From: a virus
DNA: 64,000 bases
Virus record (IMG/VR): IMGVR_UViG_3300024262_000019
Coordinates: 1-64,000 of that record
Direction: 5' to 3' (one strand)
Both the position numbers and the translations under genes were made by a program. The notes below the pieces were generated by a model. That model did not search any database. It had not been told where the DNA came from and saw nothing but the letters and a program-made list of their open reading frames with translations. Each line of letters starts with the position of its first letter. Position 1 is the stretch's first letter. Below are positions 1-64,000 of this stretch, one piece after another.

Positions 1-63
1 GAAATAAGGCTCTGAATCAGAGACTGGGTCTGCGTTAGCTGGGCAGCAATTGCTGCTATACCG

Positions 64-390
64 CTATCCTGACTCCCCAACGGCTATTCTCAGTTCTGAG
101 TTGAGGCCATGAACCTCTTCCTCTGTTTTTTCACATTCTCTCTTAAGGGTGCGAACCCCAACGCTGGCCGTCCGACTAAGTGCTCGATTCAGCTCCATAA
201 GCTGAGATTCGAACGATGCTAATACTCGACCAAGATCCTGTGATCCAAGTGTCTCAGATTTACTGGACTCAAGGATATCTATCCGATTGGTTATCTCATC
301 AATCTCATTGATGGCGACCGGAACTCCATCCATAAAATCATCATCAGCAGTGCCAGGTCTGCTCGCCATGAAATCATCTTCACATACCAA
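64..390 (-). CDS. hypothetical coiled-coil protein
   Basis: 108-aa ORF, same strand as neighbours, GGAG 6 nt before a TTG start, heptad-like charged sequence; exact start uncertain. Confidence 0.6.
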   Translation of the reverse strand: MVCEDDFMASRPGTADDDFMDGVPVAINEIDEITNRIDILESSKSETLGSQDLGRVLASFESQLMELNRALSRTASVGVRTLKRECEKTEEEVHGLNSELRIAVGESG

Positions 391-466
391 CCATATCTCC
401 GCAAGGAGAACGGCTACAGCGAGTAACCACTCAAATCAACAACAAATAGATTCAGGGCCGCAGGCC

Positions 467-2896
467 CTAGAATACTGGAACCGATGGATCTAGCACGCCG
501 TTCCAGGCGCATTTGATCGTTCGTAAAAACATATCTTTGTCAGCACCGGGATCGTTAGTCAAGACACCGTAGGCGGCAGGCCCCCAATTGGGCACGTCTG
601 CTGTCACTGGCACATTAACGCCTGTCTCTTCGTGAACTAGTGCACCGTCAATGTAGAAGCGAGCAACAGGTGACGTTCCATTGCCTACGCCCAATGGACT
701 ATTCGCGCCATGGTATTCGACTCGGAATGTGTACATCGTATCGGCCACGATCACGATTGTGGAGTCGGTATTAGTTGTGGCGCCCGCGCCGCTGCGAACT
801 TCAGCCCTGAAGTTAGCCGAGGTAGTTTCGGCCTTGATACCAACGAACCCGCTCGCGTTCGAGTCCACGGCCAGGCCGGTAATGTCATCCAGCTCATGGA
901 AGCCCACTCCGAAATAGCTGTTTGTCAGAGTGGCCGAATTGAAACTCATCGCCCATTCCATAACCGACACAGTGTTGTCGATATCAGAAATCGGCATGTC
1001 CCCTTCTGGGTTAGGCGGACTCCCCCCAGTTGTCGGGAATAGGACAAAATTTGTGTTGCCTGCACCGCCATTCTCAAGCCTTGCTCTTATTTGAGGATCT
1101 GCCGAAGGCACCCCTAGAAAGCCATGTGACCCAGGAAGAGCAATCATGTTGGCATTGGCGTCAAACTTCACTGACATTTCAGGCGATACAGAAGCCCCGG
1201 TAACAAGGAATACACCGGAATCAATCCGCCAACGATAGGTCTCTTCGATCACGGGACCCATGCGATAACCTTCTGGCCCCCAATAATCCCGGATCCTGCC
1301 ATCACGGTCAGTCGTCTTGAAGTTGGCAGTTGCCCATGCCGCATCTGCCCATGAGTTAATGCCAGCAGCCTGATTTCTTGCGACAGGACCAGTGTTAGCC
1401 TGATCTATTCGAGATGCTGCTTCGCCGCCCACATCTTTAGCCCAATCACCCGATGCATTATCGTAGGAAGCATTGACAGTCTCAACCAAAACCCCGGATG
1501 GACTAACGTACTTTCGATAACCCTTGTTTCCTGCCGACACAGATTCCCACATCAAGGTGTACGCGCTAACACCTATACCAGCAGGCTTAGCAGACACCCT
1601 GGGCTTAAGAGCATTTGCAGCCGTAGCTAGCAGCTGACTACCAAGCTCAAACAGTCTACCGGCCAATGCCAATGCAGGAGGGTTGTCGGCTGGATTATTA
1701 GAAGCGACAACTATGCTTCCCTCTCCGGCGGGAGAGGATGAATCAAACGACACATCTGCGGATGGGTCAGAGAAATTCCCATCCTCATCCATGAGCTGAA
1801 TACTGGAGGCTCCTAGCCTCTGCCTAAATCTCTGATCGAACGGGTACGGCAACTGCGGATTCGCTGGTTCCACATTCACTTCGATGGAATCTATATAGGC
1901 AAACGTTCCGGTGACCGATGGGTCAAGCGCAGTGCACCTAACACCAAAGTCTCTAATGGAAACCGCTCCAACTGGAGCCTGCATGATTGGAGTCAATATC
2001 CTCCATGCAACATCAACCCCGCCGTCCAGGTCTTGCGTCAGTGTGGATAGCAGATCTCCGTTAGAATCAGAGAACTCAACAAAGAACTGAAACAATCCAG
2101 ACGATATTGTTAGCTCCTGCCAAACAGCTATAGAACACACCAGAAGCTCGCCAGCGACTGTCCCTATCCCAGCCTGCTGGGATATTTCACCGGTAAATGG
2201 AGTGCTACTCGTAGCCAGCTTGATTGACTTGGTTCCACTGTCTGCCTTGTCGGTTGACGTTGTCCATGTGCCAACGCCAGAGGACGACGTCTTGCGCCAA
2301 AACTGAGACGACAGTTCATATGACTGCCCAGTTTCACCTATCTCAAATAGGTCATTCCTAACGATAGGAGAGTTATTGAACGTACCCTTCTGAATATTCT
2401 GAGATGCCAGCGTCCTTCCGCTAAGGTCGATCCCACTGGCGGCTATCGCCCCAGAGGCTGGAACCGATACCGTACCCAGGACAACCAGTGAATCCCTAAA
2501 GGTAGCACCGAGGCCATCGAACTCAGCCTGAGTGTAACCTCTCAATGATCCCGTCGTGGACACTCCAATCTGATAGCTGATCAGCAGGGTGACCACGACA
2601 TCGACACTCGCATACGAATCAAGTGATACCGTAATGTCTCCTGATGCCTCATCCCTGTAATTAACCGAGAATCCATCTTCGGTCTCGAATACAGCTACAT
2701 GATCACCATTGGCGATGTCTGCATCGATGTTGATAGTCCTATCGCCAAAAAGAGGATCGGCAGTAAGCAGGAGACCCCTGTAAATTCCAGGTGGAACAAT
2801 ACCAACCGGCCTTCTATTCAATGAGGCCGAGGCATACGGATCTTTCCATTTCGAATTTATGCTGTCTGATGGCAGCGCTTGGATATCTATTGGCAT
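467..2896 (-). CDS. putative tail fibre/receptor-binding protein, paralogue 3 of 3
   Basis: 809 aa; N-terminus (KWKDPYASASLNRR..PPGIYRGL), NxxFE carbohydrate-binding-like domain and YTLMWES..GYRKYVSP.G.LVETVNA module shared with 3482-5677 and 5687-7642; unique C-terminal beta-rich domain. Confidence 0.75.
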   Translation of the reverse strand: MPIDIQALPSDSINSKWKDPYASASLNRRPVGIVPPGIYRGLLLTADPLFGDRTINIDADIANGDHVAVFETEDGFSVNYRDEASGDITVSLDSYASVDVVVTLLISYQIGVSTTGSLRGYTQAEFDGLGATFRDSLVVLGTVSVPASGAIAASGIDLSGRTLASQNIQKGTFNNSPIVRNDLFEIGETGQSYELSSQFWRKTSSSGVGTWTTSTDKADSGTKSIKLATSSTPFTGEISQQAGIGTVAGELLVCSIAVWQELTISSGLFQFFVEFSDSNGDLLSTLTQDLDGGVDVAWRILTPIMQAPVGAVSIRDFGVRCTALDPSVTGTFAYIDSIEVNVEPANPQLPYPFDQRFRQRLGASSIQLMDEDGNFSDPSADVSFDSSSPAGEGSIVVASNNPADNPPALALAGRLFELGSQLLATAANALKPRVSAKPAGIGVSAYTLMWESVSAGNKGYRKYVSPSGVLVETVNASYDNASGDWAKDVGGEAASRIDQANTGPVARNQAAGINSWADAAWATANFKTTDRDGRIRDYWGPEGYRMGPVIEETYRWRIDSGVFLVTGASVSPEMSVKFDANANMIALPGSHGFLGVPSADPQIRARLENGGAGNTNFVLFPTTGGSPPNPEGDMPISDIDNTVSVMEWAMSFNSATLTNSYFGVGFHELDDITGLAVDSNASGFVGIKAETTSANFRAEVRSGAGATTNTDSTIVIVADTMYTFRVEYHGANSPLGVGNGTSPVARFYIDGALVHEETGVNVPVTADVPNWGPAAYGVLTNDPGADKDMFLRTIKCAWNGVLDPSVPVF

Positions 2897-2899
2897 AAC

Positions 2900-3469
2900 T
2901 TAAGATATTTCTACAACACCGTTGATATCTAGACTAGTGAGCATGTCCACTACCAGAGACCTTCGAGAAGCTGCCAACGTGATTGCCTCAGCGTCCACTA
3001 TGCAGCGATCACACCAATCGGCAAAGTGGAGCATAGCTCTACAAAACGCCTTACTTCCTGCTCCGTGGCCCGCTGCTAGCAGGACTCCCATTGCAGCCAT
3101 CGCGTGCCCTACCCCAGCCTCACACTTCTCGCTCTCCGTAGCCGCTGCCTTTGCCTCTAGGCATCTACTAGAATCGTGCGCCTTGGCGCTGTCGCCGTCG
3201 GGAGTTCCCAGTAGTGCCCTGACCTCAGACTTCCATGCCACAACGCTTGCACTCATGGCTCGGTCGTACCACAGCTCAGTCAACGCTATCTGATGCGGAA
3301 CATCCAACATCCTAACACCCCATAGAGCATTAACCCCAGAATCAGTAAGGGTGGTGATCTCGTCTGGGTGCAGGATGAGAATCTCGTCAGTATAAAGTGG
3401 GCGAAGGGTGTCGATATCCTTGGTACACGCCCCTCGCGTCACCATTTCATTTAGAGCAATTGATGTCAT
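2900..3469 (-). CDS. hypothetical protein between fibre paralogues
   Basis: 189-aa ORF with GGAG RBS, tightly packed in the operon; no recognisable motif. Confidence 0.65.
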   Translation of the reverse strand: MTSIALNEMVTRGACTKDIDTLRPLYTDEILILHPDEITTLTDSGVNALWGVRMLDVPHQIALTELWYDRAMSASVVAWKSEVRALLGTPDGDSAKAHDSSRCLEAKAAATESEKCEAGVGHAMAAMGVLLAAGHGAGSKAFCRAMLHFADWCDRCIVDAEAITLAASRRSLVVDMLTSLDINGVVEIS

Positions 3470-3481
3470 TGCTTAGGCTCC

Positions 3482-5677
3482 TTATGCTGGGTGGTCATAT
3501 TGAATCCTCAGTCCTATGAAAGAAGCCAGAGAGGCTGTGCTCGCGAACTGAATCGTGGCTCCATATATTTTCTCTGTCAACAACGTGTATGGCCAAGGGG
3601 CTCCGTCTGTAGCGAAGTCGAATATGATTTGCGCCTCGGTGTTACTGTTTCCTGATTTCTTAGACCCACCTATCGTGGCATCGCTGCCAGCCACAGGATC
3701 TATCTGGTGCATTTCCACTTCGATATCGTTAGCAGCGGATGACTCGCGGAGGTAATACTTCAATTGGAGGATGCGATCTCCGCTGTGCAGCGGAAATGGT
3801 AACTCCACTTCGGTATTGCCGCCCGAATCGGGCCGCCAACCATGACCGAAAATTGCGGTTGCTGCCGGAAAAAACGAAGGCCCATTTGTACTGTCGTTGG
3901 CCCCTGACTCCTGAGCTAGTCCGGCTCCGAGATACATAAACTTAGCGCCATGAACCCCATCGCGAAGCTGATTGATCTGATCGGTTATCGTTGTAGCAGT
4001 GAGCACCCCTGCGGCTGCCACGAGAGCATTGAACGCAGTGTTGTCTACAGACATCACATTCGACGTCCACGCTCCGTCGGCCCATGTGTTCGTGCCTGCC
4101 TCCTGGTACTCAACCACCATACCAACAGACGCCACAGAACCGAGGGTCACGCGGACTGCGGTCTCGCCGTTGACATCCTTCGTCCAGTTGTTCGTAGTGT
4201 TGCTATAGGTAGCATTGACCGTTTCAACCAATGCCCCTATCGGACTCACGTACTTTCGGTAACCCTTTTCTCCGGCGGGAACAGATTCCCACATGAGCGT
4301 GTATTCAATGCCACCGGCGATTCCTACTGGAAGGATGATACGAGGCAAGCTTGCATTGGCGTCGGTACCAATAATATCAGCACCTATAGTCGCCTGGTCG
4401 GCAGCCATCGCGGTATCAGCGGTAACCGTACCGGCAGTCAGATCCCCATTGATATCAACCTTCAGCCCACCACTGCTGGCCTGGTCGTCAATATTTAGCT
4501 GATTAGCGGATGAATCATAGTTAACCTCAAGCGAGTCTGCGGAGTACAGGGCGCCTGGCTCACGCATGGACAGGCGACCCATAACCTCAAGGTCGCCACT
4601 CACCCCGTGCTGCAGATCATTGCGCTCACCTTCGGTCTCTAGCCACACCTGAACATCGTCGATGTGGATAACGTCCACCGTAGATGCATAGGTCGGAGTG
4701 CCACCGATAACGATCCTACTAAGTGTAGTTACTCCGGCTGGGACCTCGAATATGGATAAGACCTCTACATATGCGCCATCTACAGCTGCCTCATCAAGGT
4801 TAACCGAGACAGTGCTCAGGTCGGCCCCGGTGTCATCTGCAAAAATCAGATCGATGTCGATAGTTCCAGAACTCGGCACCACCAAGTTCTTCTTGCGCAG
4901 CCTTATCATTCCAAGCTGGGCAGGAGTCACCGGGACTCCGACATTCTGAGTAGCCGCAAAGGTTACTGAGCCCACGCCAGTGCAAGCCATGGTGAGCGCT
5001 AATGAGTTCCGGTCCGGATCTGTTGAAGTAACAAGCGCCGTACCGGTGCCAGTTCCTGCGGCAGCAGACAGGGCCCAGTACCAAGCGTTTGCGGTACCGT
5101 CGGCTGCTTGTTCGAAATCTCCATTGCGAGTAAGTGGGCTCCACGCCAGTGCCCCTTTTGATAGTCCTCGCCATGAATACGTCGACCTCTCGAAAGAGAT
5201 CATCGCCGTTGTAATATTCGTAGCAACCGCAGGAACGGCAACGGTACCAAGAACAATGATTTCGTTCTTGCGAGCCAGTGGCAGGGCATTCCAATCGGTG
5301 ATCGGAAATGCCATCCACGTAGCAACGGTATCCACTCCGATGGAGTAATCCATCTCCAGACCGATGACGACATCTGTGCTAGTTAGATCCGGGCTACTTA
5401 GATCTAGAATGATTGCAGTACCAGCCAGGTCCCAATACGTAAGCGAGTAGCCTGAGGTCGATTGATATACCGCCATGTGATAACCAGTGTCGGCATCAGG
5501 AGACAGCTCAACCTGGCGAGGAGCACCAAGATTTTGGATTATACGGAGCCCTTGGTAGATGCCAGGAGGCTGCGTTGGGGCAACTTTACGGTTGAGCCCC
5601 TCGGAGACGTATTGCTCCTTCCATTTCATCTTGACCAGATCAAGATTGACTACCGTTGATAGAGTTACTTCAGCCAT
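3482..5677 (-). CDS. putative tail fibre/receptor-binding protein, paralogue 2 of 3
   Basis: 731 aa; KWKEQYVSEGLNRK..PPGIYQGL N-terminus, RNGDFE domain, conserved YRKYVSP module; AGGAG RBS. Confidence 0.75.
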   Translation of the reverse strand: MAEVTLSTVVNLDLVKMKWKEQYVSEGLNRKVAPTQPPGIYQGLRIIQNLGAPRQVELSPDADTGYHMAVYQSTSGYSLTYWDLAGTAIILDLSSPDLTSTDVVIGLEMDYSIGVDTVATWMAFPITDWNALPLARKNEIIVLGTVAVPAVATNITTAMISFERSTYSWRGLSKGALAWSPLTRNGDFEQAADGTANAWYWALSAAAGTGTGTALVTSTDPDRNSLALTMACTGVGSVTFAATQNVGVPVTPAQLGMIRLRKKNLVVPSSGTIDIDLIFADDTGADLSTVSVNLDEAAVDGAYVEVLSIFEVPAGVTTLSRIVIGGTPTYASTVDVIHIDDVQVWLETEGERNDLQHGVSGDLEVMGRLSMREPGALYSADSLEVNYDSSANQLNIDDQASSGGLKVDINGDLTAGTVTADTAMAADQATIGADIIGTDANASLPRIILPVGIAGGIEYTLMWESVPAGEKGYRKYVSPIGALVETVNATYSNTTNNWTKDVNGETAVRVTLGSVASVGMVVEYQEAGTNTWADGAWTSNVMSVDNTAFNALVAAAGVLTATTITDQINQLRDGVHGAKFMYLGAGLAQESGANDSTNGPSFFPAATAIFGHGWRPDSGGNTEVELPFPLHSGDRILQLKYYLRESSAANDIEVEMHQIDPVAGSDATIGGSKKSGNSNTEAQIIFDFATDGAPWPYTLLTEKIYGATIQFASTASLASFIGLRIQYDHPA

Positions 5678-5686
5678 AGCTATCTC

Positions 5687-7642
5687 CTAGTTCTCCACGT
5701 AAGTCATAAGGCAACCGTAGAACCTGAAGTTAGTCACTCCGGTATTCTGAGTGCGGACATGTATGAAATACGACTTGCCAGACTCAAGTATGTTCGTAGC
5801 CGCATTGAAGCTTATACTAGTAAGATTCATGGACTGTTCAGCAGCAGTTGATGTCGCTGCGATATCAGACTTAGATGAAATCGTTGTTGTCGGTGGTATC
5901 TGTTCATATAAAACGGCTTCCCATGGGGACGTCGAGCTGGCATAGACATCTATTCTTGCGGTTAACAGCTCATCGCCAACCTTAAGAAATCCAGATACAG
6001 GTATTATTGCAGCCTGTTTTATGCCACCAAACCAGCTATTGAAGTACCCTGGGTAGACATCAGAGTCGGCCTGGTCTGCGCCTGGGCCATTCAGATTCTC
6101 TACGTGCTGAGCACCTGACGATGGAATATAGATCTCCCGTTGTATCCCGGCGGTAGCCGCCACCCATGCACCGTCACCCCAGGAATTCGTGCCTGGAATC
6201 TGCGACTGATTACCATAGGATGTATTCGTTAGATTGTAGCGAGAGGCTGCAACACCGTTGACATCCTTGGTCCAGAGGTTCGAAGTGTTGTCCCATTTTG
6301 CATTCACCGTCTCAACCAGTTGCCCGGTCGGTGACACATACTTTCGATAACCCATACTCCCAGGAGGAAGTGACTGCCACACCAGCGTGTACTCAATGCC
6401 GCCTGCGATACTTGGAACAGCAACGATACGAGGTATCACTATGCCTGGGGTTGCTGTCGTTGGATCTCTCGATTCGACGACTAAGTCAGTGCCATCGTAC
6501 GACAGCTTGGCTGCATCAATACCAAGAGGGCGGTTACCTACGAACAGGGAGTCTGTGAGGACTTCTCCAGATATTGAACTGTTGATGACAAACCAATCCT
6601 CGGCATTTACTTCATACCAAGATCTAATATTGTCAATCCTGTGGCATACACCTGGAGCGGCATATGTTCCAGAGGTAATAACTTTGACTGTTTTTAAGAC
6701 AGTCATATTTGCCGGTATCACCGTCACGCCATCGAAACCTACAAAAGATCCGTCAACGGCGTTGATATCGAAACTTAGGTCCACATCCGTATCAGATCCG
6801 CCAGCCTTATCCTCGAACGAAAGCCTAACAACGCCAGTTGGCGTACCTGTCGCCGCCTGAAGAACTCGCTTGTAAAAGGCTACGCGAATCTGCCTTCCAG
6901 GCGTTACGGCCAGGTATAGAGTCTGAGTTGCCGTGGCAATACATGTACCGGCAGAGGCTGAAACAAGCTCTAGGCTCTTGTCTCCACTCTGAGAATCAGT
7001 GTCCGATGGGGTGTAGCTAAAGTTTGCATTATCCGTAGATGTCTCCCAGAACGGAGACGCATGAGCGAACGTCTCGCCGATATCACCAAGCTCAAAACCA
7101 CCATTCTTGATTATCGGGTTCCATGGCACAGACTCTGCGGCACGATTAAGAAACGAAACGTCTCTCCCGTCATGATTGATATTGATAGCCGGTATGATTC
7201 CAGAAGCAGATCTGGTTACCGTACCAAGCACAACAAGACCAAGACGCTGCGCACTGGTAAGTGAGTCGAACTCAGCCTGAGTGTATCCCTGAAACTCAGC
7301 AGCCGTATCGACGCCAACTGAATACCCAGCGGACGCAGCTATAGTAATTACCTCTCCGCTAATGAATGAAGAGAGATCGAATGTAAACCGTCCAGCGAGA
7401 CGGTCTCGATACGAGATTGAGTACCCATCCTCTGTTTCGAAGACAGCAACATGGTCGCCATTGACAGCATCCTCTGCAACATCAACAGACAGGTCTACGG
7501 CACTAACCTCAAGCCTGAGACCACGGTAGACGCCTGCTGGCATGATAGCCGCGAACTTACGGTTCAGCGCCTCGGAGGCGTACGGCTCCCGCCAGCGAGT
7601 GGTAATCGCCGTGCTAGATATTGTACTTAAGGTAGTCGGCAT
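5687..7642 (-). CDS. putative tail fibre/receptor-binding protein, paralogue 1 of 3
   Basis: 651 aa; RWREPYASEALNRK..PAGVYRGL N-terminus, KNGGFE domain, conserved YRKYVSP module. Confidence 0.75.
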   Translation of the reverse strand: MPTTLSTISSTAITTRWREPYASEALNRKFAAIMPAGVYRGLRLEVSAVDLSVDVAEDAVNGDHVAVFETEDGYSISYRDRLAGRFTFDLSSFISGEVITIAASAGYSVGVDTAAEFQGYTQAEFDSLTSAQRLGLVVLGTVTRSASGIIPAININHDGRDVSFLNRAAESVPWNPIIKNGGFELGDIGETFAHASPFWETSTDNANFSYTPSDTDSQSGDKSLELVSASAGTCIATATQTLYLAVTPGRQIRVAFYKRVLQAATGTPTGVVRLSFEDKAGGSDTDVDLSFDINAVDGSFVGFDGVTVIPANMTVLKTVKVITSGTYAAPGVCHRIDNIRSWYEVNAEDWFVINSSISGEVLTDSLFVGNRPLGIDAAKLSYDGTDLVVESRDPTTATPGIVIPRIVAVPSIAGGIEYTLVWQSLPPGSMGYRKYVSPTGQLVETVNAKWDNTSNLWTKDVNGVAASRYNLTNTSYGNQSQIPGTNSWGDGAWVAATAGIQREIYIPSSGAQHVENLNGPGADQADSDVYPGYFNSWFGGIKQAAIIPVSGFLKVGDELLTARIDVYASSTSPWEAVLYEQIPPTTTISSKSDIAATSTAAEQSMNLTSISFNAATNILESGKSYFIHVRTQNTGVTNFRFYGCLMTYVEN

Positions 7643-7650
7643 ATCAGTTT

Positions 7651-8121
7651 CTAGAAATCGACAAAGATTACATGCTCAAGTGCTTTGCTGGCAGTCTTGA
7701 TCTCGATCGGGAACGTCGAATAGGCGAGCATGATCACAGGTGATACCAGCGGATAAGCGTACGAGCCGTCGAATATCCCTAGCTCAAAAAATTCAGGAGG
7801 GGCACCAGATCCGTCATCATTGGCCTCGCCTGCGGAAACGAGACATCGTATTTCAAGCCTGGTTGGAGATGTGAATGTTAGATCTAGACCAGATAGCACC
7901 TTGGAGAATACATATTGACTACCAACTGGAAACCCTGGAGCTGTCACATTCAGGAGAGTGGCACTCGGAGGGATCGGCTCCTTGCCACTTCCCAGGTCCT
8001 GCCATCCACCCTCTCCGATGGCAAATGACAACGGAGCGGCAAAAGTTTCCGTGCCTGCATAGATACCTGCCAGCTTGGCTCGCCATACATCTGTTACTAC
8101 CGCTGAAACTACTTGTGCCAT
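7651..8121 (-). CDS. tail-collar/fibre-attachment protein (P2 gpH N-terminal-like)
   Basis: VT..W.AKLA, FAIGEGG, ELGIFDG..MLAYSTFP.EIKT pattern; lies between the baseplate gene and the fibre genes. Confidence 0.65.
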   Translation of the reverse strand: MAQVVSAVVTDVWRAKLAGIYAGTETFAAPLSFAIGEGGWQDLGSGKEPIPPSATLLNVTAPGFPVGSQYVFSKVLSGLDLTFTSPTRLEIRCLVSAGEANDDGSGAPPEFFELGIFDGSYAYPLVSPVIMLAYSTFPIEIKTASKALEHVIFVDF

Positions 8122-8130
8122 ATCAATCTC

Positions 8131-11100
8131 CTAAACAGGCGTTACCTGAACCTCTATATCGTCAACGTACCAGCCTTCGCCAGTGCCAGCACCCGATGCA
8201 GCACCTGCGGTATCGAATACGAACTCTAGATGATAGTTATCGTCGGCAACAACCATTGCCTGAATATCCTCGCTATATGTCGTGATAGATCCATTTGTTC
8301 CGGTGCCATCCAGACCGAGGGATGCCTTGCCAATCGTGTAGAACAGGCCAGCACCCTTGAAGACTTCCACTCGGACCAGGTCATTTACTAGTCCGGATCG
8401 CATATCTCCGTAGTGCCTAAATCTGATAACCACAGCCGTGTCGGTAGCCAGTAGGCCAAACGCCGGTGATATCAATCTGGACACGGTAGCTATTGCAACC
8501 CCGTCGTAATCGGGGGCAACTGCTCCACCATCACCGAGCCTGCCAACGTCATTCTGACCATAGTTAAATGACTTGAACTGCGTGGACGATCTGTACTCAG
8601 TGATGTGCCACAAGCCAGATGCCGTCCATGTTCCAGCGATAAGAGGATCTGCCCCCGCCAGGTACTCCTCTAAGACATTCTCATTAGTGATGGTAACCTC
8701 GGAGGTGGCTATAATCGGTGCGCTATCTACAGGGATTAGGTCGGCAGGGAATTCATCCTCGTCGAAGTAAGCGGTATACAGCGCATCGTCTGCAGCATAT
8801 TCACTAGACGAAGAGGAAGCCGACATAGCCCATGACGCCAGAGCTGGGCCTGGGTCATAGACGAATGCAGCAATGCGAACATGCCCAGGAATCATCTGCT
8901 CCAGGCGAATGATTAGCCGACTAAGCGCATCACCTTCCAGGGCCTCTGGGTAGTCCAATATAGTATCTGGGCTGATCCGAACTAGAATCGAGCTGGCCCT
9001 ACAGAAATTGCAATCAGTTACGATCTCGCATTTCAGGAAGATATTCGCAGCTCCAACCGCCGGCGGATCTGTAGCAATAATAACAAATTGGTAGGTGGTG
9101 CCAGTCGTATTCTCGAATGACTCCAAGTATGAAACTACGCCATCATTATCTATGAACGCCCAGTTGCCGTAGTCACCTAGTACTGGGTCTGTGAAGGTCT
9201 TGGTTATCCTGTAGCGGCGACCAGTGTAGCCAAGAGTCTGCCTGCCAAGATCCTCTACATCCGTACCAATGCCAGCTATCGTAACCGTGTTAGGGGCTAT
9301 GAACTTAAGCGTCTTCCATGTGACAACGCCAGCCCCAAGCGATGGCACAACGAAGCTAGCCGTCTCAAAGCTATATGTTGAACTGTCTATCCTCTGGAAA
9401 TTTTCAATAACAAAGGTCGCAGCGGACAGATCAACGAACGAACCTTCCGTACCAAACGAAATGCTCATATCGGCAGCCGAAACTATTACTGTGACACGCT
9501 TGTTCGACCCCTCGTCGGCTGTCTGAGTTGCAGAGAGAACCGTCACAGCCTGCGCTGTACTCGGGAATAGGACATCGGAGCACAATAGATCCATCGGTAT
9601 GGCATCCATGGCAACCTCGTCGAACCTAGGACGCCTTGGATCTACCGTGGTAAATATCGTTCCACTGGTTCCACCCGATGGTTGAGTAACGATAAATCCT
9701 GCATTGGAAACCGTCTCAGACCATGTGAGTACATTCCCCGAGGTTCCGGCTACGGTGTTATTGACCGTAATAAAATCCAGAAGTCCGCCGCCGTTGCTGG
9801 CGCTCAAGAAAAGAGAGGCTGCACCATTAATGCTCGCCACCATAATGGTAGCTACGTCAATTGCAGTGGTTGCTCCGCTGATATCAACAGCGATGTTAGC
9901 CCCCGAGACTCCATTGGGAACTTTGTCGAATTCAAAAACAACAATAGGATTTATTCCATCATCCAGTGTGAAGGTTTCACCGTCTATCAGATTTGAATAT
10001 GGAATCGAAAGGATGCCGCCGGATGCTGTAGTTCCGGATGGAAACGAAAATATAGTACTCGACGGAAGACCTAGCGATATCGACTCGATGATGTTGTAGA
10101 GCGGGCTGGCAGATACAAAGTACCCTGCGTACCTGCCAAGAACACTGTAGCCAAGCTCTGTGCCCTTTACGTCCCAAATCTTGTGCGCACTATTTACATA
10201 CGACCGCTGCAGGAACTCCGGGTCGTTCCTGTCCAATTTTATGCCAACGTCGCTGGCCAGGAAGGAGAGGATGTTCTGAGAATTTATCTCTGCGTCCTCT
10301 GAGGGAGGATCATCTTCTTGTGTATATGTGACTCTTATAGAGTCAGCGTCTATCGCCGCCCCGGTATCGTTGTAGATACGTATCTGCCCAGTTGCAACTG
10401 CTCCTACGGACAGATCTATAATACTAGTGTCCGCCAGGTCACCGCCAGGCCGCCCCTCGTTAGTGAATGACCCAGATTTATCTACGCCACTCTCTTTCCA
10501 ACTAACTGTTACGCGATTATTGGCTATGTTTAGCCCGCCGACGTACGACCCCTCCACATTGAATGCGTAAGGAGGTAGTCGGGACCCGTTGTCGGATAAC
10601 GTACTAGGTGACTCAAATATAAATGCACCCGGCCCACCGCCAGTAGGACTGGTGACAATAAATCCAGCATCAGCAACCGTATCAGACCAGGCTACGTCCC
10701 CTTCGACACCTGTAGCTGGATTCGTAATAGTCACAGTCGCTGAGCCACCGGACAGGTTGCTGGCCACCAAGTTCAAAGGAGTAGCAGCGTTGATCGCAGT
10801 AACCATTGCATCAGCAACGGTGATACCTGATGTTGCAAGGGATATATCAACGGCAATATTGGCACCGGCTCCGTCTGGAACCTTGTCAAACTCAAAGATA
10901 AGTGCAGGATTTACACCGTCATCCAGGGTAAATGTCTCACCATCTATGAGGCTCGCAGAAGCCACGGCGACGATAGTTCCAATGGAAGGAGTTACCGATG
11001 GGTTCTCCTCAAAAGCATATGTTCCAGAGGCGAATGGAATGAACTCGGTACTCGACTGTCCTATGTTTTGGACAATGATGTGCTTACCCGTAGGTGCCAG

Positions 11101-11550
11101 GGTTACCGGATCTGTTGGTGGATCTGTAAATTCAGAGGCCAGCGATGATTTGGATATCTTGCAGATAACGAATCTGAACCCACGAAAGTCAATCAGCGTC
11201 ATCCCGTTACGGAGACCATCAAACCTGTCGCCATCTACGCCGACGCTCATGAACACGCGAGATGTTCCGTCACCTAAGTTCTCAGTCTTAAGAATCGTCT
11301 CAGCCAGGGAGAACGTCTTGTCCGTTGGAGCTATAAGTGGATTCCTGAGCTGATCGTAGTCTCTTATCTTCCGTCGCAGCCCATCCATGGATGGAGCCAG
11401 TCCTTCTAGAAGGGCCCTGAGCGTCCCATTGCCAATAAGCTCATCCTGCTCTCGGTAGACGCTAGGTATCCCATCGACCATGGTCACAAGCGACCACGTC
11501 CACTCTCCGAAGCCACCGGAGCCGAACGCGCCGCCGCCGAACCCTGGCAC
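8131..11550 (-). CDS. baseplate wedge protein (P2 gpI-like core) with inserted domains
   Basis: 1139 aa; IPSVYREQD..LRALL..; LSFLASDVG..QRSYV...IWDVKGT motif; two internal ~115-aa repeats; C-terminal jelly-roll-like GWYVDDIEV. Confidence 0.7.
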   Translation of the reverse strand: MPGFGGGAFGSGGFGEWTWSLVTMVDGIPSVYREQDELIGNGTLRALLEGLAPSMDGLRRKIRDYDQLRNPLIAPTDKTFSLAETILKTENLGDGTSRVFMSVGVDGDRFDGLRNGMTLIDFRGFRFVICKISKSSLASEFTDPPTDPVTLAPTGKHIIVQNIGQSSTEFIPFASGTYAFEENPSVTPSIGTIVAVASASLIDGETFTLDDGVNPALIFEFDKVPDGAGANIAVDISLATSGITVADAMVTAINAATPLNLVASNLSGGSATVTITNPATGVEGDVAWSDTVADAGFIVTSPTGGGPGAFIFESPSTLSDNGSRLPPYAFNVEGSYVGGLNIANNRVTVSWKESGVDKSGSFTNEGRPGGDLADTSIIDLSVGAVATGQIRIYNDTGAAIDADSIRVTYTQEDDPPSEDAEINSQNILSFLASDVGIKLDRNDPEFLQRSYVNSAHKIWDVKGTELGYSVLGRYAGYFVSASPLYNIIESISLGLPSSTIFSFPSGTTASGGILSIPYSNLIDGETFTLDDGINPIVVFEFDKVPNGVSGANIAVDISGATTAIDVATIMVASINGAASLFLSASNGGGLLDFITVNNTVAGTSGNVLTWSETVSNAGFIVTQPSGGTSGTIFTTVDPRRPRFDEVAMDAIPMDLLCSDVLFPSTAQAVTVLSATQTADEGSNKRVTVIVSAADMSISFGTEGSFVDLSAATFVIENFQRIDSSTYSFETASFVVPSLGAGVVTWKTLKFIAPNTVTIAGIGTDVEDLGRQTLGYTGRRYRITKTFTDPVLGDYGNWAFIDNDGVVSYLESFENTTGTTYQFVIIATDPPAVGAANIFLKCEIVTDCNFCRASSILVRISPDTILDYPEALEGDALSRLIIRLEQMIPGHVRIAAFVYDPGPALASWAMSASSSSSEYAADDALYTAYFDEDEFPADLIPVDSAPIIATSEVTITNENVLEEYLAGADPLIAGTWTASGLWHITEYRSSTQFKSFNYGQNDVGRLGDGGAVAPDYDGVAIATVSRLISPAFGLLATDTAVVIRFRHYGDMRSGLVNDLVRVEVFKGAGLFYTIGKASLGLDGTGTNGSITTYSEDIQAMVVADDNYHLEFVFDTAGAASGAGTGEGWYVDDIEVQVTPV
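9670..10986 (-). repeat. two diverged ~350-bp internal repeats (9670-10026 and 10636-10986) in the baseplate gene
   Basis: LIDGETFTLDDG(V/I)NP...FEFDKVP..GANIAVDIS.AT....A..MV..IN.A..W..TV..AGFIVT.P.GG occurs twice, with visible DNA similarity. Confidence 0.9.
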
Positions 11551-11591
11551 TACCTATGCCTCCAAATCACATTTTTGCGATCAAACGTCAT

Positions 11592-12050
11592 CTAATTCCC
11601 ACAGATCCTAATTCGAGCCCGGATCCTACTCGTCTCCGTAACCGTGCCACGCAAGCGCTTGCGCAGGTCAACCTTGCCTGAGATCTTCCTCGACGAATCA
11701 ATCACTCCTCGCATCTGCTGGACGGACCTTAACTCACCACGAAGCACAGGAGACCTCCTGATGTATCCCTTGAGGCGAAATATCTGAGTCTCAGGAAGGG
11801 CTGCGGCTGTATCCAGGAAGAAAATCTGAATCACATCTGGGCATTTCCCGATAGATCTGGGAGCTTCTTTCAGAGTCACAGATCCAGCAGACGGATCTGT
11901 TTCAAACCAACCATCGTCGAGATTTCTCTCCATGAGCTGACCGTTTATAAAAACAGCAGTACTTCCAGGACCATAAGGACGCGACACTGTAAAAACAGTG
12001 TTGGCTCCGTCAATGATCCCAGAAGGGACTTCGAACCGAGGACTCGACAT
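11592..12050 (-). CDS. putative virion structural protein (small beta module plus basic tail)
   Basis: G..DGANTVF....Y.PGS..VF.NG module shared with 12092-12319. Confidence 0.65.
   Translation of the reverse strand: MSSPRFEVPSGIIDGANTVFTVSRPYGPGSTAVFINGQLMERNLDDGWFETDPSAGSVTLKEAPRSIGKCPDVIQIFFLDTAAALPETQIFRLKGYIRRSPVLRGELRSVQQMRGVIDSSRKISGKVDLRKRLRGTVTETSRIRARIRICGN
11650..11663. repeat. palindrome CGCAAGCGCTTGCG, copy 1 (intragenic)
   Basis: perfect 14-bp palindrome, also present at 29776-29789 and 41191-41204. Confidence 0.8.
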
Positions 12051-12091
12051 ACCCAGGGATAGGTATATATCTTTCTGTAGGTAAGCTCAAC

Positions 12092-12319
12092 CTACTGAGG
12101 GATGTAGTACGCCTGCATCACATCCGTCGGCCTGGGGGGCTCATTCATTAAGATCCGCTTGTTGCCAAGCTCTTTCCATCCATCAGAAAGAGATCCTTCT
12201 CCGACGATGCCATTCACGAACACTCGAACGCTACCAGGAATATAGCTTCGACTGGTCTTGAAAACCATGTTGAAGCCATTCGTAACCCCTGATAACTTCT
12301 CGATAATAGGGAATGACAT
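12092..12319 (-). CDS. putative small virion structural protein
   Basis: 75 aa; paralogue of the N-terminal module of 11592-12050 (SGVTNGFNMVF..Y.PGSVRVFVNG..DGW.E). Confidence 0.65.
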   Translation of the reverse strand: MSFPIIEKLSGVTNGFNMVFKTSRSYIPGSVRVFVNGIVGEGSLSDGWKELGNKRILMNEPPRPTDVMQAYYIPQ

Positions 12320-12327
12320 GAGGCAAA

Positions 12328-14949
12328 CTACGTCGCCAATTTCTCCAGTTCATCGAAGCGAGACTGGGGAGGCTCAAGGCCACTGACGATCGTAAAGACC
12401 ATCATACCCGGCTTATTCCACTCGTAGATCCCACTATGTAGAGTAATTCCTTCGTTACCCAGGGCTCGACCTAGGCTACTAAAAGCGTAATCGATGTTCT
12501 CCATCGGCACTTCCTCAAGCACATCATCGTGAGCCACGACGATAGCTCCAGCCATATTGGCCTTGTTGAGGTCAAACCCATCGGCCAGGAGAGATCCAGT
12601 CAGGTTCTCTCGAACGGCCTGGCTGATATCCTCCTTCTCCTCCCACTCATCCACCCGAGTCATGCCGAAAATCAGGATGCCATTCCTCAGGACCGACCTA
12701 AAATCAGCCCTGTCAAATGTGTTTCCAGTTACATATACGGTTCCTTTGCGACGAGCGACGAAATAAGTATTTGGAACAACTGGACACCACACCCCCTGCT
12801 TCGCATCAAATTCTCGCACATGCTGCTTCTGAATCTGAGTCGTATGCCTTCGCAGAATCGTCGATATCCATACACCATCCATCTTCGGAATATTGCTTAG
12901 CTTATCAGACTTAGGCTCATACTCGCTCATATCCCTCCAGCGAGATGTTGATGCCCACCCCGATAAAGTACAAAGCATCTGAAAAGCATCAACCCCAGCT
13001 TCTTTTCCAGACGTAAAACATCGCTGACGACCGTCGGTTCCAGCTAGATTCCCATCCCCAAGCCTCATCGACTCCAGCATAATCTTAGCCTGGGAAGATG
13101 TTAGACGGCATGCAACATCTGGCGTCAGAGTTCGCTCAGGAAACAACGCATTCAAAATCTCTGCAGTGGAGCGATCTAGACGCCACACAACCTGACCGCT
13201 CGCCTCCCTGACACCTCGATGGTCGCAGCAATCCAAGCGATTCATGAGGCCATCAATCCTTGCAACCTTGCCCGGATTTGCACGCTCGCTTTGATAGATA
13301 AATGCACGAGCACGATCCCCCGCGTAGGTCCTGTTTTTTTGAAGTTTAATTTCCTTCTCTGGGAATACTTGGCAAGTACCGTCAGTGAGAAACCATCCCA
13401 TCAACTCCACGAAGTCGTCAGTCCAAGGCGAAGATCTTGGACCTATATACGTTCCTGTCCTATGAATTCGGTCATGACCAGACGTTGAAAGATCTTTTGT
13501 AACCTTACATAGATCATTACCCTTGTAGTCAGTCACGAGCCAGCGGTGATCCGGAGTTGCGACAGCGCTCAGTGTGCGAGTCTCGATCTCTACCAATTTA
13601 CCCTCATACTCTGGCCAAAGCTTAAGATCAGTCATACCTTGCCATTCCAATTCACCTGATTCAGCATTCTTGGTGAGCAAGACATCGCCTGGATCTAAAT
13701 CGAACCCCTTAACCCACCCACGCTGAGTCAGTGCCTCCGTTTCTGCATCAAGACAGTTGTATTCACTGTCCTGGGCCGCCAGAAGGTTGAAGGTATGCAG
13801 AATTGCTGCAAAATTCTGGTTCGCAACCGGCCAGAATTTCTTCACCGGCAAGCCTGGGTACAGGTCGTGGATTTTGGCGTTATCGACAATGACCAGAGTG
13901 CTGATCTTATTTGCCTCTACAAGCTCCACAGCCTGCTGCAAGGCCATCCTAGCGTTCGCCTGCACCCTTGAGCCCTCGGTGCGCTTAGGCATCGTCATGA
14001 TGATTCCTAAGTGCTTCTCGATAGGCTTCTCGACATTGGTTGAGTCCCCATACTCCTTCATGGCTTTCAGAAGCACTGGCCATGATCCAGTCCCAGACCC
14101 TCCGCCAGCGCCAACGCAGACAAACATCTGCTCCACGCCCTCGCCCCAGGAGCGCATGAACAAGTCCATAATCTTCTCGTAGCACTCCTTGGCCGCAAGC
14201 CGGCCCTGCTCTGGATCCTTACCAGCCCCACCACGATCCTTGCCGATGACAAGCTTATCCTTGATGGTCAGCGACGATAGATCCTGCTCAGTCGTATTTA
14301 CCGCACAAACCCGGCTATAGCCCATGTCGTAGAACGCCTGAGCTATCCGCCCGCCACCCTGGCCTGCGCCAACAAAAGCCATCTGAACCGCTGCATTGAA
14401 CTTGTCCTTCTTGCCCTCTTTTTTCTTGCCCTGGTACTGTTCAAGATTGGCACCGGGAATATCGATTCCAGTACCAGAGATAGCTGGCTCAGGCGCCTCG
14501 GAAACCAATTGAGCCTCTGGATCTTTGGCTTTCTTTTTCCTCGTAGGAGGAGCGTTGTAGAGAGGATCTGTGAAGTCGGGAAGGTCGTTACTCATTGGTT
14601 CTTCTTTCTCATCCTGCGCGATTACTGGCTCGCGCTTCTCATCGGGAGATTCTCTGGCTGGTGTGAACTTCTTCTGCACCTCAGCAATTCGAGGAGCCTC
14701 GGGAGAGTCCTTTTCATATGGCTGAATGCTAATCCGTATCACATCACGTTGCACTAACTGCTGCAATAGATCTGCTACCTTAAAGCCAGATCGATGAGGC
14801 CACTGGGACTCTATCTGTTCCACGGTGCATACCGCATCAACCGACGCACCGGCGGGTATCGCCAGCATGTGAAATGGCGGTGGAAGGTCCACCCCGCCAA
14901 GCTCACAGATATCCGAAGCTGATATATTTCTTATGGTTACGATTATCAT
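12328..14949 (-). CDS. FtsZ/tubulin-family GTPase (phage tubulin-like) with intein and N-terminal extension
   Basis: VGAGQGGGRIA, AVNT, GAGKDP..G, tubulin signature GAGGGSGTG, IVDN, T7 loop N/TFDRAD, C-terminal IVSGL; interrupted by a 345-aa intein. Confidence 0.9.
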   Translation of the reverse strand: MIIVTIRNISASDICELGGVDLPPPFHMLAIPAGASVDAVCTVEQIESQWPHRSGFKVADLLQQLVQRDVIRISIQPYEKDSPEAPRIAEVQKKFTPARESPDEKREPVIAQDEKEEPMSNDLPDFTDPLYNAPPTRKKKAKDPEAQLVSEAPEPAISGTGIDIPGANLEQYQGKKKEGKKDKFNAAVQMAFVGAGQGGGRIAQAFYDMGYSRVCAVNTTEQDLSSLTIKDKLVIGKDRGGAGKDPEQGRLAAKECYEKIMDLFMRSWGEGVEQMFVCVGAGGGSGTGSWPVLLKAMKEYGDSTNVEKPIEKHLGIIMTMPKRTEGSRVQANARMALQQAVELVEANKISTLVIVDNAKIHDLYPGLPVKKFWPVANQNFAAILHTFNLLAAQDSEYNCLDAETEALTQRGWVKGFDLDPGDVLLTKNAESGELEWQGMTDLKLWPEYEGKLVEIETRTLSAVATPDHRWLVTDYKGNDLCKVTKDLSTSGHDRIHRTGTYIGPRSSPWTDDFVELMGWFLTDGTCQVFPEKEIKLQKNRTYAGDRARAFIYQSERANPGKVARIDGLMNRLDCCDHRGVREASGQVVWRLDRSTAEILNALFPERTLTPDVACRLTSSQAKIMLESMRLGDGNLAGTDGRQRCFTSGKEAGVDAFQMLCTLSGWASTSRWRDMSEYEPKSDKLSNIPKMDGVWISTILRRHTTQIQKQHVREFDAKQGVWCPVVPNTYFVARRKGTVYVTGNTFDRADFRSVLRNGILIFGMTRVDEWEEKEDISQAVRENLTGSLLADGFDLNKANMAGAIVVAHDDVLEEVPMENIDYAFSSLGRALGNEGITLHSGIYEWNKPGMMVFTIVSGLEPPQSRFDELEKLAT
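12721..13755 (-). mobile_element. intein with LAGLIDADG-type endonuclease domain in the tubulin gene
   Basis: block A CLDAETEALTQRGW, block B ATPDHRW, LMGWFLTDG and MRLGDG endonuclease motifs, block F/G VWCPVVPNTYFVARRKG..YVTGN followed by Thr+1. Confidence 0.92.
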
Positions 14950-14968
14950 CTATCCCCGTGGGGGATAG
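14950..14968 (-). promoter_or_regulatory. hairpin covering the ribosome-binding site of the tubulin gene
   Basis: CTATCCCC-CAC-GGGGATAG directly before ATG 14949; 8-bp perfect stem containing the only SD-like sequence. Confidence 0.55.
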
Positions 14969-14996
14969 CAGCAGATTGGCAGGCAATTGGCAATAG

Positions 14997-15194
14997 TCAC
15001 CAGAACCAGTGGCCAAGTAACACACCAACCGCCCCGATGAATAGAATGCGGAACCACGGGTGTCGGTTACCCGTGTTGCGGATGATCTCCGAGTACGTGT
15101 TGCCGGGTGTCTTGTCAAAGTTTAGCTTCACGTCGATGGCCAGGAAGAGGGCGATGATGACGACGAGAAAGATGGTGACTTGGAATGTGGTCAT
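14997..15194 (-). CDS. small two-TM membrane protein (holin-like)
   Basis: 65 aa with two hydrophobic segments; ATGA overlap with the upstream gene; function not established. Confidence 0.6.
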   Translation of the reverse strand: MTTFQVTIFLVVIIALFLAIDVKLNFDKTPGNTYSEIIRNTGNRHPWFRILFIGAVGVLLGHWFW

Positions 15195-16294
15195 TCGTCC
15201 TCGCTCAATCCGTATAGGGTAGCCGTAGCTTCTTCACCACCGTATGGAGTATCGTGCTCCAAGTAGATATCAATCTGCATACCAAGACTTGACGAGAGGA
15301 TGATGCCAGCTGCGTACTCCCAAGGATAACCTTGACGGTCTTTCTTATTCATTCTCCAGTTGCCAGCGGCGTCAGGATTTGTTGACTTGAATATGACAGG
15401 GAAAGCACCATTGGATTCTCGAATGAAATCATCTTCGGTGTTGTAAATAGTAGGACTGGCGATGTCGATGAGGGTGCCATCAGGGACAGGCCCTCCGTTG
15501 GATACAGCCATCGCTGGAGCAACCAACTCAACTATTGCCCGTGGTTGGAAGATGATGGTGTCGGTCAAGTTATAGTCTTGGCTGAACTGGGTCTCTACGT
15601 TCTTGAGGGTGATTTTCTTCCCAGATGTCGGCTTGATGGTGAAACGAGACGACTGTACCTTGTGGTACGTGAGCTTGACTTGCTTTCCTGCCTGGCTCAC
15701 ATCGAAAGTGACCTTTCCGTTGGCGTAGTCCACCGAGTAGTTCCCAACATCGGTGTGTTTGTCTTTCTCAGAAACAGCAGCACCGTCAACAGTGCAGGCT
15801 AGGGCGTAGCTGTGATCTTCAGCATCAGAGATGGCGTGCTCCCCAAATATCTTTCCTCGTGTGGCACTAACAATTGGTTTGTGGATAGTGTTGAAGGTCA
15901 GCCCATCACCAGAGTCAGTGATGACTTCATCCACCACACGTGCAGCGTCTGTGTACCAAGTCGTCTTGTCGGTGAAGTTGTGAGAGACAAAGTTCTTCCG
16001 GCTTCCTACAGTAGCAACCGATTCGGCTTTGACGTTGCCTTCAATCTTCACCATCGGGGTAGTGTCAAGCTTAATTCCCGTGTGCGCTGCAATGACAGCG
16101 CTCAGGGCAACCACTTCAACAGCGTCGAGAGCATCCTTGAAGACAATAGAGACCACGTCACCGACGAGCATGATGCGAGAAACAGCGTGGTAGATGTCTG
16201 GCGACTGTTGGATTTCCTTCTTAAGATATGACGGGACGATGGAGCCAGAGAAGTCGATGGCCATGCTCTTGGTGTATGCCGTTTCGGTTGCCAT
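15191..16294 (-). CDS. putative virion structural protein
   Basis: 367 aa; N-terminal domain shared with 16294-16950; contains a YSVDYANGKVTF beta module. Confidence 0.65.
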   Translation of the reverse strand: MATETAYTKSMAIDFSGSIVPSYLKKEIQQSPDIYHAVSRIMLVGDVVSIVFKDALDAVEVVALSAVIAAHTGIKLDTTPMVKIEGNVKAESVATVGSRKNFVSHNFTDKTTWYTDAARVVDEVITDSGDGLTFNTIHKPIVSATRGKIFGEHAISDAEDHSYALACTVDGAAVSEKDKHTDVGNYSVDYANGKVTFDVSQAGKQVKLTYHKVQSSRFTIKPTSGKKITLKNVETQFSQDYNLTDTIIFQPRAIVELVAPAMAVSNGGPVPDGTLIDIASPTIYNTEDDFIRESNGAFPVIFKSTNPDAAGNWRMNKKDRQGYPWEYAAGIILSSSLGMQIDIYLEHDTPYGGEEATATLYGLSEDE

Positions 16295-16950
16295 TAGTTG
16301 ACCCTCCAGAATTCCAGACGTGCTCGATAAACAGTAACTTCGTAGTCGTCTTCATCACAGCGGATGTCGATGTCAATACTGGGAGTTTCCCCTGCTGTGA
16401 ATTGAGCGTGGTAGAAGCCACTTGCGACATGTCGTTGGTCGGTGCCACTTCCTCCAATGGAGTCACCGCCGCTATCTTTCGGCTTTTGTGTATGACGGTT
16501 TATCTCGGTTGTATCGTCCAGATGCACCCGAAGATTGAAATCATCACTCGTGGTGTCCGCAGACCACTCGTAGAACCATGCGATACGATACACACCATCC
16601 GAAGCGAGTGGAAGGGGGGTCAGAGACAACACTTCCACCCAATCGTCATCCATGACGACTTGAACGCTCTCTTGCGATGAGTAAGTGTACGCTTTCCCAA
16701 ACGCCTCTTTTTGTGCGTCAATTTCGGCTTGGTGAGTCATAGCCGCTGGGTTGTGTGCGGCTATTGCTGCGTCGAGCGTATAAATCTCGGAGGTGTTTAG
16801 GGTGCCAGAAAACTCGAACAGTAGGTCATCTCCAGATTGTGTAAGCTGCTTGAGCTTACCCGGCAGCGCAATGGCAAGCTCCGAGTGTAGTATTGCTGTA
16901 TTGATACCGCCGATAAAATCAACGGACAATTGCTTGGTTATTATGCTCAC
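16294..16950 (-). CDS. putative virion structural protein (mosaic of both neighbours)
   Basis: probable GTG start overlapping the upstream TAG; N-domain like 15191-16294, C-domain (G.YRI.W...AR.E.WRV) like 16950-18455. Confidence 0.65.
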   Translation of the reverse strand: MSIITKQLSVDFIGGINTAILHSELAIALPGKLKQLTQSGDDLLFEFSGTLNTSEIYTLDAAIAAHNPAAMTHQAEIDAQKEAFGKAYTYSSQESVQVVMDDDWVEVLSLTPLPLASDGVYRIAWFYEWSADTTSDDFNLRVHLDDTTEINRHTQKPKDSGGDSIGGSGTDQRHVASGFYHAQFTAGETPSIDIDIRCDEDDYEVTVYRARLEFWRVN

Positions 16951-18455
16951 TATGCAACCCTCCACAACTCAATGCGGGCATCGGCTATACCCGCAGTGTT
17001 TCCGTTGGCTGTGTTGTACCGGATTATGAATGTCTTAGCTGCACCGCTGAACACGATGTGAGCGTGTCCTCCCACCATGATTCGGCTGTCGGTATCTTCT
17101 GGCTCATGTACTTGGATGACTCCTACTACCTGTGCGTTTGTAGAATTCCACAATTGGGCCTCCACACTGGAAGAATTACTGCTCTGGTCTACGACAGCGT
17201 GCCAACCAATTCGATATGTTCCAGTCAAAGCTGGTGTAGTCATCGTGAGCTTGTTTTGAGGGCTTGATTCTGTTGACGTGCTCCTGGCCGTGCTTTCCAC
17301 TGTCTGATGGTTCGCACCAAAAATGGCAGTTGTCGCCGGAAGCCACCCGGCTGCGAGTTTTCCAGTACCGTCTGCTTTTGGGATAGCATTGGCTGCTGGG
17401 GTGGCCGTAGCGACTTCATCACTGCCGCCGTTCTTATGGCTTGCTGCGTGCGCCGTTGGGGTACGAGAATCACTTAGGCGTGCATCGTTGCCTGCACAGG
17501 ATTGTAGAGAACCAGTTCCTAGTGTGCGCATAGAAGGGGTGCCCGCTGTGCCGTCCTTGTTCGCCGTGGCTACTTTGGCATCCGTGACAGCAAGAGCAGC
17601 AATAGTCTGCGCCCCGTCACCCGCTGACGTTACATCTCCAGTATGATTTGGGTGCGAGTAACTAGTAGCACCGGGTGCGATTCCGTTCAGCTTCGTCTTG
17701 TCAGCCCCAGTCATGAAGCCGGAAGCGCCAGCAGCAATAGCGTCGTCGTGTAGCGAGCCGCCTGCTTGATTGCCGTGGGCGTGGATATGGTCTTCTCGGC
17801 TTCCCCAAACGGCTATGCCCTGCGCCGCCGTACCTACTGGTAACGGTACTGCGTTTGATAAGGCACGGAGTGACAGAGCGGAGACGCCAATATGCCCATC
17901 GATTGCGTGGACTCCGATGCAGACTCCGATTGGTTGCACGAAAGATGGACCAGTTGGGGGTGTTGATGTCCACCCACCAAGCACAGAATCGGAGAGGTAG
18001 ACGCCACCACCAACAACCAGCGAAGTGGTGTTCACGTCGTGCATGACGCCAGAAATCATCACGTTCCCGGCTACCGAATCTGTGATGGGTCCATCTGCCA
18101 GACCGACGCAGGGGAGCAGGGTCGTTGCTTGTGCCAACTCAATGAGAACTTCGTTGGCACCGTCATCGAATCCGACAACACGAACCGCTTGCCCTTTGGT
18201 GATGGTGCCTGCGGTGTTCTTGCGACAAGCGACAATGATTCGGTTGATGGATGATGCTACCGCTGTTCCAGATATCTCCACCCACGTAGGCACCGTGGAC
18301 GTGAGAATCCATAATGAGTAGTCGTCTGTTTGAACTGCGAGCTTGTAAAGGTCGGCTGTGACGAAGCCTGTGGCACCCGTTCGTGCTGCCGCATTCGCAT
18401 ACTCGTAATTGTGCGCTGGGTGGCGGGCTCCTAGTGATGATTCGCTGTGGTTCAT
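16950..18455 (-). CDS. fibre-like structural protein
   Basis: 501 aa Ala/Gly/Thr-rich; SREDHIH, DKTKLNGI, HPNHTGDVT and GNDARLSDSRTPTAH segments typical of phage fibre shafts. Confidence 0.7.
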   Translation of the reverse strand: MNHSESSLGARHPAHNYEYANAAARTGATGFVTADLYKLAVQTDDYSLWILTSTVPTWVEISGTAVASSINRIIVACRKNTAGTITKGQAVRVVGFDDGANEVLIELAQATTLLPCVGLADGPITDSVAGNVMISGVMHDVNTTSLVVGGGVYLSDSVLGGWTSTPPTGPSFVQPIGVCIGVHAIDGHIGVSALSLRALSNAVPLPVGTAAQGIAVWGSREDHIHAHGNQAGGSLHDDAIAAGASGFMTGADKTKLNGIAPGATSYSHPNHTGDVTSAGDGAQTIAALAVTDAKVATANKDGTAGTPSMRTLGTGSLQSCAGNDARLSDSRTPTAHAASHKNGGSDEVATATPAANAIPKADGTGKLAAGWLPATTAIFGANHQTVESTARSTSTESSPQNKLTMTTPALTGTYRIGWHAVVDQSSNSSSVEAQLWNSTNAQVVGVIQVHEPEDTDSRIMVGGHAHIVFSGAAKTFIIRYNTANGNTAGIADARIELWRVA

Positions 18456-18456
18456 T

Positions 18457-18834
18457 TCAAGCCTCTATCAAGACGTTGCCGTAGTTGTCTTCCGTAAGCA
18501 CGTCCCCTGTGATGTCATCTACCAGTACGTCGTCAATGTCGAATCCGCCAGCAAATGTCGTAGCCGCGAATTGCTTAGTTGTGGAGTTATACGCAAGTCC
18601 CTGACCGTTAGAGATTCCAGCCATGTCGATCTCATCAAAACCAACGGGCACATTTTTCGCTTGAATCACTTGTCGGACAGTGCCGCCCATACGAATACGC
18701 AGGGAATCCGTGACACGGCGTAGCGCACCATCTACCGTAGGATCCCCGGAGGCGTCACCGCCAGGACCTCGATCTTCGTATTGGGTCTCCTCCTCACTAG
18801 AGGGCCCAGGCGTTCTATCAGGTGTTCGTGCCAT
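18457..18834 (-). CDS. hypothetical protein
   Basis: 125-aa ORF, GAGG RBS, packed in the operon. Confidence 0.6.
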   Translation of the reverse strand: MARTPDRTPGPSSEEETQYEDRGPGGDASGDPTVDGALRRVTDSLRIRMGGTVRQVIQAKNVPVGFDEIDMAGISNGQGLAYNSTTKQFAATTFAGGFDIDDVLVDDITGDVLTEDNYGNVLIEA

Positions 18835-19528
18835 CCTCTGCTTTTGCTACTCCAGACTCATCTGCTTCTGCGATCTTATCTTTTTTACTCTTTCTCTTCT
18901 TACGTTTTAGTGGCTCATCACTAGCTGTATCCACCTTATCGGACGCTGCTTCCTCGGCATCTTGTGCCTTTCTCTGAGCTGCTACCCCCATCGCAGGGCG
19001 AACACCGGTGATCCTACCGCGTCCTGACTTACTGACCGACCCGTCATCCTCTATAAAGATTGCACCTGACTCAACAGCCTCTTCACGAGCGATTATCTTC
19101 TCATCTTCTCGCTCATACAGTGACTTAAAGTGATTGACCACTCTCTCGTATGCAGCAATCTCACCCTGTGTGGCGAGCTGCTGATTTGCATAGTGCTTCG
19201 ATCCGTTCTCTAAGGAGATTCTAGATCTTGTAACCTGTAAAATTGCATAGTCAGCAACCTGACTAGGATCCATTCCGTCGAGCTTTCCTTCTTCAAGATC
19301 CTTCTTAATCATCAATGCAATAGATGCGACTTCCTGAGATGACTTTAGTAGGGCCTTTTTGGCACCCTCAAAGGCGTAGTTGCTTCGCCTTGCCCCCTCA
19401 AGCCAATCATCGGCATCGCATCCACTGGAATGAAAAATAGCCTTACGGATCTCAGATTTATCAAACATCGAATAGACCATATCGTAGAAATGGGCCGCCG
19501 AGTATGCCGGCGACCCATTTTCAGTCAC
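18818..19528 (-). CDS. hypothetical helical/coiled-coil protein
   Basis: 236-aa ORF, charged, basic low-complexity C-terminus. Confidence 0.6.
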   Translation of the reverse strand: MTENGSPAYSAAHFYDMVYSMFDKSEIRKAIFHSSGCDADDWLEGARRSNYAFEGAKKALLKSSQEVASIALMIKKDLEEGKLDGMDPSQVADYAILQVTRSRISLENGSKHYANQQLATQGEIAAYERVVNHFKSLYEREDEKIIAREEAVESGAIFIEDDGSVSKSGRGRITGVRPAMGVAAQRKAQDAEEAASDKVDTASDEPLKRKKRKSKKDKIAEADESGVAKAEDGTNT

Positions 19529-19544
19529 TGATTAGTTAGACTTA

Positions 19545-21488
19545 TTAGGCCCTGGCAACAACACAGATAACATCATTGTTTTTAATCTTAAATTCGAACT
19601 TCAACTCAGCACTAGTAGTGAGAGTCGTCCCTGGGTAGTAGTCATTGTTAGCGCCCGAGTTGGCTCCACCCTGGAGAAGTTGGCCATTCAGGAACACATC
19701 ATAATCGTCAACAAAGGATCCAGCTGACATGGGAGGTAAATTTACGGTCAGGTTGTTGGCAGTAGTACCTGGCCCACCAACATCGGTATCAGCAGCAATA
19801 TTACCACCACTTCTCTCTGAGTAAGTCTTGGTAATATCAGACGTGGTTAGCGCCTGAACCATCGCGTTTAGAAGAGATACTTCGCCAAATTCAGTCTCAA
19901 AAGCAGACCACTCAGCAGTGGTATCCGCAAGTCGAATACCGTTGAGAGACCATGTGGACGCAGACCGATAAGAATCATCCAGGACAAGCTCAGCACCACC
20001 AACCATGCGAAGGTCGGCAGAAGTGGACAGAACTGTAAGTGCGCCACCGGCATCGATCTGGTTTGCAGTTACGCCAACATTGATGGTCGTACCGGCTGCG
20101 CCAGTGTCGAATGAAGCCCCATTGTCAAAATCGTTCGCAACCGCATCAACCCGGAAGGTATCCGTGCCGGGAGCTACGAATACCTCAGAGGTGCCGCCAC
20201 CACTTCCTTCTACGACCTGGAATAGATCCGCATTGAGATTGTCTCTAACACTCCATTCAATACCAGTGCCAAGGTCCAGATCAGCATTTGTTGCCAACTC
20301 AACAGGAGTGGTCCCCTGGTTGTCGTAGCCAATTTTACGAGTAACCGTCGCCGAACCAGCACCAATGTCGATAGCGGCTGAGTTGAGGAAATCATCCTCG
20401 CTCAAACCCTCGTATCGAACTCGCTCGCGGTAGCAGTAGTTGATGGTCTTGCCACCAATGTCCGTACCATCCGCAAGAATAAGGTCGTCATTCGTAGTGT
20501 TTGCATGAACAAACGAAATCTGGACTCTGGTCGTGGTCGTATCTGTGATTGTGTGACCATCGGTGATGGTTTCGGACTGGAACAGTCCCCAAATTCGCTT
20601 ACCTTCGGTAGACAGGATAGGATCGCCTGTAGCGCCATCCACAATCTCCAGCAGGTTCTTGGGCTTGAGAGTAGTAGAACCAGCAACCTCGACTAGCGAT
20701 ATAGTTCCAAAGGTAGCCTCGTAGGCGACTACGGTTCCAAGGGTCGTTACGGCACCAACTGCCGCAGTCGTGTTGGTTGGTAGCTCTCCTGCGCCTAGGA
20801 TAACAACATCGCCCGCACCGCCAGATGTGGTAGGCGAACCCCAGGCGCCGTTGGCCAAGCCTTCAGTTACAGAGTCACCATTGGACTGAGTACCTGTGAT
20901 GATGGACGAAGCATCCAGCGTGTCGCCGGCTCCAGCGGCACCTGAATAGGTACCGATGGTTGTGGCAGCAGCATATAGCGAACCAGCACCGGCAGCCAAG
21001 TTCATGGCTGCGATGAGGTTGTCGATAGAGTCAGAGGCAGATGCACCGATAAGGACATTACCGTCCACGTTGGTGAGTACTGTCTGGAAGGTGTAAACCT
21101 TGCCGTCGATAGTGACGGTCTCCGTATCGGCAGCGTTTGCTGTCAGCGTCAAAGTTTCTGTGGCCGAAGTAGCGGCAGGAACCGAAACATCAGACAGGAG
21201 CTGAACACAGCGAAGGATTCGCTTCTTCTCCACTGCGTGAAGAGCGGTATTTAGATCGTTGACACCACGCTGAGTACCAGTCTCCAGGGTGGAGGGGACG
21301 TTGAGATCATCCCACCAGTTGCCGGCCTGATTCTTCAACAGGTTGTGCATCTGAGACCGCATATTGTTGAGGTCGGTCTCTATGTTGGTTGGATTCGTCT
21401 CGAACGCAGCCTCTGTAGGCGTCAAAGAATCGTCGTAAAGATCCGAGTTTCGGACCTGTGTGTCTTGTCTTAGGAATGTACGAGCCAT
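19545..21488 (-). CDS. putative virion structural protein with inserted plug-in domain
   Basis: 647 aa, GGGGAG RBS; 20817-21164 encodes a domain shared with the tail sheath; C-terminal VFLNGQL module. Confidence 0.7.
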   Translation of the reverse strand: MARTFLRQDTQVRNSDLYDDSLTPTEAAFETNPTNIETDLNNMRSQMHNLLKNQAGNWWDDLNVPSTLETGTQRGVNDLNTALHAVEKKRILRCVQLLSDVSVPAATSATETLTLTANAADTETVTIDGKVYTFQTVLTNVDGNVLIGASASDSIDNLIAAMNLAAGAGSLYAAATTIGTYSGAAGAGDTLDASSIITGTQSNGDSVTEGLANGAWGSPTTSGGAGDVVILGAGELPTNTTAAVGAVTTLGTVVAYEATFGTISLVEVAGSTTLKPKNLLEIVDGATGDPILSTEGKRIWGLFQSETITDGHTITDTTTTRVQISFVHANTTNDDLILADGTDIGGKTINYCYRERVRYEGLSEDDFLNSAAIDIGAGSATVTRKIGYDNQGTTPVELATNADLDLGTGIEWSVRDNLNADLFQVVEGSGGGTSEVFVAPGTDTFRVDAVANDFDNGASFDTGAAGTTINVGVTANQIDAGGALTVLSTSADLRMVGGAELVLDDSYRSASTWSLNGIRLADTTAEWSAFETEFGEVSLLNAMVQALTTSDITKTYSERSGGNIAADTDVGGPGTTANNLTVNLPPMSAGSFVDDYDVFLNGQLLQGGANSGANNDYYPGTTLTTSAELKFEFKIKNNDVICVVARA

Positions 21489-21757
21489 GATTTATCTCCC
21501 CTGATTTTGATGCGGCCCGGCAGATGGCCCTGTGAATGTTTTACAGTGACTATCCAATTTTATTCTTGGATCTAAGCCACGACATCGGCAGCTGAATGCT
21601 GCCCAGGGTACTGCTATCCCTTAAATCATCATTCGAATCGACAAGATGAAGAATATATTACTGATGAAAATCTTGCTCAGACATACATGCCCTCCTCGAA
21701 CATGTTGCAAAACAAGGCACTAGTACCTATCCAAGCGAATACAGAGGATACCTATAG

Positions 21758-22624
21758 TTAGATAGATACGCTTACTACTTGAATCTCGGCATCGTACAGC
21801 TCCACTGTTTCCGTAGCACTTCCGGGAGCAACATCTAGCGAGATTTGCACCTCGTAGATCTTCTCCACTAAATCCACCTCGCCGGCACCCGCTCCCTCGA
21901 CCAGGGTAACCTCATCCTTGGCAAGCTCAGTAGTCGTAAAAGCAAGCGTCGCAATCACCTCGGAGTCAGTCACGTTGTAGAGAACCACCGAGGTTGCAAT
22001 GCCAACATCACCGTTGGCGGCCACGGCCCGAAACGTGATAACCCGAGAATACCCAGGCTTGTCATAATCAAGAGGGTTGAAGGCTATGCCTCCGGCCACG
22101 AGAGGAGTCGTCGAGTTGTGGCTCACCCTGCTGGCAATATGGGCAATCTCTATGGACTTAGTACCAGGTACAGTCCCCCAAAACAGAGACTTACTCTCAC
22201 CGTCCGCAATCCTTCCACCGTTAGCCCAGTAAACAGAATCCCCATTACGGATACACAGCGTATAGGCGTTGTCCGTATTTGGGGCGGTAGCCGCAACGGC
22301 AGGACTAGTGGATATGCTTTGAGTGGGCGACCTAGTGAGATTGATATACCCAACCTCGCCATCGGCAAGAGTGATGCTCGTGGCAGCAATGACTATTTTG
22401 AAGCCCGCGATGGGAGATAGAATCTCAATATCCGAAGACCAGGTTACGATACCGGTACCAGCATCGAACGAGACCGTGCCTCCGCCCGAAAACGTAAGAT
22501 GCCTATCTTCTCGACTCGCATAACCAGACGAGTCCTGACCGATGACCATCTGATCGAACTTCTCGTACCAAGGGTCATCATCCCTGGCCGGATACGACCA
22601 CTGCATTTTGTTTGAATTAGGCAC
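21758..22624 (-). CDS. putative fibre/appendage protein, paralogue of 27696-28880
   Basis: N-terminal ~150 aa closely match 27696-28880 (KMQWSYP..DDDPWYEKF.QMV.GQDSSGYA.REDR); different C-terminus. Confidence 0.7.
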   Translation of the reverse strand: MPNSNKMQWSYPARDDDPWYEKFDQMVIGQDSSGYASREDRHLTFSGGGTVSFDAGTGIVTWSSDIEILSPIAGFKIVIAATSITLADGEVGYINLTRSPTQSISTSPAVAATAPNTDNAYTLCIRNGDSVYWANGGRIADGESKSLFWGTVPGTKSIEIAHIASRVSHNSTTPLVAGGIAFNPLDYDKPGYSRVITFRAVAANGDVGIATSVVLYNVTDSEVIATLAFTTTELAKDEVTLVEGAGAGEVDLVEKIYEVQISLDVAPGSATETVELYDAEIQVVSVSI

Positions 22625-22632
22625 TAATCATC

Positions 22633-23517
22633 CTATGGCTTGTACGCAATCTTAACGCCCTGCTCGGAAAGAGATCTAGCGTGGTCCACGCATTCATCCC
22701 ATGAAGACAGGAGACTTGCATACTTAGTCAACTCTTCGCTGAACTCTAACTCAGACAAATGCGACAAGAGCTTATCTCCTGCAGCGCCAAGAGAACCTTG
22801 GCCAACCAAACCATGAATCAGATCTAGTATCGGAGTATGCAATGAGTCAAGCGAACCAACTGGACCCATCCCGTGGACTGACAGGGGTATATCCAATGGC
22901 AAGCTATTTGGATCACAGGTCCTCATCAGGAACCAGGGAACTCCCTGCCCCCATCCGTGCGATGGGATGAACGGAGGAATGTTACACCTTCTACTTTTAT
23001 AGAAGCACCCATTCCCGCTAGAAGGTGACACACCCCATGTTCCTGTCCTCGATACTCCTCCAGTAGACATTTTTCCGATCAAATCGAACTTCCTAACGAT
23101 AGGAGGCTTGGGGTCCGACTCAGTAATCAGCATCGAAGATGCCATCTCAAACCTGGTATCGGAATCAATGAATAGGGCAGACCTACTGGAGGTTGCCAGA
23201 AGCCCCATATTCACCAGGCCACCCACCTTGGGAGATCCATTTCCTATTGCATATCCAAGATTCTGGCAATCCACCTTCCTTAGATATCTCTTATGCTCTC
23301 GACCCGAGGCAAACGCGCCATTGAGCTTGTACTTCCGACACACCCTAGAGAGAGAATCCTTGGATGCATTACTCTCCACTGCTACATCCGTTGAGTCCAA
23401 TACCAATATCTCTGGTCTGTGGCCATTCAGGATGAAGCTATCGACGTATGGAGTTATGCAATCATCGAAGCAAGATGACTGTCCATGAACCACGAATACT
23501 ACGACATCTATCCCCAT
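22633..23517 (-). CDS. glycosyltransferase-like protein (GT-A-like, divergent)
   Basis: N-terminal hydrophobic strand VVVFVV, EILVLDS, N..LLA...ALFIDSD (DxD) arrangement as in GT2-like folds; product call tentative. Confidence 0.45.
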   Translation of the reverse strand: MGIDVVVFVVHGQSSCFDDCITPYVDSFILNGHRPEILVLDSTDVAVESNASKDSLSRVCRKYKLNGAFASGREHKRYLRKVDCQNLGYAIGNGSPKVGGLVNMGLLATSSRSALFIDSDTRFEMASSMLITESDPKPPIVRKFDLIGKMSTGGVSRTGTWGVSPSSGNGCFYKSRRCNIPPFIPSHGWGQGVPWFLMRTCDPNSLPLDIPLSVHGMGPVGSLDSLHTPILDLIHGLVGQGSLGAAGDKLLSHLSELEFSEELTKYASLLSSWDECVDHARSLSEQGVKIAYKP

Positions 23518-23519
23518 AC

Positions 23520-23825
23520 CTAGCAGATCACAATTGACACCACGACATTGCTGAGAGCCAGGGAATTCCCAGGATACTCCGCAAGCGCAGTGTCTATTTC
23601 AATAGCATCCCAGTACACCATACGGGACAGGTCGCTGTCATATCCTCGCATGCGATACAGGGCTCCGCCTACTGGCCCAGCCTCCGACAGGTATACAATT
23701 GGAAGCTCGGGCTCCTGATTTACCTCAATAACTTCTGAGATCGCAAACTTGGCGATCGTATCCTGTGACAGGTAGATCAATCGAGGAGCGTAATCCGTAG
23801 CGAGGTCTGCATCTTTAGCTGCCAT
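23520..23825 (-). CDS. hypothetical protein
   Basis: probable start MAAKD at 23825 through TAATG coupling with the upstream gene. Confidence 0.6.
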   Translation of the reverse strand: MAAKDADLATDYAPRLIYLSQDTIAKFAISEVIEVNQEPELPIVYLSEAGPVGGALYRMRGYDSDLSRMVYWDAIEIDTALAEYPGNSLALSNVVVSIVIC

Positions 23826-24859
23826 TACCTTAGCCTCGGTAATGACTCGGTCGAGTCCCACGGGACTATAATAGAATCCCCGCAGAACCACTTAATAGGA
23901 CCGCCTATTGTATCCCCAAATCCCTGTCTATACTGGCCTAGCGGAGCCCAGTATATGTCAGGTACCGTTCCGTAGTAGCCGCGAATGGTAAGGTTGCTAG
24001 CATACAGTTCGCACGGACCAACAATTGTACTGCGGTCTTGAGGTATGCGGATCTGACTTTGAATACCTACATTATTCCAACCCCTCCCGCCGAGATAGAG
24101 AGTGCGGTTGACCCCGCTAATTACCCCATTCCACGACGCAGTCGTGTAGTGGTCTGCGTTGCCCATCTTTGTCTCGGATATGGTTTCGTAGATGTTTGCC
24201 CCATCTATCATCGTCCACACCAATCCGCCTTGCAGTGCTGCAGGAGCGTTGTCCACTACCGAGAACGCAAAGAAGTGCGGGTTACCCTGCTCCTGCAAGG
24301 TCATGAAGTAGAACTGAGACTTATCAGCGGAGTAGCACGCATGTATAGCCGTAGTGTAGCTGCCTTCACTGATCATTCCTCCCTGACTAGATATTCTATG
24401 GTTTACCTGGTCGGGCGCTAGTGGAGTAACTGAGGTGGTACCGTCTGTACCCCCGTTGATCGCCATGAAACTACCAGAGGGTGATGTCCTAGCGATGTAA
24501 TATTCTGGGTTATTATTCCATGGTTGGGATATTCCTATCACGACCTGCATGACACCCATGATAGGGGGGCACTGAAGTACTATCCAAGGTCGCAGTGAAC
24601 TATCGGGTAATACAGGAGTGGTCCACGTGTCCGTACCAGCTCCGCCTCCTATACCATCAACTAGATCGCGGTCGCCGTCGTTGAAGGTAGACCCTGAACC
24701 TGGGTAGCTACCCATGACGGTCCAGCCTCCTGCGACGAAAGCCTCCTTCGTGCGGTGATACCACTCTCTGGAAATGCTGTCGTTGATACCATCAGCGTTC
24801 GCGTCGTAGGCGCGTTCCCAGTGATAGAATGAATAAGCCTGTGAGTGTGCTAGTGCCAT
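23825..24859 (-). CDS. putative virion protein, paralogue of 24868-25899
   Basis: 344 aa; shares K.A....WTV..S, D.W, WIVLQ, P.A.D and (G)T.(P/F)D.YW motifs with its neighbour. Confidence 0.65.
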   Translation of the reverse strand: MALAHSQAYSFYHWERAYDANADGINDSISREWYHRTKEAFVAGGWTVMGSYPGSGSTFNDGDRDLVDGIGGGAGTDTWTTPVLPDSSLRPWIVLQCPPIMGVMQVVIGISQPWNNNPEYYIARTSPSGSFMAINGGTDGTTSVTPLAPDQVNHRISSQGGMISEGSYTTAIHACYSADKSQFYFMTLQEQGNPHFFAFSVVDNAPAALQGGLVWTMIDGANIYETISETKMGNADHYTTASWNGVISGVNRTLYLGGRGWNNVGIQSQIRIPQDRSTIVGPCELYASNLTIRGYYGTVPDIYWAPLGQYRQGFGDTIGGPIKWFCGDSIIVPWDSTESLPRLR

Positions 24860-24867
24860 GATGATTC

Positions 24868-25899
24868 CTAGGTGTAAGAGAGGTCCGTGGCACTGTCGTC
24901 AAGCCAGCCCCATACGCAGTCACCCACACAGACGAAGGTTCGGTTCCCCGCCAGGGGCATTGTGTCCAGATCTAATAGATGGGCGCCAGATACGTTTCGA
25001 CTACACCAGTACCAGTCGAAAAGCGTGCCACCCTGGTTTCGGTTTGGGTAAGTAGAGTCATGCAACGTGCCTCCGTAGAGAAGCGGGTTACTTCCCACCT
25101 CTTGTGGATAATCAACGATCTCATTACCAATGAGCATTGGCCCACTCATGCGAAAGGTTGACGCCCCATCAGCACTGGTAGCATTGTGAGCAAGCCGAGT
25201 CCAGAACGTCTCTGTGTCTTGCATAGTCTCCCACCGGAAGACATTCAGGCTGCTGGCTACAGTGGTTCTCTGCACATACCATAGAGCCGGAACTGGCCAA
25301 TTTGCATTGGGTAAGCGTGGCTTCTCGAATCCCATGGCAGTACAAGGAACTCCGGTAGCCTGATTGGATATGACTATCCGGGTACATTCCCCGTCATTCG
25401 ATTGAATGCAGGTCAATACCTTGTCCGTCGGAGATGCGCCCTGTGCTCCGATCCAACCAGTAATAGTTCCAGCATGCTCATCCGATGCCGTCGGCCTAGC
25501 AGTAATCGTTCCTCCGGTAAAACCCTGTGAAAAGCTTACGCCCATGTAGACGTCTTCACGGTTTGAATCGTCTGCTGCTAATATCTCCAGCGAGATCAGC
25601 AGCTGAAAATTGGCGTGAATTCCAGTCTGCTGAAGGACTATCCAGCTATGAGCCGTACCAGCAGTGGTGGCCCATACGAGATTGGCACTCGTAACCCAGT
25701 TATCGGAAGCATCTGCTGTCACGCTGTCAGATGAACTAACCACCGTCCATGGTGCAGTATCAAAGGTGATTAGCGCATCCTTGATGGCCAGCAACGTATC
25801 CTTCTGAAGATTAGCCGCCAGGATAGCCTGATTAACCAGATCTGTGCCGCCGGGCGTAGTTCCGCCCTGCCAAGTCTTCTGTAGTGCTGGTAATGCCAT
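24868..25899 (-). CDS. putative virion protein, paralogue of 23825-24859
   Basis: 343 aa; HSWIVLQ, FTGGT.TARPTASDE, GTLFDWYW. Confidence 0.65.
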   Translation of the reverse strand: MALPALQKTWQGGTTPGGTDLVNQAILAANLQKDTLLAIKDALITFDTAPWTVVSSSDSVTADASDNWVTSANLVWATTAGTAHSWIVLQQTGIHANFQLLISLEILAADDSNREDVYMGVSFSQGFTGGTITARPTASDEHAGTITGWIGAQGASPTDKVLTCIQSNDGECTRIVISNQATGVPCTAMGFEKPRLPNANWPVPALWYVQRTTVASSLNVFRWETMQDTETFWTRLAHNATSADGASTFRMSGPMLIGNEIVDYPQEVGSNPLLYGGTLHDSTYPNRNQGGTLFDWYWCSRNVSGAHLLDLDTMPLAGNRTFVCVGDCVWGWLDDSATDLSYT

Positions 25900-25991
25900 G
25901 CGTAGATTCCGTTTGAATATCTCCGCCTGTAGTTATGCCACTACAAGGCAGATCTTGTCCACTCGATAGGTTCCACTACTATGACCACAGC

Positions 25992-26687
25992 CTATGCATT
26001 GAGTCTTGAGTTTGAGTACCAAGAGTCGTGGAAATCGGCTGGGCTAATCGAGAAACTTGGAGACTGTGCGCCTCTACTATCGTACAGCCGATACCAAGCG
26101 CTGAGAATTCTGTCCTGGGTGGTTCCACCAAGGACGGCTCCATCTGCCCGAGCTGCCAGCGTGTAGTCAGTAGGTTCGCCCGAGATTGTTGCGTCGCTGG
26201 TTCCTGTACGATTGAGCCATCCAAAGAGTATGGACATAGAAGTAGCGTCGCTCTCGGTGTGCGACCCTAGCTGTCTCGTTGTGACGCTGCCTTGTTCAAA
26301 GTTGTGAGTGTGGTGTGTTGCCGAGGCCGCATTGCGGAACACCATGGCAACTCCAAACTTGGGATCAGATGCCTGCGCATTGGCTGTCATTGTCACGCTG
26401 GTCTCACCACCTGCGGCCACTTTGTAGAAAGAGCCAGCAGCATTACTGGACCAGTTCTGTGCGCCTAGGGTCGTGAACCCGGCAGCGGTTGGGGAACCGA
26501 AAACACTTCCGGAGTGACCAATGGCGCAGACAATGATGTCTCCAGCAAGAACTCCAGTGAGTCCCGAAACGGTGAGATCGTTGCTGCCGCCTGTGATTTG
26601 GTTGAACTGGGCATCAACTAAAGCAATCGCAGGAAGAGCGACTGGACCCTTCTTCTTGGTCAAGCCTATTGGCGGTACAACAAGCAT
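25992..26687 (-). CDS. putative fibre tip/minor tail protein
   Basis: 231 aa; GV.AGDIIV..I, P..GFT.L, FYKVA.GGE beta-rich pattern; coupled to the upstream fibre gene. Confidence 0.6.
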   Translation of the reverse strand: MLVVPPIGLTKKKGPVALPAIALVDAQFNQITGGSNDLTVSGLTGVLAGDIIVCAIGHSGSVFGSPTAAGFTTLGAQNWSSNAAGSFYKVAAGGETSVTMTANAQASDPKFGVAMVFRNAASATHHTHNFEQGSVTTRQLGSHTESDATSMSILFGWLNRTGTSDATISGEPTDYTLAARADGAVLGGTTQDRILSAWYRLYDSRGAQSPSFSISPADFHDSWYSNSRLNA

Positions 26688-26688
26688 C

Positions 26689-27603
26689 CTAGTGACCGGT
26701 CAGAGCAGTGAGAGCGATTTTAGTTGGAGACAGAACGAAGAAGGTGAGGAGGGTAATTTCCCCTGCTGCCTGGGCGGTAAAGGTTGGAGGCGTCTCATCT
26801 CCCCAGGAGTAGTTAGTTCCAAAGGTGAGATCACGAGCACCTGTGTCGTTGGTGAAGGCAAGGGTCCAACTCATGCCGGCGAGAGCCCCTGTTGCATTGT
26901 CAATCTCACGAGTGGCGCCAACTCCTCCCGTTGCTAGGAGAGTGTACGCATTACGTGCGGTAGCTGCGATGGCAATGTTCGCAGCATCGGTGAGCGTCAG
27001 AGGCTCGGAGTACTGCTGCTTTGTGTAAGCCTGAATAGCATCAAGGATTGCCAGGGTCGCATCTGAAACCTTCGTCTGCAGGTTGGCGATGGTGTCTGCG
27101 GAGTGCTCGGTGCCACCCAGGCCGTGCGAGGTTGGAACTCGTGCATCTGATAGGCGTGGATCTATTGTGTCGATGAGCGTTGCGTCGGAGACTTTAGCAT
27201 TGAGATTTGCAAGAGTGTCGGCAGTATGATCTGCACTACCTAGTGCGTGAGCTGCATTCGATGAGGAGATTTGCAGCTGCTCGTTGGAGCCAGGGTTAAG
27301 CACCGCCAAGGAAATGTTGGTACCAGCGGCAACCTTGGAATTAAGATTCCCTGTCGTTGTGTCCGCCCCCGTCACCTTGACGGAAACATCCGCAGAGACT
27401 GAAGGTGCCTGCCAGCTCGCGTTTGTGGCATCGAGGGCTGTCAGCACCTCCCCAGTTGCTGGCGGTGCAGATCCAGATACGTTTACGTCCGCTCCAGTAG
27501 TAGACAAATTATCCGCAGAACCGCCCGCCGCATCGGCATAGTCCCTTGTTGATACGTCATTGCCGTCGATAGGAGCCTTTGCTTGCTGATGTGCCAGTTT
27601 CAT
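26689..27603 (-). CDS. putative tail fibre protein
   Basis: 304 aa; repeated H.LG...H.ADT.ANL..KVSDATL, DPRLSDAR.PT.H; C-terminal LTDAANIA..GARDLTFG..Y.W....PT domain. Confidence 0.65.
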   Translation of the reverse strand: MKLAHQQAKAPIDGNDVSTRDYADAAGGSADNLSTTGADVNVSGSAPPATGEVLTALDATNASWQAPSVSADVSVKVTGADTTTGNLNSKVAAGTNISLAVLNPGSNEQLQISSSNAAHALGSADHTADTLANLNAKVSDATLIDTIDPRLSDARVPTSHGLGGTEHSADTIANLQTKVSDATLAILDAIQAYTKQQYSEPLTLTDAANIAIAATARNAYTLLATGGVGATREIDNATGALAGMSWTLAFTNDTGARDLTFGTNYSWGDETPPTFTAQAAGEITLLTFFVLSPTKIALTALTGH

Positions 27604-27695
27604 GGGTATCTAAGATCTCCTAGTACTTCGCCAATGATGAATAGGTATCCTTGAAATAGGCAAGTATGCTCTTCGCTCTTAATTGGCGTTGCCAT

Positions 27696-28880
27696 CTATA
27701 TCTCCACCACAAAGAAATAAATGGTTTCAGCATTCGCAGGAGCGACACTTGTCACGACAGTGAAATCATTCACAGTCTTGCCAATCTCTGGAGTATTTAC
27801 TGTAAAGTGAGATCCCACTGTAGCTAGGGTATGGGTGATGATGTAATTCGTCGAAGGCATGGCAGGGGAGAAGGCTACGGTGAAGCTACTTCCGTCAGCT
27901 GGCTGGGTAATCGTCCTGATAATCCTTCTGCTTTCAAACAATCTCGGATCGTTATCGCCAACAGCTATAGGAGCCGTAGCTAGAACTGGATCTAACGAGA
28001 GTCTAGTGATTCCTTTTTCGCTGAGAGAGGCATCCCCATGGCCGCCAGGCGGAAGCAGTATCCCAGAGGCAAGCCCAACGTTAACTGTCAGACCATTGTC
28101 GAGAGTCGATGCCGTCACGAGACCGGAGGCTATAACCTCTACCGTAACCTGGTCACCCACCCCAACAGGGTGAGTTCCTGGAGCCGAAACAGTCTGCTTA
28201 AGAATTGAGTCTGTTGCATTCAAAACAACTGTCATCTTAGTGACAGCGTTGACCTTCACATTGACGGTTATCGTTCCACCCGTCACAGCTTCGATAACTT
28301 CGGCGGAAAGTCCGAACAGCGACCCGGCGACCATCACCCTACCCAGTGTGGATTCACCCGAGAACGCGCCATTGGGAACACCGAAGGTGGTCTCCCTTTC
28401 ATAAGTGTCACCCTGGTTTGCCGACCCTGGGACACCGAATATATTTACAGTCTCACCACTCTCAACCTTAGATCCGTGACGCCAGTAAACGGTAGTCCCT
28501 ACTCTGACCGCCAAGGCCATGGCATTATCCGTATTAGGAACCTGACTGGCCGCAGCCGTACTAACAGTTAAATTCTGAGTAGGTGCTCTAGTCAGATTTA
28601 GATATATGACCTCGCCATCAGCGATAACCACAGTCGTGGCAGCAACGGAAACCTTGAACCCTGAAATCAATGAGTAGAAATCAAGCGCCGCTGACCAAGT
28701 CAGAGCCCCTGAGCTAGAATCAAAGGTGACATCGCCACCGCCACCCATGATGATCTGTCGATCTTCTCGGTTCGCATATCCAGACGAATCCTGCCCGACG
28801 ACCATCTGCCTGAACTTCTCATACCAAGGATCGTCATCTTGGCCCGGATAGGACCATTGCATCTTGCTCGTATTAGGCAC
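27696..28880 (-). CDS. putative fibre/appendage protein, paralogue of 21758-22624
   Basis: 394 aa; shared N-terminal domain, AS.SEKGITRLS and GDNDPRL fibre motifs, C-terminal H-lectin-like beta domain. Confidence 0.7.
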   Translation of the reverse strand: MPNTSKMQWSYPGQDDDPWYEKFRQMVVGQDSSGYANREDRQIIMGGGGDVTFDSSSGALTWSAALDFYSLISGFKVSVAATTVVIADGEVIYLNLTRAPTQNLTVSTAAASQVPNTDNAMALAVRVGTTVYWRHGSKVESGETVNIFGVPGSANQGDTYERETTFGVPNGAFSGESTLGRVMVAGSLFGLSAEVIEAVTGGTITVNVKVNAVTKMTVVLNATDSILKQTVSAPGTHPVGVGDQVTVEVIASGLVTASTLDNGLTVNVGLASGILLPPGGHGDASLSEKGITRLSLDPVLATAPIAVGDNDPRLFESRRIIRTITQPADGSSFTVAFSPAMPSTNYIITHTLATVGSHFTVNTPEIGKTVNDFTVVTSVAPANAETIYFFVVEI

Positions 28881-29763
28881 TTTCAGATCTCACAGAGACT
28901 AGGTTCAGCTCTTTCATCACATCGAAGGTCCGTCGATACGGCCTAGCGTCATCGCCAAGCAATATCGACCCGTCCACAACACTATCCCTAATAGCCTTCA
29001 ATCTTTTTAGGACCCGATCTCCATCTCGATCCATGAAGTAATAGTCAGGCCCAGTAAAAGTAGGCACTCGGCGCTTCAGATACTCGTCGCTGACCCTTCC
29101 ATACTTCCAGTAAGATATTGCGATACCCATGGAGTATCCTCGGTACTCAAGCTTGGCTCGCCATGGGGAACTCATGGGCAAGAGAGGCAGAAATGACCCA
29201 ACGGCAAGCAATGCCAGCCACTCGACAAGCCATATGCTGAGGCCGACATATCCGATCACCGATAGCCCAGCCATTCCGAAGAAGACTGCCTTCGCCAGCG
29301 CTTTCCTGCGGTTCAGCCTCTTCTGATCTTTCTCCGTACTGGAGGGCCTAAGGAGCGCCAGGACGCCATAAGAGAGCGCTAGTCCACCGACAAGTGCTGC
29401 TACTGGAATCCAGCCACCTAGGGCCGCAAAGAGCGCCAGGAGGGGGATGAAGAGAACCTCGAACATGGCGTAGCCAAGCTTGAACTTCAACCCCTGCTTC
29501 TCATCGTCGTAGATGTGGACACCCTCATGGGCAAGCACGCGAGCATAGTTACGATAATTGGCCTTAAGGTCTTCCTCGCTCGTGAAATACACTGAAGTTC
29601 CAAGAGTCGTCGTATAGCCATCGTTGAATCGATCGTTGAATGGATACGCCAGGAGTCCAAGTGATTTCATCAACTTGCTCTTGTCCTTGAAGCGAACAGA
29701 GAACGATGGATGATCTGCCTTGATGGATTCCGCTATCTTCTCAAAGAGAATCTTGTCCGTCAT
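28873..29763 (-). CDS. membrane-anchored zinc metallopeptidase-like protein
   Basis: VLAHEGVH (HExxH) motif, downstream LEYRGY third-ligand-like motif, about four hydrophobic segments between them; GGGAGG RBS. Confidence 0.7.
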   Translation of the reverse strand: MTDKILFEKIAESIKADHPSFSVRFKDKSKLMKSLGLLAYPFNDRFNDGYTTTLGTSVYFTSEEDLKANYRNYARVLAHEGVHIYDDEKQGLKFKLGYAMFEVLFIPLLALFAALGGWIPVAALVGGLALSYGVLALLRPSSTEKDQKRLNRRKALAKAVFFGMAGLSVIGYVGLSIWLVEWLALLAVGSFLPLLPMSSPWRAKLEYRGYSMGIAISYWKYGRVSDEYLKRRVPTFTGPDYYFMDRDGDRVLKRLKAIRDSVVDGSILLGDDARPYRRTFDVMKELNLVSVRSESA

Positions 29764-29774
29764 GTCCGCCTCCC

Positions 29775-29797
29775 GCGCAAGCGCTTGCGCTGCTAAC
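29775..29797. promoter_or_regulatory. palindromic repeat GCGCAAGCGCTTGCGC(TGCTAAC), copy 2, candidate operator
   Basis: 16-bp perfect palindrome between the TAG of 29793-30212 and the peptidase RBS; 22/23 identical to 41190-41212. Confidence 0.6.
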
Positions 29798-30212
29798 AGC
29801 CTTTGGTTACCGGTTCCTTGATAATGAACTCGGATACTTCTACCACAGGCACTTTCTTACCACTACTAAGCACAACCCATACATCGAACACGTACTTACC
29901 AGGATCCATATACAAGGTGTCGTCGGACGCTATGTAAACCATCACAAAACCACTCGTGGCTGGAGTCAAGATCTCAATATCCAGAACATTGAGTGAGTCC
30001 TTGGCTATCTTAACCTCTGGATCCGACACGGTCTTCCTGACCGTAAAGCAAACCTTGGCACCGGTAAGGTTGAGAGGAACTTCGATAGGATTACCATCGA
30101 CATCCTCATCCTCCTTGACGATCTCGATTTCAAGATCTTGCGATTCACCCTGGTACAGCTCAATGGAACTTGAACTCTTACTGATGTTTGAGCTTGAATT
30201 TGAAATTGCCAC
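29793..30212 (-). CDS. baseplate-associated Ig-like protein (BppU N-terminal-like)
   Basis: YQGES..L.I....PLNLTGA.V.FTV...G.V.V.I...DT....G.Y.FDV pattern; follows the wedge gene. Confidence 0.6.
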   Translation of the reverse strand: MAISNSSSNISKSSSSIELYQGESQDLEIEIVKEDEDVDGNPIEVPLNLTGAKVCFTVRKTVSDPEVKIAKDSLNVLDIEILTPATSGFVMVYIASDDTLYMDPGKYVFDVWVVLSSGKKVPVVEVSEFIIKEPVTKGC

Positions 30213-30221
30213 GACTAACTC

Positions 30222-32384
30222 CTACTGACCAACCAATGACTTACTAACGATCTCAGATGTGATGCTAATCGTCCCTCGCGTAACAACCTCAAACTCTCCG
30301 ACTGGAAGGTTTCCGCTCGAATCAATACGTCCTATTGGGCCAACGATGAATATGTTCACATACTCAACACCTTCAATCGCAATGTCGGATGTCTCAGGGG
30401 CGATGGGTGCATATAGCTCAGAGAGCCTCAGGGTTGTCCCAAACGACCGACCACGAAGAACATCAAGTATCGCAGCCTCAACCTGAGATCTGACGGTAGC
30501 CTCATTGTATCCAGTGAGTATACCAACCAGCGCGTTAACATCTGCCGCCACCAACTGATTGGAAGCACCGGTAACCTTAACCACCTGGGTAACCTCCTTG
30601 GCTCCATCCAAGAAAGACTGCAATGACTTCTGTAGCCCATTGGTAGGAACCACATAAAACCCTTCCGAGTCAAAGACCAGAACGGGAACCTCTATAAGGT
30701 TCGACTTGCACTCGCTCGATAGAAACGAATCAACATGAACATCAACGTCGGTAACTAGAGTTCCAATGTCGTTGTCTATGGATTGTACATCTGAATCCAG
30801 TGAAGTAGATGTTGACGATATTGACGTATTGCTTGTGCCGATCGCATCAACGTCTGCGCGAATACCAGCGCGTCTCGTCTCAGCGGTAATGGCATTTGCG
30901 TCTATCGTATCAAGCTCTGTAGTTACAGCTGTGATATTCGACAGCACGGTTGCCGCCTGAGCACCAATCTCAGACTGCCTGGCAAGCGCTTTATTGAGAG
31001 TGTTGATGAGTGCAGTTAGATCTGCAGTGGCTATCTGAGTAGGACTTGCCGTGGGGTATCCACTGAGAGTGGAGGATAGCCCAGTAAGCTCAGTCTGCAA
31101 CGAAGAAGCATTAGCCTGGACGACACCAGCCGCCGTACGGCTGCTCTCGTTGGATGTTCTCGCCGTATTCTCTGCCGTATCTATCTCGGAAATATCAGCA
31201 GCCAAGGCAGTGTCATCCGTTTGTGCGTCTGAAACGGAAGCAGATATAGCAGAGGAACTCGTCCCTATGGAAGAAACCGCTGTGCCTACGGTGGGAACGA
31301 AGCTGTTTGATGTAGCCCTGATGCCTGCCAATCTTGATGCCAGATAGGCATCCTCGGATGAACCACGCACGTTGATAGCTCTGGCTACTGCTATGGCGCC
31401 AAAGACTGGATCTACGAACGACTGTGCCCTGGCTTCGTAATCAGGGAGAGTCACGTTTACATTGCGACTCTTGAAAACGTTTGGAGCATTGGCTTTAATG
31501 CTGCTAACCGTCTCAGGGTCACTGCCGCCGCTAGTTCCGGCTATATTGTTTATGGTGAGGCCGATAGTCTCAAAGCTGACGACCAGAGGCTGAACAGTTC
31601 TGGTGATGGTATCCGCCGTGGCGCCACCATTGACACCGGATGATGCAAAATATGTAACCCGTATCTCCGCACCGTTGGGGGGCACGGCGCCAGCGATACT
31701 GTCTCCAAATGTTACCGCTGGAGGATCATCCGTATACCCAATCTCAAACTGCTCGGTTTCTCCGAATTGAAGAAACTCCTCCTCCGCCCACTCAGATCCG
31801 TCAACCTCGACCACGGTCCTAGATTGCCCGGTCGTGCCGGTGCCAACGATGAACTTACCAGTGGGAACGTTACTGATATCGAACACCTGATTCACGCTAC
31901 CGTCGGAGAAGAACACCTGAATGAGAGTTTCACCCTCCGATGCAGTGAGTGTCTTAGTTGAGGTATCGCCAGGAGGGAACAGAAGGGCTTCCTGGGCTTC
32001 GAATATGAGACCGGCTGGGCCTATGAATTGAAACCCAGCTGGAATAGTTACCGGAAAAGAATGTATTGAGTTCAACGATATTGATAGATCTACACTCGAT
32101 GCGCTGGCTGGCCCAGGCTTATAGCCCAGCTGCCTAGCCCCCCTGGTGGCAGATCCTCTGGTCCTCGACGTAACCAGGAAATTGTCTGTCGCTCTTCTGT
32201 CGAGGTAGAAGGAAAGGGTATCCAATCCAAACGAAAATATATCGACAAGCATGATGCCAAGCGATGACACCGCGAAGTCGTTGTAGACAGCAGCGAATTT
32301 CACCTGGAGACGAGCAAGGATCTCATCCTCGTGCGTATCGAAGTCTAATCCAGCGTATCTTACCCTTGTTAACTGTATAGACAT
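30222..32384 (-). CDS. baseplate wedge protein (T4 gp6/P2 gpJ-like) with long helical insertion
   Basis: Y.GLDFD, DF..SSLG.MLVD, LSFYLDR.A..NFL, ARQLGYKP, FGD...G.VPPNG, GGSDPET, VT..DYE motifs. Confidence 0.88.
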   Translation of the reverse strand: MSIQLTRVRYAGLDFDTHEDEILARLQVKFAAVYNDFAVSSLGIMLVDIFSFGLDTLSFYLDRRATDNFLVTSRTRGSATRGARQLGYKPGPASASSVDLSISLNSIHSFPVTIPAGFQFIGPAGLIFEAQEALLFPPGDTSTKTLTASEGETLIQVFFSDGSVNQVFDISNVPTGKFIVGTGTTGQSRTVVEVDGSEWAEEEFLQFGETEQFEIGYTDDPPAVTFGDSIAGAVPPNGAEIRVTYFASSGVNGGATADTITRTVQPLVVSFETIGLTINNIAGTSGGSDPETVSSIKANAPNVFKSRNVNVTLPDYEARAQSFVDPVFGAIAVARAINVRGSSEDAYLASRLAGIRATSNSFVPTVGTAVSSIGTSSSAISASVSDAQTDDTALAADISEIDTAENTARTSNESSRTAAGVVQANASSLQTELTGLSSTLSGYPTASPTQIATADLTALINTLNKALARQSEIGAQAATVLSNITAVTTELDTIDANAITAETRRAGIRADVDAIGTSNTSISSTSTSLDSDVQSIDNDIGTLVTDVDVHVDSFLSSECKSNLIEVPVLVFDSEGFYVVPTNGLQKSLQSFLDGAKEVTQVVKVTGASNQLVAADVNALVGILTGYNEATVRSQVEAAILDVLRGRSFGTTLRLSELYAPIAPETSDIAIEGVEYVNIFIVGPIGRIDSSGNLPVGEFEVVTRGTISITSEIVSKSLVGQ

Positions 32385-32767
32385 TAAATGCCTCCGGAGA
32401 CAGTGGCAGAATCAATCTCGCCAGTGGACGTGATGGTATACAAAATTGAGATCAAAGTCTGTCCGGGCTCAGATATATCATCAGTCGTGATCCTTACCGA
32501 ATCGACGCGAACCCTGGACTCCCACTTCGTTATGGCCATGCGGATCTCACGTTCAGTGTTTGTCCTGAAATCCTCACCGTTATTCTCAAATACATACGAA
32601 AATGCGTTACACCCAAAATCTGGCCGCATAATCCTCTCGCCACGCTGAGTCGTAACAATCTGAATCACAGAAGCCTTGATGGCTTCCGAATTTGAGGCTG
32701 ACTTAGGAAATGCTAACTCACCCTTTTTGAAGGGAAAAGCTAATGATCTGATGCGTGAATCTGCCAT
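32384..32767 (-). CDS. baseplate sheath initiator (T4 gp25/gpW-like)
   Basis: LAFPF, IK.SV.QI..T.RGER.MRPDFGC, AI.KWE.RV.V. Confidence 0.92.
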   Translation of the reverse strand: MADSRIRSLAFPFKKGELAFPKSASNSEAIKASVIQIVTTQRGERIMRPDFGCNAFSYVFENNGEDFRTNTEREIRMAITKWESRVRVDSVRITTDDISEPGQTLISILYTITSTGEIDSATVSGGI

Positions 32768-32769
32768 GA

Positions 32770-33231
32770 CTAAAACAGGGGCCCCGGTGGTATTGGAGAA
32801 GGATTCGTCACGAAAACCGTCCTTGTCATCAGATCTAACGAGGATGCCAGGCTCTGCGCAGCCTGCGCAGACGCCTTAACGTTGGTAGCCGCCATTTTCG
32901 ATATCGCAGCAGCTGGTGCGATTGCCGTACAGACACCACCAGCACCGGTGAGCACCGGAGGAAGAAGCCAGAATGCACTAATCGCCTGACCTAGCGCCTG
33001 GGCCGCCTGAGCCGCTGGAAACCTAGCATCCATGAGATTGCGCAGCCCAACCTCAAACAGGCGATACTCGGAACCTTTGAGCAGCATAGGTGCCGCAGGA
33101 GGAGCCTGCGCAAGGGAAGCATAAGACTGATATGCCCTAGCAATCTGCGAAGCAATCTGCGACGTAGATTCGAGCCTTTGATCGAACACGCGCTGGATCT
33201 GATTCGTTAGCTGTCCAACATTCAAAGCCAT
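32770..33231 (-). CDS. hypothetical baseplate-region protein
   Basis: 153-aa Ala-rich ORF between the spike and gp25 genes. Confidence 0.6.
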   Translation of the reverse strand: MALNVGQLTNQIQRVFDQRLESTSQIASQIARAYQSYASLAQAPPAAPMLLKGSEYRLFEVGLRNLMDARFPAAQAAQALGQAISAFWLLPPVLTGAGGVCTAIAPAAAISKMAATNVKASAQAAQSLASSLDLMTRTVFVTNPSPIPPGPLF

Positions 33232-33887
33232 TAGCTAGTCTCCGAGTCATCGCTGAGACCGTCGATCGGAAACGGCTGAGTAGGAGGTAGCGTAGGACCC
33301 CATGAGTGCGGATGAGTATGGCTTTCCAGCCATGCCTTAACGGTAGATCCACGCATCATTGGCTCAAACGATCCACCCTGCTTGCCAATCCTAACCTTGC
33401 CGCCAGAAGTCCATTCAACAATGGTTCCATCCTTGTGGCGAATGAGTATCTTCTCCTCACCATCTTTGTCGGAGAGTGCAATCAGGTGACCGCCAGGAGT
33501 TCTGAATCCTCTCTTCTTAGGAGATCCATCGCTCTCAGGATCAAGCTCATCATGCACCTCCCCCTTGGCATACCATCCGCCAAGGTATCCAGATGGGCTC
33601 GTCGGATCTCCATTGTCGAAGAATACAAAAACGTAATCATTCTTCTCAGGTGGCCAGAACATTCCACTCAGCGGGCCAGCCCCGTACATCATCGGCTTAA
33701 CCCATCTCCCATTATCAGCAGGAAGTCTGGCCCTTGGGCACGCAACGATGACTCGACCAAGGCCCTCCGGATCTTGGTTATTAACTACCTTCGCTCGATA
33801 CGGTCCATGGTAACGACGAAAATATTCCAGACCAAACCTAGTTAGCTGATCAATGAAATCTTCAAATCTGTCGGTAAACCACGCCAT
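33231..33887 (-). CDS. baseplate central spike (gpV/gp5 OB-fold)
   Basis: YRAKVVNNQDPEGLGRV.V, G.FWPP...D.V.V.F.NGDP..P..LG, RTPGGH, C-terminal HTH metal-binding tip. Confidence 0.88.
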   Translation of the reverse strand: MAWFTDRFEDFIDQLTRFGLEYFRRYHGPYRAKVVNNQDPEGLGRVIVACPRARLPADNGRWVKPMMYGAGPLSGMFWPPEKNDYVFVFFDNGDPTSPSGYLGGWYAKGEVHDELDPESDGSPKKRGFRTPGGHLIALSDKDGEEKILIRHKDGTIVEWTSGGKVRIGKQGGSFEPMMRGSTVKAWLESHTHPHSWGPTLPPTQPFPIDGLSDDSETS

Positions 33888-33895
33888 AACTTATC

Positions 33896-35467
33896 CTACA
33901 GCTTAAATGACTTCCTCTGATTCCTCAGATCTTTGGGGCTTAGCTTTTCACTCTCTATATCCTTAGCAAGCTTAGTGATGGCATCCTGATTATCAGAGGC
34001 AGGCCCAACGACAGAAGTAAGCTCATTCTCAACCTCCCTCTCTGCAGCGGCAGTCTGGCTAGCCGCCAATGCCACCCTAGCCCTAGCCAAGTTAGAATCC
34101 TGATGAAATAGACCCATGGTTGCCTGGAATGTTGTAATCCACCCACCAACTCCAACCTGATGACGGATAAGCTGAATGCCGTATGTGCCATTGAACAAAG
34201 CACCGCTATCCTCGGCGCCCTCACCAATCTTCTCAAACCCAGACACATCAACAGCTTCGCCTGGACGCAATCCTGGTATTCCGATCGTAGTGAACTCTCC
34301 GTTGATCCCATCTCGCATCTGCATGTCTTTCCAGTTGGCAGCGGCCCTAGCCCTGTCATCCGGATCATCTACATTCCCTGGGAAATTTGCCTGTGCCTGT
34401 ATATCCTCATCGCCAACATCGACGATTCTCCCGACATCACCATCCTCTTTCCCTTTACCACTCGCAACCGTAGTGGCATCAGCAGAATAGCTATCCGGGT
34501 CGTCGTTCTTTTTCTCGCTCCAATCAAACATCAACAGCTTGCCAACGCCAGGCGATAGCCAAGGTCCATCTCCCTCTGCTGAGAAATTCAATATTGGAAA
34601 CATGTTCTTAGTTGGATCTACCGCACCCCTGAGAAGAAACTTCTTCCTGGTTGCCTTGTCGTCACCCATCTGGGTGCTGAAATATTTAGTCTTGCCAATG
34701 ATTCGAATCTCATTGCCATGCATGATCAGATCGAATCCAAACTGCTCTATCGTCTCCCTTACAAACCACCAGTCATTTCTTGGACCCTTGGTGATAACCC
34801 CAACGGGAGCAGGGGCGTCTACCTTGGTATGCTCAGCCGTAGCAGCCGGCTCTCTAAAGAAAGCATCACCGGTAATCCTATCCTTATCCTTAGAAGGTAT
34901 ATCAGCATACAGTCTGTCGATTTTGAGCCCAGGACCACCATTGCCTTCTAGTACATATTTCTTAAGAGTAATCTCCACAGCTTCCGCCCAAGTAGTATTC
35001 TTAGGAAACGATTTCTCCTCCGTGCCGCCGACAACGTTCATCTGATATCCGACGCCCAGGGCGTTGAGGGTGATCGTAATATCACTACCCATAGCAACGT
35101 CTGGCTTCTGAAGCATCCCGCTGAATGTAAGCTGAGAAAAAGCCGTAGCACCACCACCACTGCTGGTACCAGTTGAATAACCAAATTCAACCTCCAAACG
35201 ACCCACACCATGCCTGACCAGCTCAGACTGGAGTAAGTCTAGACCATCCTCAAATGGAGGAGTGAGCACCATTGCTAGCTTGACGTTGTCACCGAATCGA
35301 TGCTCAACGGTCACCTGTGACACAAACGCGAGAGCCCTAAAATCCGACAGGGCAGATCTTTGTTCACTCTGAACCCATAGCTCTATGGTCTCGCCCTTCT
35401 GACCAGATCCGGCTGGGAATTGACGTATCCTTCCGGACAACGCAACACCGAAGAAATCGATTGCCAT
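33896..35467 (-). CDS. baseplate hub protein (gp27/gpD-like)
   Basis: position before the spike; NDWWFV...I...GF, GIPGLRPGE.V.V.G, FNG.Y.I...RH.V...GW.T.F. Confidence 0.75.
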   Translation of the reverse strand: MAIDFFGVALSGRIRQFPAGSGQKGETIELWVQSEQRSALSDFRALAFVSQVTVEHRFGDNVKLAMVLTPPFEDGLDLLQSELVRHGVGRLEVEFGYSTGTSSGGGATAFSQLTFSGMLQKPDVAMGSDITITLNALGVGYQMNVVGGTEEKSFPKNTTWAEAVEITLKKYVLEGNGGPGLKIDRLYADIPSKDKDRITGDAFFREPAATAEHTKVDAPAPVGVITKGPRNDWWFVRETIEQFGFDLIMHGNEIRIIGKTKYFSTQMGDDKATRKKFLLRGAVDPTKNMFPILNFSAEGDGPWLSPGVGKLLMFDWSEKKNDDPDSYSADATTVASGKGKEDGDVGRIVDVGDEDIQAQANFPGNVDDPDDRARAAANWKDMQMRDGINGEFTTIGIPGLRPGEAVDVSGFEKIGEGAEDSGALFNGTYGIQLIRHQVGVGGWITTFQATMGLFHQDSNLARARVALAASQTAAAEREVENELTSVVGPASDNQDAITKLAKDIESEKLSPKDLRNQRKSFKL

Positions 35468-35782
35468 TTATCTCTTCAGCTTTCGCAGCAACTTAGACTT
35501 AACAAATGTTTTCGATGGAATCCTAATCTGTGCATTCTCCTTAAGGTCCGTCGGAAGAATCTCAAGGTTATTGGCCCACGCTATGACCCACCAAAGCCTA
35601 GAGTCCCCATAATACCGATATGCCAGAAGGTCGATCCTATCCGTACTCGACACCACATGAAGAACGTCATCCACTCTAGCAGTGATATCTGGAAGTACTA
35701 CGGTATCCCAGAACTCGACGCCCTCAGATCTGAGCAGATCTGTAAACAGAAGACGTGAGTTACCATTTAGCTCAACTCCCAT
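35468..35782 (-). CDS. LysM/gp53-like baseplate protein
   Basis: HVV...DRIDLLAYRYYGDSRLWWVIAWAN...L.....IRIP. Confidence 0.85.
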   Translation of the reverse strand: MGVELNGNSRLLFTDLLRSEGVEFWDTVVLPDITARVDDVLHVVSSTDRIDLLAYRYYGDSRLWWVIAWANNLEILPTDLKENAQIRIPSKTFVKSKLLRKLKR

Positions 35783-38700
35783 TACTGCGTCCTCTTATTC
35801 CTTCTTGGCGTCTTATCAGTAGATTTTGGGGGCAGAGTCATCTCGCCGCCTGACGACATGGCGCTCGCCAGGGTTTGGATACTCATATTTATGTCTCTCA
35901 GATACCCAGGAATCAGAGCACCCTCCTCGGCCCAATCTGGGTTATTGATCGTACTCCTAAGATTCTCAGAGGCAGCCTGAGCCAGCCCGCCACCACTACT
36001 ACTACCACCCTCTGGACTAGCAGATGCACTACCAACCACGGCTGACATGGCAAGGGCCTTATTATAGGCCGCACCTATCATCGCATCCGCAGCCTTGCCG
36101 CCCTTAAATGCAACCGCCAAAGCCGACACAACCCGCGAAGCCCACAGGTCGATCTGACTTGGAGAAGCCAGCAAATCCATCAAGTTTATCGACTGCGCAA
36201 GTGCAACAAACTTTCCCTGCATGGATGCAACGAATCCAATGAACGCAACGACTGCCCTGCCGGCTTCAGAGACGGATACATACCAGTAATCCTTAATGTG
36301 TTGCTCAGCTTTATCAGACCACTGTGCCGTTAACGTTTCCTGAGTTGCGAGCCCCTTAGTCATCTCGTCCCATACCGAGTTAACAGAATCGGCGAGACCA
36401 TCCATCATTTCAGTTGCCTGCTTAATGAACGTCCCCATGAATTTCTTCATGCCCCTCTCGACGGCTTCTAAGTTCCTCTTAAAGTCTCTCGGATTGATAT
36501 TGGAAATACTGTCAACCATGCCAGCTGCGACCTTGCTAGATACGCCCATGGCCTTAACTATCTGACCACCCCTCTCCGCAGCCTCCGTCTCCAAAGTAAT
36601 CCCATCAGCCTTAGCCTTGGCAACAACGCCAACCATCCCCCTGTCAAACCCCTCACTGAGACCGAGAGCCAGGTTCTCAGAGTTCTCACCAGCAATCCTG
36701 GTGACATCCTTACTGAGACCTTCATACTTAGTGCGGATAGCAGCCACTTCAGCATCTAATGCGGCTGCGGTTTTATTCCCCCTATTTGCAATTGCTTCGT
36801 TTGTTGCCGACTCCTGCAGGTTTGCAATGATCTTGATCTTCTCAAGAACCATATCCCTCTCTTTGCCCTGGATATTCTTCAACCCATCCATGGTCCGAGT
36901 CGCCGCATTCAGCGTCGAGTTAGACCACGTCCTCGATGCCCTGCTCGCCAGCGACATGCTCTTATCGGCATTCCCTTCGACGCTCTTAAGCATTGCCCCT
37001 ATGCTTCCAGTGATTAAGCTAGCTTCATCCTCGATAGCCAGGGCGGCGTTCTTCATCCTCACATTCTGCGCATCCATTGCCGTAGCCCGAGCATCAAGCT
37101 CTATCTGATAGGCAACCGTCCCCTTCTTACCGGCTGCCTCCATCGCAGCCAGCCTAAGGTCGTGGTGCGTCATGATGTCGGCGGTCTCCTGACCTATAAG
37201 CGTCGCTTGCTCATTGATCCTAGTCTGCAGATCGGAAGCATACGCAGCGTTATACTTACCAACACTAGCCATCAGATCGTCACCAATGGCTAGCTGTTGG
37301 CCGATAACCTTATTGAACTCAGCTGCCTTCTCAGCAGAATATCCATGTGTCTTAGTGAATTCACGATTGTACTTAACCCACTCAGCGGTAGCTTCCCCGG
37401 CCTCCTTTGAGGACATTCCATAGGTATCAACCGCCTTACGTACCTTATCCACTGCAGCCGTTGCACTCTGCCATGACTCAATATTGACAACCGCTAGATT
37501 CATGTCCGCAAGCGCTACGTGAACCCTTACGATCTCACCTTTAGCATTCTTAGCCCACTTATAGATGGCATCGCCAGCGGCTATGATCTTGCCAGTGGTC
37601 GTAACAACCTTCTCACCAGATGCGATTTGACTATCAACCAGAGCCTTAACCTCCATATCAGTAACAGAGGCCAGCTGCTCTATAGACCCGATACCCTTAG
37701 CAGCACTGGCAACAGCCTCCCTATGGGCCTTCTCTAGAGCTATGGCAGAGTTCCTAGCCATAGCCTCGACATCTAGTTCTGCCTGCTTAGCGCCCCCGCC
37801 GATCAGGTCGCTAAAAAAATCACCTATCCCAGAAGCGATAGCTCCGATGTTGTCATAGACGTACTCGGCAGCCTTATATAGGCCATATATCGCAATTCCT
37901 ATGGCGGCTATAACTGCTATAACCGGTGCTGCTGCAACGATGAACGGAACCATCGACGCCGCCATGGAGATTCCAGCTGAGATGAATGCTGGAATCATCG
38001 TGGCTACAACATACAGAGTCAGCAGAGTCAGCCCTATCAGGAGACCCTTGACGGCCATGACGACAACCTTGATCACATTTCCAAGCAATGGGAACTTCGT
38101 ATGAATAGCTTCAACTATGCCATCAACGAGACCAACGATAAGACCTAGCGCCCCTTTAACAGATTTGTATATGATTTCTGGCAAGTGCAAGAAGATCTTC
38201 CATACCGCAGCCATAGCAATAAGACCAGCCTGCCCAAGATACTTACCGAGCGTTGCTCCAACACCGTTCCAATCGATGCCTCCCAGAGCAGATAAGATCT
38301 TTCCACCTATATTGAGAACAGACTCAAATAGCTTAAGTGACAACTGGGCCGCGAATGAGAGACCCTTGCCAAGTAACTCGGCAACTTTACCCCATGGGAT
38401 ACTGTCAACAATCCTAGTGATCACCGGACCAATGATCGACATAGCCTTTGAGAATACATTCTCAACGGTCTCCATGATCTTTGGTAGCTCACCCTTGAGC
38501 TTGTCGATCCAAGGCTGAACAATGCTATTGCTACCCTTGGCCAGATCTTTGAAAACGAAATAAAGTCCAGCAACCGCTGCCGTCACAAGAACCAAAGGAC
38601 TAGCCAAAGCACCGAATGCGGCAACAATGCCTGGCATCACCTTGAGAATTGGAGCGAACTGGTTCGACAGCTCCGAAATGGCCATACCGTATTTGGTATG

Positions 38701-40053
38701 CGAAGCCAACATCCCTCCGATTCCGTGAACTCGCGCTTCGATAAGCCTCTGTGTAAATGTGCCAAGTGGCCCGCCCTTCGCTGCCACAGTCTCCAACTGG
38801 GCTGCAAGCTCCTTGGTATTCTGCTTATACTTCTTCAGGTATGCCTGGTCGCTCATCACGCCGGTAACACCCTTCATAGTCGTGACAAGCCGGTCCTGCG
38901 CTATGGCAAATCTCTCCGCCATGGTGCGACCATCCTTGTATCGCTTGGCCAAGGTCTGCAGCACCTCCGCCTGTCCTTCGATAGGATCATTGGCCTCATT
39001 GATGGCAGGGCCAACCTTATCGAGCCCCTGATTTAAAAGCGCCTGAACCTCTGGACCGAAGGTCGCTGCCATCTGCTGATTAAATCTATCCATCGCGTTG
39101 GAATCAAGATTCATACCCTTGACCTGATCGACGAGGCCACCCATCTTCAGCATGAACTGATCCGGGCTCTCCGCCATCATATTCATAGCCTCAGGTATAG
39201 AGCCTAGATGCTGAGTGAGAACATTCATGCCGTCTGGAATATCTGTGGAAAGCCCAGAATACAGCGACTTCATTCCCGTCTCGCCGGCCAATAAAGCTTT
39301 AGTTAAACCGCGAGACCCGGCCATCGCATCCTCTGCAGAGAAGCCGAGACTTGCCATAGCACCAGCCATAGTAGTGGTGCCCTTGATGAATCTTGCAGAT
39401 CTCTCTGGGGACCAATTCTTCGTAAAAAGATTGCCCTGCTCATTGAGCATAGAAACCGTCTCAGACATACCAGCCACAGCCTCTCGGCCAATATTGAACT
39501 TCTTACCAATAGCAGCAACAGACTTGAGAGTCTCCTCTGTCTGCTTGTCGGAGAATTTCATCTGCTTACCCATGACACCTAGGGCAGAAGCCAGCTTCGT
39601 AGAATCAGCACCAGTAACCTCGACGAACTTCTGAAACTCCTGAAGTCCTCCAGTAAAACCAACCTTCTCGATATCAACACCAGCCTGCTTAAGGGCGACG
39701 AGGGACTGCGTCATACCCTCAGCCCCAATGTTCATGGCGAAGGATCCACTAGTAATCGATTTCTGAGCCCTCCTGAGTTCCTTCTCAGTCATGTTGAGAC
39801 CGGCAAGACCAGCAGACGTAACCTTGTTTGAGGCGACGCCGAATGCCTCAATATTGGTCGTCGTTAGCTTCATGTCGCTAGCCAGCGCCGTAGCTTGGCC
39901 GATAGCAGGGCCAAGATTAGGTGGCTTAAACGCCATCTTCGCCGACGACATGCTTATTTGAGCTATGCCTAGCCCAATCTGACTAAGGCCAGTAGTCGTA
40001 GTCTTAATCGAATCTGCAAGACCCTTGTCTTGAGATCCGAAGTTAAAACCCAA
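35782..40053 (-). CDS. tail tape measure protein
   Basis: 1423-aa Ala/Gly-rich helical protein with central hydrophobic segments, between chaperone and baseplate genes; start ambiguous (in-frame ATG at 40083 is followed by TGA at 40063-40065). Confidence 0.88.
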   Translation of the reverse strand: MGFNFGSQDKGLADSIKTTTTGLSQIGLGIAQISMSSAKMAFKPPNLGPAIGQATALASDMKLTTTNIEAFGVASNKVTSAGLAGLNMTEKELRRAQKSITSGSFAMNIGAEGMTQSLVALKQAGVDIEKVGFTGGLQEFQKFVEVTGADSTKLASALGVMGKQMKFSDKQTEETLKSVAAIGKKFNIGREAVAGMSETVSMLNEQGNLFTKNWSPERSARFIKGTTTMAGAMASLGFSAEDAMAGSRGLTKALLAGETGMKSLYSGLSTDIPDGMNVLTQHLGSIPEAMNMMAESPDQFMLKMGGLVDQVKGMNLDSNAMDRFNQQMAATFGPEVQALLNQGLDKVGPAINEANDPIEGQAEVLQTLAKRYKDGRTMAERFAIAQDRLVTTMKGVTGVMSDQAYLKKYKQNTKELAAQLETVAAKGGPLGTFTQRLIEARVHGIGGMLASHTKYGMAISELSNQFAPILKVMPGIVAAFGALASPLVLVTAAVAGLYFVFKDLAKGSNSIVQPWIDKLKGELPKIMETVENVFSKAMSIIGPVITRIVDSIPWGKVAELLGKGLSFAAQLSLKLFESVLNIGGKILSALGGIDWNGVGATLGKYLGQAGLIAMAAVWKIFLHLPEIIYKSVKGALGLIVGLVDGIVEAIHTKFPLLGNVIKVVVMAVKGLLIGLTLLTLYVVATMIPAFISAGISMAASMVPFIVAAAPVIAVIAAIGIAIYGLYKAAEYVYDNIGAIASGIGDFFSDLIGGGAKQAELDVEAMARNSAIALEKAHREAVASAAKGIGSIEQLASVTDMEVKALVDSQIASGEKVVTTTGKIIAAGDAIYKWAKNAKGEIVRVHVALADMNLAVVNIESWQSATAAVDKVRKAVDTYGMSSKEAGEATAEWVKYNREFTKTHGYSAEKAAEFNKVIGQQLAIGDDLMASVGKYNAAYASDLQTRINEQATLIGQETADIMTHHDLRLAAMEAAGKKGTVAYQIELDARATAMDAQNVRMKNAALAIEDEASLITGSIGAMLKSVEGNADKSMSLASRASRTWSNSTLNAATRTMDGLKNIQGKERDMVLEKIKIIANLQESATNEAIANRGNKTAAALDAEVAAIRTKYEGLSKDVTRIAGENSENLALGLSEGFDRGMVGVVAKAKADGITLETEAAERGGQIVKAMGVSSKVAAGMVDSISNINPRDFKRNLEAVERGMKKFMGTFIKQATEMMDGLADSVNSVWDEMTKGLATQETLTAQWSDKAEQHIKDYWYVSVSEAGRAVVAFIGFVASMQGKFVALAQSINLMDLLASPSQIDLWASRVVSALAVAFKGGKAADAMIGAAYNKALAMSAVVGSASASPEGGSSSGGGLAQAASENLRSTINNPDWAEEGALIPGYLRDINMSIQTLASAMSSGGEMTLPPKSTDKTPRRNKRTQ

Positions 40054-40083
40054 TCCCAGCCTTCAAAGGAAGTTGAGTGCCAT

Positions 40084-41169
40084 TTAGTTCTCTCCCCTGG
40101 GGAGAGGACCGGCATTCAACTTCCGATTTCCTCTTTCTTGGAGCGCAATCTGATACTTCCGCTTGCAGCGGGTCTGAGGAATTGAATCTTGGTACAGCCA
40201 CTGCGCAAGCTCCCGTGAGTGCGCTGCCAACAATTCAATCCTATATCCTAGGAATTCTTTTTCGCCCAAAGTCGTCACATGACTATACAAACGAGGCTCC
40301 CAACCCTGATCTTCCAATTTTCCAATCAGAACGTTTACAAATTCAATACTCGAACATGCATAGTTAGCCCGCAGAGATCCGCCTCGACGCTCCCATCCCC
40401 CGTCGGCATCCCATATTCCTCTCAAAAAATGCGACAGATATATACCTGGAACATCAGGGAACTTCATCGTTGTAGCCTTGGCGCCACCCATACCAAAGCG
40501 ACTACCAAGCTCTCGAACCATTCTCCATGAAGACCACTTGAGGACCCAACAGTTGGCACCCTGGTTATGAGGAGCGGGGCCACGATCATGCTCGATGATC
40601 CTGGCTACTGACCTGCATACATCCTCGGTCCCCGCCAGACTAATCTGCCGCTGCCCAGTCCGATCGTCATCTCGAACGTGACCATCACCAAATAATAATC
40701 CGAGTACCCAGGCACTCTCTTGAGTCCACGTATGAAAGACATCTTCCTTCACACGCATATCTGGAGCCGTAATCTTGCCCCGCTCAACAGCAAGACGAAC
40801 ACCATCCGCTCGACCGCGAATGATCCCCATCTCACTCAGGTGTGTCCTGATCAGCCGACCATCACGTCCAATTGCCTTGGCAATATCGTTCGACGATGCG
40901 CCTGCCTCATACATCTCCTGTATTCTGGCATCATCCTCCACAGATATCGCATTGGAGCGATTCTTGGCCGCCTCACGACAAGATCTTGCTGGTATGCCAC
41001 GGCTCTTCAGCCATCCCCATACCGTACCTGGAGCACGGCCATAGAGCGCACCAAGCTGCACCAGACTGCGCTGTTCAACGACATACAGTCGATGAAGATC
41101 TTCCTTCGTTACTTCCGGCATGAGGTATACCCAATCTACAAGATTCCGAAGATTCATTCCACCGACCAT
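40084..41169 (-). mobile_element. free-standing LAGLIDADG homing endonuclease with N-terminal HTH-like repeats
   Basis: SAWVLGLLFGDG and HFLRGIWDADG motifs; inserted between chaperone and tape measure genes. Confidence 0.85.
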
Positions 41170-41189
41170 GCGATCGATAGTCTAGATAT

Positions 41190-41212
41190 GCGCAAGCGCT
41201 TGCGTTGCTAAC
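41190..41212. promoter_or_regulatory. palindromic repeat, copy 3, candidate operator
   Basis: GCGCAAGCGCTTGCGTTGCTAAC; spans the TAG of the chaperone extension and precedes the endonuclease gene. Confidence 0.6.
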
Positions 41213-41405
41213 GTCTTCTGGAGGCATCCCTCTCTTGTTGCCGACGCCTCTCGGCCTCAAGATCTGACTTCTTGATGATCATCCTCATGCGGCGAGAAGC
41301 TGGCATCTTCAAAATGGCTTCCTCGGAAAGCCCTCGCCAGCTCTCCATTAGAAAGAATATTTCTTCTTCCAATTCTTCAATGTTGCCGAGGGGTTGAAAA
41401 AACCC
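41208..41405 (-). CDS. -1 frameshift extension of the tail assembly chaperone (GT-like product)
   Basis: slippery G GGT TTT TTC at 41405-41396; the -1 frame reads QPLGNIEELEEEIFFLMESWRGLSEEAILKMPASRRMRMIIKK...RRR to TAG at 41208. Confidence 0.8.
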   Translation of the reverse strand, partial: GFFQPLGNIEELEEEIFFLMESWRGLSEEAILKMPASRRMRMIIKKSDLEAERRRQQERDASRRR

Positions 41406-42127
41406 TGCTGGGATATATCCAACTCCGTATCGTACTCGACACCGCAGCCAGGACAGTCGATCTTCACCTCCGTATCAACTCCACCCTCATGGTCCTCCCA
41501 TGCGCCGCGAAGGAAGTTTCGATCGATCAACGGTAACTCTTTCAGATCTGCCATAGTTACCGGCTTATCATCGATAGATTCAACCCTGGCAAAGATAGCC
41601 GAAGTAATGATGTCCTTGCCCCTTGTCGAAGCCTTGCCGATCGCATCCTCGCCACGACCATTGAGAACCTTCATCAATACCTGACTACCTGTCTTTGGTA
41701 GGGTAAGTGAGTAGGTCCTCACCATCGGGTTTGGCATCTTCTTGATCTCAAGGTCTGCCAAATCCAAAACAAACCTGGCGTCCTGTGAGCAAGTTGGACA
41801 CTTGGTCACGAATGGCATGTCGTTGCCAAGACTTGCTCTTCGTATGGCAATCAGAAGATAGATTCTGTCGCCCTGAACCAACTCAGGAATGATCTGCGAA
41901 ACGACAGGCCCGGACACTGTCCCAATCGACTCAGTACATCGACCAAGGATTGAATTGATCTTCTTGTTGCTAGGCATATTCCTGGCAGCAAGAATCTCCT
42001 CCTCCTCGCCAGTCATCTCCCTGACAGTCACAGAAGTGTGAAGGTTACCCTCCGAATCAAGGTAACCACATGGCAGCTCAAATGAGTCAACCGACGACTT
42101 TGCGTATTCCAATGCTGGATCAATCAT
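41348..42127 (-). CDS. tail assembly chaperone (T4 gp26-like, two CxxC motifs)
   Basis: FELPCGY, VREMTGEEEEIL, GDR.YLLI.IRR.S.G, CPTC, DRNFLR, GVDT...CPGC, C-terminal FF; lies before the tape measure gene. Confidence 0.8.
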   Translation of the reverse strand: MIDPALEYAKSSVDSFELPCGYLDSEGNLHTSVTVREMTGEEEEILAARNMPSNKKINSILGRCTESIGTVSGPVVSQIIPELVQGDRIYLLIAIRRASLGNDMPFVTKCPTCSQDARFVLDLADLEIKKMPNPMVRTYSLTLPKTGSQVLMKVLNGRGEDAIGKASTRGKDIITSAIFARVESIDDKPVTMADLKELPLIDRNFLRGAWEDHEGGVDTEVKIDCPGCGVEYDTELDISQQGFFNPSATLKNWKKKYSF

Positions 42128-42137
42128 GTATCACCTT

Positions 42138-42698
42138 CTAATGCTTGTCTTCGGGCTCGTACTCATCAATGGCGACCAATAGCAGCGCCTTTAGTGCATC
42201 CGTGTAGCTGAGCCCTCGATCTCTACACATTGACTTGAAAATCTCGTACTGCGAACCATCAACCCAACCATTAACCTTCACGGCGGAACCTGAATCCTGC
42301 CAATTCTGAAGATCTTCGTATAGTTCAGGCTGCGTTATGAACGATGCAATCATTGCCCTCATCAGGGCGGACACAGTTCCAAATCGTGACCCACTATGAA
42401 CGTATTTATGAACCACCTGATGAAGTGACTGGCTCATCAAAAAGTTCACCGGAGTCTTGTTGTCAATCCTGTGGGGAAGGACCCTTGCGCTATCGGCACG
42501 GAGACGACAGTCTCGACATACCGTCACTCCATTACTCACCCTGACATGCCCTCCTACGTCCGGTGGAACAACAAAGCATGCAGCGAGCTTGTTTGGGCTA
42601 GTACAGTTGACGCAGCACTCATCCCTGGCCAATACGGCTTGTTTCCAGTCCTTTAGAGACGAAACATCGGACATTGGTCCTTGCTTAGTATCATCCAT
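42138..42698 (-). CDS. degenerate HNH/Zn-finger fused to tandem ribbon-helix-helix-like domains; putative regulator
   Basis: GGAGGT RBS before ATG 42698; WK..VL.RD..C..C...GG....NG.T.C..C with no catalytic His; then PVNFLMS.SL....SALMR.MI and KVNGWVD...Y..FK..C..RGLSY. Confidence 0.55.
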   Translation of the reverse strand: MDDTKQGPMSDVSSLKDWKQAVLARDECCVNCTSPNKLAACFVVPPDVGGHVRVSNGVTVCRDCRLRADSARVLPHRIDNKTPVNFLMSQSLHQVVHKYVHSGSRFGTVSALMRAMIASFITQPELYEDLQNWQDSGSAVKVNGWVDGSQYEIFKSMCRDRGLSYTDALKALLLVAIDEYEPEDKH

Positions 42699-42823
42699 AT
42701 GAATACCTCCAGCTGGAAACCAGCCACCGTATTCACTTAGTACCTCCAATGATAGGTAAGATCAAGATCTCAAGATCACTTACGTGAAGAAACCTGGAAG
42801 TATTACTATGGGTAAGATCTTAT

Positions 42824-43042
42824 CTATTCGGATTTACTAGATTCGCTTATGTCAGATATGCCGACGATAAACTTGGCAATCCTTATGGCGTCCGCACTGC
42901 CGACGGCAGCAACGGTCCTTCTCTGAATGCTGCCACGCTCGGATATGACAAACAGAACGTTATTGTCTTCGAGTCTGATGACATCAAGGCTTGCATCGTC
43001 TCCGATTTCAACCTGCACAACCTGCTCTTTTTTACGAGGCAT
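42824..43042 (-). CDS. hypothetical protein
   Basis: 72-aa ORF with AGGTG RBS. Confidence 0.55.
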   Translation of the reverse strand: MPRKKEQVVQVEIGDDASLDVIRLEDNNVLFVISERGSIQRRTVAAVGSADAIRIAKFIVGISDISESSKSE

Positions 43043-43049
43043 ATGTCAC

Positions 43050-43772
43050 CTATGGTTTGATTCCCAAACTGAATTCTTCGATCATCTCTGGCTGTACTTC
43101 AAGTTCCATCAATGAAACCTGACCAGAGGCAGCATCGAAATCATTCCCAGACCTGTACCGAACTGGCAGGCAGTTGTGAAGCAACCATGCGCGAGCTGGT
43201 ACCCTCATAGCATGGCTAAAAGGACCGATACCAAGAGCAATACCAGCACTAGCTATACCGACCGATGACGCCGATCCGCCAAGTCCGCTGAGTGAAGCAA
43301 CCACGCCAGCAACGCCGGCAATACCAGCTACAGATGCGGCGATCTTAGGGTCATTACTTGGTTCAACATTTCCAATATTTATACTGGAGAAATGAACTAT
43401 CAGAAGGCTTCGTCTGGGACTCTGTGCTCTTCCTCCACCCTGAAGGAAGTTGGCAACTTTGGCAGCATCATTTTCGGATTCGAACTTCTTATCGCCGTGA
43501 AGCGTGAAGATGATCCAGCTATAAAAGTCAGCATCAAACATAGATGCCGCACGCTCAAAGAGAACAGGAGAAACTCGCCCACCCTTTACAACCCCACGGT
43601 TATAAAGAAAGGTTCCATCCTTGAAGGACTCTAACTCAACACCTATTTCCGGGGCAGATATCCTAGAAAATCCAAAGAGAGGATTGAAGATAGGAATGCC
43701 GCCGGACGATGTAGCATCAAATGCCCAGAAGTAATGATCCTGGAGGTAATCCGTGAATCTGCTTCTGGGCAC
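43050..43772 (-). CDS. tail tube protein paralogue 2 (gp19-like)
   Basis: DYLQ...F, GFS.IS.PEI..E...DG, ERA....D.DFY.W, AW.L.NCLP.RY....DFDA.SG.VS..ELE; hydrophobic Gly/Ala insertion. Confidence 0.8.
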   Translation of the reverse strand: MPRSRFTDYLQDHYFWAFDATSSGGIPIFNPLFGFSRISAPEIGVELESFKDGTFLYNRGVVKGGRVSPVLFERAASMFDADFYSWIIFTLHGDKKFESENDAAKVANFLQGGGRAQSPRRSLLIVHFSSINIGNVEPSNDPKIAASVAGIAGVAGVVASLSGLGGSASSVGIASAGIALGIGPFSHAMRVPARAWLLHNCLPVRYRSGNDFDAASGQVSLMELEVQPEMIEEFSLGIKP

Positions 43773-43804
43773 CTGTGTAGACTATCAGACCAACGTAAAT
43801 AGAA

Positions 43805-44380
43805 CTAGGGCGAGGCCGTACTTGCGCCGTGATCGTTGACTTCGAAGTACTCAATGGCCAGATCTAGTTCCTGAATCGAAACCTCACTAGCAGTCGCATC
43901 CAGATCTGAAGACACCTTGTGCCGAATAGGAAATGCCTGATGGCAGATATATTCGATAACACCATTGTCAGCAGGACCATGCTTGACAGCCTGCTCGGTA
44001 TTTGGGCTTGTCGATGATGTCTCTGGCTTGGAATCACGATGGAAGTGAAAGATACTAACAGTAGCTCGGTACTCGCTGTTGCCTTCGATAATATCCTTCA
44101 TCCAGGCCCAGAACGTGCCATCGGCCAATGCAACACCACGAGAGAGTGATACATCGCTGATGGATGGCATACCAACGTATTTCCTAGTGTAGATATAGTG
44201 CCCCTCGCGATACTCCACAGCGTCATGAGACGCCTCTGGTGTACTTACGGCATTGAATCCAGCACTAGGTTTCTCGGTACCAGTCTTAAGCTGACTGGTA
44301 GTTCCGGCGCCGAAGCCCTGTACTAGGACATGGAATCTAAAGTTATGTAGATAGTCACTGGACTTTGGTCTGCTAGCCAT
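43805..44380 (-). CDS. tail tube protein (gp19-like)
   Basis: DYL.NFRFHV, AGF..VS.PE.....VEYREG, K..G....DV.L.RGV, FW.W, AFP......DLDA..SEV.I.EL.LA.E. Confidence 0.9.
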   Translation of the reverse strand: MASRPKSSDYLHNFRFHVLVQGFGAGTTSQLKTGTEKPSAGFNAVSTPEASHDAVEYREGHYIYTRKYVGMPSISDVSLSRGVALADGTFWAWMKDIIEGNSEYRATVSIFHFHRDSKPETSSTSPNTEQAVKHGPADNGVIEYICHQAFPIRHKVSSDLDATASEVSIQELDLAIEYFEVNDHGASTASP

Positions 44381-44440
44381 TGGTATTCCTCAATTCTTTA
44401 CTGGATCTACTGTATCACGCTGGAAGTATCTAAGCTCGAC

Positions 44441-44923
44441 CTAGTAAGTCGCTTTCCAGCCACAGTCGTTAGTGAGTCCAGCGTCAGCCGTAGTCACGTC
44501 ATACACAAGATCGAAACCAAGATTGGTTACATTGAGAACCCATGTTGCACCGCGTGCGGCAGGGCCATCAGTCTTGTCCAATGTCAGAGTAACAACCGGA
44601 ATGACACCAGTGGGGAAAGGCTCTGGGTATACGACGCCTGTTGTAACAACTGCTACGGCGTTAACGTCGATCCCCGCCTCAAGACCATGCTGCTCCAATG
44701 GGATAGACATCAAGTCTACGTTGTCCGAAGACTGGACAGCGTCAACGCTGACGGTGCCAGCATCAACAAGAGACTTAAGACCACGCATGGAATCAAGCTC
44801 TGCTACAGATCTTTCGATCGTGATGGAATCGTTGGCAGCGCCAGCTGCACCAAGGACCACATAGGCTTCGGTGACAGGGGTGGCTACTGCGGCTAGGTTC
44901 GTTATCGTGACTGCTACACTCAT
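44441..44923 (-). CDS. putative virion structural protein
   Basis: 160 aa, AGGAG RBS, between sheath and tube; C-terminal H-lectin-like beta domain (YPEPF....P.V....NVT..GF). Confidence 0.6.
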   Translation of the reverse strand: MSVAVTITNLAAVATPVTEAYVVLGAAGAANDSITIERSVAELDSMRGLKSLVDAGTVSVDAVQSSDNVDLMSIPLEQHGLEAGIDVNAVAVVTTGVVYPEPFPTGVIPVVTLTLDKTDGPAARGATWVLNVTNLGFDLVYDVTTADAGLTNDCGWKATY

Positions 44924-44959
44924 GTTCTATCTCCTGTATCTGGTTTCAGTCCCTAGGAA

Positions 44960-47791
44960 CTAAGCCGTAAGGGTCTTTTGGCTAAATCTAAAGCGAATGA
45001 ATTCGCCAGGACGGTTTGGTGCGATGCCGATATCAACGATGACCTGCCCAAGGTTCGCAACCTCTGGAGGGTTATTGGTTCCATCGCAAATAACGAAGAA
45101 TGCCTGACTTGGCGAAGATCCGGCGAAGTGGCCAGTGCTGAACAGATTTGAAAGGAATCCATCGATGGACGTCTTTATCTGGGCATACAAGCTGGATGTG
45201 ATCGATTCGAATACGAATCCAAATGTTGAATTGAAGATCGACTTCTCAACAAACTGGAACAATCGAACAGCGTTGATGTACCTGAGTACGTCATTCGTTG
45301 AAGACATCGTCCTTACGCCCCAGACAGCTAGTCCAGTCTGAGTCGTATTGATCAATGGGTTGATTCGAACGGGGTAAACCGTATCCCTCTCACCCTTGTC
45401 TGGATCCTTCTCAAGACCAGTAAGGAACCTGAGAGCGCCATCTACTGTGCCGCCAGGTGCTTTACCAACATTCCTGGTCGAATCAGTCCTGGAGTAAATT
45501 CCAGCTACCCATCCGAACGGTGGAACGGTGAGGATTTTGGCAGCGTTAGTTGGATCTGTGACCCGAATCCATGGCCAATACATAGCCGCGAACTTCGTCT
45601 TCCTCGGGAAGGTAATGGTCTTGAAATCCTTTGCCTCCTGAGCGTCGAATCCTTTTGGAGTAGTAAAGATATTGAAAATATCCAAACGTCCTTCGGCGTA
45701 ATCGATTTGGTCACCCATGACAGTCGTATCGCCGGCAAAGTCCGGGATAATCAACTGCATGACTTCGTCGATCCGATCGAGGGCAAACATTCCCCTGCGA
45801 GCAGGCTGAAGAATTGGACTACTGAAGATAGTCCTGTCGAAAGTTCCACCACTTAGCGTTCCATCCGAGCCGCCGGTGAAGACATAGTCAACGCTGGTTG
45901 CGGATGGGGATGCGATGTAATCAACAGTAATGTCTGTAGCTGCAGCCGGTGCATTTGCTCCGGTCAGGAAGTTCAACACCCAGGCACCAGTCGAATTACT
46001 GATGGTGTTTGTCTTGGTGATATCAAGGCCGGTGCCAGTGACATTCCCGTTGACGTCAACAACAAGAGTCCTAAGCGGAAGACCAGACACAGCCTCGTAA
46101 GTTACGACCGCTGAAGTCTTAACTATCGAAGTGTTTGCCAGGGTTCCAGAGAATGCAGCTGTGGTTCCGTCGCCGGAATCCATAACCTCTGCCGTGACGG
46201 CAGTCCCTTTGAGAACAGATGGAACATCAAGAGCACCGGTATCCGTGATGGTCACGAAGTCCGAGTTATCGTTCATGATATCTGGGAAATACAGAGCATC
46301 TCCTGCATCATCGAATACGATCTCTTCGTATGTTTCCTTGACCTCATCTTCGCCGGTGAAGCCGCTAGTCAGGAGAACCGTCACGTCATACTTTGAGTAT
46401 GTTCCAGCGCCAGTGACTGCCTGGGTTCCAGATGTGAAATAGTTCTCGTTTCCTGAGATACGCAGCGTGAGACTGTCCGACCAGGAGCCTACGTTATCGG
46501 CGTCCATCTCCCACATGCAGTAGCTGTAATCAACGATTACATCGTTGCCGAGGAAGGGAAGATCCGTGCCGCCGGTAAAGGTTACGCTAATAGCTCCAGT
46601 GGCATAATCAACAGTTCCAGCGACACCGGTGCCACCAGCTGTGGTTGCGGTAAATACGCCAAGTCCATTGTCCGTAACCGTCTGCAGGGCACCGCCTGCT
46701 TCGTAGTCTGCGGTCATAGATAGGGCATCGGGACCGTTGTCGGTTCCAATGGTCCTGGCCGCAAACGTCATAGTCAGAACGCCAGTGTCTCGATCCAGTG
46801 AAGCTGAGGAGATACGAGCAGCATCGGCGCCACCAACAGTGGATACACCGGTGATAGTTGCCGTCTTAACATCGTTGTCCGTACCGCCGGACATGACAGC
46901 CGCGCCGAACGATGTCGTGCCACCGGTCGTAGTGGTAGCAAGCGCGTTGCCAGCCGTGCCACCCAGAAGGGCCCAAACATCTACCGTCGAACCAGGGGTA
47001 ACTACTGCTGCAGCAGCATCAGGGTTGACGACCGTGCCTGTTCCGTAGAGAGATCCAATACCAGTGCCAGCAGTAACGGCGGCAACCAGGTTATTTAGTG
47101 CAGTGGTGTCCGAGGCACCGATAAGGACGCTATTTGCGCCACCGAGCACCGTATTGAACGTGTACGTTACGCTGCCAATCGTGACAGTATCCGTATCCAC
47201 GATTGGACCACCAGACACCGTGAGCAGTTCGGTTGCCTGAATAGACTCTGTCCAGTTCAGGGTAACGAGTGCGTCTGTTAGGGGGAAGGCTGCAAGAGCC
47301 GCACTGACATGGGGACCAACAACGGCTTCGCCGATAGCTGGAGTGAATGTCATCGCTTCGCCTGTGGTTCCACCGGCTGGATCATTGCGCCAACCAACAA
47401 CAACCGACCCCTTGAACAGGGGAACATTGGCCATCGTAGCGCCAAGGGTAACGGTAGCGCCCGTACCAAGGCCAAGGGCCTCGGCTACAACTGGCTCAGT
47501 GACACAGGATTCACCTGCAACCGAGTCGGTTGGGACAACACGAACTACGTACGCCCTGGTCCCACCGTTGGCGAAGAATGCCTGTACGGTAATTGGGACA
47601 CGAGAGTCGTTCGTATACTCACCGAATGTACGAACAAAGTCGTCGTTGCTGGTTATCAGCTTGGCTACGTTGTCTGGACCTCTGCCGGTCCATCCCATTG
47701 TGGCCATTGTTGAGGTTCCAACTGCATCGACCTGTTGGCCGCTGACATTGACTTCCTCAATAAAAATACCCGGTGAAAGAAATTCAGCCAC
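44960..47791 (-). CDS. contractile tail sheath protein with nested inserted domains
   Basis: LSPGIFIEEV, FF.NGG.RAYVVRV, AAMYWPWI, PP.G.VAGI..RTD..R.V.KAP.G, INPL, VWG.RT, YIN..RL, FFV.CD..NN, IG.AP..P.EF. Confidence 0.95.
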   Translation of the reverse strand: MAEFLSPGIFIEEVNVSGQQVDAVGTSTMATMGWTGRGPDNVAKLITSNDDFVRTFGEYTNDSRVPITVQAFFANGGTRAYVVRVVPTDSVAGESCVTEPVVAEALGLGTGATVTLGATMANVPLFKGSVVVGWRNDPAGGTTGEAMTFTPAIGEAVVGPHVSAALAAFPLTDALVTLNWTESIQATELLTVSGGPIVDTDTVTIGSVTYTFNTVLGGANSVLIGASDTTALNNLVAAVTAGTGIGSLYGTGTVVNPDAAAAVVTPGSTVDVWALLGGTAGNALATTTTGGTTSFGAAVMSGGTDNDVKTATITGVSTVGGADAARISSASLDRDTGVLTMTFAARTIGTDNGPDALSMTADYEAGGALQTVTDNGLGVFTATTAGGTGVAGTVDYATGAISVTFTGGTDLPFLGNDVIVDYSYCMWEMDADNVGSWSDSLTLRISGNENYFTSGTQAVTGAGTYSKYDVTVLLTSGFTGEDEVKETYEEIVFDDAGDALYFPDIMNDNSDFVTITDTGALDVPSVLKGTAVTAEVMDSGDGTTAAFSGTLANTSIVKTSAVVTYEAVSGLPLRTLVVDVNGNVTGTGLDITKTNTISNSTGAWVLNFLTGANAPAAATDITVDYIASPSATSVDYVFTGGSDGTLSGGTFDRTIFSSPILQPARRGMFALDRIDEVMQLIIPDFAGDTTVMGDQIDYAEGRLDIFNIFTTPKGFDAQEAKDFKTITFPRKTKFAAMYWPWIRVTDPTNAAKILTVPPFGWVAGIYSRTDSTRNVGKAPGGTVDGALRFLTGLEKDPDKGERDTVYPVRINPLINTTQTGLAVWGVRTMSSTNDVLRYINAVRLFQFVEKSIFNSTFGFVFESITSSLYAQIKTSIDGFLSNLFSTGHFAGSSPSQAFFVICDGTNNPPEVANLGQVIVDIGIAPNRPGEFIRFRFSQKTLTA

Positions 47792-47835
47792 TATTGCCTC
47801 CTAGATGATCAAATTCAGAGGCCAGTAGATCAGCA

Positions 47836-48318
47836 TTAGTCCTTTCGCTTGAAAGTCCTTTTGCTTCTCTTTTTGGGTATCTCTGCGGCATCAGCCTTGG
47901 TCTGCTTGTTCGAATTACTCTGGGTATCTTTTTTCTGAATATCAGATTGTTTTTTTACGGCTTTTGCACTCTTTTTAGCCGGTTCGATACCCTGTGATTC
48001 GTTCGCGACCTTAACATGGCTTAGATGATGACTACTGGAAGTATCCAGATCTACTAAGCTAGGTACCGACGCAGGCTTGATTGGCAGATCTTCCTTTGTC
48101 TTTATTTTTACTGGAGCTGGCCTGGTCACACTGGACACTGCCACCACCGGATCTCCACCCCTATTAGCAAGCTTCCTCTCCCGTACAAGGTTCCAAACGT
48201 AAGCACTCATCTGCTCAGGCTTTACGTATGTCTTCTTCCTGGGTGGAAAATGAAGCAATGAGCCGTCAAATGCTTCGACTGCTTGTGTTTCAGGTGTCGG
48301 GTTGTAGATCCAAGGCAT
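47836..48318 (-). CDS. hypothetical protein (small N-terminal domain plus basic disordered tail)
   Basis: 160-aa ORF; GGAG RBS. Confidence 0.6.
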   Translation of the reverse strand: MPWIYNPTPETQAVEAFDGSLLHFPPRKKTYVKPEQMSAYVWNLVRERKLANRGGDPVVAVSSVTRPAPVKIKTKEDLPIKPASVPSLVDLDTSSSHHLSHVKVANESQGIEPAKKSAKAVKKQSDIQKKDTQSNSNKQTKADAAEIPKKRSKRTFKRKD

Positions 48319-48340
48319 CTTGTCACTCCATTTATATCTT

Positions 48341-49060
48341 CTAAAGAAGTCCGGTATTTACAGTAGGAAGCCCAGACATCGCCCGCTGGACAACAGGGTC
48401 ATTCAAATCAAGCTCAGCTTCCACTCGCAGGGTAATGTTGAAGTTAGTCTCCCTACCAGCAACATCTGGCTTTGTATCCAGCGCCGATGGGCTCTCCATG
48501 AATGCCGTATAGCTACGAAGGTCGTCATTGCTGTCCTTTAGGTAGACAGTCGTATACGGAGGATATCTCTTCAGCGTATGACGAAGCATTTGCATTGCTT
48601 CTACCTTAAGATTGTTGCGATACCGCGCACGAATCTGGATTGTGTACATCAGATCGAAAGGCACCGCCTGGGCCTTGTTCTCATACTGATCGAATCCCTC
48701 GGCCATGGTGTCTCCGGTCCTTGGATTCAAAATCGTAACAGGGGAGGCGCTGGTGGCTGGAACGCGATACTGCTCATTCCCAGGATGCCACCTACTCATA
48801 GCTGGAGTTATGTCATCCCTCCTGATCACAAACGAAGGCAAGATCTTCGGATCTATCGTCTCGTCTGGGAACGCAAAGTAGATGGGAATACCCTCGAACT
48901 CAATATTCCCCGTAGGCGGAGGAGGACTTACGCCGAGTACATCCACAACATACATATCGCCAATCGTATTCACGACTCCGCCGAGAGTGGTAATCACCCC
49001 TCTGTCAAAATCTGACAGCCATACATCTCCATTGCGTTCATTTTCCTGAGAAAGAACCAT
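48341..49060 (-). CDS. tail terminator/sheath stabiliser (gp15-like)
   Basis: position before the sheath; IP..FA.P, LPSFVIRR.DI.P...R, VPFDL.Y.I.I, F.I.L.VEA.LD. Confidence 0.65.
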   Translation of the reverse strand: MVLSQENERNGDVWLSDFDRGVITTLGGVVNTIGDMYVVDVLGVSPPPPTGNIEFEGIPIYFAFPDETIDPKILPSFVIRRDDITPAMSRWHPGNEQYRVPATSASPVTILNPRTGDTMAEGFDQYENKAQAVPFDLMYTIQIRARYRNNLKVEAMQMLRHTLKRYPPYTTVYLKDSNDDLRSYTAFMESPSALDTKPDVAGRETNFNITLRVEAELDLNDPVVQRAMSGLPTVNTGLL

Positions 49061-49899
49061 TAGCGACCTAGCCTATTCTGGAAACCAGCAAATTTTGAAG
49101 CCTGTCCAGAAGATATCTTATCCAGTTTAGGCGGGAAGCTCTTGTACCGTTTTGAATTTGGATTAGTCATGGTCTGCCCAATGATCTTCTCACTGATTGC
49201 CATCCTGCCTATGCTACTGCTGATCGACTTAATCATCCTCCTGAACACCGGCTTCGACTTTCCACTCCCACCGCCAAACTCCATCTCTAGAGCCTGCATG
49301 GCAACGTCGGGTATCGCCTTGCTCCTCCTTGTCACCTTGCCAGGATCTCCAGGCTTGCCCTTCTTTATCTTCCTGCCCATCTCGCGAAGCTCGGACCTGA
49401 TTCCCGCAATCTTCCCACTCTGCATCTTGGCAACCTTGTCGGCTTCCTTCTTCGTCACCTTGCGCTGGATAACGGTAGCCTCCTTCTTTGTTGGCCAAAA
49501 AGGAATCGTGTCAGCTGTCCATGGCCCCTTGTCCTCTAGAATCTGTACAGCAGGATCTGGCCTAACGAGACGCTTCTTGGCTCGCACATAGAGCACGGTC
49601 TTGGGAACATCGAGCTTACGTATCCGCTTGGATTTTGTTGGGGCATATATCGCATACCCAGCTCGGTTTTTGCCGCCAACGCCAATCTCAACTAGCTGTA
49701 AAGACTCCTTTAGATCTGCATAGTCAGACCCACCAGGAATCTCGTCTTTGATCATATCAAAGGCATTTTTAGCAGCGAGATAGCTCACGATTTTATGAAG
49801 AGCTTCCGCCCTCTCGGTAAGCTCCTTGGTCACCAACCTCCAGTTGTTTATGGTGCTTGGTGACTTCTGGATATCTACAAATCTGCCGCCCTTGGGCAT
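49060..49899 (-). CDS. basic protein, possible tail completion/neck-associated protein
   Basis: 279 aa Lys/Arg-rich; A..MEFG.....PVFR motif resembles tail-completion proteins. Confidence 0.5.
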   Translation of the reverse strand: MPKGGRFVDIQKSPSTINNWRLVTKELTERAEALHKIVSYLAAKNAFDMIKDEIPGGSDYADLKESLQLVEIGVGGKNRAGYAIYAPTKSKRIRKLDVPKTVLYVRAKKRLVRPDPAVQILEDKGPWTADTIPFWPTKKEATVIQRKVTKKEADKVAKMQSGKIAGIRSELREMGRKIKKGKPGDPGKVTRRSKAIPDVAMQALEMEFGGGSGKSKPVFRRMIKSISSSIGRMAISEKIIGQTMTNPNSKRYKSFPPKLDKISSGQASKFAGFQNRLGR

Positions 49900-49900
49900 G

Positions 49901-50314
49901 TTAACCCCTGAACCGAATCACTGGCTTATCGGGAGGGTCATCCTCTCTAATCTCGGAATCGCCATCCTTGGAGAGTAGGACTAGATTCGGAGCCTGCTTA
50001 CCCTCTGGCTTCAATTTTTTCATCAGCTCAATATGCTCAACGCAGACGCCTATGACACGAGGATGTTCACTCACTCTGATCGCATGAGTGGCCTTGTTTC
50101 CGCACCGAAAACAGAACTGATCGAACTGGGTCATCGGACCCTTGTACTCATGGAAGGCACCTCCAGCGATCGGACCTCCGCACCCGTCAACGGCAAGACA
50201 CCTGCCATCTGGAACACCCCTATCCCTGGCATTCCAATAGTTCTCACATGTAGCGCAAACCACATTGAGGCCATCGCCGATGGCTGCAGCTATCTTCATT
50301 TGATCCAATGGCAC
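49901..50314 (-). CDS. Cys-rich putative Zn-binding protein
   Basis: CATC, C....C, CFRCG, C..H in 137 aa. Confidence 0.6.
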   Translation of the reverse strand: MPLDQMKIAAAIGDGLNVVCATCENYWNARDRGVPDGRCLAVDGCGGPIAGGAFHEYKGPMTQFDQFCFRCGNKATHAIRVSEHPRVIGVCVEHIELMKKLKPEGKQAPNLVLLSKDGDSEIREDDPPDKPVIRFRG

Positions 50315-52515
50315 TAGCTATACCTAGCCTTCTCCCTGTGCATATCCCGATATGTGTTCAAGAACATGCCCTCTGGGGCAACTCCGGCGGTAGCAGCTGC
50401 TGAGCGCATTGCTCCTAGGACATTCTTAACATCGGACAGCCTAGATGCTCGCTCCCTGTCAATGACACTTGGATCTGCAAACATCCTGGTAGTCATAATC
50501 TCCCTATCCTGGTCTGGGGAATCAGTGCTACATGCATGCGGCGTCATATAGCTCTTAGCCAGCCCTGGGCCTTCGCTGGGGTTGCCAGCTGGACCGTAAA
50601 CCGTCCTACCCAGATCTGGATATGCATCCTCCACACACATGGCGACGTCGTCGCTGGCTGCCTGTAAAGCCCTGTACGAATACCCAATAAGCGCCGGGAC
50701 TACTCCCTCATCCATCGACAGATTGGCAAGAAGAGAGAATGATTCCTTCGTCAGTGCCGATGGCATCGAGACACGGGATTCAACCCCCCGCCAGGCATGG
50801 AAGAAATCACCAGCGCCATTCTGGTACGCAGAAACGAGAGATTGTGACTCCTCGACAGGAAGCATTGCGATGCTTGCCAACTGGCAAACCTCATCCCAAT
50901 CCAATTGAGACAGAGCCTCGATAACCGCCTGACCTACCAGGTCGCTCGCCTCAAACCTGGAAAATACATCGAACGGATCTTCCGTTCTGTATGAGGACTC
51001 GCCATCGAGAACATCTCGCATCTCCGACAGCAGGGACCCACTTCTGGCAACCGACTCACCTACGCTGGCAGTTCCAGCTGGACCTTTCTCACGCTTTGGA
51101 GCGGCATCCGCCTTGGCCTTCTGATCTGCAATACCAGGTCTATTAGCCATGAACTTCTTGTGAAACCCAGACAGAGCCTGCCCAATTCGATGCAAAACTC
51201 CACGCTTTTTAGGAGCTGAATCATCAGCTGCGGATTTAGCTGCACTCGGAGCTGCTGCCCTAGCTGCGCTTGGAGCTGCCTGAGCATTATCAGAGCCACC
51301 CTTGGCGCGACCATGGAGATACCCAGCACCCTGAGCAGCATGGCCAACGGCAGCTCCTGCTAGTTTAAATGGAGCAGCGGCAGCTTTACCCATAAGGCCA
51401 AGGGCCTTCTTGCCCATCTCCTTCCGGCTAGCACTTTTAGCGCTCTTATCCGCCTGGCTGACTGCCTGCTTCTTAGCCTGCAATTTCATCTTGGCGTCGT
51501 GAGCCTCCTTGCTGCCATGAGTCGCCAGCATCCCAGAGAAGCCAGTGGACTTGGCTGCTGCAGCCTTCTTGGCAAGTGGATCTACTCCGGCAACATCCTT
51601 AGCGTGCATCTTAGCCTGCCTTCTGGCAGCCTTGTCTAAGCCAGTCCTAGCCTTATCACTGGCCTTGCCAACCGTCTGCTTACGCAAACGTGACGCACCC
51701 CTGGCCATGGCCTTATCCATCCTGGCCACACCTTGCTTACGTACATCTGACTTCTGCTTCAACAGGGAAGCACCCTTGGATAAAGATTGATCCATCCTCG
51801 ACGATCCCTGTTGCTGAGCAAGAACCTTGCTAGCACTAGGGAATTTGCTCATATCTACTTTTTCAAAGTGATACTGCACGTCCTCTGACATCGGTCTGTC
51901 TGGGTAGCAAAGAGCCTCAAGAACTTCCTCTGCAAGACCGTCTGGACCGTTCTCAACCAGATCTCCTAGGTAAGCAAACCCTTCAGGTCCGACCCACTCA
52001 TAAAATTCGGCAATGTCCATAAAGTCATCAGGGCTAATGACTGCAAGATGCTCAAGGGCAATGTCGTATTCGGAGTCCGTAGAACCCATGTATTCGCTGG
52101 CGATATACGAAGCTATAAAATCATCTTCGTTCAATATCTCCGGCTCATCAAATCTGAATGGTGCTGGATAGCTCTCACTAACGATGCCAACCAACTCTTC
52201 GATCAAGGCGCTAGACCTGCCGTACAGAGTGCTCTCGTCGAACGTTGGAGTTAGTCCATAGACATTGCGAAGCACCATAGCCACGTCTGGAGCTAGGCCA
52301 GCGGATAGCCCCATCGACTCAAGGTACCCAACGATGACCTTCTTAGGAATACAGTCCGACTTACGCAGACCTGACTCTTTAACGATCATCTTCGCAACTT
52401 CATCCGGAATATATCCAGCGCCAGGTGATACCTGACCCGATGGATCAAACTGACTTACGTTTGGGTTTCCAAGAAAAAGTGCCTGGCCGGGGCCGCTCAT
52501 CATCCAAGTAGACAT
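50314..52515 (-). CDS. large hypothetical protein, possible internal head protein
   Basis: AGGAG RBS 8 nt before ATG 52515; acidic N- and C-terminal regions flank a Lys/Ala-rich basic middle. Confidence 0.6.
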   Translation of the reverse strand: MSTWMMSGPGQALFLGNPNVSQFDPSGQVSPGAGYIPDEVAKMIVKESGLRKSDCIPKKVIVGYLESMGLSAGLAPDVAMVLRNVYGLTPTFDESTLYGRSSALIEELVGIVSESYPAPFRFDEPEILNEDDFIASYIASEYMGSTDSEYDIALEHLAVISPDDFMDIAEFYEWVGPEGFAYLGDLVENGPDGLAEEVLEALCYPDRPMSEDVQYHFEKVDMSKFPSASKVLAQQQGSSRMDQSLSKGASLLKQKSDVRKQGVARMDKAMARGASRLRKQTVGKASDKARTGLDKAARRQAKMHAKDVAGVDPLAKKAAAAKSTGFSGMLATHGSKEAHDAKMKLQAKKQAVSQADKSAKSASRKEMGKKALGLMGKAAAAPFKLAGAAVGHAAQGAGYLHGRAKGGSDNAQAAPSAARAAAPSAAKSAADDSAPKKRGVLHRIGQALSGFHKKFMANRPGIADQKAKADAAPKREKGPAGTASVGESVARSGSLLSEMRDVLDGESSYRTEDPFDVFSRFEASDLVGQAVIEALSQLDWDEVCQLASIAMLPVEESQSLVSAYQNGAGDFFHAWRGVESRVSMPSALTKESFSLLANLSMDEGVVPALIGYSYRALQAASDDVAMCVEDAYPDLGRTVYGPAGNPSEGPGLAKSYMTPHACSTDSPDQDREIMTTRMFADPSVIDRERASRLSDVKNVLGAMRSAAATAGVAPEGMFLNTYRDMHREKARYS

Positions 52516-52526
52516 AACCATATCTC

Positions 52527-53273
52527 CTATGGCGGGGTTATCCGCCCTGTATCCTGCAGAGATCTGAATTTCCATCCCTGCTCACTTAGCGTCTCAATTT
52601 GATGACAATTTGCACATAGAACTGCACACTTGCCTATCTCATCCTCGATAACTGACAATGGTCTTTTTCTGTTTACCAGGAAAGCTATCGCACCAACCTT
52701 TCCATCGCCGTGAAGATGGTGAAATTCCAACATAGTTGGATCTGACTCTCCGCAGGATATGCATGGATTGCTGGATAAATATTCAATGACGTGCCTCTGA
52801 CCTACTCTTGTCGGAGGTATCTCGGAAACCTTGTAGTTATTGGACCTGATTGCAGTTCTTCTTCTGTGGCAATTTCTACAAACTACTTCACATTTTTCCA
52901 TTTCAATGGAAATAGCATCCCATGACCTTGAAAAAGCACCCCTGCCAATGCCAAACCTCTTATCCCTCAAATGATCAAACTCCAAAACACGAAAGTCATC
53001 GCGTCCACAGTCAACACATGAACTACACTTCAGTATCTCAATTATCTTTATCGATTTAGCATTCTTATACTTGGTAGTTCTTGAGCACACGTCGGAGCTA
53101 TGCCTCGTATACCTGCGACGATTGCTAGAATTCCTGCAATCTTTGCAGTGAGAAGCTCTTCCACTTCCATCTGGCCTACGATGAAAACAATCGATATCCA
53201 GCTCCAGCTCACACTTCGTGCAAGTCTTGGCCACAACCAAACCGCCGTCATTCAGTGCAATCCTACGCTTCAT
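52527..53273 (-). mobile_element. free-standing HNH endonuclease with two HNH domains
   Basis: N-terminal CTKC..F...CKDC finger; C..CG.....LEFDH....KC.VVC.NCH and C..CG.....LEFHH....KC.VLCANCH. Confidence 0.88.
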
Positions 53274-53773
53274 GGGATTTGAATCCGCCGCTCCGCTCCG
53301 AACTGAGAGCGCCTTTTCAGAGTCAATTTAAACTGCGTAAATGTTGGAGAGTCATTGATGTGGCCATCGTGCTCTGCCTTGATAACATCAAAAAACATAC
53401 CCTTACCCATCGACCATCTGTCGTGATACGGCGTTCGCCACATCTCAATGATGTCGGTCTCGGATGGGTACGGAAGATTCTTCTCATCCATGGAAGCTCG
53501 GCTTATTATTGCCTGCGCATCCCAGTCCCTGCCAAAACCATACTCTTCGGCGAGAGGCTGGTACTGAGGGTACTTAACAAGGGCGCCAACGCGATGTGGA
53601 CCGTCGAAGATTCTCTCCGTAGGCTCACCGTAGAGCGGATCAACTCTCTGCCTATTCCTTATACTGGTGGCATCGAGGGCGTAGTAGTTGATCTCAACGC
53701 CAGCAAGATCAATCAAGTCTTGATTGATGCAGTCGAATAAATCGACTTCGCTATCGTCGAGAACCTTGCCCAC
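53270..53773 (-). CDS. neck/head-closure protein (T4 gp14-like)
   Basis: LI...G..I.YY, DPLYGE....F.GP, FG......A..I, P.E.DI; lies in the neck cluster. Confidence 0.7.
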   Translation of the reverse strand: MGKVLDDSEVDLFDCINQDLIDLAGVEINYYALDATSIRNRQRVDPLYGEPTERIFDGPHRVGALVKYPQYQPLAEEYGFGRDWDAQAIISRASMDEKNLPYPSETDIIEMWRTPYHDRWSMGKGMFFDVIKAEHDGHINDSPTFTQFKLTLKRRSQFGAERRIQIP

Positions 53774-54396
53774 TACTTCTTCCTGGCGGCCACTACGGCC
53801 TTCTCAAATTTGGAGACCTTGGCATCATGATCTTTCGACTTAGCCTTGGCGCCAGATATGCCTCGACCCTTCTTGGTCATCTCGGCAGTACCCTTTTTGA
53901 TCCTTCCAGACTTCTGTAGGCTAGCTCGACATATGGCATATGCTCGACTGAGCTTATTACTGCTACCACTCACCGGGTTACCGCTCTGATCCTTAGCAGC
54001 CCTACCCATGACATCCGAAATGCACCGCTTCTCCAGTTCAGAGGTATCCTCGTGGAGAGACATCACATCCTTGACAGATATAAGACCTTCGGAGGCATAA
54101 TATTTCCTCTCCATCTCCTTAGCCTTTGGCGTAGTCATCTTTGGCTTATCAACGTTACGCCCTGCATCGCCATGTCTCTTTCGAGATTTTATCAACCCAA
54201 CAGTAGATGTTGGATTTGGCTTGTAATCGACACCTCGCTTACGAAGTCGATCGGACTTTTCTGTCTCCGACTTCTTAATCGACGCTTTTCGATCTGCTCT
54301 AGCCTGCAGCTCATCCTCTGGCTGCCGTCTCAGCTTGTAAGCCTGGTCGAAGCTGATACGTGGTTTGCTTTTCCGCTTTTCAATTATGTAAGGCAT
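53773..54396 (-). CDS. highly basic hypothetical protein
   Basis: 207 aa Lys/Arg-rich; LEKRCI.DV and AYAIC.ASL motifs. Confidence 0.6.
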   Translation of the reverse strand: MPYIIEKRKSKPRISFDQAYKLRRQPEDELQARADRKASIKKSETEKSDRLRKRGVDYKPNPTSTVGLIKSRKRHGDAGRNVDKPKMTTPKAKEMERKYYASEGLISVKDVMSLHEDTSELEKRCISDVMGRAAKDQSGNPVSGSSNKLSRAYAICRASLQKSGRIKKGTAEMTKKGRGISGAKAKSKDHDAKVSKFEKAVVAARKK

Positions 54397-54401
54397 GACT
54401 A

Positions 54402-55136
54402 TTACTGAGCAAAGAATGGCATTGGCATCGCGCTACCGTAGATCTCTTCTTCTAGCTTTGCCATCTCTTTTTCAGCCTGCGCCAATAGGGCTGGACCATT
54501 CAATTGGACCTGCCCCTGGGCCGTAGGCCACGAAGAGTATTTACTGTAGATATTGCCAAGATCTTCCTTAGCATAGGCGAGAGCATACCTCTTAACCAGA
54601 TCATGGTCACGCTCTGGAAGCTGCTCTATCGTATTGCAGGTACTCTTGTATTCAACATACGCCTTGCCGCCGCCCTTGGGATTTGGAAGCAACAGAAGGA
54701 TGTTTTTATATGGGAAGTACATCCAGTTCCTCTCGGAATTGATGATGCGCTTAGCCATGTCCACATACTGAAGCGACTGCACCAAGGAGCTGTAGAGTCC
54801 AGCTGAGCTTGGTGCAGCGAATGCGTTATATGGGACCTTCTCGTCCGCGATGATGTGCGGCGCAAAGATCAACGATATGTCCAACGGGCTAACCTGAAAG
54901 GACACATCGATGACCGCATCGCAGTCTTCTGGCATGAGGTACTCGACCTGTCCAGAATACAGATCGAGCGTCAGATCTCTCTCTACGCCCTTCTTGGCAG
55001 CGAACCAACGCTTAGCCTCATGGACGGCGTCTTCGATATGAAGCTCGTCGAGGCAAACCTTAGCTATCGGACTCCCCAGACGACGAAGAATCCAAGCCTT
55101 CACCTCCGCCTCCGTCATTAGCCGTTCGCATGCCAT
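54402..55136 (-). CDS. neck/head-tail adaptor (T4 gp13-like)
   Basis: WILRRLG.P...V.LDE..IED.V..A, VKRYALA.AK..LG...SKY...P...G.V.LNG..L..A..E...LEE. Confidence 0.85.
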   Translation of the reverse strand: MACERLMTEAEVKAWILRRLGSPIAKVCLDELHIEDAVHEAKRWFAAKKGVERDLTLDLYSGQVEYLMPEDCDAVIDVSFQVSPLDISLIFAPHIIADEKVPYNAFAAPSSAGLYSSLVQSLQYVDMAKRIINSERNWMYFPYKNILLLLPNPKGGGKAYVEYKSTCNTIEQLPERDHDLVKRYALAYAKEDLGNIYSKYSSWPTAQGQVQLNGPALLAQAEKEMAKLEEEIYGSAMPMPFFAQ

Positions 55137-55476
55137 CTTCTACCTCTTCCTTTTTGTTCTTCTTAGAGCGTTTGCTCTTTGACTTGGAAGCTGGTTCAAG
55201 ATCTGGAGCCGTTTCCATAACAAGTTCTGGCTCCGCTGGAATCTCAATTTCAGCCACTTTCGCTGGAATCTCGACTGCAACAGCCATCTCCGCTGGAGAC
55301 TCCTGCTTATCCTGAGTAACGCTTCCGCCAGTCTCAACTATGAAACCAAGCGCCATCAGTGGGGCCCAATTATTGGCCGCATCATCCTCAACTACTTCGC
55401 CTTCGCCAAGGTAACGACCAGACTGGTCTGGATATGCGACGGGACCGCAGTTGTCTACTTTTTTGTATTTAGCCAT
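55060..55476 (-). CDS. hypothetical protein
   Basis: 138 aa, GAGG RBS; small N-terminal domain plus acidic/basic tail; overlaps the neck gene by 77 nt. Confidence 0.55.
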   Translation of the reverse strand: MAKYKKVDNCGPVAYPDQSGRYLGEGEVVEDDAANNWAPLMALGFIVETGGSVTQDKQESPAEMAVAVEIPAKVAEIEIPAEPELVMETAPDLEPASKSKSKRSKKNKKEEVEDGMRTANDGGGGEGLDSSSSGESDS

Positions 55477-55477
55477 T

Positions 55478-55756
55478 TCATTCCTCTATCCCAAGGATAC
55501 GAAGGTCTGTCTCCATCTGGAGAAGCCTATCATCCGTTTCCCTTGAAGTGTTGCGGATCTCTTGTACCAAACTACTCATCTTATCCGCCATTCTTGATAT
55601 CTCAACAATGGTTTGTCGATGTCTGGCAACCTCTTCGTAGGCAGGCTCATGGCCGTTCGATCCGTTTCCATTAGGATATTCGCCGTATTCATCATCGGCA
55701 TCCTCCCCTATTCCAAGGGTTTTCATCTCTGCGATCACATCAGCTGGAACGGCCAT
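55478..55756 (-). CDS. hypothetical coiled-coil protein
   Basis: 92 aa, GAGGAGGT RBS. Confidence 0.65.
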   Translation of the reverse strand: MAVPADVIAEMKTLGIGEDADDEYGEYPNGNGSNGHEPAYEEVARHRQTIVEISRMADKMSSLVQEIRNTSRETDDRLLQMETDLRILGIEE

Positions 55757-55857
55757 GTTACCTCCTCAGACAACTATCAAAAAATTATCACAGTTGCCGA
55801 ATTACCTCTACCAAGTCTAGATCCATATCCAGTGGTAACCATCGCATATTCAGCACA

Positions 55858-56694
55858 TTACTTCATCAATCCAGCTCGACGACGTGTACGTTTGTAACAC
55901 TTGAGGCACTCGCCTTTGGCCACCACCTCTCGCCCACAGGCACATGCAGCCTTTGGGCTCTCAGTCCTCCGCCTTGACCACCAGCAAGTACGACACATCT
56001 CCTCCGTCCAGACATCCCCGCCGCAGCGGCAGCTTCCATCTGGACGTGAATCAACGTATTCCCGGTAAACCTGATACCGCTCCTCGCCGCGAATATGAGC
56101 CGGAGCATCGCCGTAAAGGTAGTCGCAAACCAGAACTGCTGGGGCGCCTGTGTGCTTGAAGGAATGCCAAGTGCACAATTCACCGGACATCACTCTTTCG
56201 TGATTGACCAGCTGACTGTGATTGACACCAGATCCAGCGACCAGCTCTTGATGAACCCTATCAGCGAACTCCTTGTTCTTGGCCGTGAACAGAACTCGCA
56301 ATGTATCATTGCCCTGCTTCAGCCTTCGCTTCTCAATCTTAACACTCCCATCAGAATCCCATAACCCGCGCAGGAAGTGCCCATGGAGATCAATAGGAAG
56401 GAAGCTAGGCCACTCTAGGTCTGTGGATTTCTTTCCGATGATGCCCTTCTCGGCAAACCAATCAACCAGCCTGGATGAATCTACATAGACCGACAGGCAG
56501 TTCTTCTTCACCTGAAATCCAGCGTCCGGACAAATCAGTTCCCGCCACTTCAGGGCTGTGTCTTCGTTGCACACAAGCGTCACCCGATGGTTACCGCCGG
56601 CCCGGTAGACGTTCCCGTCGCCATACACAAGCCCAAGCCACCAGGCTAACTCAGGAGTCCATCTGTCCAGGAAATCCCATCTAATGTCTTTCAT
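55858..56694 (-). mobile_element. free-standing LAGLIDADG homing endonuclease with C-terminal Cys fingers
   Basis: LAWWLGLVYGDG and HFLRGLWDSDG; two C.CG......C..C units; directly downstream of the capsid gene terminator. Confidence 0.85.
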
Positions 56695-56700
56695 GAAACC

Positions 56701-56729
56701 ATAATATATTCCTAGAAATACATGGTCAA
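56701..56729 (-). promoter_or_regulatory. sigma70-like promoter for the endonuclease gene (probably leaderless)
   Basis: TTGACC-17 nt-TATTAT with ATG 56694 six nt downstream and no SD. Confidence 0.65.
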
Positions 56730-56733
56730 CATC

Positions 56734-56770
56734 AAAGAAAAAAGGCTTCTGGATTTCTCCAGAAGCCTTT
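56734..56770 (-). terminator. intrinsic terminator after the major capsid gene
   Basis: AAAGGCTTCTGGA-GAAA-TCCAGAAGCCTTT perfect 13-bp inverted repeat running into a T tract. Confidence 0.9.
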
Positions 56771-56794
56771 CATCTAGCTTATATCGTTAGTCTT

Positions 56795-58279
56795 TTATAG
56801 ACCAGTGAAGCTAACACGTCCATAATATTCTGACCTCAAGACCTTTTTTCCGTACCGAGTACGGAGACCTTTACGGAACGAAAAGTCCGCAGGGTCAAGG
56901 AAGGTAGGTGTCACCTGGAGTGGGATGTATGGAGCCCATACAAATCCAGCATCCAAGAAACTCGCACCCTTGAGGCCGATAAGCATCTTGTCCGACTCGA
57001 AGAACGGATCTTCGTAGACAACCCACTTATTCATCAGGGTACCCACTTTGTAGATACCGAACTGACCATGCTGCGTCAAAGGACGTGGCATGTCTGCTGG
57101 GCCGTATGGGCTTGCGCCGCCGGATACCCAGAGAGGGCGGAAGTCACCGTGCGTGGTGAGCTGAGCAATCCTCGCCGAGATCTCAGGAGAGGTCACGATG
57201 AAGTTAGCTGGAGCACGGAGCGTGTCCTTGTGGATAAGGTTCGAGACCTTGCTGATCGTGGTGATCATCGAGCGAAGGTGATCGATCTCGCTGATTCCAG
57301 CAGGCGGAGTCAAAGAGAACGTATCAGTTCGACCAGATGCCGAAGTCACGAACAGGTCATTGATGATCTCGCGATCGATCTCAAGAGCGATCTCCTGAGC
57401 GATACCCGAGACAAGCTCAGTCTCAGCGTCAAGGCCGTGGAAGGCCCGAAGGTCCTCTGCAGCTTCCGACGACCAAAGAGCCTTGAGGCGACGTGGAATC
57501 GCTTCGATGGGCTGCCTGGTGATGTCCAGGTTGACCTGAGGGATCTTGGTGTTCAGTTCGCCATCGTAGAAGTACCGAGCAACAATCTTGTTGCCAGTAG
57601 CAGGTGCGGCAGTGAATTTGAACGCGGTGACCGCGCCAGAGCCATAGTTGACTGCACCAGCAGCAACGTTTCCGGTGAAACCACCTGATCCGTTATCTGT
57701 GGCCGTCTGAATGGTGGTTCCAGTGGAATCTACGTCCAGAATCTGGAGGGAGAAGCCAAGGTCAGCATTCAAGGGACGGATTGGAGTCCAGGCAAGGACC
57801 GAAGCCATTGCCCCTCCAGCACCACCAAAGGCAGCACCATCACCGGTTCCAAGAGCCTCGTCACGAACGAACTCAGAAGAGTAGTCGCGATCGAAATCTC
57901 GTGGGAAGATGGCACCAGCTTGGGTCGCACCCTTGTTGGATCCATACTTGTAATCAAAGAAGAACACTGCACCAACTGGAGCTGTCATCGGCTGAACCGA
58001 CACAATCTCGTTGGCAATCAGGTTCGGGAAGACGCGCCGTAGCACTGGGAAGATGAACTTGGTGAAGGAACCAACGTTGATCGTTTTGGTCTCCTCTTCC
58101 AGGCCCTGTAACCACTGCGACTCATTTTCCATGAGCATAGCAGTGACACCCCGAGTGTATGGGTTGTCGATACCTTCGAGTAGCTCGCCCCACTTACCGA
58201 TAAGAGATTGAATAAACCCCTTGTCAGCAATGCTTCGACGGGACTCGTTCAAAACTAGTTGTCTCGCTTCCATCTTCAT
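56795..58279 (-). CDS. major capsid protein (T4 gp23-like)
   Basis: KW..LLEG, TA.L.EN, P..RRV.PNLIA.EIVSVQPM..P.G.VF, RRLKA.WS.E...DL.AFHGLDAE.EL......EI.LEIDREII, APYIPL, DP..F..RKG..TRY. Confidence 0.97.
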   Translation of the reverse strand: MKMEARQLVLNESRRSIADKGFIQSLIGKWGELLEGIDNPYTRGVTAMLMENESQWLQGLEEETKTINVGSFTKFIFPVLRRVFPNLIANEIVSVQPMTAPVGAVFFFDYKYGSNKGATQAGAIFPRDFDRDYSSEFVRDEALGTGDGAAFGGAGGAMASVLAWTPIRPLNADLGFSLQILDVDSTGTTIQTATDNGSGGFTGNVAAGAVNYGSGAVTAFKFTAAPATGNKIVARYFYDGELNTKIPQVNLDITRQPIEAIPRRLKALWSSEAAEDLRAFHGLDAETELVSGIAQEIALEIDREIINDLFVTSASGRTDTFSLTPPAGISEIDHLRSMITTISKVSNLIHKDTLRAPANFIVTSPEISARIAQLTTHGDFRPLWVSGGASPYGPADMPRPLTQHGQFGIYKVGTLMNKWVVYEDPFFESDKMLIGLKGASFLDAGFVWAPYIPLQVTPTFLDPADFSFRKGLRTRYGKKVLRSEYYGRVSFTGL

Positions 58280-58309
58280 ATCCTCCGTTACTGTCTATAT
58301 CCGTTGTTG

Positions 58310-59920
58310 TTAATTCTGAGAGTTGCCGTCGCCCGGCAGGCCAGAGAGAGCACGGATTTCAGACAGATTGGTTCCGAGCCCGTTATAATTTTGAGCGGAC
58401 ACACCGTGACCACCCGGACCGTTATTTGATTCCTCTTGGATGTACTCCACCGTTCCGCTGTTGAGGATCCCGCGAACGCGAGATCTAGCAGATTCCAGAT
58501 CCTCTGTCATTGAGGTCTTTGGATGAGAGTGCGCGAGGACGTTGTCTACTTCGCTTTTGCTTTGAGGCTGATGAGCCTCAACCAAACTACGGGCATAATC
58601 TGCCGAAGGATGATTAACCAGACGCTGCTCAAGATAGACCTGGGAAGCAAGATGCTTGCTGGCCTCAAGAGCTTTTTCAGTAATAATCTTCTGCTCAGCA
58701 AGCTGAGCCTCAAGCCTGGCATATCGCTCATCTGCCACAGACTCTTCGAATCTTTGAGATTCAAGCTCTTCTACGATGGAACCAATACGATCATCCATCT
58801 CACGAATATTGCTGTAGTTGGAGACATCTCCAACGAGGTCACGAACTAGATCTGCGCTATCGACACCATTGAGACGCTGCTCAAGATGGAACCTGTAACC
58901 AGCCTCGCGAGCGATAGAAGCTAGTTTATCGTTCTCAAGCTGGAGGTTTACGAGCTGAAGGTCTCTGTCTGCGATGACATTCTCAAGCTCTGCGATAATC
59001 TCTTCACGCTCTTGAACGAGGTGCTCTACATCCTCTGGGATGATGTAGGGACGGAGAACATCCTTAAGCTCACCAAGGGCCATCCTGGCACCGGCGACTG
59101 ATGGGTCATTCATGAGACGCTGAGTGATGGATGCTTCCATCTCCTTCTTTGCGTCATTGATTGCAGACTCAAGCTTTTCAGCGAACTCGGCACGAAGATC
59201 TGTAGATGCTTCTTGCTTTGCGCCAGTGATTTTTCTAGCCCAAATTTCAGCAGCCTTCTTCTCGTACTCACGCTCGGCGTCGTACATGAAGCTCTGAGCT
59301 AGTTCAGGATTGCTCTCTTTGAGTTCCTTTAAAGTAATGTTTTTTTCCATAGTAGCCTCCACGAAACCAGTAGTGTCATTGCCAGAATTAGCTGCAGTAT
59401 CCTCGACGTGAACTACTGGATATGCTGATTGTTGAGCTGGATCTGCGACAAAGTCGAAGGTCATAAGTCTGTAGTCATCTTGGACTACTGACTCGCCCTT
59501 CATGTTTGGCTTTGTAGTCCCAAATCCGCGAGAGGAGACTCCGACGGCTCCACCTGCGTCAAGGATGGCCTTAAGATTGCGTCCCTGGTCGGTATCTAGA
59601 ATGTGAGCAGTCCCGATGACAACGTCACCTTCTAGGTGAAGGTCACTGATAATGTGAGAAGTACGCTTGAGCTGAGTGCGACCGTCCATTGGATGATCTA
59701 ACTCGCCATATACTTTCATCTCTGAAAGCTGTTTACCAAGACGACCAAGCTCGCGCTCCCACAACTGATGGTTGTAGAGACGCTTGTTCTCCGTAGCCCT
59801 ATCTGCGCGAGCAAATTCGCCACGGGCAACATATTTGCCGGGTCCACCCTTAGACTCTTCGAGGGCGGTAGCCCTGAAGGTCATAGTGTCTATGAGTAGT
59901 TCTTTAACGGTTCCCGACAT
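58310..59920 (-). CDS. prohead protease (T4 gp21-like) fused to coiled-coil scaffold
   Basis: N.RLY, YGELDHP, SH.I..L, T..GR.LK.ILD.G..VGVSSRG.G, FDFVADP; long acidic coiled-coil C-terminal half. Confidence 0.92.
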   Translation of the reverse strand: MSGTVKELLIDTMTFRATALEESKGGPGKYVARGEFARADRATENKRLYNHQLWERELGRLGKQLSEMKVYGELDHPMDGRTQLKRTSHIISDLHLEGDVVIGTAHILDTDQGRNLKAILDAGGAVGVSSRGFGTTKPNMKGESVVQDDYRLMTFDFVADPAQQSAYPVVHVEDTAANSGNDTTGFVEATMEKNITLKELKESNPELAQSFMYDAEREYEKKAAEIWARKITGAKQEASTDLRAEFAEKLESAINDAKKEMEASITQRLMNDPSVAGARMALGELKDVLRPYIIPEDVEHLVQEREEIIAELENVIADRDLQLVNLQLENDKLASIAREAGYRFHLEQRLNGVDSADLVRDLVGDVSNYSNIREMDDRIGSIVEELESQRFEESVADERYARLEAQLAEQKIITEKALEASKHLASQVYLEQRLVNHPSADYARSLVEAHQPQSKSEVDNVLAHSHPKTSMTEDLESARSRVRGILNSGTVEYIQEESNNGPGGHGVSAQNYNGLGTNLSEIRALSGLPGDGNSQN

Positions 59921-60143
59921 ACTTACGTGGTCCTTTCCAAAATTTGAATGAATTAGCAGATCTGGCTATCTGTCGCTGTCCAACAGTGTTGTCCAACTCG
60001 ATTGCGTTATCTGGCTTCTTGATTCTGTTTTTTGGATTCGTCCTCGACTTTACTTCGTCACTATCCATCACTTTAGCCAGCCGACCAGAGGGGTAGAAGT
60101 CCCTATTCCCTCTGGTTCCCTCGGTGGCTATCTGCCGAAAGGG
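59904..60143 (-). CDS. candidate -1 frameshift extension of the 60128-61165 protein
   Basis: C CCT TTC heptamer (60143-60137), 6-nt spacer, hairpin 60130-60074; -1 frame open for 77 codons to TAA 59906-59904, filling the gap to the protease gene. Confidence 0.65.
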   Translation of the reverse strand, partial: PFRQIATEGTRGNRDFYPSGRLAKVMDSDEVKSRTNPKNRIKKPDNAIELDNTVGQRQIARSANSFKFWKGPRKYVGNR

Positions 60144-61165
60144 CCAGCGCTCCGTGCGTGGCGAAGAGATGCCAAGCGATCACTTACGCTTTCCTTCTGC
60201 TCCTTGCCCCGCTTGCCCCGTGGCTCATCATCGTCATCGTCGTCATCGTCATCGTCGTCATCGTCGGCTTCCATCATCTCTGAGATGGCTGCGTCATACG
60301 ACTCAACGGCATCCATGAGATCGAGCGTCATGAGACGGAAGGCGTCTTTAACGGCCTCCATAGTGTCATCATCGTCGTCATCGTCATCGTCGTCATCGTC
60401 GTCCTTCTTGCGAGATTTCATCTCAACAATATCGAAGGCTTCGGCGGCGCTGTCATAGAGAGACTCCATGGCTGCGTATACGTTCTCAACATCAAAATCA
60501 TCCGAGATTTCAACGAGACGCTCTGCAAGAAGAGCTGCGTTCTCTCCGAGGAGAGAGAAACCTCTTCCGAGGTTGTCACAGTCTTCGCTAACCTGTGAGC
60601 CGTGAACCAACGCATCAAGCTCTCCGATGAGCTGAGAAGCACGGTTGACGTAGGAAGATTCAGCCTTGCCCATGCCAGCAATCTTCTTGGTGGGAGTAAG
60701 CCCTTGAGCTACATCTGGGTCTTTCCCGCCGTCGTAGTTGCCACCCTTGTTCTTATCAACAAGACGGGCACGTAGCTGCTTGTATCCGTCTGGATACTCT
60801 GCTCTTACGTTGCCATCAACTCCCTCTCGGTAGTTGGGAGCCTTGTTGTATTTACCGGCACTCCTGCCACCCATCTTAGCGCCAGCGTCCAACGGATCAT
60901 CATGATCGTCAGAATCCCTTGGAGCGATGCGAGGACGTGGCTGCCTAGCGTACTTGTTACGCGCCTTAGCGTTGATGGAGCCTTCGCTGTCATCGTTGCC
61001 GGCAAGCGTGCTTGGATCTGGAGATGGGATATCTCGTGGATTACTGGAGTTGTCACCCTCGTAAAGTCCTTCGCTGGACTCAGTGAGTTGCTTCTCAGGA
61101 AGAAGTCCAATTGCTCGGAAGTCTTCTTCGATAGTGGTGAGTAGAACTGGATACCTGTGATTCAT
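60128..61165 (-). CDS. acidic putative prohead core/internal protein
   Basis: 345 aa, AGGAG RBS, between portal and protease; two poly-Asp tracts. Confidence 0.7.
   Translation of the reverse strand: MNHRYPVLLTTIEEDFRAIGLLPEKQLTESSEGLYEGDNSSNPRDIPSPDPSTLAGNDDSEGSINAKARNKYARQPRPRIAPRDSDDHDDPLDAGAKMGGRSAGKYNKAPNYREGVDGNVRAEYPDGYKQLRARLVDKNKGGNYDGGKDPDVAQGLTPTKKIAGMGKAESSYVNRASQLIGELDALVHGSQVSEDCDNLGRGFSLLGENAALLAERLVEISDDFDVENVYAAMESLYDSAAEAFDIVEMKSRKKDDDDDDDDDDDDDTMEAVKDAFRLMTLDLMDAVESYDAAISEMMEADDDDDDDDDDDDDEPRGKRGKEQKESVSDRLASLRHARSAGPFGR
60227..60403 (-). repeat. two (GAY)13 tracts encoding poly-Asp (60227-60265 and 60365-60403)
   Basis: mixed GAC/GAT codons, 13 in each tract. Confidence 0.9.
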
Positions 61166-61194
61166 TGAGATTCTCCTAATTTGGTCAAGTAAAC

Positions 61195-62154
61195 CTAAAC
61201 GGCTCCGTCGAAAGCGCCGACCATACGCTCGATGAAACTAGTTGCCATCTCATAGCTAACCAGAGACTCGGCTATGGAGTCGTAAATGTGACCTAGGCAC
61301 ATTACGCACTGTTCGTTCACAAGAGCATCGGAAACGATTCCCCGAACTTCCTGCAGGTCTTCAATCAGATCTTCGGAGAAGAAACAAAAGTGAGATAAGA
61401 CATCCGCCTCATTCTCCTCCAGGTCACCATCTCCAACCGATTCTATAAACGGCAGATATGCCGCTTCAGCAGCATGATGAACCAACTCAAGACGCTCAAG
61501 CACGAGACCTAAGTCGGTCTCTGCGTTGTCTCGGTAGTTCTCAAATTGCTCTTCCGGTATTTCATCCGTCTCATACAATGGCTTGTACTTAGCCTCGAAT
61601 GAGTTTTCATGGATGGAACCAAGGACATCTACAATCTGCCTCTTGATCTCATCTTGCTGCTCCGCAAACACCTGTCGCCAAGGACGACCCTCGGAGAGAG
61701 CAGCAAGTGTCTCGCCAACATAATCCCTGGCCAACTCAGCCTGCGTCTGCTCTTGCAGACTAGCTAGCTGGAGGATCCTCTCAGCTGCGCCACCCACGCC
61801 TTCCGACATAAGTGAATCAACGATGCTTAGCGAGTAATCACGCATAGACCTAGCTGCGTTAGTGGAAGAAACCACCGGGACATCTAGTTGCGATAGCTCT
61901 CCAAAGACTATTGCGCCGTCCTTACTCTCGAACTTAGCCTCATAATAGGAACCTTCTGCTGTTCCAACTATGATCTTGTTCTTAAATGTAGCTACGCGAG
62001 CAATGTCCTCAGACCCATTGGTAAACAAATGACGGTTCTCACTAACAGCCTCGTCGAGGCGATGAGTGAGCTGTTCGTACGAGCCGCTTACCATCGCTCT
62101 GATGGCTTCGACTGGAACGATTTTGTCTTCTATGGAGAAAGGATTGTATGGCAT
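61195..62154 (-). CDS. acidic hypothetical head-module protein
   Basis: 319-aa ORF directly downstream of the portal gene. Confidence 0.7.
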   Translation of the reverse strand: MPYNPFSIEDKIVPVEAIRAMVSGSYEQLTHRLDEAVSENRHLFTNGSEDIARVATFKNKIIVGTAEGSYYEAKFESKDGAIVFGELSQLDVPVVSSTNAARSMRDYSLSIVDSLMSEGVGGAAERILQLASLQEQTQAELARDYVGETLAALSEGRPWRQVFAEQQDEIKRQIVDVLGSIHENSFEAKYKPLYETDEIPEEQFENYRDNAETDLGLVLERLELVHHAAEAAYLPFIESVGDGDLEENEADVLSHFCFFSEDLIEDLQEVRGIVSDALVNEQCVMCLGHIYDSIAESLVSYEMATSFIERMVGAFDGAV

Positions 62155-62178
62155 AGGTTTTCGCCCTTGCTGATGTGG

Positions 62179-62208
62179 ATACTAGAGGTAATGGAAAAGC
62201 ACTGTCAA
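62179..62208 (-). promoter_or_regulatory. sigma70-like promoter upstream of the head-core genes
   Basis: TTGACA-18 nt-TAGTAT in the intergenic gap after the portal gene. Confidence 0.5.
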
Positions 62209-62236
62209 GGAGCTGTAGATCTATTTAGTCAAACAA

Positions 62237-64000
62237 TCATCTTCCTGGCATGCCCATCTTTATCTCATTGATAAGCTGCCCTAACTCACCAAGACGCCTG
62301 GCTGTTTCATTGTTGGCGCCCATAATCGTATCTAGGTTGTCCTCAACCATTTTTTCGTGATCACGGTTTCCTTGGAATAATTCCTTCTCAGTTATTGGCC
62401 TATATCCGAGTTGCTGTCTCATTTGTGGCCATCTGCTGGACAGACCCCCAGCAGTACGTATTGAATGACGTAGATCTTCGGCAGCCTGAGTACTTCCACC
62501 CATCACTCCTGCCATTTGTTGCTGAGCTGCAGCTTGTTGGGTTTGGATCTCAGCTTGGGCAGCCTGCTGTTGGATCTGTCCCTGGTTTTGAACATCCATT
62601 TGCAGACCCATCGCCCTTGCCTGAATCTCTGCATCACTCAACTGCTCCTGGTGACGCTCTTTGATGATGTATTCGATCTCTTCTTCGCTAAGTCCAAATA
62701 CTTTCTGGAGAATCCAATGCAGAGAGACGAACTGCTGCATTCGCCCGGCGAAGTCTGCCTTGGCATTCCTGACCTCTAGCTGAGCAAGTTCGAAAATCGA
62801 ACTCGGCGTCGTCATGCAGATTTCAAAATCGACTGCGGCTGGATTGATATTCAGAGCAGCCAGGTGAACCCTGGCCATCTTCTTCATCCCGTTCCTCAGT
62901 TCGCGCTGTAAACGAAGGACAGTACGGGCAAATCGCACATCCTCCTGAGACAGCACACCCTTGGCACGCGGAGCCTCCGACCCAAGATAGACCTTGGGCA
63001 CCTTGATAGCCGCGTAGAGCTTCAGCTTGAAGTACTCGATATCCTCCATGTGCTGCCACGACGGGCTGCCCACGACATCGATTTTGGTCTGCTGCACACC
63101 CTTGCGAACAGGGACGAAGAAGTCCTCATCCTGTGACAGGGGATTATATTTCAGATCAAGCTTGCCGGTCTGGGGATTATAGAACTTGGTCTTCTTGTAC
63201 TGCTGACGGATCTTATGCAGGAATGCCATTGCCTCTTTTGGCGGCATATCTCCGACATCTATATAGAAAGCATACCGCTGAGGGGCTCGCTGCAGCCTGT
63301 AAACCATGGCCGCATCCTCAAGAAGCATAAGCCTCTTCCAGATCCACCTGGCCGGCTCAAGCATCGAGTAACCGTAGATAGACCTACGATGCCTGGAGCG
63401 CATCCGGAAGTGTGCAACCTCCCAATCCTCCAGGGCGGCGTACTTATCCTGCGTCTGAGACCCAGCACCAGCCATGCGTTGCGTCAGAAGTTGCTTAAAC
63501 TCATCCGGGCTGTACCCGAACCTGCCCTTGTAATCCTGGACAAACCCAAATAGCTCGCCTCGACGACCTTCGATTCGTCGCATCGTAGGTGGTGGCAAGA
63601 AGTTCAAGCCAACCAACCCGTCCTGCGTAACCAGAAGCTCTTCGTAGTCGTTTCCGTACTTTACTAAGGTTCTGGCTATCTCCCAGATTTCCTCATCCAT
63701 ACGAAGCCTACGCCAAAACAGATCTTCTAGAATCGTCTGGACTGTCTTGTCTGGACTGTCAATCCAGACCGCCCTGTTCTGCAAGGACTCCGTCTGAGTG
63801 GCGTCATCGGCATATATGTCAATAGCACTGTTATGAACAACAACTCCGTTACATACGAAGTTGTGATACCCAGGCACCTCCAGGTCAAAAACCTCAGGTC
63901 GCTCATCCAGCTCCTCAACCCTAACCACTCTGTGGTTATTATCGTCCTCGATCAGGTCATACCTGTCCAGGTTGCGCCTAGCGGTGCTCCATGAAACGTC
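62237..64000 (-). CDS. portal protein (T4 gp20-like), 5'-partial, intein-containing
   Basis: SAIDIYADD, YG.SMLEPAR.IWK.L.LLEDA..VYRL.RAP.R..FYIDVGDMP, Y.PLS..EDFF.P.R, EDIEYF..KL..A.KVP; frame open to the window end. Confidence 0.95.
   Translation of the reverse strand, partial: DVSWSTARRNLDRYDLIEDDNNHRVVRVEELDERPEVFDLEVPGYHNFVCNGVVVHNSAIDIYADDATQTESLQNRAVWIDSPDKTVQTILEDLFWRRLRMDEEIWEIARTLVKYGNDYEELLVTQDGLVGLNFLPPPTMRRIEGRRGELFGFVQDYKGRFGYSPDEFKQLLTQRMAGAGSQTQDKYAALEDWEVAHFRMRSRHRRSIYGYSMLEPARWIWKRLMLLEDAAMVYRLQRAPQRYAFYIDVGDMPPKEAMAFLHKIRQQYKKTKFYNPQTGKLDLKYNPLSQDEDFFVPVRKGVQQTKIDVVGSPSWQHMEDIEYFKLKLYAAIKVPKVYLGSEAPRAKGVLSQEDVRFARTVLRLQRELRNGMKKMARVHLAALNINPAAVDFEICMTTPSSIFELAQLEVRNAKADFAGRMQQFVSLHWILQKVFGLSEEEIEYIIKERHQEQLSDAEIQARAMGLQMDVQNQGQIQQQAAQAEIQTQQAAAQQQMAGVMGGSTQAAEDLRHSIRTAGGLSSRWPQMRQQLGYRPITEKELFQGNRDHEKMVEDNLDTIMGANNETARRLGELGQLINEIKMGMPGR
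63830..64000 (-). mobile_element. C-terminal end of an intein in the portal gene
   Basis: NHRVVRVE....EVFDLEVPGYHNFVCNGVVVHN followed by Ser+1. Confidence 0.92.

What the first reader, a model, noticed from the sequence alone, without database searches (positions are those of the whole stretch)
12328..14949. Phage FtsZ/tubulin homologue with an intein inserted in the catalytic T7 loop
Seen: complete tubulin/FtsZ motifs; a 345-aa intein (13755-12721, Cys1 to Gly-Asn, Thr+1) splits DSEYN/TFDRADF, which aligns by eye with the FtsZ T7 loop NxDxAD. Known: the T7 loop contacts the next subunit and drives GTP hydrolysis; inteins favour conserved active-site motifs, mostly in replication, nucleotide-metabolism and packaging proteins; PhuZ/TubZ tubulins position DNA and move capsids in large phages. 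Inference: the unspliced precursor cannot form normal filaments, so splicing could gate filament assembly. A cytoskeletal intein host is unusual. The penultimate residue is Gly rather than the usual His.
Basis: partly seen in the sequence, partly recalled or inferred. Interest (0 to 1): 0.8.

Follow-up and report, generated by a model that had tools for sequence, protein, structure and literature searches.

The report
Mobile intein splitting a phage tubulin
An uncultured contractile-tailed phage encodes a tubulin/FtsZ-like filament protein whose catalytic T7 loop is interrupted by a self-splicing, mobile protein element (an intein); I found no earlier report of an intein in any tubulin-family protein, and relatives of this phage tubulin also carry inteins in their two other GTP-binding loops.

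Summary
ORF 12328-14949 (-) encodes an 873-aa tubulin/FtsZ-superfamily precursor. A 345-aa insert (13755-12721) lies between N398 and T744. Intein-free relatives, with a GTPase core up to 98% identical, read ...SEYN-TFDRAD... without a break.

Profile alignment to M. jannaschii FtsZ and an AlphaFold model both place the junction in the H7-H8 (T7) loop, 3 and 6 residues before the two catalytic Asp.

The insert models confidently as a HINT splicing domain plus a LAGLIDADG endonuclease, and all splicing residues are conserved. The penultimate Gly is normal for this intein family, which lives mainly in family-A DNA polymerases.

Among near-identical exteins the intein is patchy (at least 5 gains or losses), and its GC3 is 15 points lower than the exteins'. 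This points to a selfish homing element, not a needed regulator of filament assembly.

New here: related phage tubulins carry unrelated, canonical inteins in the T4 signature (8 representatives) and the T1 loop (1).

I found no publication on tubulin/FtsZ inteins. I rate it a new member of a known kind, of moderate interest.

The parts
12328..14949 (-). Whole precursor gene, 873 codons plus the stop at 12328-12330. The start at 14949 is supported because residues 1-27 are conserved in homologues.
13756..14949 (-). N-extein, aa 1-398: N-terminal domain of unknown fold (aa 1-95), disordered Pro/Lys/acid-rich linker (about aa 96-185), and the GTPase domain up to the first half of the T7 loop
13858..14379 (-). 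Tubulin/FtsZ GTPase domain (Pfam PF00091, aa 191-364)
14347..14370 (-). T1 loop GAGQGGGR (aa 194-201). This is the site of a different intein in relative P0112.
14083..14112 (-). T4 tubulin signature GAGGGSGTGS (aa 280-289). This is the site of different inteins in relatives P0045, P0103, P0118, P0135, P0193, P0205, P0206 and P0246.
13756..13776 (-). N-side of the T7 loop, AQDSEYN (aa 392-398); N398 is the -1 residue
12721..13755 (-). Intein, 345 aa (aa 399-743). The HINT splicing domain is in two parts around a LAGLIDADG endonuclease.
13726..13755 (-). Intein block A, CLDAETEALT; Cys1 = C399, invariant in 44 family members
13540..13557 (-). Intein block B, TPDHRW: T465 (B:7), H468 (B:10), W470 (B:12, the W of the WCT triplet)
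   Evidence: PMC5050341 for the positions
13375..13404 (-). First LAGLIDADG motif, LMGWFLTDGT, with the invariant catalytic Asp (intein D125 = aa 523)
13048..13068 (-). Second LAGLIDADG motif, MRLGDGN, with the invariant catalytic Asp (intein D234 = aa 632)
12754..12792 (-). Intein block F, VWCPVVPNTYFVA; C722 (F:4, the C of WCT) is invariant
12721..12741 (-). Intein block G, TVYVTGN: T741 (G:5, the T of WCT), G742 (penultimate, instead of His), N743 (terminal Asn)
12703..12720 (-). C-side of the T7 loop, TFDRAD (aa 744-749): T744 is the +1 nucleophile; D746 and D749 align with FtsZ catalytic D235/D238 (M. jannaschii numbering)
12331..12720 (-). C-extein, aa 744-873: rest of T7, H8 and the TubZ-like C-terminal (activation) domain (PF22453, aa 744-858)

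Best explanation
The gene encodes a divergent phage tubulin/FtsZ-superfamily GTPase. It is roughly as distant from TubZ/RepX as from FtsZ and CetZ, and it is not PhuZ. It is invaded by a mobile intein of the family 'CLDAETEALT...[VI]TGN|T'.

Translation gives an 873-aa precursor in which a 39-kDa HINT + LAGLIDADG module sits inside the T7 loop, between N398 and T744. The intein then excises itself. Cys399 most likely starts the reaction (a class-1-type route), helped by the block B Thr/His and by the Trp-Cys-Thr triplet. Thr744 takes over the N-extein, Asn743 cyclises, and the native N398-T744 bond forms. This restores the loop ...SEYNTFDRAD... and yields a 528-aa tubulin that can polymerise and hydrolyse GTP.

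The freed intein's LAGLIDADG endonuclease cuts intein-less alleles at the conserved DNA site TACAAC|ACNTTCGAC during co-infection, and recombinational repair copies the intein in (homing).

The intein persists because it sits in a loop the phage cannot change, not because the phage needs it. A precursor cannot present a T7 loop to the next subunit, so slow splicing would be costly. That fits a fast-splicing type with penultimate Gly.

Shown here: the anatomy, the exact insertion point, the fold, residue conservation, the patchy distribution, and the different base composition. Inferred: that splicing and endonuclease cutting actually happen, the route of splicing, and what the tubulin filaments do in the infected cell (by analogy, positioning of phage DNA or particles).
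For: Tubulin identity: Pfam PF00091 and PF22453. Family profile against PDB: RepX 4ei7 1.4e-21, M. jannaschii FtsZ 2e-21. AlphaFold2 core pLDDT about 90, and Foldseek finds CetZ2, TubZ and FtsZ at E about 1e-22 with TM 0.7-0.8.

Exact insertion: intein-free homologues are continuous across N|T.

T7 location.

Intein identity: the AlphaFold2 model has pLDDT 93. Foldseek finds PI-PfuI at 1e-14, the TliVMA intein at 4e-14, PI-SceI at 1e-10, I-DmoI for the endonuclease part and a mini-intein for the HINT part.

Conservation: C1, T67, H70, W72, D125, D234, C324 and N345 are invariant and T343/G344 are at least 90% conserved in 44 sequences. The +1 residue is Thr, Ser or Cys in all of them.

Mobility: the tubulin inteins form one clade (SH-aLRT 100) nested among polymerase inteins. 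On the extein tree the intein needs 6 changes, and at least 5 are forced by well-supported branches; the nearest neighbour of the window's extein is intein-free at 98% core identity. Only 2 of the 80 best IMG/VR loci are occupied. Intein GC3 is 0.449 against 0.595/0.608 in the exteins. Gene order is the same with and without the intein. The target DNA is conserved in empty and occupied alleles.

Penultimate Gly: it is family-wide, and a phage intein with penultimate Gly splices completely while Gly-to-His slows it (PMC5050341, read).
Against: No experiment shows splicing or DNA cutting.

Pfam, NCBIfam and a PDB sequence search do not recognise the insert as an intein above threshold. The only hit is Hint_2 at E 0.011-0.035, so intein identity rests on motifs, alignment and a predicted fold.

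The canonical penultimate His is absent.

The WCT triplet together with Cys1 leaves the chemical route open. I could not read the follow-up study on such inteins.

Gains could not be told from precise losses, and the direction polymerase-to-tubulin rests on an unrooted tree.

Confidence: 0.82

Rival explanations
1. Conditional splicing as a switch. The precursor is held unspliced, for example by a Cys399-Cys722 disulfide or another cue. It cannot polymerise, or it caps filament ends, so splicing times or limits filament assembly during infection.
For: The insert is in the loop that completes the neighbouring subunit's GTPase site, so precursor and product must differ in assembly. Two invariant Cys (C1 and F:4) lie in the active centre. 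Redox-sensitive splicing is reported for a mycobacterial DnaB intein that also scores for class-3/WCT terms (PMC6195587, abstract and term counts seen). Kelley et al. argue that the penultimate residue tunes splicing rate in phages (PMC5050341). Three catalytic loops of this tubulin clade are occupied by inteins.
Against: Sister phages with 98-100% identical extein cores lack the intein, and presence is patchy. Only 2 of the 80 best IMG/VR loci carry it. The same intein family sits in DNA polymerases and other proteins, with no link to filaments. The endonuclease active site is conserved, which selection for mobility explains. Inteins target conserved catalytic loops for selfish reasons (PMC4760082).
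Confidence: 0.12
2. Same intein, different chemistry. It splices by the class-3 route, in which the block F Cys (C722) attacks the N-terminal junction and Cys399 is dispensable.
For: Trp at B:12, Cys at F:4 and Thr at G:5 are all present and invariant or nearly so, with the spacing that defines the WCT triplet (PMC5050341; PMC7664689). The +1 residue is Thr, as in nearly all class-3 inteins (PMC2807308). A class-3 split intein (6zgq) was the one mini-intein among the listed structural matches to the HINT part. Class-3 inteins are proposed to come from phages (cited in PMC5050341).
Against: Class 3 is defined by the lack of a Cys/Ser at position 1 (PMC2807308; PMC7664689; PMC5050341). Here Cys1 is invariant in 44 sequences that are only 35-77% identical, which argues that it is used. 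Grafting WCT onto a class-1 intein did not produce class-3 splicing (PMC7664689).
Confidence: 0.3
3. A dead or domesticated insert. The HINT/LAGLIDADG module no longer splices, and the gene is either a pseudogene or makes a tubulin with a permanent extra domain.
For: No penultimate His. No family model recognises the insert above threshold.
Against: Every splicing residue and both endonuclease Asp are conserved across nine tubulin alleles that are 68-77% identical in the intein. The exteins stay under strong conservation. A 39-kDa domain inside T7 would block the longitudinal contact that defines the family.
Confidence: 0.04
4. Assembly artefact. The insert is a chimeric join of a polymerase intein into a tubulin gene.
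For: The intein's closest non-tubulin relatives are in DNA polymerases. The record is a metagenomic contig.
Against: The same in-frame junctions occur in 9 protein clusters and on independent contigs of 82-194 kb from different samples. The tubulin inteins form their own well-supported clade.
Confidence: 0.01

Closest known systems
Mycobacteriophage Bethlehem gp51 (RDF) intein: a class-1 phage intein with a LAGLIDADG endonuclease and penultimate Gly (PMC5050341)
   Same: It is a phage-borne, full-size intein with Cys1, penultimate Gly and terminal Asn, inserted in a conserved site. It was shown to splice fully without the penultimate His.
   Different: The host protein differs (metallophosphoesterase-like RDF against tubulin). 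No sequence similarity between the two was established here. That intein was not described as carrying the WCT triplet.
Class-3 inteins, e.g. the mycobacteriophage Bethlehem DnaB intein and the Mycobacterium chimaera DnaB1 intein (PMC2807308, PMC7664689)
   Same: Trp (B:12), Cys (F:4) and Thr (G:5) with the same His-x-Trp spacing; Thr at +1; association with phages.
   Different: Class-3 inteins lack a nucleophile at position 1, whereas this family keeps an invariant Cys1. The Bethlehem DnaB intein has a penultimate His; here it is Gly. Only three WCT inteins starting with Ser or Cys were known in 2009, and their route was left open in that paper.
Inteins of family-A DNA polymerases of uncultured phages (P0046-P0084), at the site ...N|TP[IV]QG
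   Same: Same intein family (35-54% identity over all 345 residues), same block A, same ...TGN end, same -1 Asn and +1 Thr/Ser.
   Different: The host and site differ. The tubulin copies form a separate clade.
PI-PfuI, PI-SceI and the Thermococcus litoralis VMA intein (PDB 1dq3, 1vde, 7qsu)
   Same: Predicted two-domain architecture: a HINT splicing domain around a LAGLIDADG endonuclease (Foldseek E 1e-14 to 1e-10).
   Different: 8-15% sequence identity. They are archaeal or yeast inteins with a penultimate His and other hosts (ribonucleotide reductase, V-ATPase).
TubZ/RepX of Bacillus plasmids (PDB 4ei7, 2xka), FtsZ (1w5a) and CetZ (4b45), as relatives of the extein
   Same: Tubulin/FtsZ fold; T1, T4 and T7 (N-x-D-x-x-D-like) loops; TubZ-like C-terminal domain.
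   Different: 19-25% identity. Extra N-terminal domain and linker. One extra residue in T7 (N-T-F-D-R-A-D). No TubR/tubC partner recognised next to it. It fails the FtsZ equivalog cut-off (99 against 295 bits). PhuZ is more distant (BFVD E 2e-11).
Inteins in dynein and kinesin of Anaeramoeba (PMC10710043)
   Same: They are the only earlier report I found of inteins in 'cytoskeleton'-category proteins, also at conserved sites.
   Different: Those hosts are eukaryotic motor ATPases, not filament-forming tubulin-family GTPases, and not phage proteins.

Membership tests
Intein (HINT-domain protein-splicing element) | In-frame insert whose removal restores a continuous, conserved host sequence | tested here: met
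   Intein-free homologues read DSEYNTFDRAD without a gap; 9 alleles carry the insert at the same bond
Intein (HINT-domain protein-splicing element) | Block A nucleophile at position 1 (Cys/Ser) | tested here: met
   Cys399, invariant in 44 sequences
Intein (HINT-domain protein-splicing element) | Block B Thr-x-x-His | tested here: met
   T465-P-D-H468, both invariant
Intein (HINT-domain protein-splicing element) | C-terminal Asn followed by Cys/Ser/Thr at +1 | tested here: met
   N743|T744; Asn is invariant and +1 is T, S or C in all 44
Intein (HINT-domain protein-splicing element) | Penultimate His (usual, not obligatory) | tested here: not met
   Gly742. Gly is family-wide, with Lys in a few. 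Precedents that splice without it: PMC5050341; PMC7664689 states that several inteins lack it.
Intein (HINT-domain protein-splicing element) | HINT fold | tested here: met
   AlphaFold2 pLDDT 93; Foldseek finds PI-PfuI, TliVMA, PI-SceI and the mini-intein 6zgq. This is a predicted structure only.
Intein (HINT-domain protein-splicing element) | Match to curated intein family models | tested here: not met
   Only Hint_2 at E 0.011-0.035, below cut-off; no Intein_splicing hit; no NCBIfam or PHROG hit
Intein (HINT-domain protein-splicing element) | Protein splicing activity | not testable with these tools
   Needs expression and product analysis
Class-3 intein | Trp B:12, Cys F:4, Thr G:5 (the WCT triplet) | tested here: met
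   W470, C722 and T741; W and C are invariant and T is at least 90% conserved; positions as defined in PMC5050341
Class-3 intein | No Cys/Ser/Thr nucleophile at position 1 | tested here: not met
   Cys1 is invariant. It is therefore not filed as class 3.
LAGLIDADG homing endonuclease | Two LAGLIDADG motifs, each with a catalytic acidic residue | tested here: met
   ...FLTDG... and ...LGDG...; D125 and D234 are invariant
LAGLIDADG homing endonuclease | Fold | tested here: met
   Foldseek finds I-DmoI at E about 5e-6 over about 190 columns, and the endonuclease parts of PI-PfuI and PI-SceI
LAGLIDADG homing endonuclease | Site-specific cutting of the empty allele | not testable with these tools
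   Indirect support only: patchy distribution and a conserved target site
Tubulin/FtsZ superfamily | GTPase domain with the T1 G-box and the T4 signature GGG[ST]G[ST]G | tested here: met
   PF00091 at 61 bits against a cut-off of 33; motifs at aa 194-201 and 280-289
Tubulin/FtsZ superfamily | T7 loop with two acidic residues after helix H7 | tested here: met
   After splicing the loop reads N-T-F-D-R-A-D. D746 and D749 align with M. jannaschii FtsZ D235/D238; loop position.
Tubulin/FtsZ superfamily | Two-domain fold | tested here: met
   Foldseek E about 1e-22 and TM 0.7-0.82 to CetZ2, TubZ and FtsZ
FtsZ proper | Score above the equivalog cut-off of TIGR00065 | tested here: not met
   99.2 bits against a cut-off of 295.2
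TubZ (type III partition GTPase) | TubZ-like C-terminal domain | tested here: inconclusive
   PF22453 at 27.2 bits against a cut-off of 26. RepX is the best PDB profile hit, but it ties with FtsZ.
TubZ (type III partition GTPase) | Adjacent TubR adaptor gene and tubC repeats | tested here: inconclusive
   The ten neighbouring ORFs scanned gave no Pfam hit, and only tail-fibre or unknown PHROGs hits. No repeat search was run.
PhuZ (tubulin of nucleus-forming jumbo phages) | Closest similarity to PhuZ | tested here: not met
   The N-extein query (aa 184-398) found no phiKZ-like phage in the deposited phage genomes. The BFVD match to PhuZ is E 2e-11 at 14% identity, weaker than the matches to FtsZ, TubZ and CetZ.

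The most novel reading that the evidence does not exclude
The phage tubulin clade has inteins in all three of its GTP-contacting loops (T1, T4, T7). In this reading, at least the T7 intein, with its paired active-site cysteines (Cys1 and Cys F:4), is a conditional switch. The unspliced precursor binds GTP but lacks a T7 face, so it caps or poisons filaments. Splicing responds to the redox or metabolic state of the infected cell and sets when and how long phage filaments grow.
Probability: 0.1. Interest if true: 0.8.

Novelty: new member of a known kind. Interest (0 to 1): 0.55.

Why it matters
Surveys of intein hosts list replication, repair, nucleotide-metabolism and packaging enzymes. One survey of mycobacteriophages found that all intein hosts bind nucleic acid (PMC5050341). 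'Cytoskeleton' was reported as a new host category only in 2023, for dynein and kinesin of one eukaryote (PMC10710043).

A filament-forming tubulin-family GTPase with inteins at T1, T4 and T7 extends the rule 'inteins sit in nucleotide-binding catalytic loops' from P-loop ATPases to the tubulin fold.

It also provides natural precursor/product pairs in which polymerisation competence is created by one self-catalysed reaction. Such pairs are useful for studying phage cytoskeletons and as a design for switchable filaments.

It documents an intein lineage (Cys1 + WCT + penultimate Gly) that has moved between a DNA polymerase motif and a tubulin loop sharing only the Asn|Thr junction. [quoted passage not shown]

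It does not by itself reveal a new mechanism.

Tried and rejected
1. Sequence recognition of the insert as an intein failed. Pfam gave only a sub-threshold Hint_2 hit; NCBIfam and PHROGs gave nothing; a PDB sequence search gave only noise. Identity had to come from motifs, alignment and a predicted fold.

2. I looked for the tubulin in deposited phage genomes. Only the intein part matched, in polymerase, portal, terminase and methylase genes at 25-33% identity. The extein matched only a few FtsZ-like genes at 29-35% identity. The T4-intein relatives matched nothing.

3. A second intein copy in the same 110-kb record: none.

4. Neighbouring genes gave no functional clue.

5. BLASTP gives E 0.44, so this is not supported.

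8. A formal phylogeny against PhuZ, TubZ, FtsZ and CetZ was not built, because no reference sequences were available as files. HMM and Foldseek scores place the family about equally far from TubZ/RepX, FtsZ and CetZ, and farther from PhuZ.

9. The spliced extein itself has no reference in the window, so the intein-free homologue P0011 was folded in its place. P0011 is 88% identical overall and 98% identical in the core.
Full report
**What is there**

The minus-strand ORF 12328..14949 is open for 873 codons.
- Pfam places a Tubulin/FtsZ GTPase domain at aa 191-364 (E 1.8e-16).
- It places a TubZ-like C-terminal domain at aa 744-858, just above its cut-off.
- About 380 residues between the two domains have only a weak Hint-domain hit.

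It begins with Cys, ends Gly-Asn and is followed by Thr. The coordinates are exact.

**The insert is defined by nature, not only by motifs**

A search of 5.8 billion proteins found two sets of close relatives:
- eight further clusters of 741-876 aa with the same insert;
- more than thirty clusters of 502-557 aa without it.

In the alignment, the short forms read ...DSEYNTFDRAD... without interruption. The long forms carry the extra 345-350 residues between that Asn and Thr. The first 27 residues are conserved in the homologues. The start at 14949 is therefore real, although the stored copy of this same protein (P0002, 846 aa) begins only at Met28.

**The host protein**

A profile of 38 intein-free relatives matches solved structures of:
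- RepX/TubZ (4ei7, E 1.4e-21);
- M. jannaschii FtsZ (2e-21);
- other FtsZ, TubZ and CetZ chains.

An AlphaFold2 model of P0011 was used as a stand-in for the spliced product. P0011 is 88% identical overall and 98% identical in the GTPase core. The core has pLDDT about 90. Foldseek finds CetZ2, B. thuringiensis TubZ and FtsZ at E about 1e-22 with TM up to 0.82.

The protein fails the FtsZ equivalog cut-off, with 99 against 295 bits. PhuZ is a weaker structural match, at E 2e-11. With the N-extein (aa 184-398) as query, the deposited phage genomes returned only weak FtsZ-like matches, at 29-35% identity.

It is therefore a member of the tubulin/FtsZ superfamily from a clade known only from metagenomes:
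- 129 related loci in IMG/VR;
- 6199 profile hits among 1.84 billion representatives.

It has an added N-terminal domain (aa 1-95, confidently folded, fold not identified) and a disordered linker. Earlier notes of this scan describe the same clade on other genomes.

**Where the insert sits**

In the profile alignment to M. jannaschii FtsZ:
- ...KDGLIN-VDFADV... pairs with ...kdseyntFDraDy...;
- N398 pairs with N233, D746 with D235, and D749 with D238;
- from my own knowledge, D235 and D238 are the T7 aspartates that complete the GTPase site of the next subunit.

In the model, helix H7 is residues 362-384, the loop is 385-394 and H8 is 395-402. The junction (N391|T392 in P0011) lies in that loop.

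The T7 assignment is therefore supported by two independent lines. I did not do a residue-level superposition on a filament structure.

**The insert is an intein with a homing endonuclease**

Curated models do not recognise it above threshold. However, an AlphaFold2 model built on 44 homologous inserts has pLDDT 93. Foldseek matches it to:
- PI-PfuI (E 1e-14), the T. litoralis VMA intein (4e-14) and PI-SceI (1e-10);
- I-DmoI, for the middle domain;
- a mini-intein, for the splicing domain.

Across those 44 sequences, which are 35-77% identical, the invariant residues are:
- Cys1;
- the block B Thr and His;
- both LAGLIDADG Asp;
- a Trp two residues after the His;
- a Cys in block F;
- the terminal Asn.

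The Thr and Gly just before the Asn are at least 90% conserved. The +1 residue is always Thr, Ser or Cys.

1. The penultimate Gly is a trait of the whole intein family, with Lys in a few members. Phage class-1 inteins often lack the His. One with Gly splices completely, and changing that Gly to His slows it (PMC5050341).
2. Trp at B:12, Cys at F:4 and Thr at G:5 form the 'WCT' triplet that marks class-3 inteins. Those inteins, however, are defined by having no nucleophile at position 1 (PMC2807308, PMC7664689, PMC5050341). This family keeps both.

In 2009 only three WCT inteins starting with Ser or Cys were known, and their route was left open. I could not read the follow-up paper.

Because Cys1 is invariant, I favour a class-1-type start, at about 55:35 (the rest undecided). 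I do not file the intein as class 3.

**Where the intein came from and how it behaves**

- **Relatives.** The nearest relatives outside tubulins (35-54% identity, full length) sit in family-A DNA polymerases, at ...N|TP[IV]QG. A few sit in other proteins. All have Asn at -1 and Thr, Ser or Cys at +1.
- **Intein tree.** The nine tubulin copies form one clade (SH-aLRT 100) among polymerase copies. That fits one jump into the tubulin site. The direction is inferred from an unrooted tree.
- **Extein tree.** The intein needs six changes, and at least five are forced by well-supported branches. The window's nearest neighbour is the intein-free P0011. P0003 and P0004 are almost identical to the intein-free P0021, P0028 and P0029.
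- **Occupancy.** Of the 80 best IMG/VR loci, only L009 (194-kb contig) and L011 (82-kb contig) are occupied.
- **Composition.** The intein's third-position GC is 0.449, against 0.595 and 0.608 in the two exteins.
- **Target and gene order.** The DNA around the site, TACAAC|ACNTTCGAC, is conserved in empty and occupied alleles. The downstream genes are the same with and without the intein.

All this is the signature of a homing element that comes and goes. It is not the signature of a part the phage depends on.

**A wider pattern found on the way**

Among the 150 best representatives of the tubulin profile, nine are long and match in two pieces:
- One is the T7 form.
- Seven of them, plus P0045, carry canonical inteins of 378-548 aa in the T4 signature. 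These have Cys1 ... His-Asn | Ser/Thr, and Pfam recognises the Intein_splicing domain in all eight and LAGLIDADG_3 in seven. The insertion point is GGG|[ST]G.
- One (P0112) carries a 461-aa intein in the T1 loop, at GQGG|SR.

The T4 and T1 inteins are related to one another (21-36% identity). They are not related to the T7 intein (E at least 0.005).

So all three GTP-contacting loops of this phage tubulin clade have been invaded, by at least two intein lineages.

**Context**

The window is the structural module of a contractile-tailed phage:
- portal 62237-63928, protease, and major head protein 56795-58279;
- sheath 44960-47791 and baseplate wedge 30222-32384;
- a fibre-like gene at 5687-7642.

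The record is a 110-kb IMG/VR contig estimated to be 67% complete. It holds no second copy of the intein.

**Literature**

Full-text searches found no native intein in FtsZ, tubulin, TubZ, PhuZ or CetZ.
- The large prokaryotic survey names none (PMC4760082).
- A 2023 paper states that the cytoskeleton category had not been reported as an intein host before dynein and kinesin of Anaeramoeba (PMC10710043).

This is absence within a limited library, not proof.

**Verdict**

It probably over-reads the function: the evidence favours a selfish, efficiently splicing homing intein.

It is a new host family and new insertion sites for a known kind of element, with an unusual mixed set of catalytic residues.

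Noticed in passing
Relatives P0045, P0103, P0118, P0135, P0193, P0205, P0206, P0246 (T4 loop) and P0112 (T1 loop); the equivalent window sites are 14083-14112 and 14347-14370: Related phage tubulins carry canonical LAGLIDADG inteins (Cys1...His-Asn|Ser/Thr, 378-548 aa) in the T4 signature GGG|[ST]G, and one carries an intein in the T1 loop at GQGG|SR. These inteins are related to each other but not to the T7 intein.
   Followed up: yes
window 12092-12319 and 11592-12050 (minus strand): The two small genes just downstream of the tubulin (75 and 152 aa) are paralogues (41% identity, E 9e-16). They keep their place next to the tubulin in L009, L010 and L004. Function unknown; no family hit.
   Followed up: partly
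window 14665-14949 (aa 1-95 of the tubulin): A confidently modelled small N-terminal domain (pLDDT about 90) of unidentified fold, followed by a disordered Pro/Lys/acid-rich linker with a conserved DDLPDFxDPLYN motif. The stored copy of this protein (P0002, 846 aa) starts only at Met28, although residues 1-27 are conserved. BLASTP shows no similarity to the 160-aa protein at 44441-44923 (E 0.44).
   Followed up: partly
P0062, P0065, P0067 (site SPN|TPVP); P0069, P0071 (site GGN|[ST][IV]VPD, one labelled GGDEF by its source); P0066: The same intein family also sits in at least three other host proteins that I did not identify. Every site has Asn at -1 and Thr/Ser at +1, which suggests that the element needs the central AAC|AC(N) bases or the Asn|Thr junction.
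   Followed up: partly
window 40084-41169 (minus strand): A free-standing endonuclease gene with HNH-family matches (phrog_4645, E 1e-20) lies inside the tail gene block. It is a second kind of mobile nuclease in this genome.
   Followed up: no
window 8131-11550 (minus strand, 1139 aa): A large fibre-like protein contains an internal repeat of about 100 aa (two copies beginning ...LIDGETFTLDDG[VI]NP...FEFDKVP...). It has no family hit. It is conserved downstream of the tubulin in L009 and L010.
   Followed up: no
P0224 (812 aa): One member of the tubulin clade is fused to an N-terminal group-1 glycosyltransferase domain.
   Followed up: no

Follow-up and report, generated by a model that had tools for sequence, protein, structure and literature searches.

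A conserved candidate site for programmed -1 ribosomal frameshifting at the end of an acidic head-module gene of T4-like environmental phages

Introduction

Frameshifts known from phages are mostly located in tail chaperone genes, a handful being found in capsid or tail tube genes. The tail chaperone frameshift (G/GT) is shared by phage lambda and most long-tailed phages, lambda using G GGA AAG as slippery sequence. In phage T7, a -1 frameshift takes place in the major capsid protein, close to the end of the head gene 10 (10A/10B). The T4 proteins gp67, gp68 and IPI-III are prohead core or internal proteins with capsid-targeting sequences, and to our knowledge T4 does not use recoding at the place where such genes lie. 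Tail assembly chaperones make up 2397 of the 2476 annotated phage frameshifts in the PRFect data set (PMC10885494). Our full-text literature searches did not reveal recoding in a core or scaffold-region gene of a T4-like prohead.

Here we describe a site in a viral head module, found in a window of 64,000 nucleotides (the whole stretch of DNA analysed), which is part of a 110-kb IMG/VR virus record of an uncultivated T4-like phage. An acidic ORF ends there shortly after a slippery heptamer, and a conserved programmed -1 ribosomal frameshift site is the best and, judged from the sequence data, a highly probable explanation. In this gene context such a site is apparently undescribed; the type of mechanism, canonical -1 frameshifting, is already known.

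The locus resembles T7 gene 10 in that the proposed slip lies a few codons before the stop codon of a head-module gene, would yield a minor, C-terminally extended isoform, and would be an X XXY YYZ slip in which a Phe tRNA takes part. T7, however, shifts in its major capsid protein, whereas the protein concerned here is acidic and probably an internal core protein, and the part added here is a basic, conserved peptide, which some relatives encode as a free-standing gene. As in lambda G/GT, the -1 shift would be conserved by position and not by sequence across very divergent phages, with interchangeable heptamers (G GGA AAG in lambda, G GGA AAC/A/G here) and with two products from overlapping frames, the fixed ratio of which is presumed to be essential. 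In contrast to G/GT, the site is located in the head module, without homology, and the extension is about 77 aa long, basic and predicted to be disordered. With E. coli dnaX (tau/gamma) the locus shares a three-part signal of bacterial type, consisting of a heptamer followed by a stem-loop about 6 nt downstream and possibly an upstream Shine-Dalgarno-like element (GGAG here); the heptamer differs, and the dnaX shift truncates the protein, whereas here it would extend it.

Results and discussion

Organization of the head module

According to the ORF list and to Pfam and PHROGs, a T4-type head module occupies the minus strand between 56.8 and 64 kb of the window (Table 1). The ATG of the acidic ORF is preceded by AGGAG at a distance of 7 nt, and the capsid gene has the Shine-Dalgarno sequence GGAGG. 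Termination of the acidic ORF at the TAG at 60130-60128 gives a short product of 37.9 kDa with the C-terminus ...SAGPFGR. This ORF is conserved and syntenic across all related loci; apart from a low-complexity match it belongs to no Pfam or PHROG family.

Table 1. Coordinates of the features in and around the candidate shift site (positions in the window)
Feature	Position	Strand	Evidence or remark
Portal with intein	62237-64000	-	Portal_T4 4.5e-70
319-aa ORF without known family	61195-62154	-	Pfam/PHROGs
Zero-frame acidic ORF, 345 aa, pI 4.3, two poly-Asp tracts	60128..61165	-	
GGAG 6 nt upstream of the heptamer, possible internal Shine-Dalgarno-like stimulator	60150..60153	-	sequence
Slippery heptamer C CCT TTC, in phase X XXY YYZ	60137..60143	-	sequence
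Spacer GGCAGA, 6 nt (last two zero-frame codons, Gly-Arg)	60131..60136	-	
Imperfect stem-loop, 57 nt, -29.1 kcal/mol, putative frameshift stimulator	60074..60130	-	starts at the zero-frame TAG
Gap between the two annotatable genes (acidic ORF and protease), 207 nt			
-1 frame extension, 77 codons and TAA	59904..60137	-	sequence, selection in its own frame only
gp21-like prohead protease fused to a scaffold-like C-terminal part, 536 aa	58310..59920	-	Peptidase_S77 2.5e-16, phrog_207 6.5e-47
gp23-like major capsid protein	56795-58279	-	Gp23

The sequence-only reading had called the acidic ORF a head-core gene. This designation follows from its position between the portal (gp20-like) and prohead protease (gp21-like) genes, which is that of T4 gp67/gp68. 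The T4 core and internal proteins also have an extreme charge in common with it and likewise adjoin a protease that cuts after Glu. Homology to T4 gp67/gp68 was not found: no gp67/gp68-type head-core family was found for the 345-aa or the 319-aa ORF in Pfam and PHROGs (E <= 0.01), nor was any sequence similarity to the T4 core proteins detectable by these or by tblastn of 50,697 phage records. A further difference concerns targeting, as the internal proteins of T4 are directed by an N-terminal peptide and not by a C-terminal trans-frame fusion.

In the same 50,697 records, neither the locus (blastn) nor the acidic ORF or a typical tail peptide (tblastn) gave a match, and a close cultured relative was not found. 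The protease has its only relatives there among cyanophages and PA5oct-like phages, with at most 35% identity over the catalytic part. The ESM Atlas yielded no usable match for the acidic ORF or the tail.

The shift site in the window

The acidic ORF ends with GGC CCT TTC GGC AGA TAG. The sequence-only reading had located a heptamer at 60143-60137, a 6-nt spacer and a hairpin at 60130-60074 at the end of the 345-aa ORF, and all of these could be confirmed. The closed structure at 60130-60074 reads UAGCCACCG..ACCAGAGGG..CCCUCUGGUCGG.UGGCUA and is present in the centroid fold. No T-run follows it. The 91-nt fold has a z-score of -1.46 against dinucleotide shuffles, 17 of 200 shuffles folding as well; since the hairpin of the window alone is not beyond chance, the evidence that exceeds chance comes from the relatives (see below).

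The GGAG upstream of the heptamer may act as an internal Shine-Dalgarno-like stimulator. GGAG, GAGG or AAGGG-like purine runs occur at a similar place in the related loci L001, L002, L007, L027 and L028, and these runs double as codons for conserved residues.

The -1 frame extension

The reported open -1 frame of 77 codons, filling the gap and stopping just inside the protease gene, was likewise found. Its translation, RQIATEGTRGNRDFYPSGR...KYVGNR, begins with RQIATEG and ends at a TAA at 59906-59904, 16 nt inside the protease ORF (protease ATG at 59920). Residues 1-343 of the acidic protein and the 77 additional residues would form a trans-frame product of 420 aa and 46.5 kDa. The tail is basic, with 18 K/R against 8 D/E and a pI of 10.7, compared to 4.3 for the acidic body, and it is predicted to be disordered (AlphaFold2 pLDDT 57, zero secondary structure).

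PHROGs and Pfam searches with the tail and its stand-alone relatives gave nothing. The peptides of the relatives can be aligned from the first residue past the shift site and follow the pattern ..EE.R.RRTAY.SGR.E ... K/R-rich ... F.G.FRW, in which E6, R12, S17-G18-R19 and R59 are invariant. Together with Y15, the residues E6, R12 and S17-G18-R19 are the best conserved, and all of them lie upstream of the GTG at 60071 and the ATG at 60068. The motif is kept even in L024, the protease of which is only 30% identical. A search of 1.84 billion representative proteins with the tail profile returned 12 matches, all of 55-79 aa, and no in-frame fused homologue. These 12 short matches indicate that no in-frame fused form is known and that the frame is rarely called; this rarity fits a frame missed by gene callers because it has no start codon.

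Relatives and their frame relation

Searches with the protease, as a single sequence and as an alignment, yielded 22 usable loci with 30-92% protease identity, and a search for the motif RR[TSN]AYxSGR[KR] added 56 viral contigs. After removal of duplicates, clustering at 80% peptide identity gave 43 lineages, including the two clades nearest to the window. In the loci from the protease searches that reach far enough upstream, an open -1 frame overlaps the acidic ORF at its end and extends as far as the start of the protease gene, L021 being the exception.

The homologous peptide is encoded in the -1 frame of the upstream ORF in 39 of the 43 lineages, and in these the upstream ORF is mostly acidic, mostly with a poly-D/E tail. 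A +1 arrangement was found in four lineages. Three of these (L081, L091 and L093) have an own start close before the motif; in the fourth, L021, any start is at least 58 codons upstream, and this lineage carries G GGA AAA G. ATGA or GTGA start-stop overlaps, as in an ordinary coupled small gene, are present in L061, L074 and L076 and also result in the -1 relation. As the peptide has a gene of its own in some distant lineages, covalent fusion is not obligatory for its function. The tail peptide is thus a module that can also be made alone, and there seem to be transitions in both directions between frameshift and overlap arrangements. The stop of the extension overlaps the protease start or lies at most 5 nt from it in 37 of 42 lineages.

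Slippery sites across lineages

In 25 lineages, an X XXY YYZ heptamer lies in phase and at most 45 nt from the zero-frame stop. C CCU UUC/U/G prevails in the wider clade of the window, where CCCTTTC, CCCTTTT or CCCTTTG is found 6 nt before the stop (L001, L002, L007, L010, L012 and L018, and further L023, L027, L028, L029 and L039). Most other lineages carry G GGA AAC, usually 0-3 nt before the stop (in L024 and L064, for example, TGA follows directly), and G GGA AAA, G GGA AAG, A AAA AAG and A AAA AAC occur as well. The nearer sister clade of the window (L002, L012) has C CCU UUG, with which the re-pairing in the A-site is weaker, and a different hairpin.

In-phase heptamers are concentrated in the last 30 nt, with 31 in 429 codon positions (7.2%) compared to 21 in 12,237 (0.17%) over the remainder of these ORFs. 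Read in the two other phases, the end region contains 2 and 1 heptamers. Several slippery sequences at one functional place are predicted by selection for slippage, not by conservation of a protein motif alone.

No canonical heptamer is present in eleven of the lineages with the -1 relation. In eight of these the overlap contains a single in-phase C.CCT (background: 13 in 10,611 codons), C CCU being followed by ACC (as in L005 and L059), AUC, UCC, UCU or CAG, and in 6 of the 8 a start codon is absent. A slip of the Pro tRNA on its own may thus be enough in these lineages. The remaining three are those with the ATGA or GTGA overlap.

RNA structures in relatives

A closed structure starting 4-10 nt downstream of the heptamer is present in almost every heptamer-bearing locus. 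Over 25 lineages, the best closed structure has a median of -21.6 kcal/mol, compared to -13.4 at control positions, which were random positions of the same upstream ORFs (Mann-Whitney p = 3.5e-8). The structures differ between clades, and the long hairpin of the window is common to L010 and L001 only. Among five sequences this hairpin shows one compensatory change, A:U to C:G, both halves of which are synonymous in the -1 frame (AGA to CGA, TCT to TCG). Compensatory evolution, on which the sequence-only reading had relied for a check, thus amounts to one pair in the closest relatives, from too few sequences to weigh in favour of the hairpin. The hairpin is missing in L002 and L012, which have an own local hairpin (CUUCCGA/UCGGAAG) in its place. 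In the L007 clade, GGGCUC/GAGCCC lies 8 nt downstream, with another stem behind it that shows two compensatory pairs.

Coding selection in the -1 frame

Nei-Gojobori counts in the relatives gave pS values of 0.6-0.8 and pN values of 0.1-0.27 for the -1 frame. The first 27 alignment columns past the shift site, which lie upstream of any candidate internal start, show the same pattern; directly after the shift site pS/pN is 0.83/0.08 for L002-L012 and 0.75/0.06 for L007-L039. The median pN/pS is 0.26 in the -1 frame, compared to 1.25 and 1.71 for the other two frames, into which the same nucleotide alignment was re-cut. The -1 frame contains 0 stops in every lineage examined, compared to 2-9 in the others. 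Having been built on peptides, the alignment somewhat favours the -1 frame, but neither the magnitude of the contrast nor the numbers of stops depend on this.

The homologous loci thus retain an in-phase slippery heptamer (the same or another canonical one), a structure downstream of it, and a -1 frame that is open and under constraint as protein. Frame relation, slippery sites, structures and coding selection in the relatives all support the -1 frameshift that had been proposed from the window alone.

Alternative explanations

The gap might instead contain a separate gene of 54-55 aa, starting at GTG 60071 or ATG 60068 or by reinitiation at a non-canonical codon behind the TAG, no frameshift being involved. 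An ORF at 59904-60071 does exist, such short proteins are predicted elsewhere by gene callers (P0002, for example, begins MAFGLEPRD), and the distant lineages with an ATGA or GTGA overlap have a stand-alone gene in the same -1 relation. Nevertheless we consider this explanation improbable. The -1 frame of the window opens at 60179 and contains no ATG, GTG or TTG as far as 60072, not even near the TAG, so that GTG 60071 and ATG 60068 are the first candidates. They follow the invariant Y.SGR, are located at the foot of the hairpin and have no Shine-Dalgarno sequence upstream. The start position is not conserved either, as the relatives have CTG (L003, L005), ACA (L002) or GTA (L039) there, and L003 has no canonical start before its last eight codons. 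In 28 lineages the stretch from the frame opening to the conserved motif is free of ATG, GTG and TTG. Furthermore, the invariant E, R and S-G-R fall within the 23 codons upstream of the candidate starts, where pN is much lower than pS. An own conserved ribosome binding site and start near 60071, which the sequence-only reading had named as one of the findings that would speak against frameshifting, was consequently not found: there is no Shine-Dalgarno sequence, the start is missing in many relatives and the conserved residues lie upstream of it. Nor would a separate gene explain the 40-fold enrichment of in-phase slippery heptamers.

That the gap is non-coding, with a regulatory, terminator-like or processing hairpin and with the open -1 frame and the heptamer arising by chance, is very improbable. 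It is true that the hairpin taken alone is not significant against shuffles and that the peptide has neither a known family nor a predicted fold. A pN/pS of 0.26 compared to more than 1.2 in the other frames, zero stops compared to 2-9, the peptide motif persisting down to L024, and the missing T-run behind the hairpin are at odds with this explanation. Just as improbable is the splitting of one 420-aa gene by an assembly or sequencing indel or by a recent pseudogenising frameshift. The window is a metagenome-derived contig, and no in-frame version is available for comparison. The same -1 offset, however, recurs in 39 independently assembled lineages with differing nucleotide sequences, independent contigs from three metagenome runs span 59889-60201 with zero insertions or deletions, and the fused protein is absent from the 1.84 billion representatives.

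Two further candidates were rejected: read-through of a recoded TAG, because conservation is found in the -1 frame and the relatives have TAA, TAG or TGA as stop at this position, and transcriptional slippage, because a homopolymer run is absent.

Proposed mechanism and significance

Under the preferred explanation, a programmed -1 frameshift, most ribosomes translating the acidic ORF would terminate at its TAG. Some would pause over C CCU UUC owing to the downstream stem-loop and slip back by one base, the Pro tRNA moving from CCU onto CCC and that for Phe from UUC onto UUU. They would then read 77 more codons in the -1 frame and produce the long isoform, consisting of the acidic body and the disordered, Arg/Lys-rich tail. 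The sequences show the signal with its anatomy, selection on the -1 protein directly from the shift site, the lack of a start before the conserved residues in most lineages, and conservation of the -1 relation and of differing in-phase slippery sites; slippage itself and its rate are inferred. The sequence-only reading had suggested that the two isoforms would be made in a set ratio and that the tail could bind DNA or the portal. The acidic carrier would presumably bring the basic tail into the prohead at a fixed low dose, where the neighbouring Glu-specific protease may cut it off. The invariant Glu lies 6 residues past the shift site, and [SAG]-x-E motifs occur further along the tail.

More tentatively, and with considerable doubt, the locus could be regarded as a dosing device. 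The basic 'RRTAY.SGR...FRW' peptide would be delivered to the prohead as a trans-frame fusion, in a ratio set by slippage, and be freed by the Glu-specific protease; lineages without a heptamer would achieve this by slippage of the single tRNA(Pro) on C CCU. As most lineages have the end of the extension at the start of the protease gene, the frameshifting ribosomes might also help to set the dose of the protease.

If the proposed frameshift is true, it would add a head-assembly gene (core or scaffold region) of T4-like phages to the known frameshifts. The natural series is rich, with at least six slippery sequences for one recoding event, in the place of which some lineages have a bare C CCU and others an ATGA-coupled gene. 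It is suited to the questions of the evolution of frameshift sites and their conversion into overlapping genes and back, and of how oppositely charged disordered proteins are dosed in the procapsid. With 12 representative proteins for more than 50 loci, the tail peptide is missed by gene callers, indicating that the annotation of a large group of environmental phages is incomplete here.

Sequence variation and transcripts at the locus

In the sediment metatranscriptome two low-depth RNA contigs were present, covering 59756-60042 only and none of them the shift site. Many joints at 60220-60405 were recognized as cross-matches of the poly-Asp repeat from other organisms. According to our reading of the contig table, there is a natural variant at position 60111 (T>C), which replaces an A:U pair of the hairpin by G.U and leaves the peptide of the -1 frame unchanged.

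Possible variant slip sites and gene arrangements of the basic peptide

The canonical heptamer (in-phase X XXY YYZ), proposed as the -1 frameshift site leading from the acidic ORF into the basic peptide, is absent from the related loci L003, L005, L041, L045, L046, L049, L058 and L059, each of which carries exactly one in-phase C.CCT in the overlap of the two frames. The background rate of in-phase C.CCT is 13 in 10,611 codons. In these relatives, most of which also lack a start codon, C CCU is followed by ACC, AUC, UCC, UCU or CAG. This lone C.CCT may represent a minimal site for -1 slippage of a single tRNA(Pro).

At one locus, L021 (protease 49% identical), the sequence G GGA AAA GGC precedes the basic peptide, which lies in the +1 frame. 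A -1 slip here would lead to a stop after four codons. The frame relation could result from a +1 or -2 event, or from a homopolymer assembly error.

Some distant lineages encode the basic peptide as a conventional small gene that has a start codon of its own (Table). Frameshift and start-stop-overlap arrangements seem to have been interconverted during evolution.

About 9-12 nt 5' of the protease ATG, SD-like strings are formed by the codons for F-R-W, which is conserved at the C-terminus of the basic peptide (e.g. TTC AGG TGG, CGA TGG AG). Therefore, the apparent protein conservation of this motif may in part be that of the protease ribosome-binding site.

Table. Positions of the features described
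Feature	Location	Strand	Remark
SD-like F-R-W codon strings	window 59921-59945	-	equivalent sites in relatives
Start-stop overlap of basic-peptide gene	L061, L074, L076		ATGA or GTGA
Basic-peptide gene in +1 frame	L081, L091, L093		own start
C.CCT site region	L003:3583-3592		related locus
C.CCT site region	L005:3759-3768		related locus
+1-frame basic peptide	L021:534-560
Poly-Asp tracts	window 60220-60405
319-aa ORF	window 61195-62154	-
Portal gene (gp20-like)	window 62237-64000	-	N-terminal part extends beyond window
Second protease-like stretch (L009)	G000:C1:108128-108409	+	beyond window, same virus record

Neighbouring sequences

In read mapping, the two poly-Asp tracts of GAT/GAC repeats draw in unrelated metagenome contigs by the hundred and give rise to false joints. 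Depth over this region is meaningless.

Between the portal and acidic genes lies the 319-aa ORF, for which no Pfam or PHROG family was found; it is kept in all relatives (C-terminus ...EQCVMCLG.IYDSIAESL..YE.A..F.ERMV). An intein is inserted in the portal gene, its Intein_splicing domain ending ...VVHN|S immediately before the Portal_T4 match resumes. The second, short protease-like stretch is 35% identical to protease residues 71-169 and contains an internal TAG.
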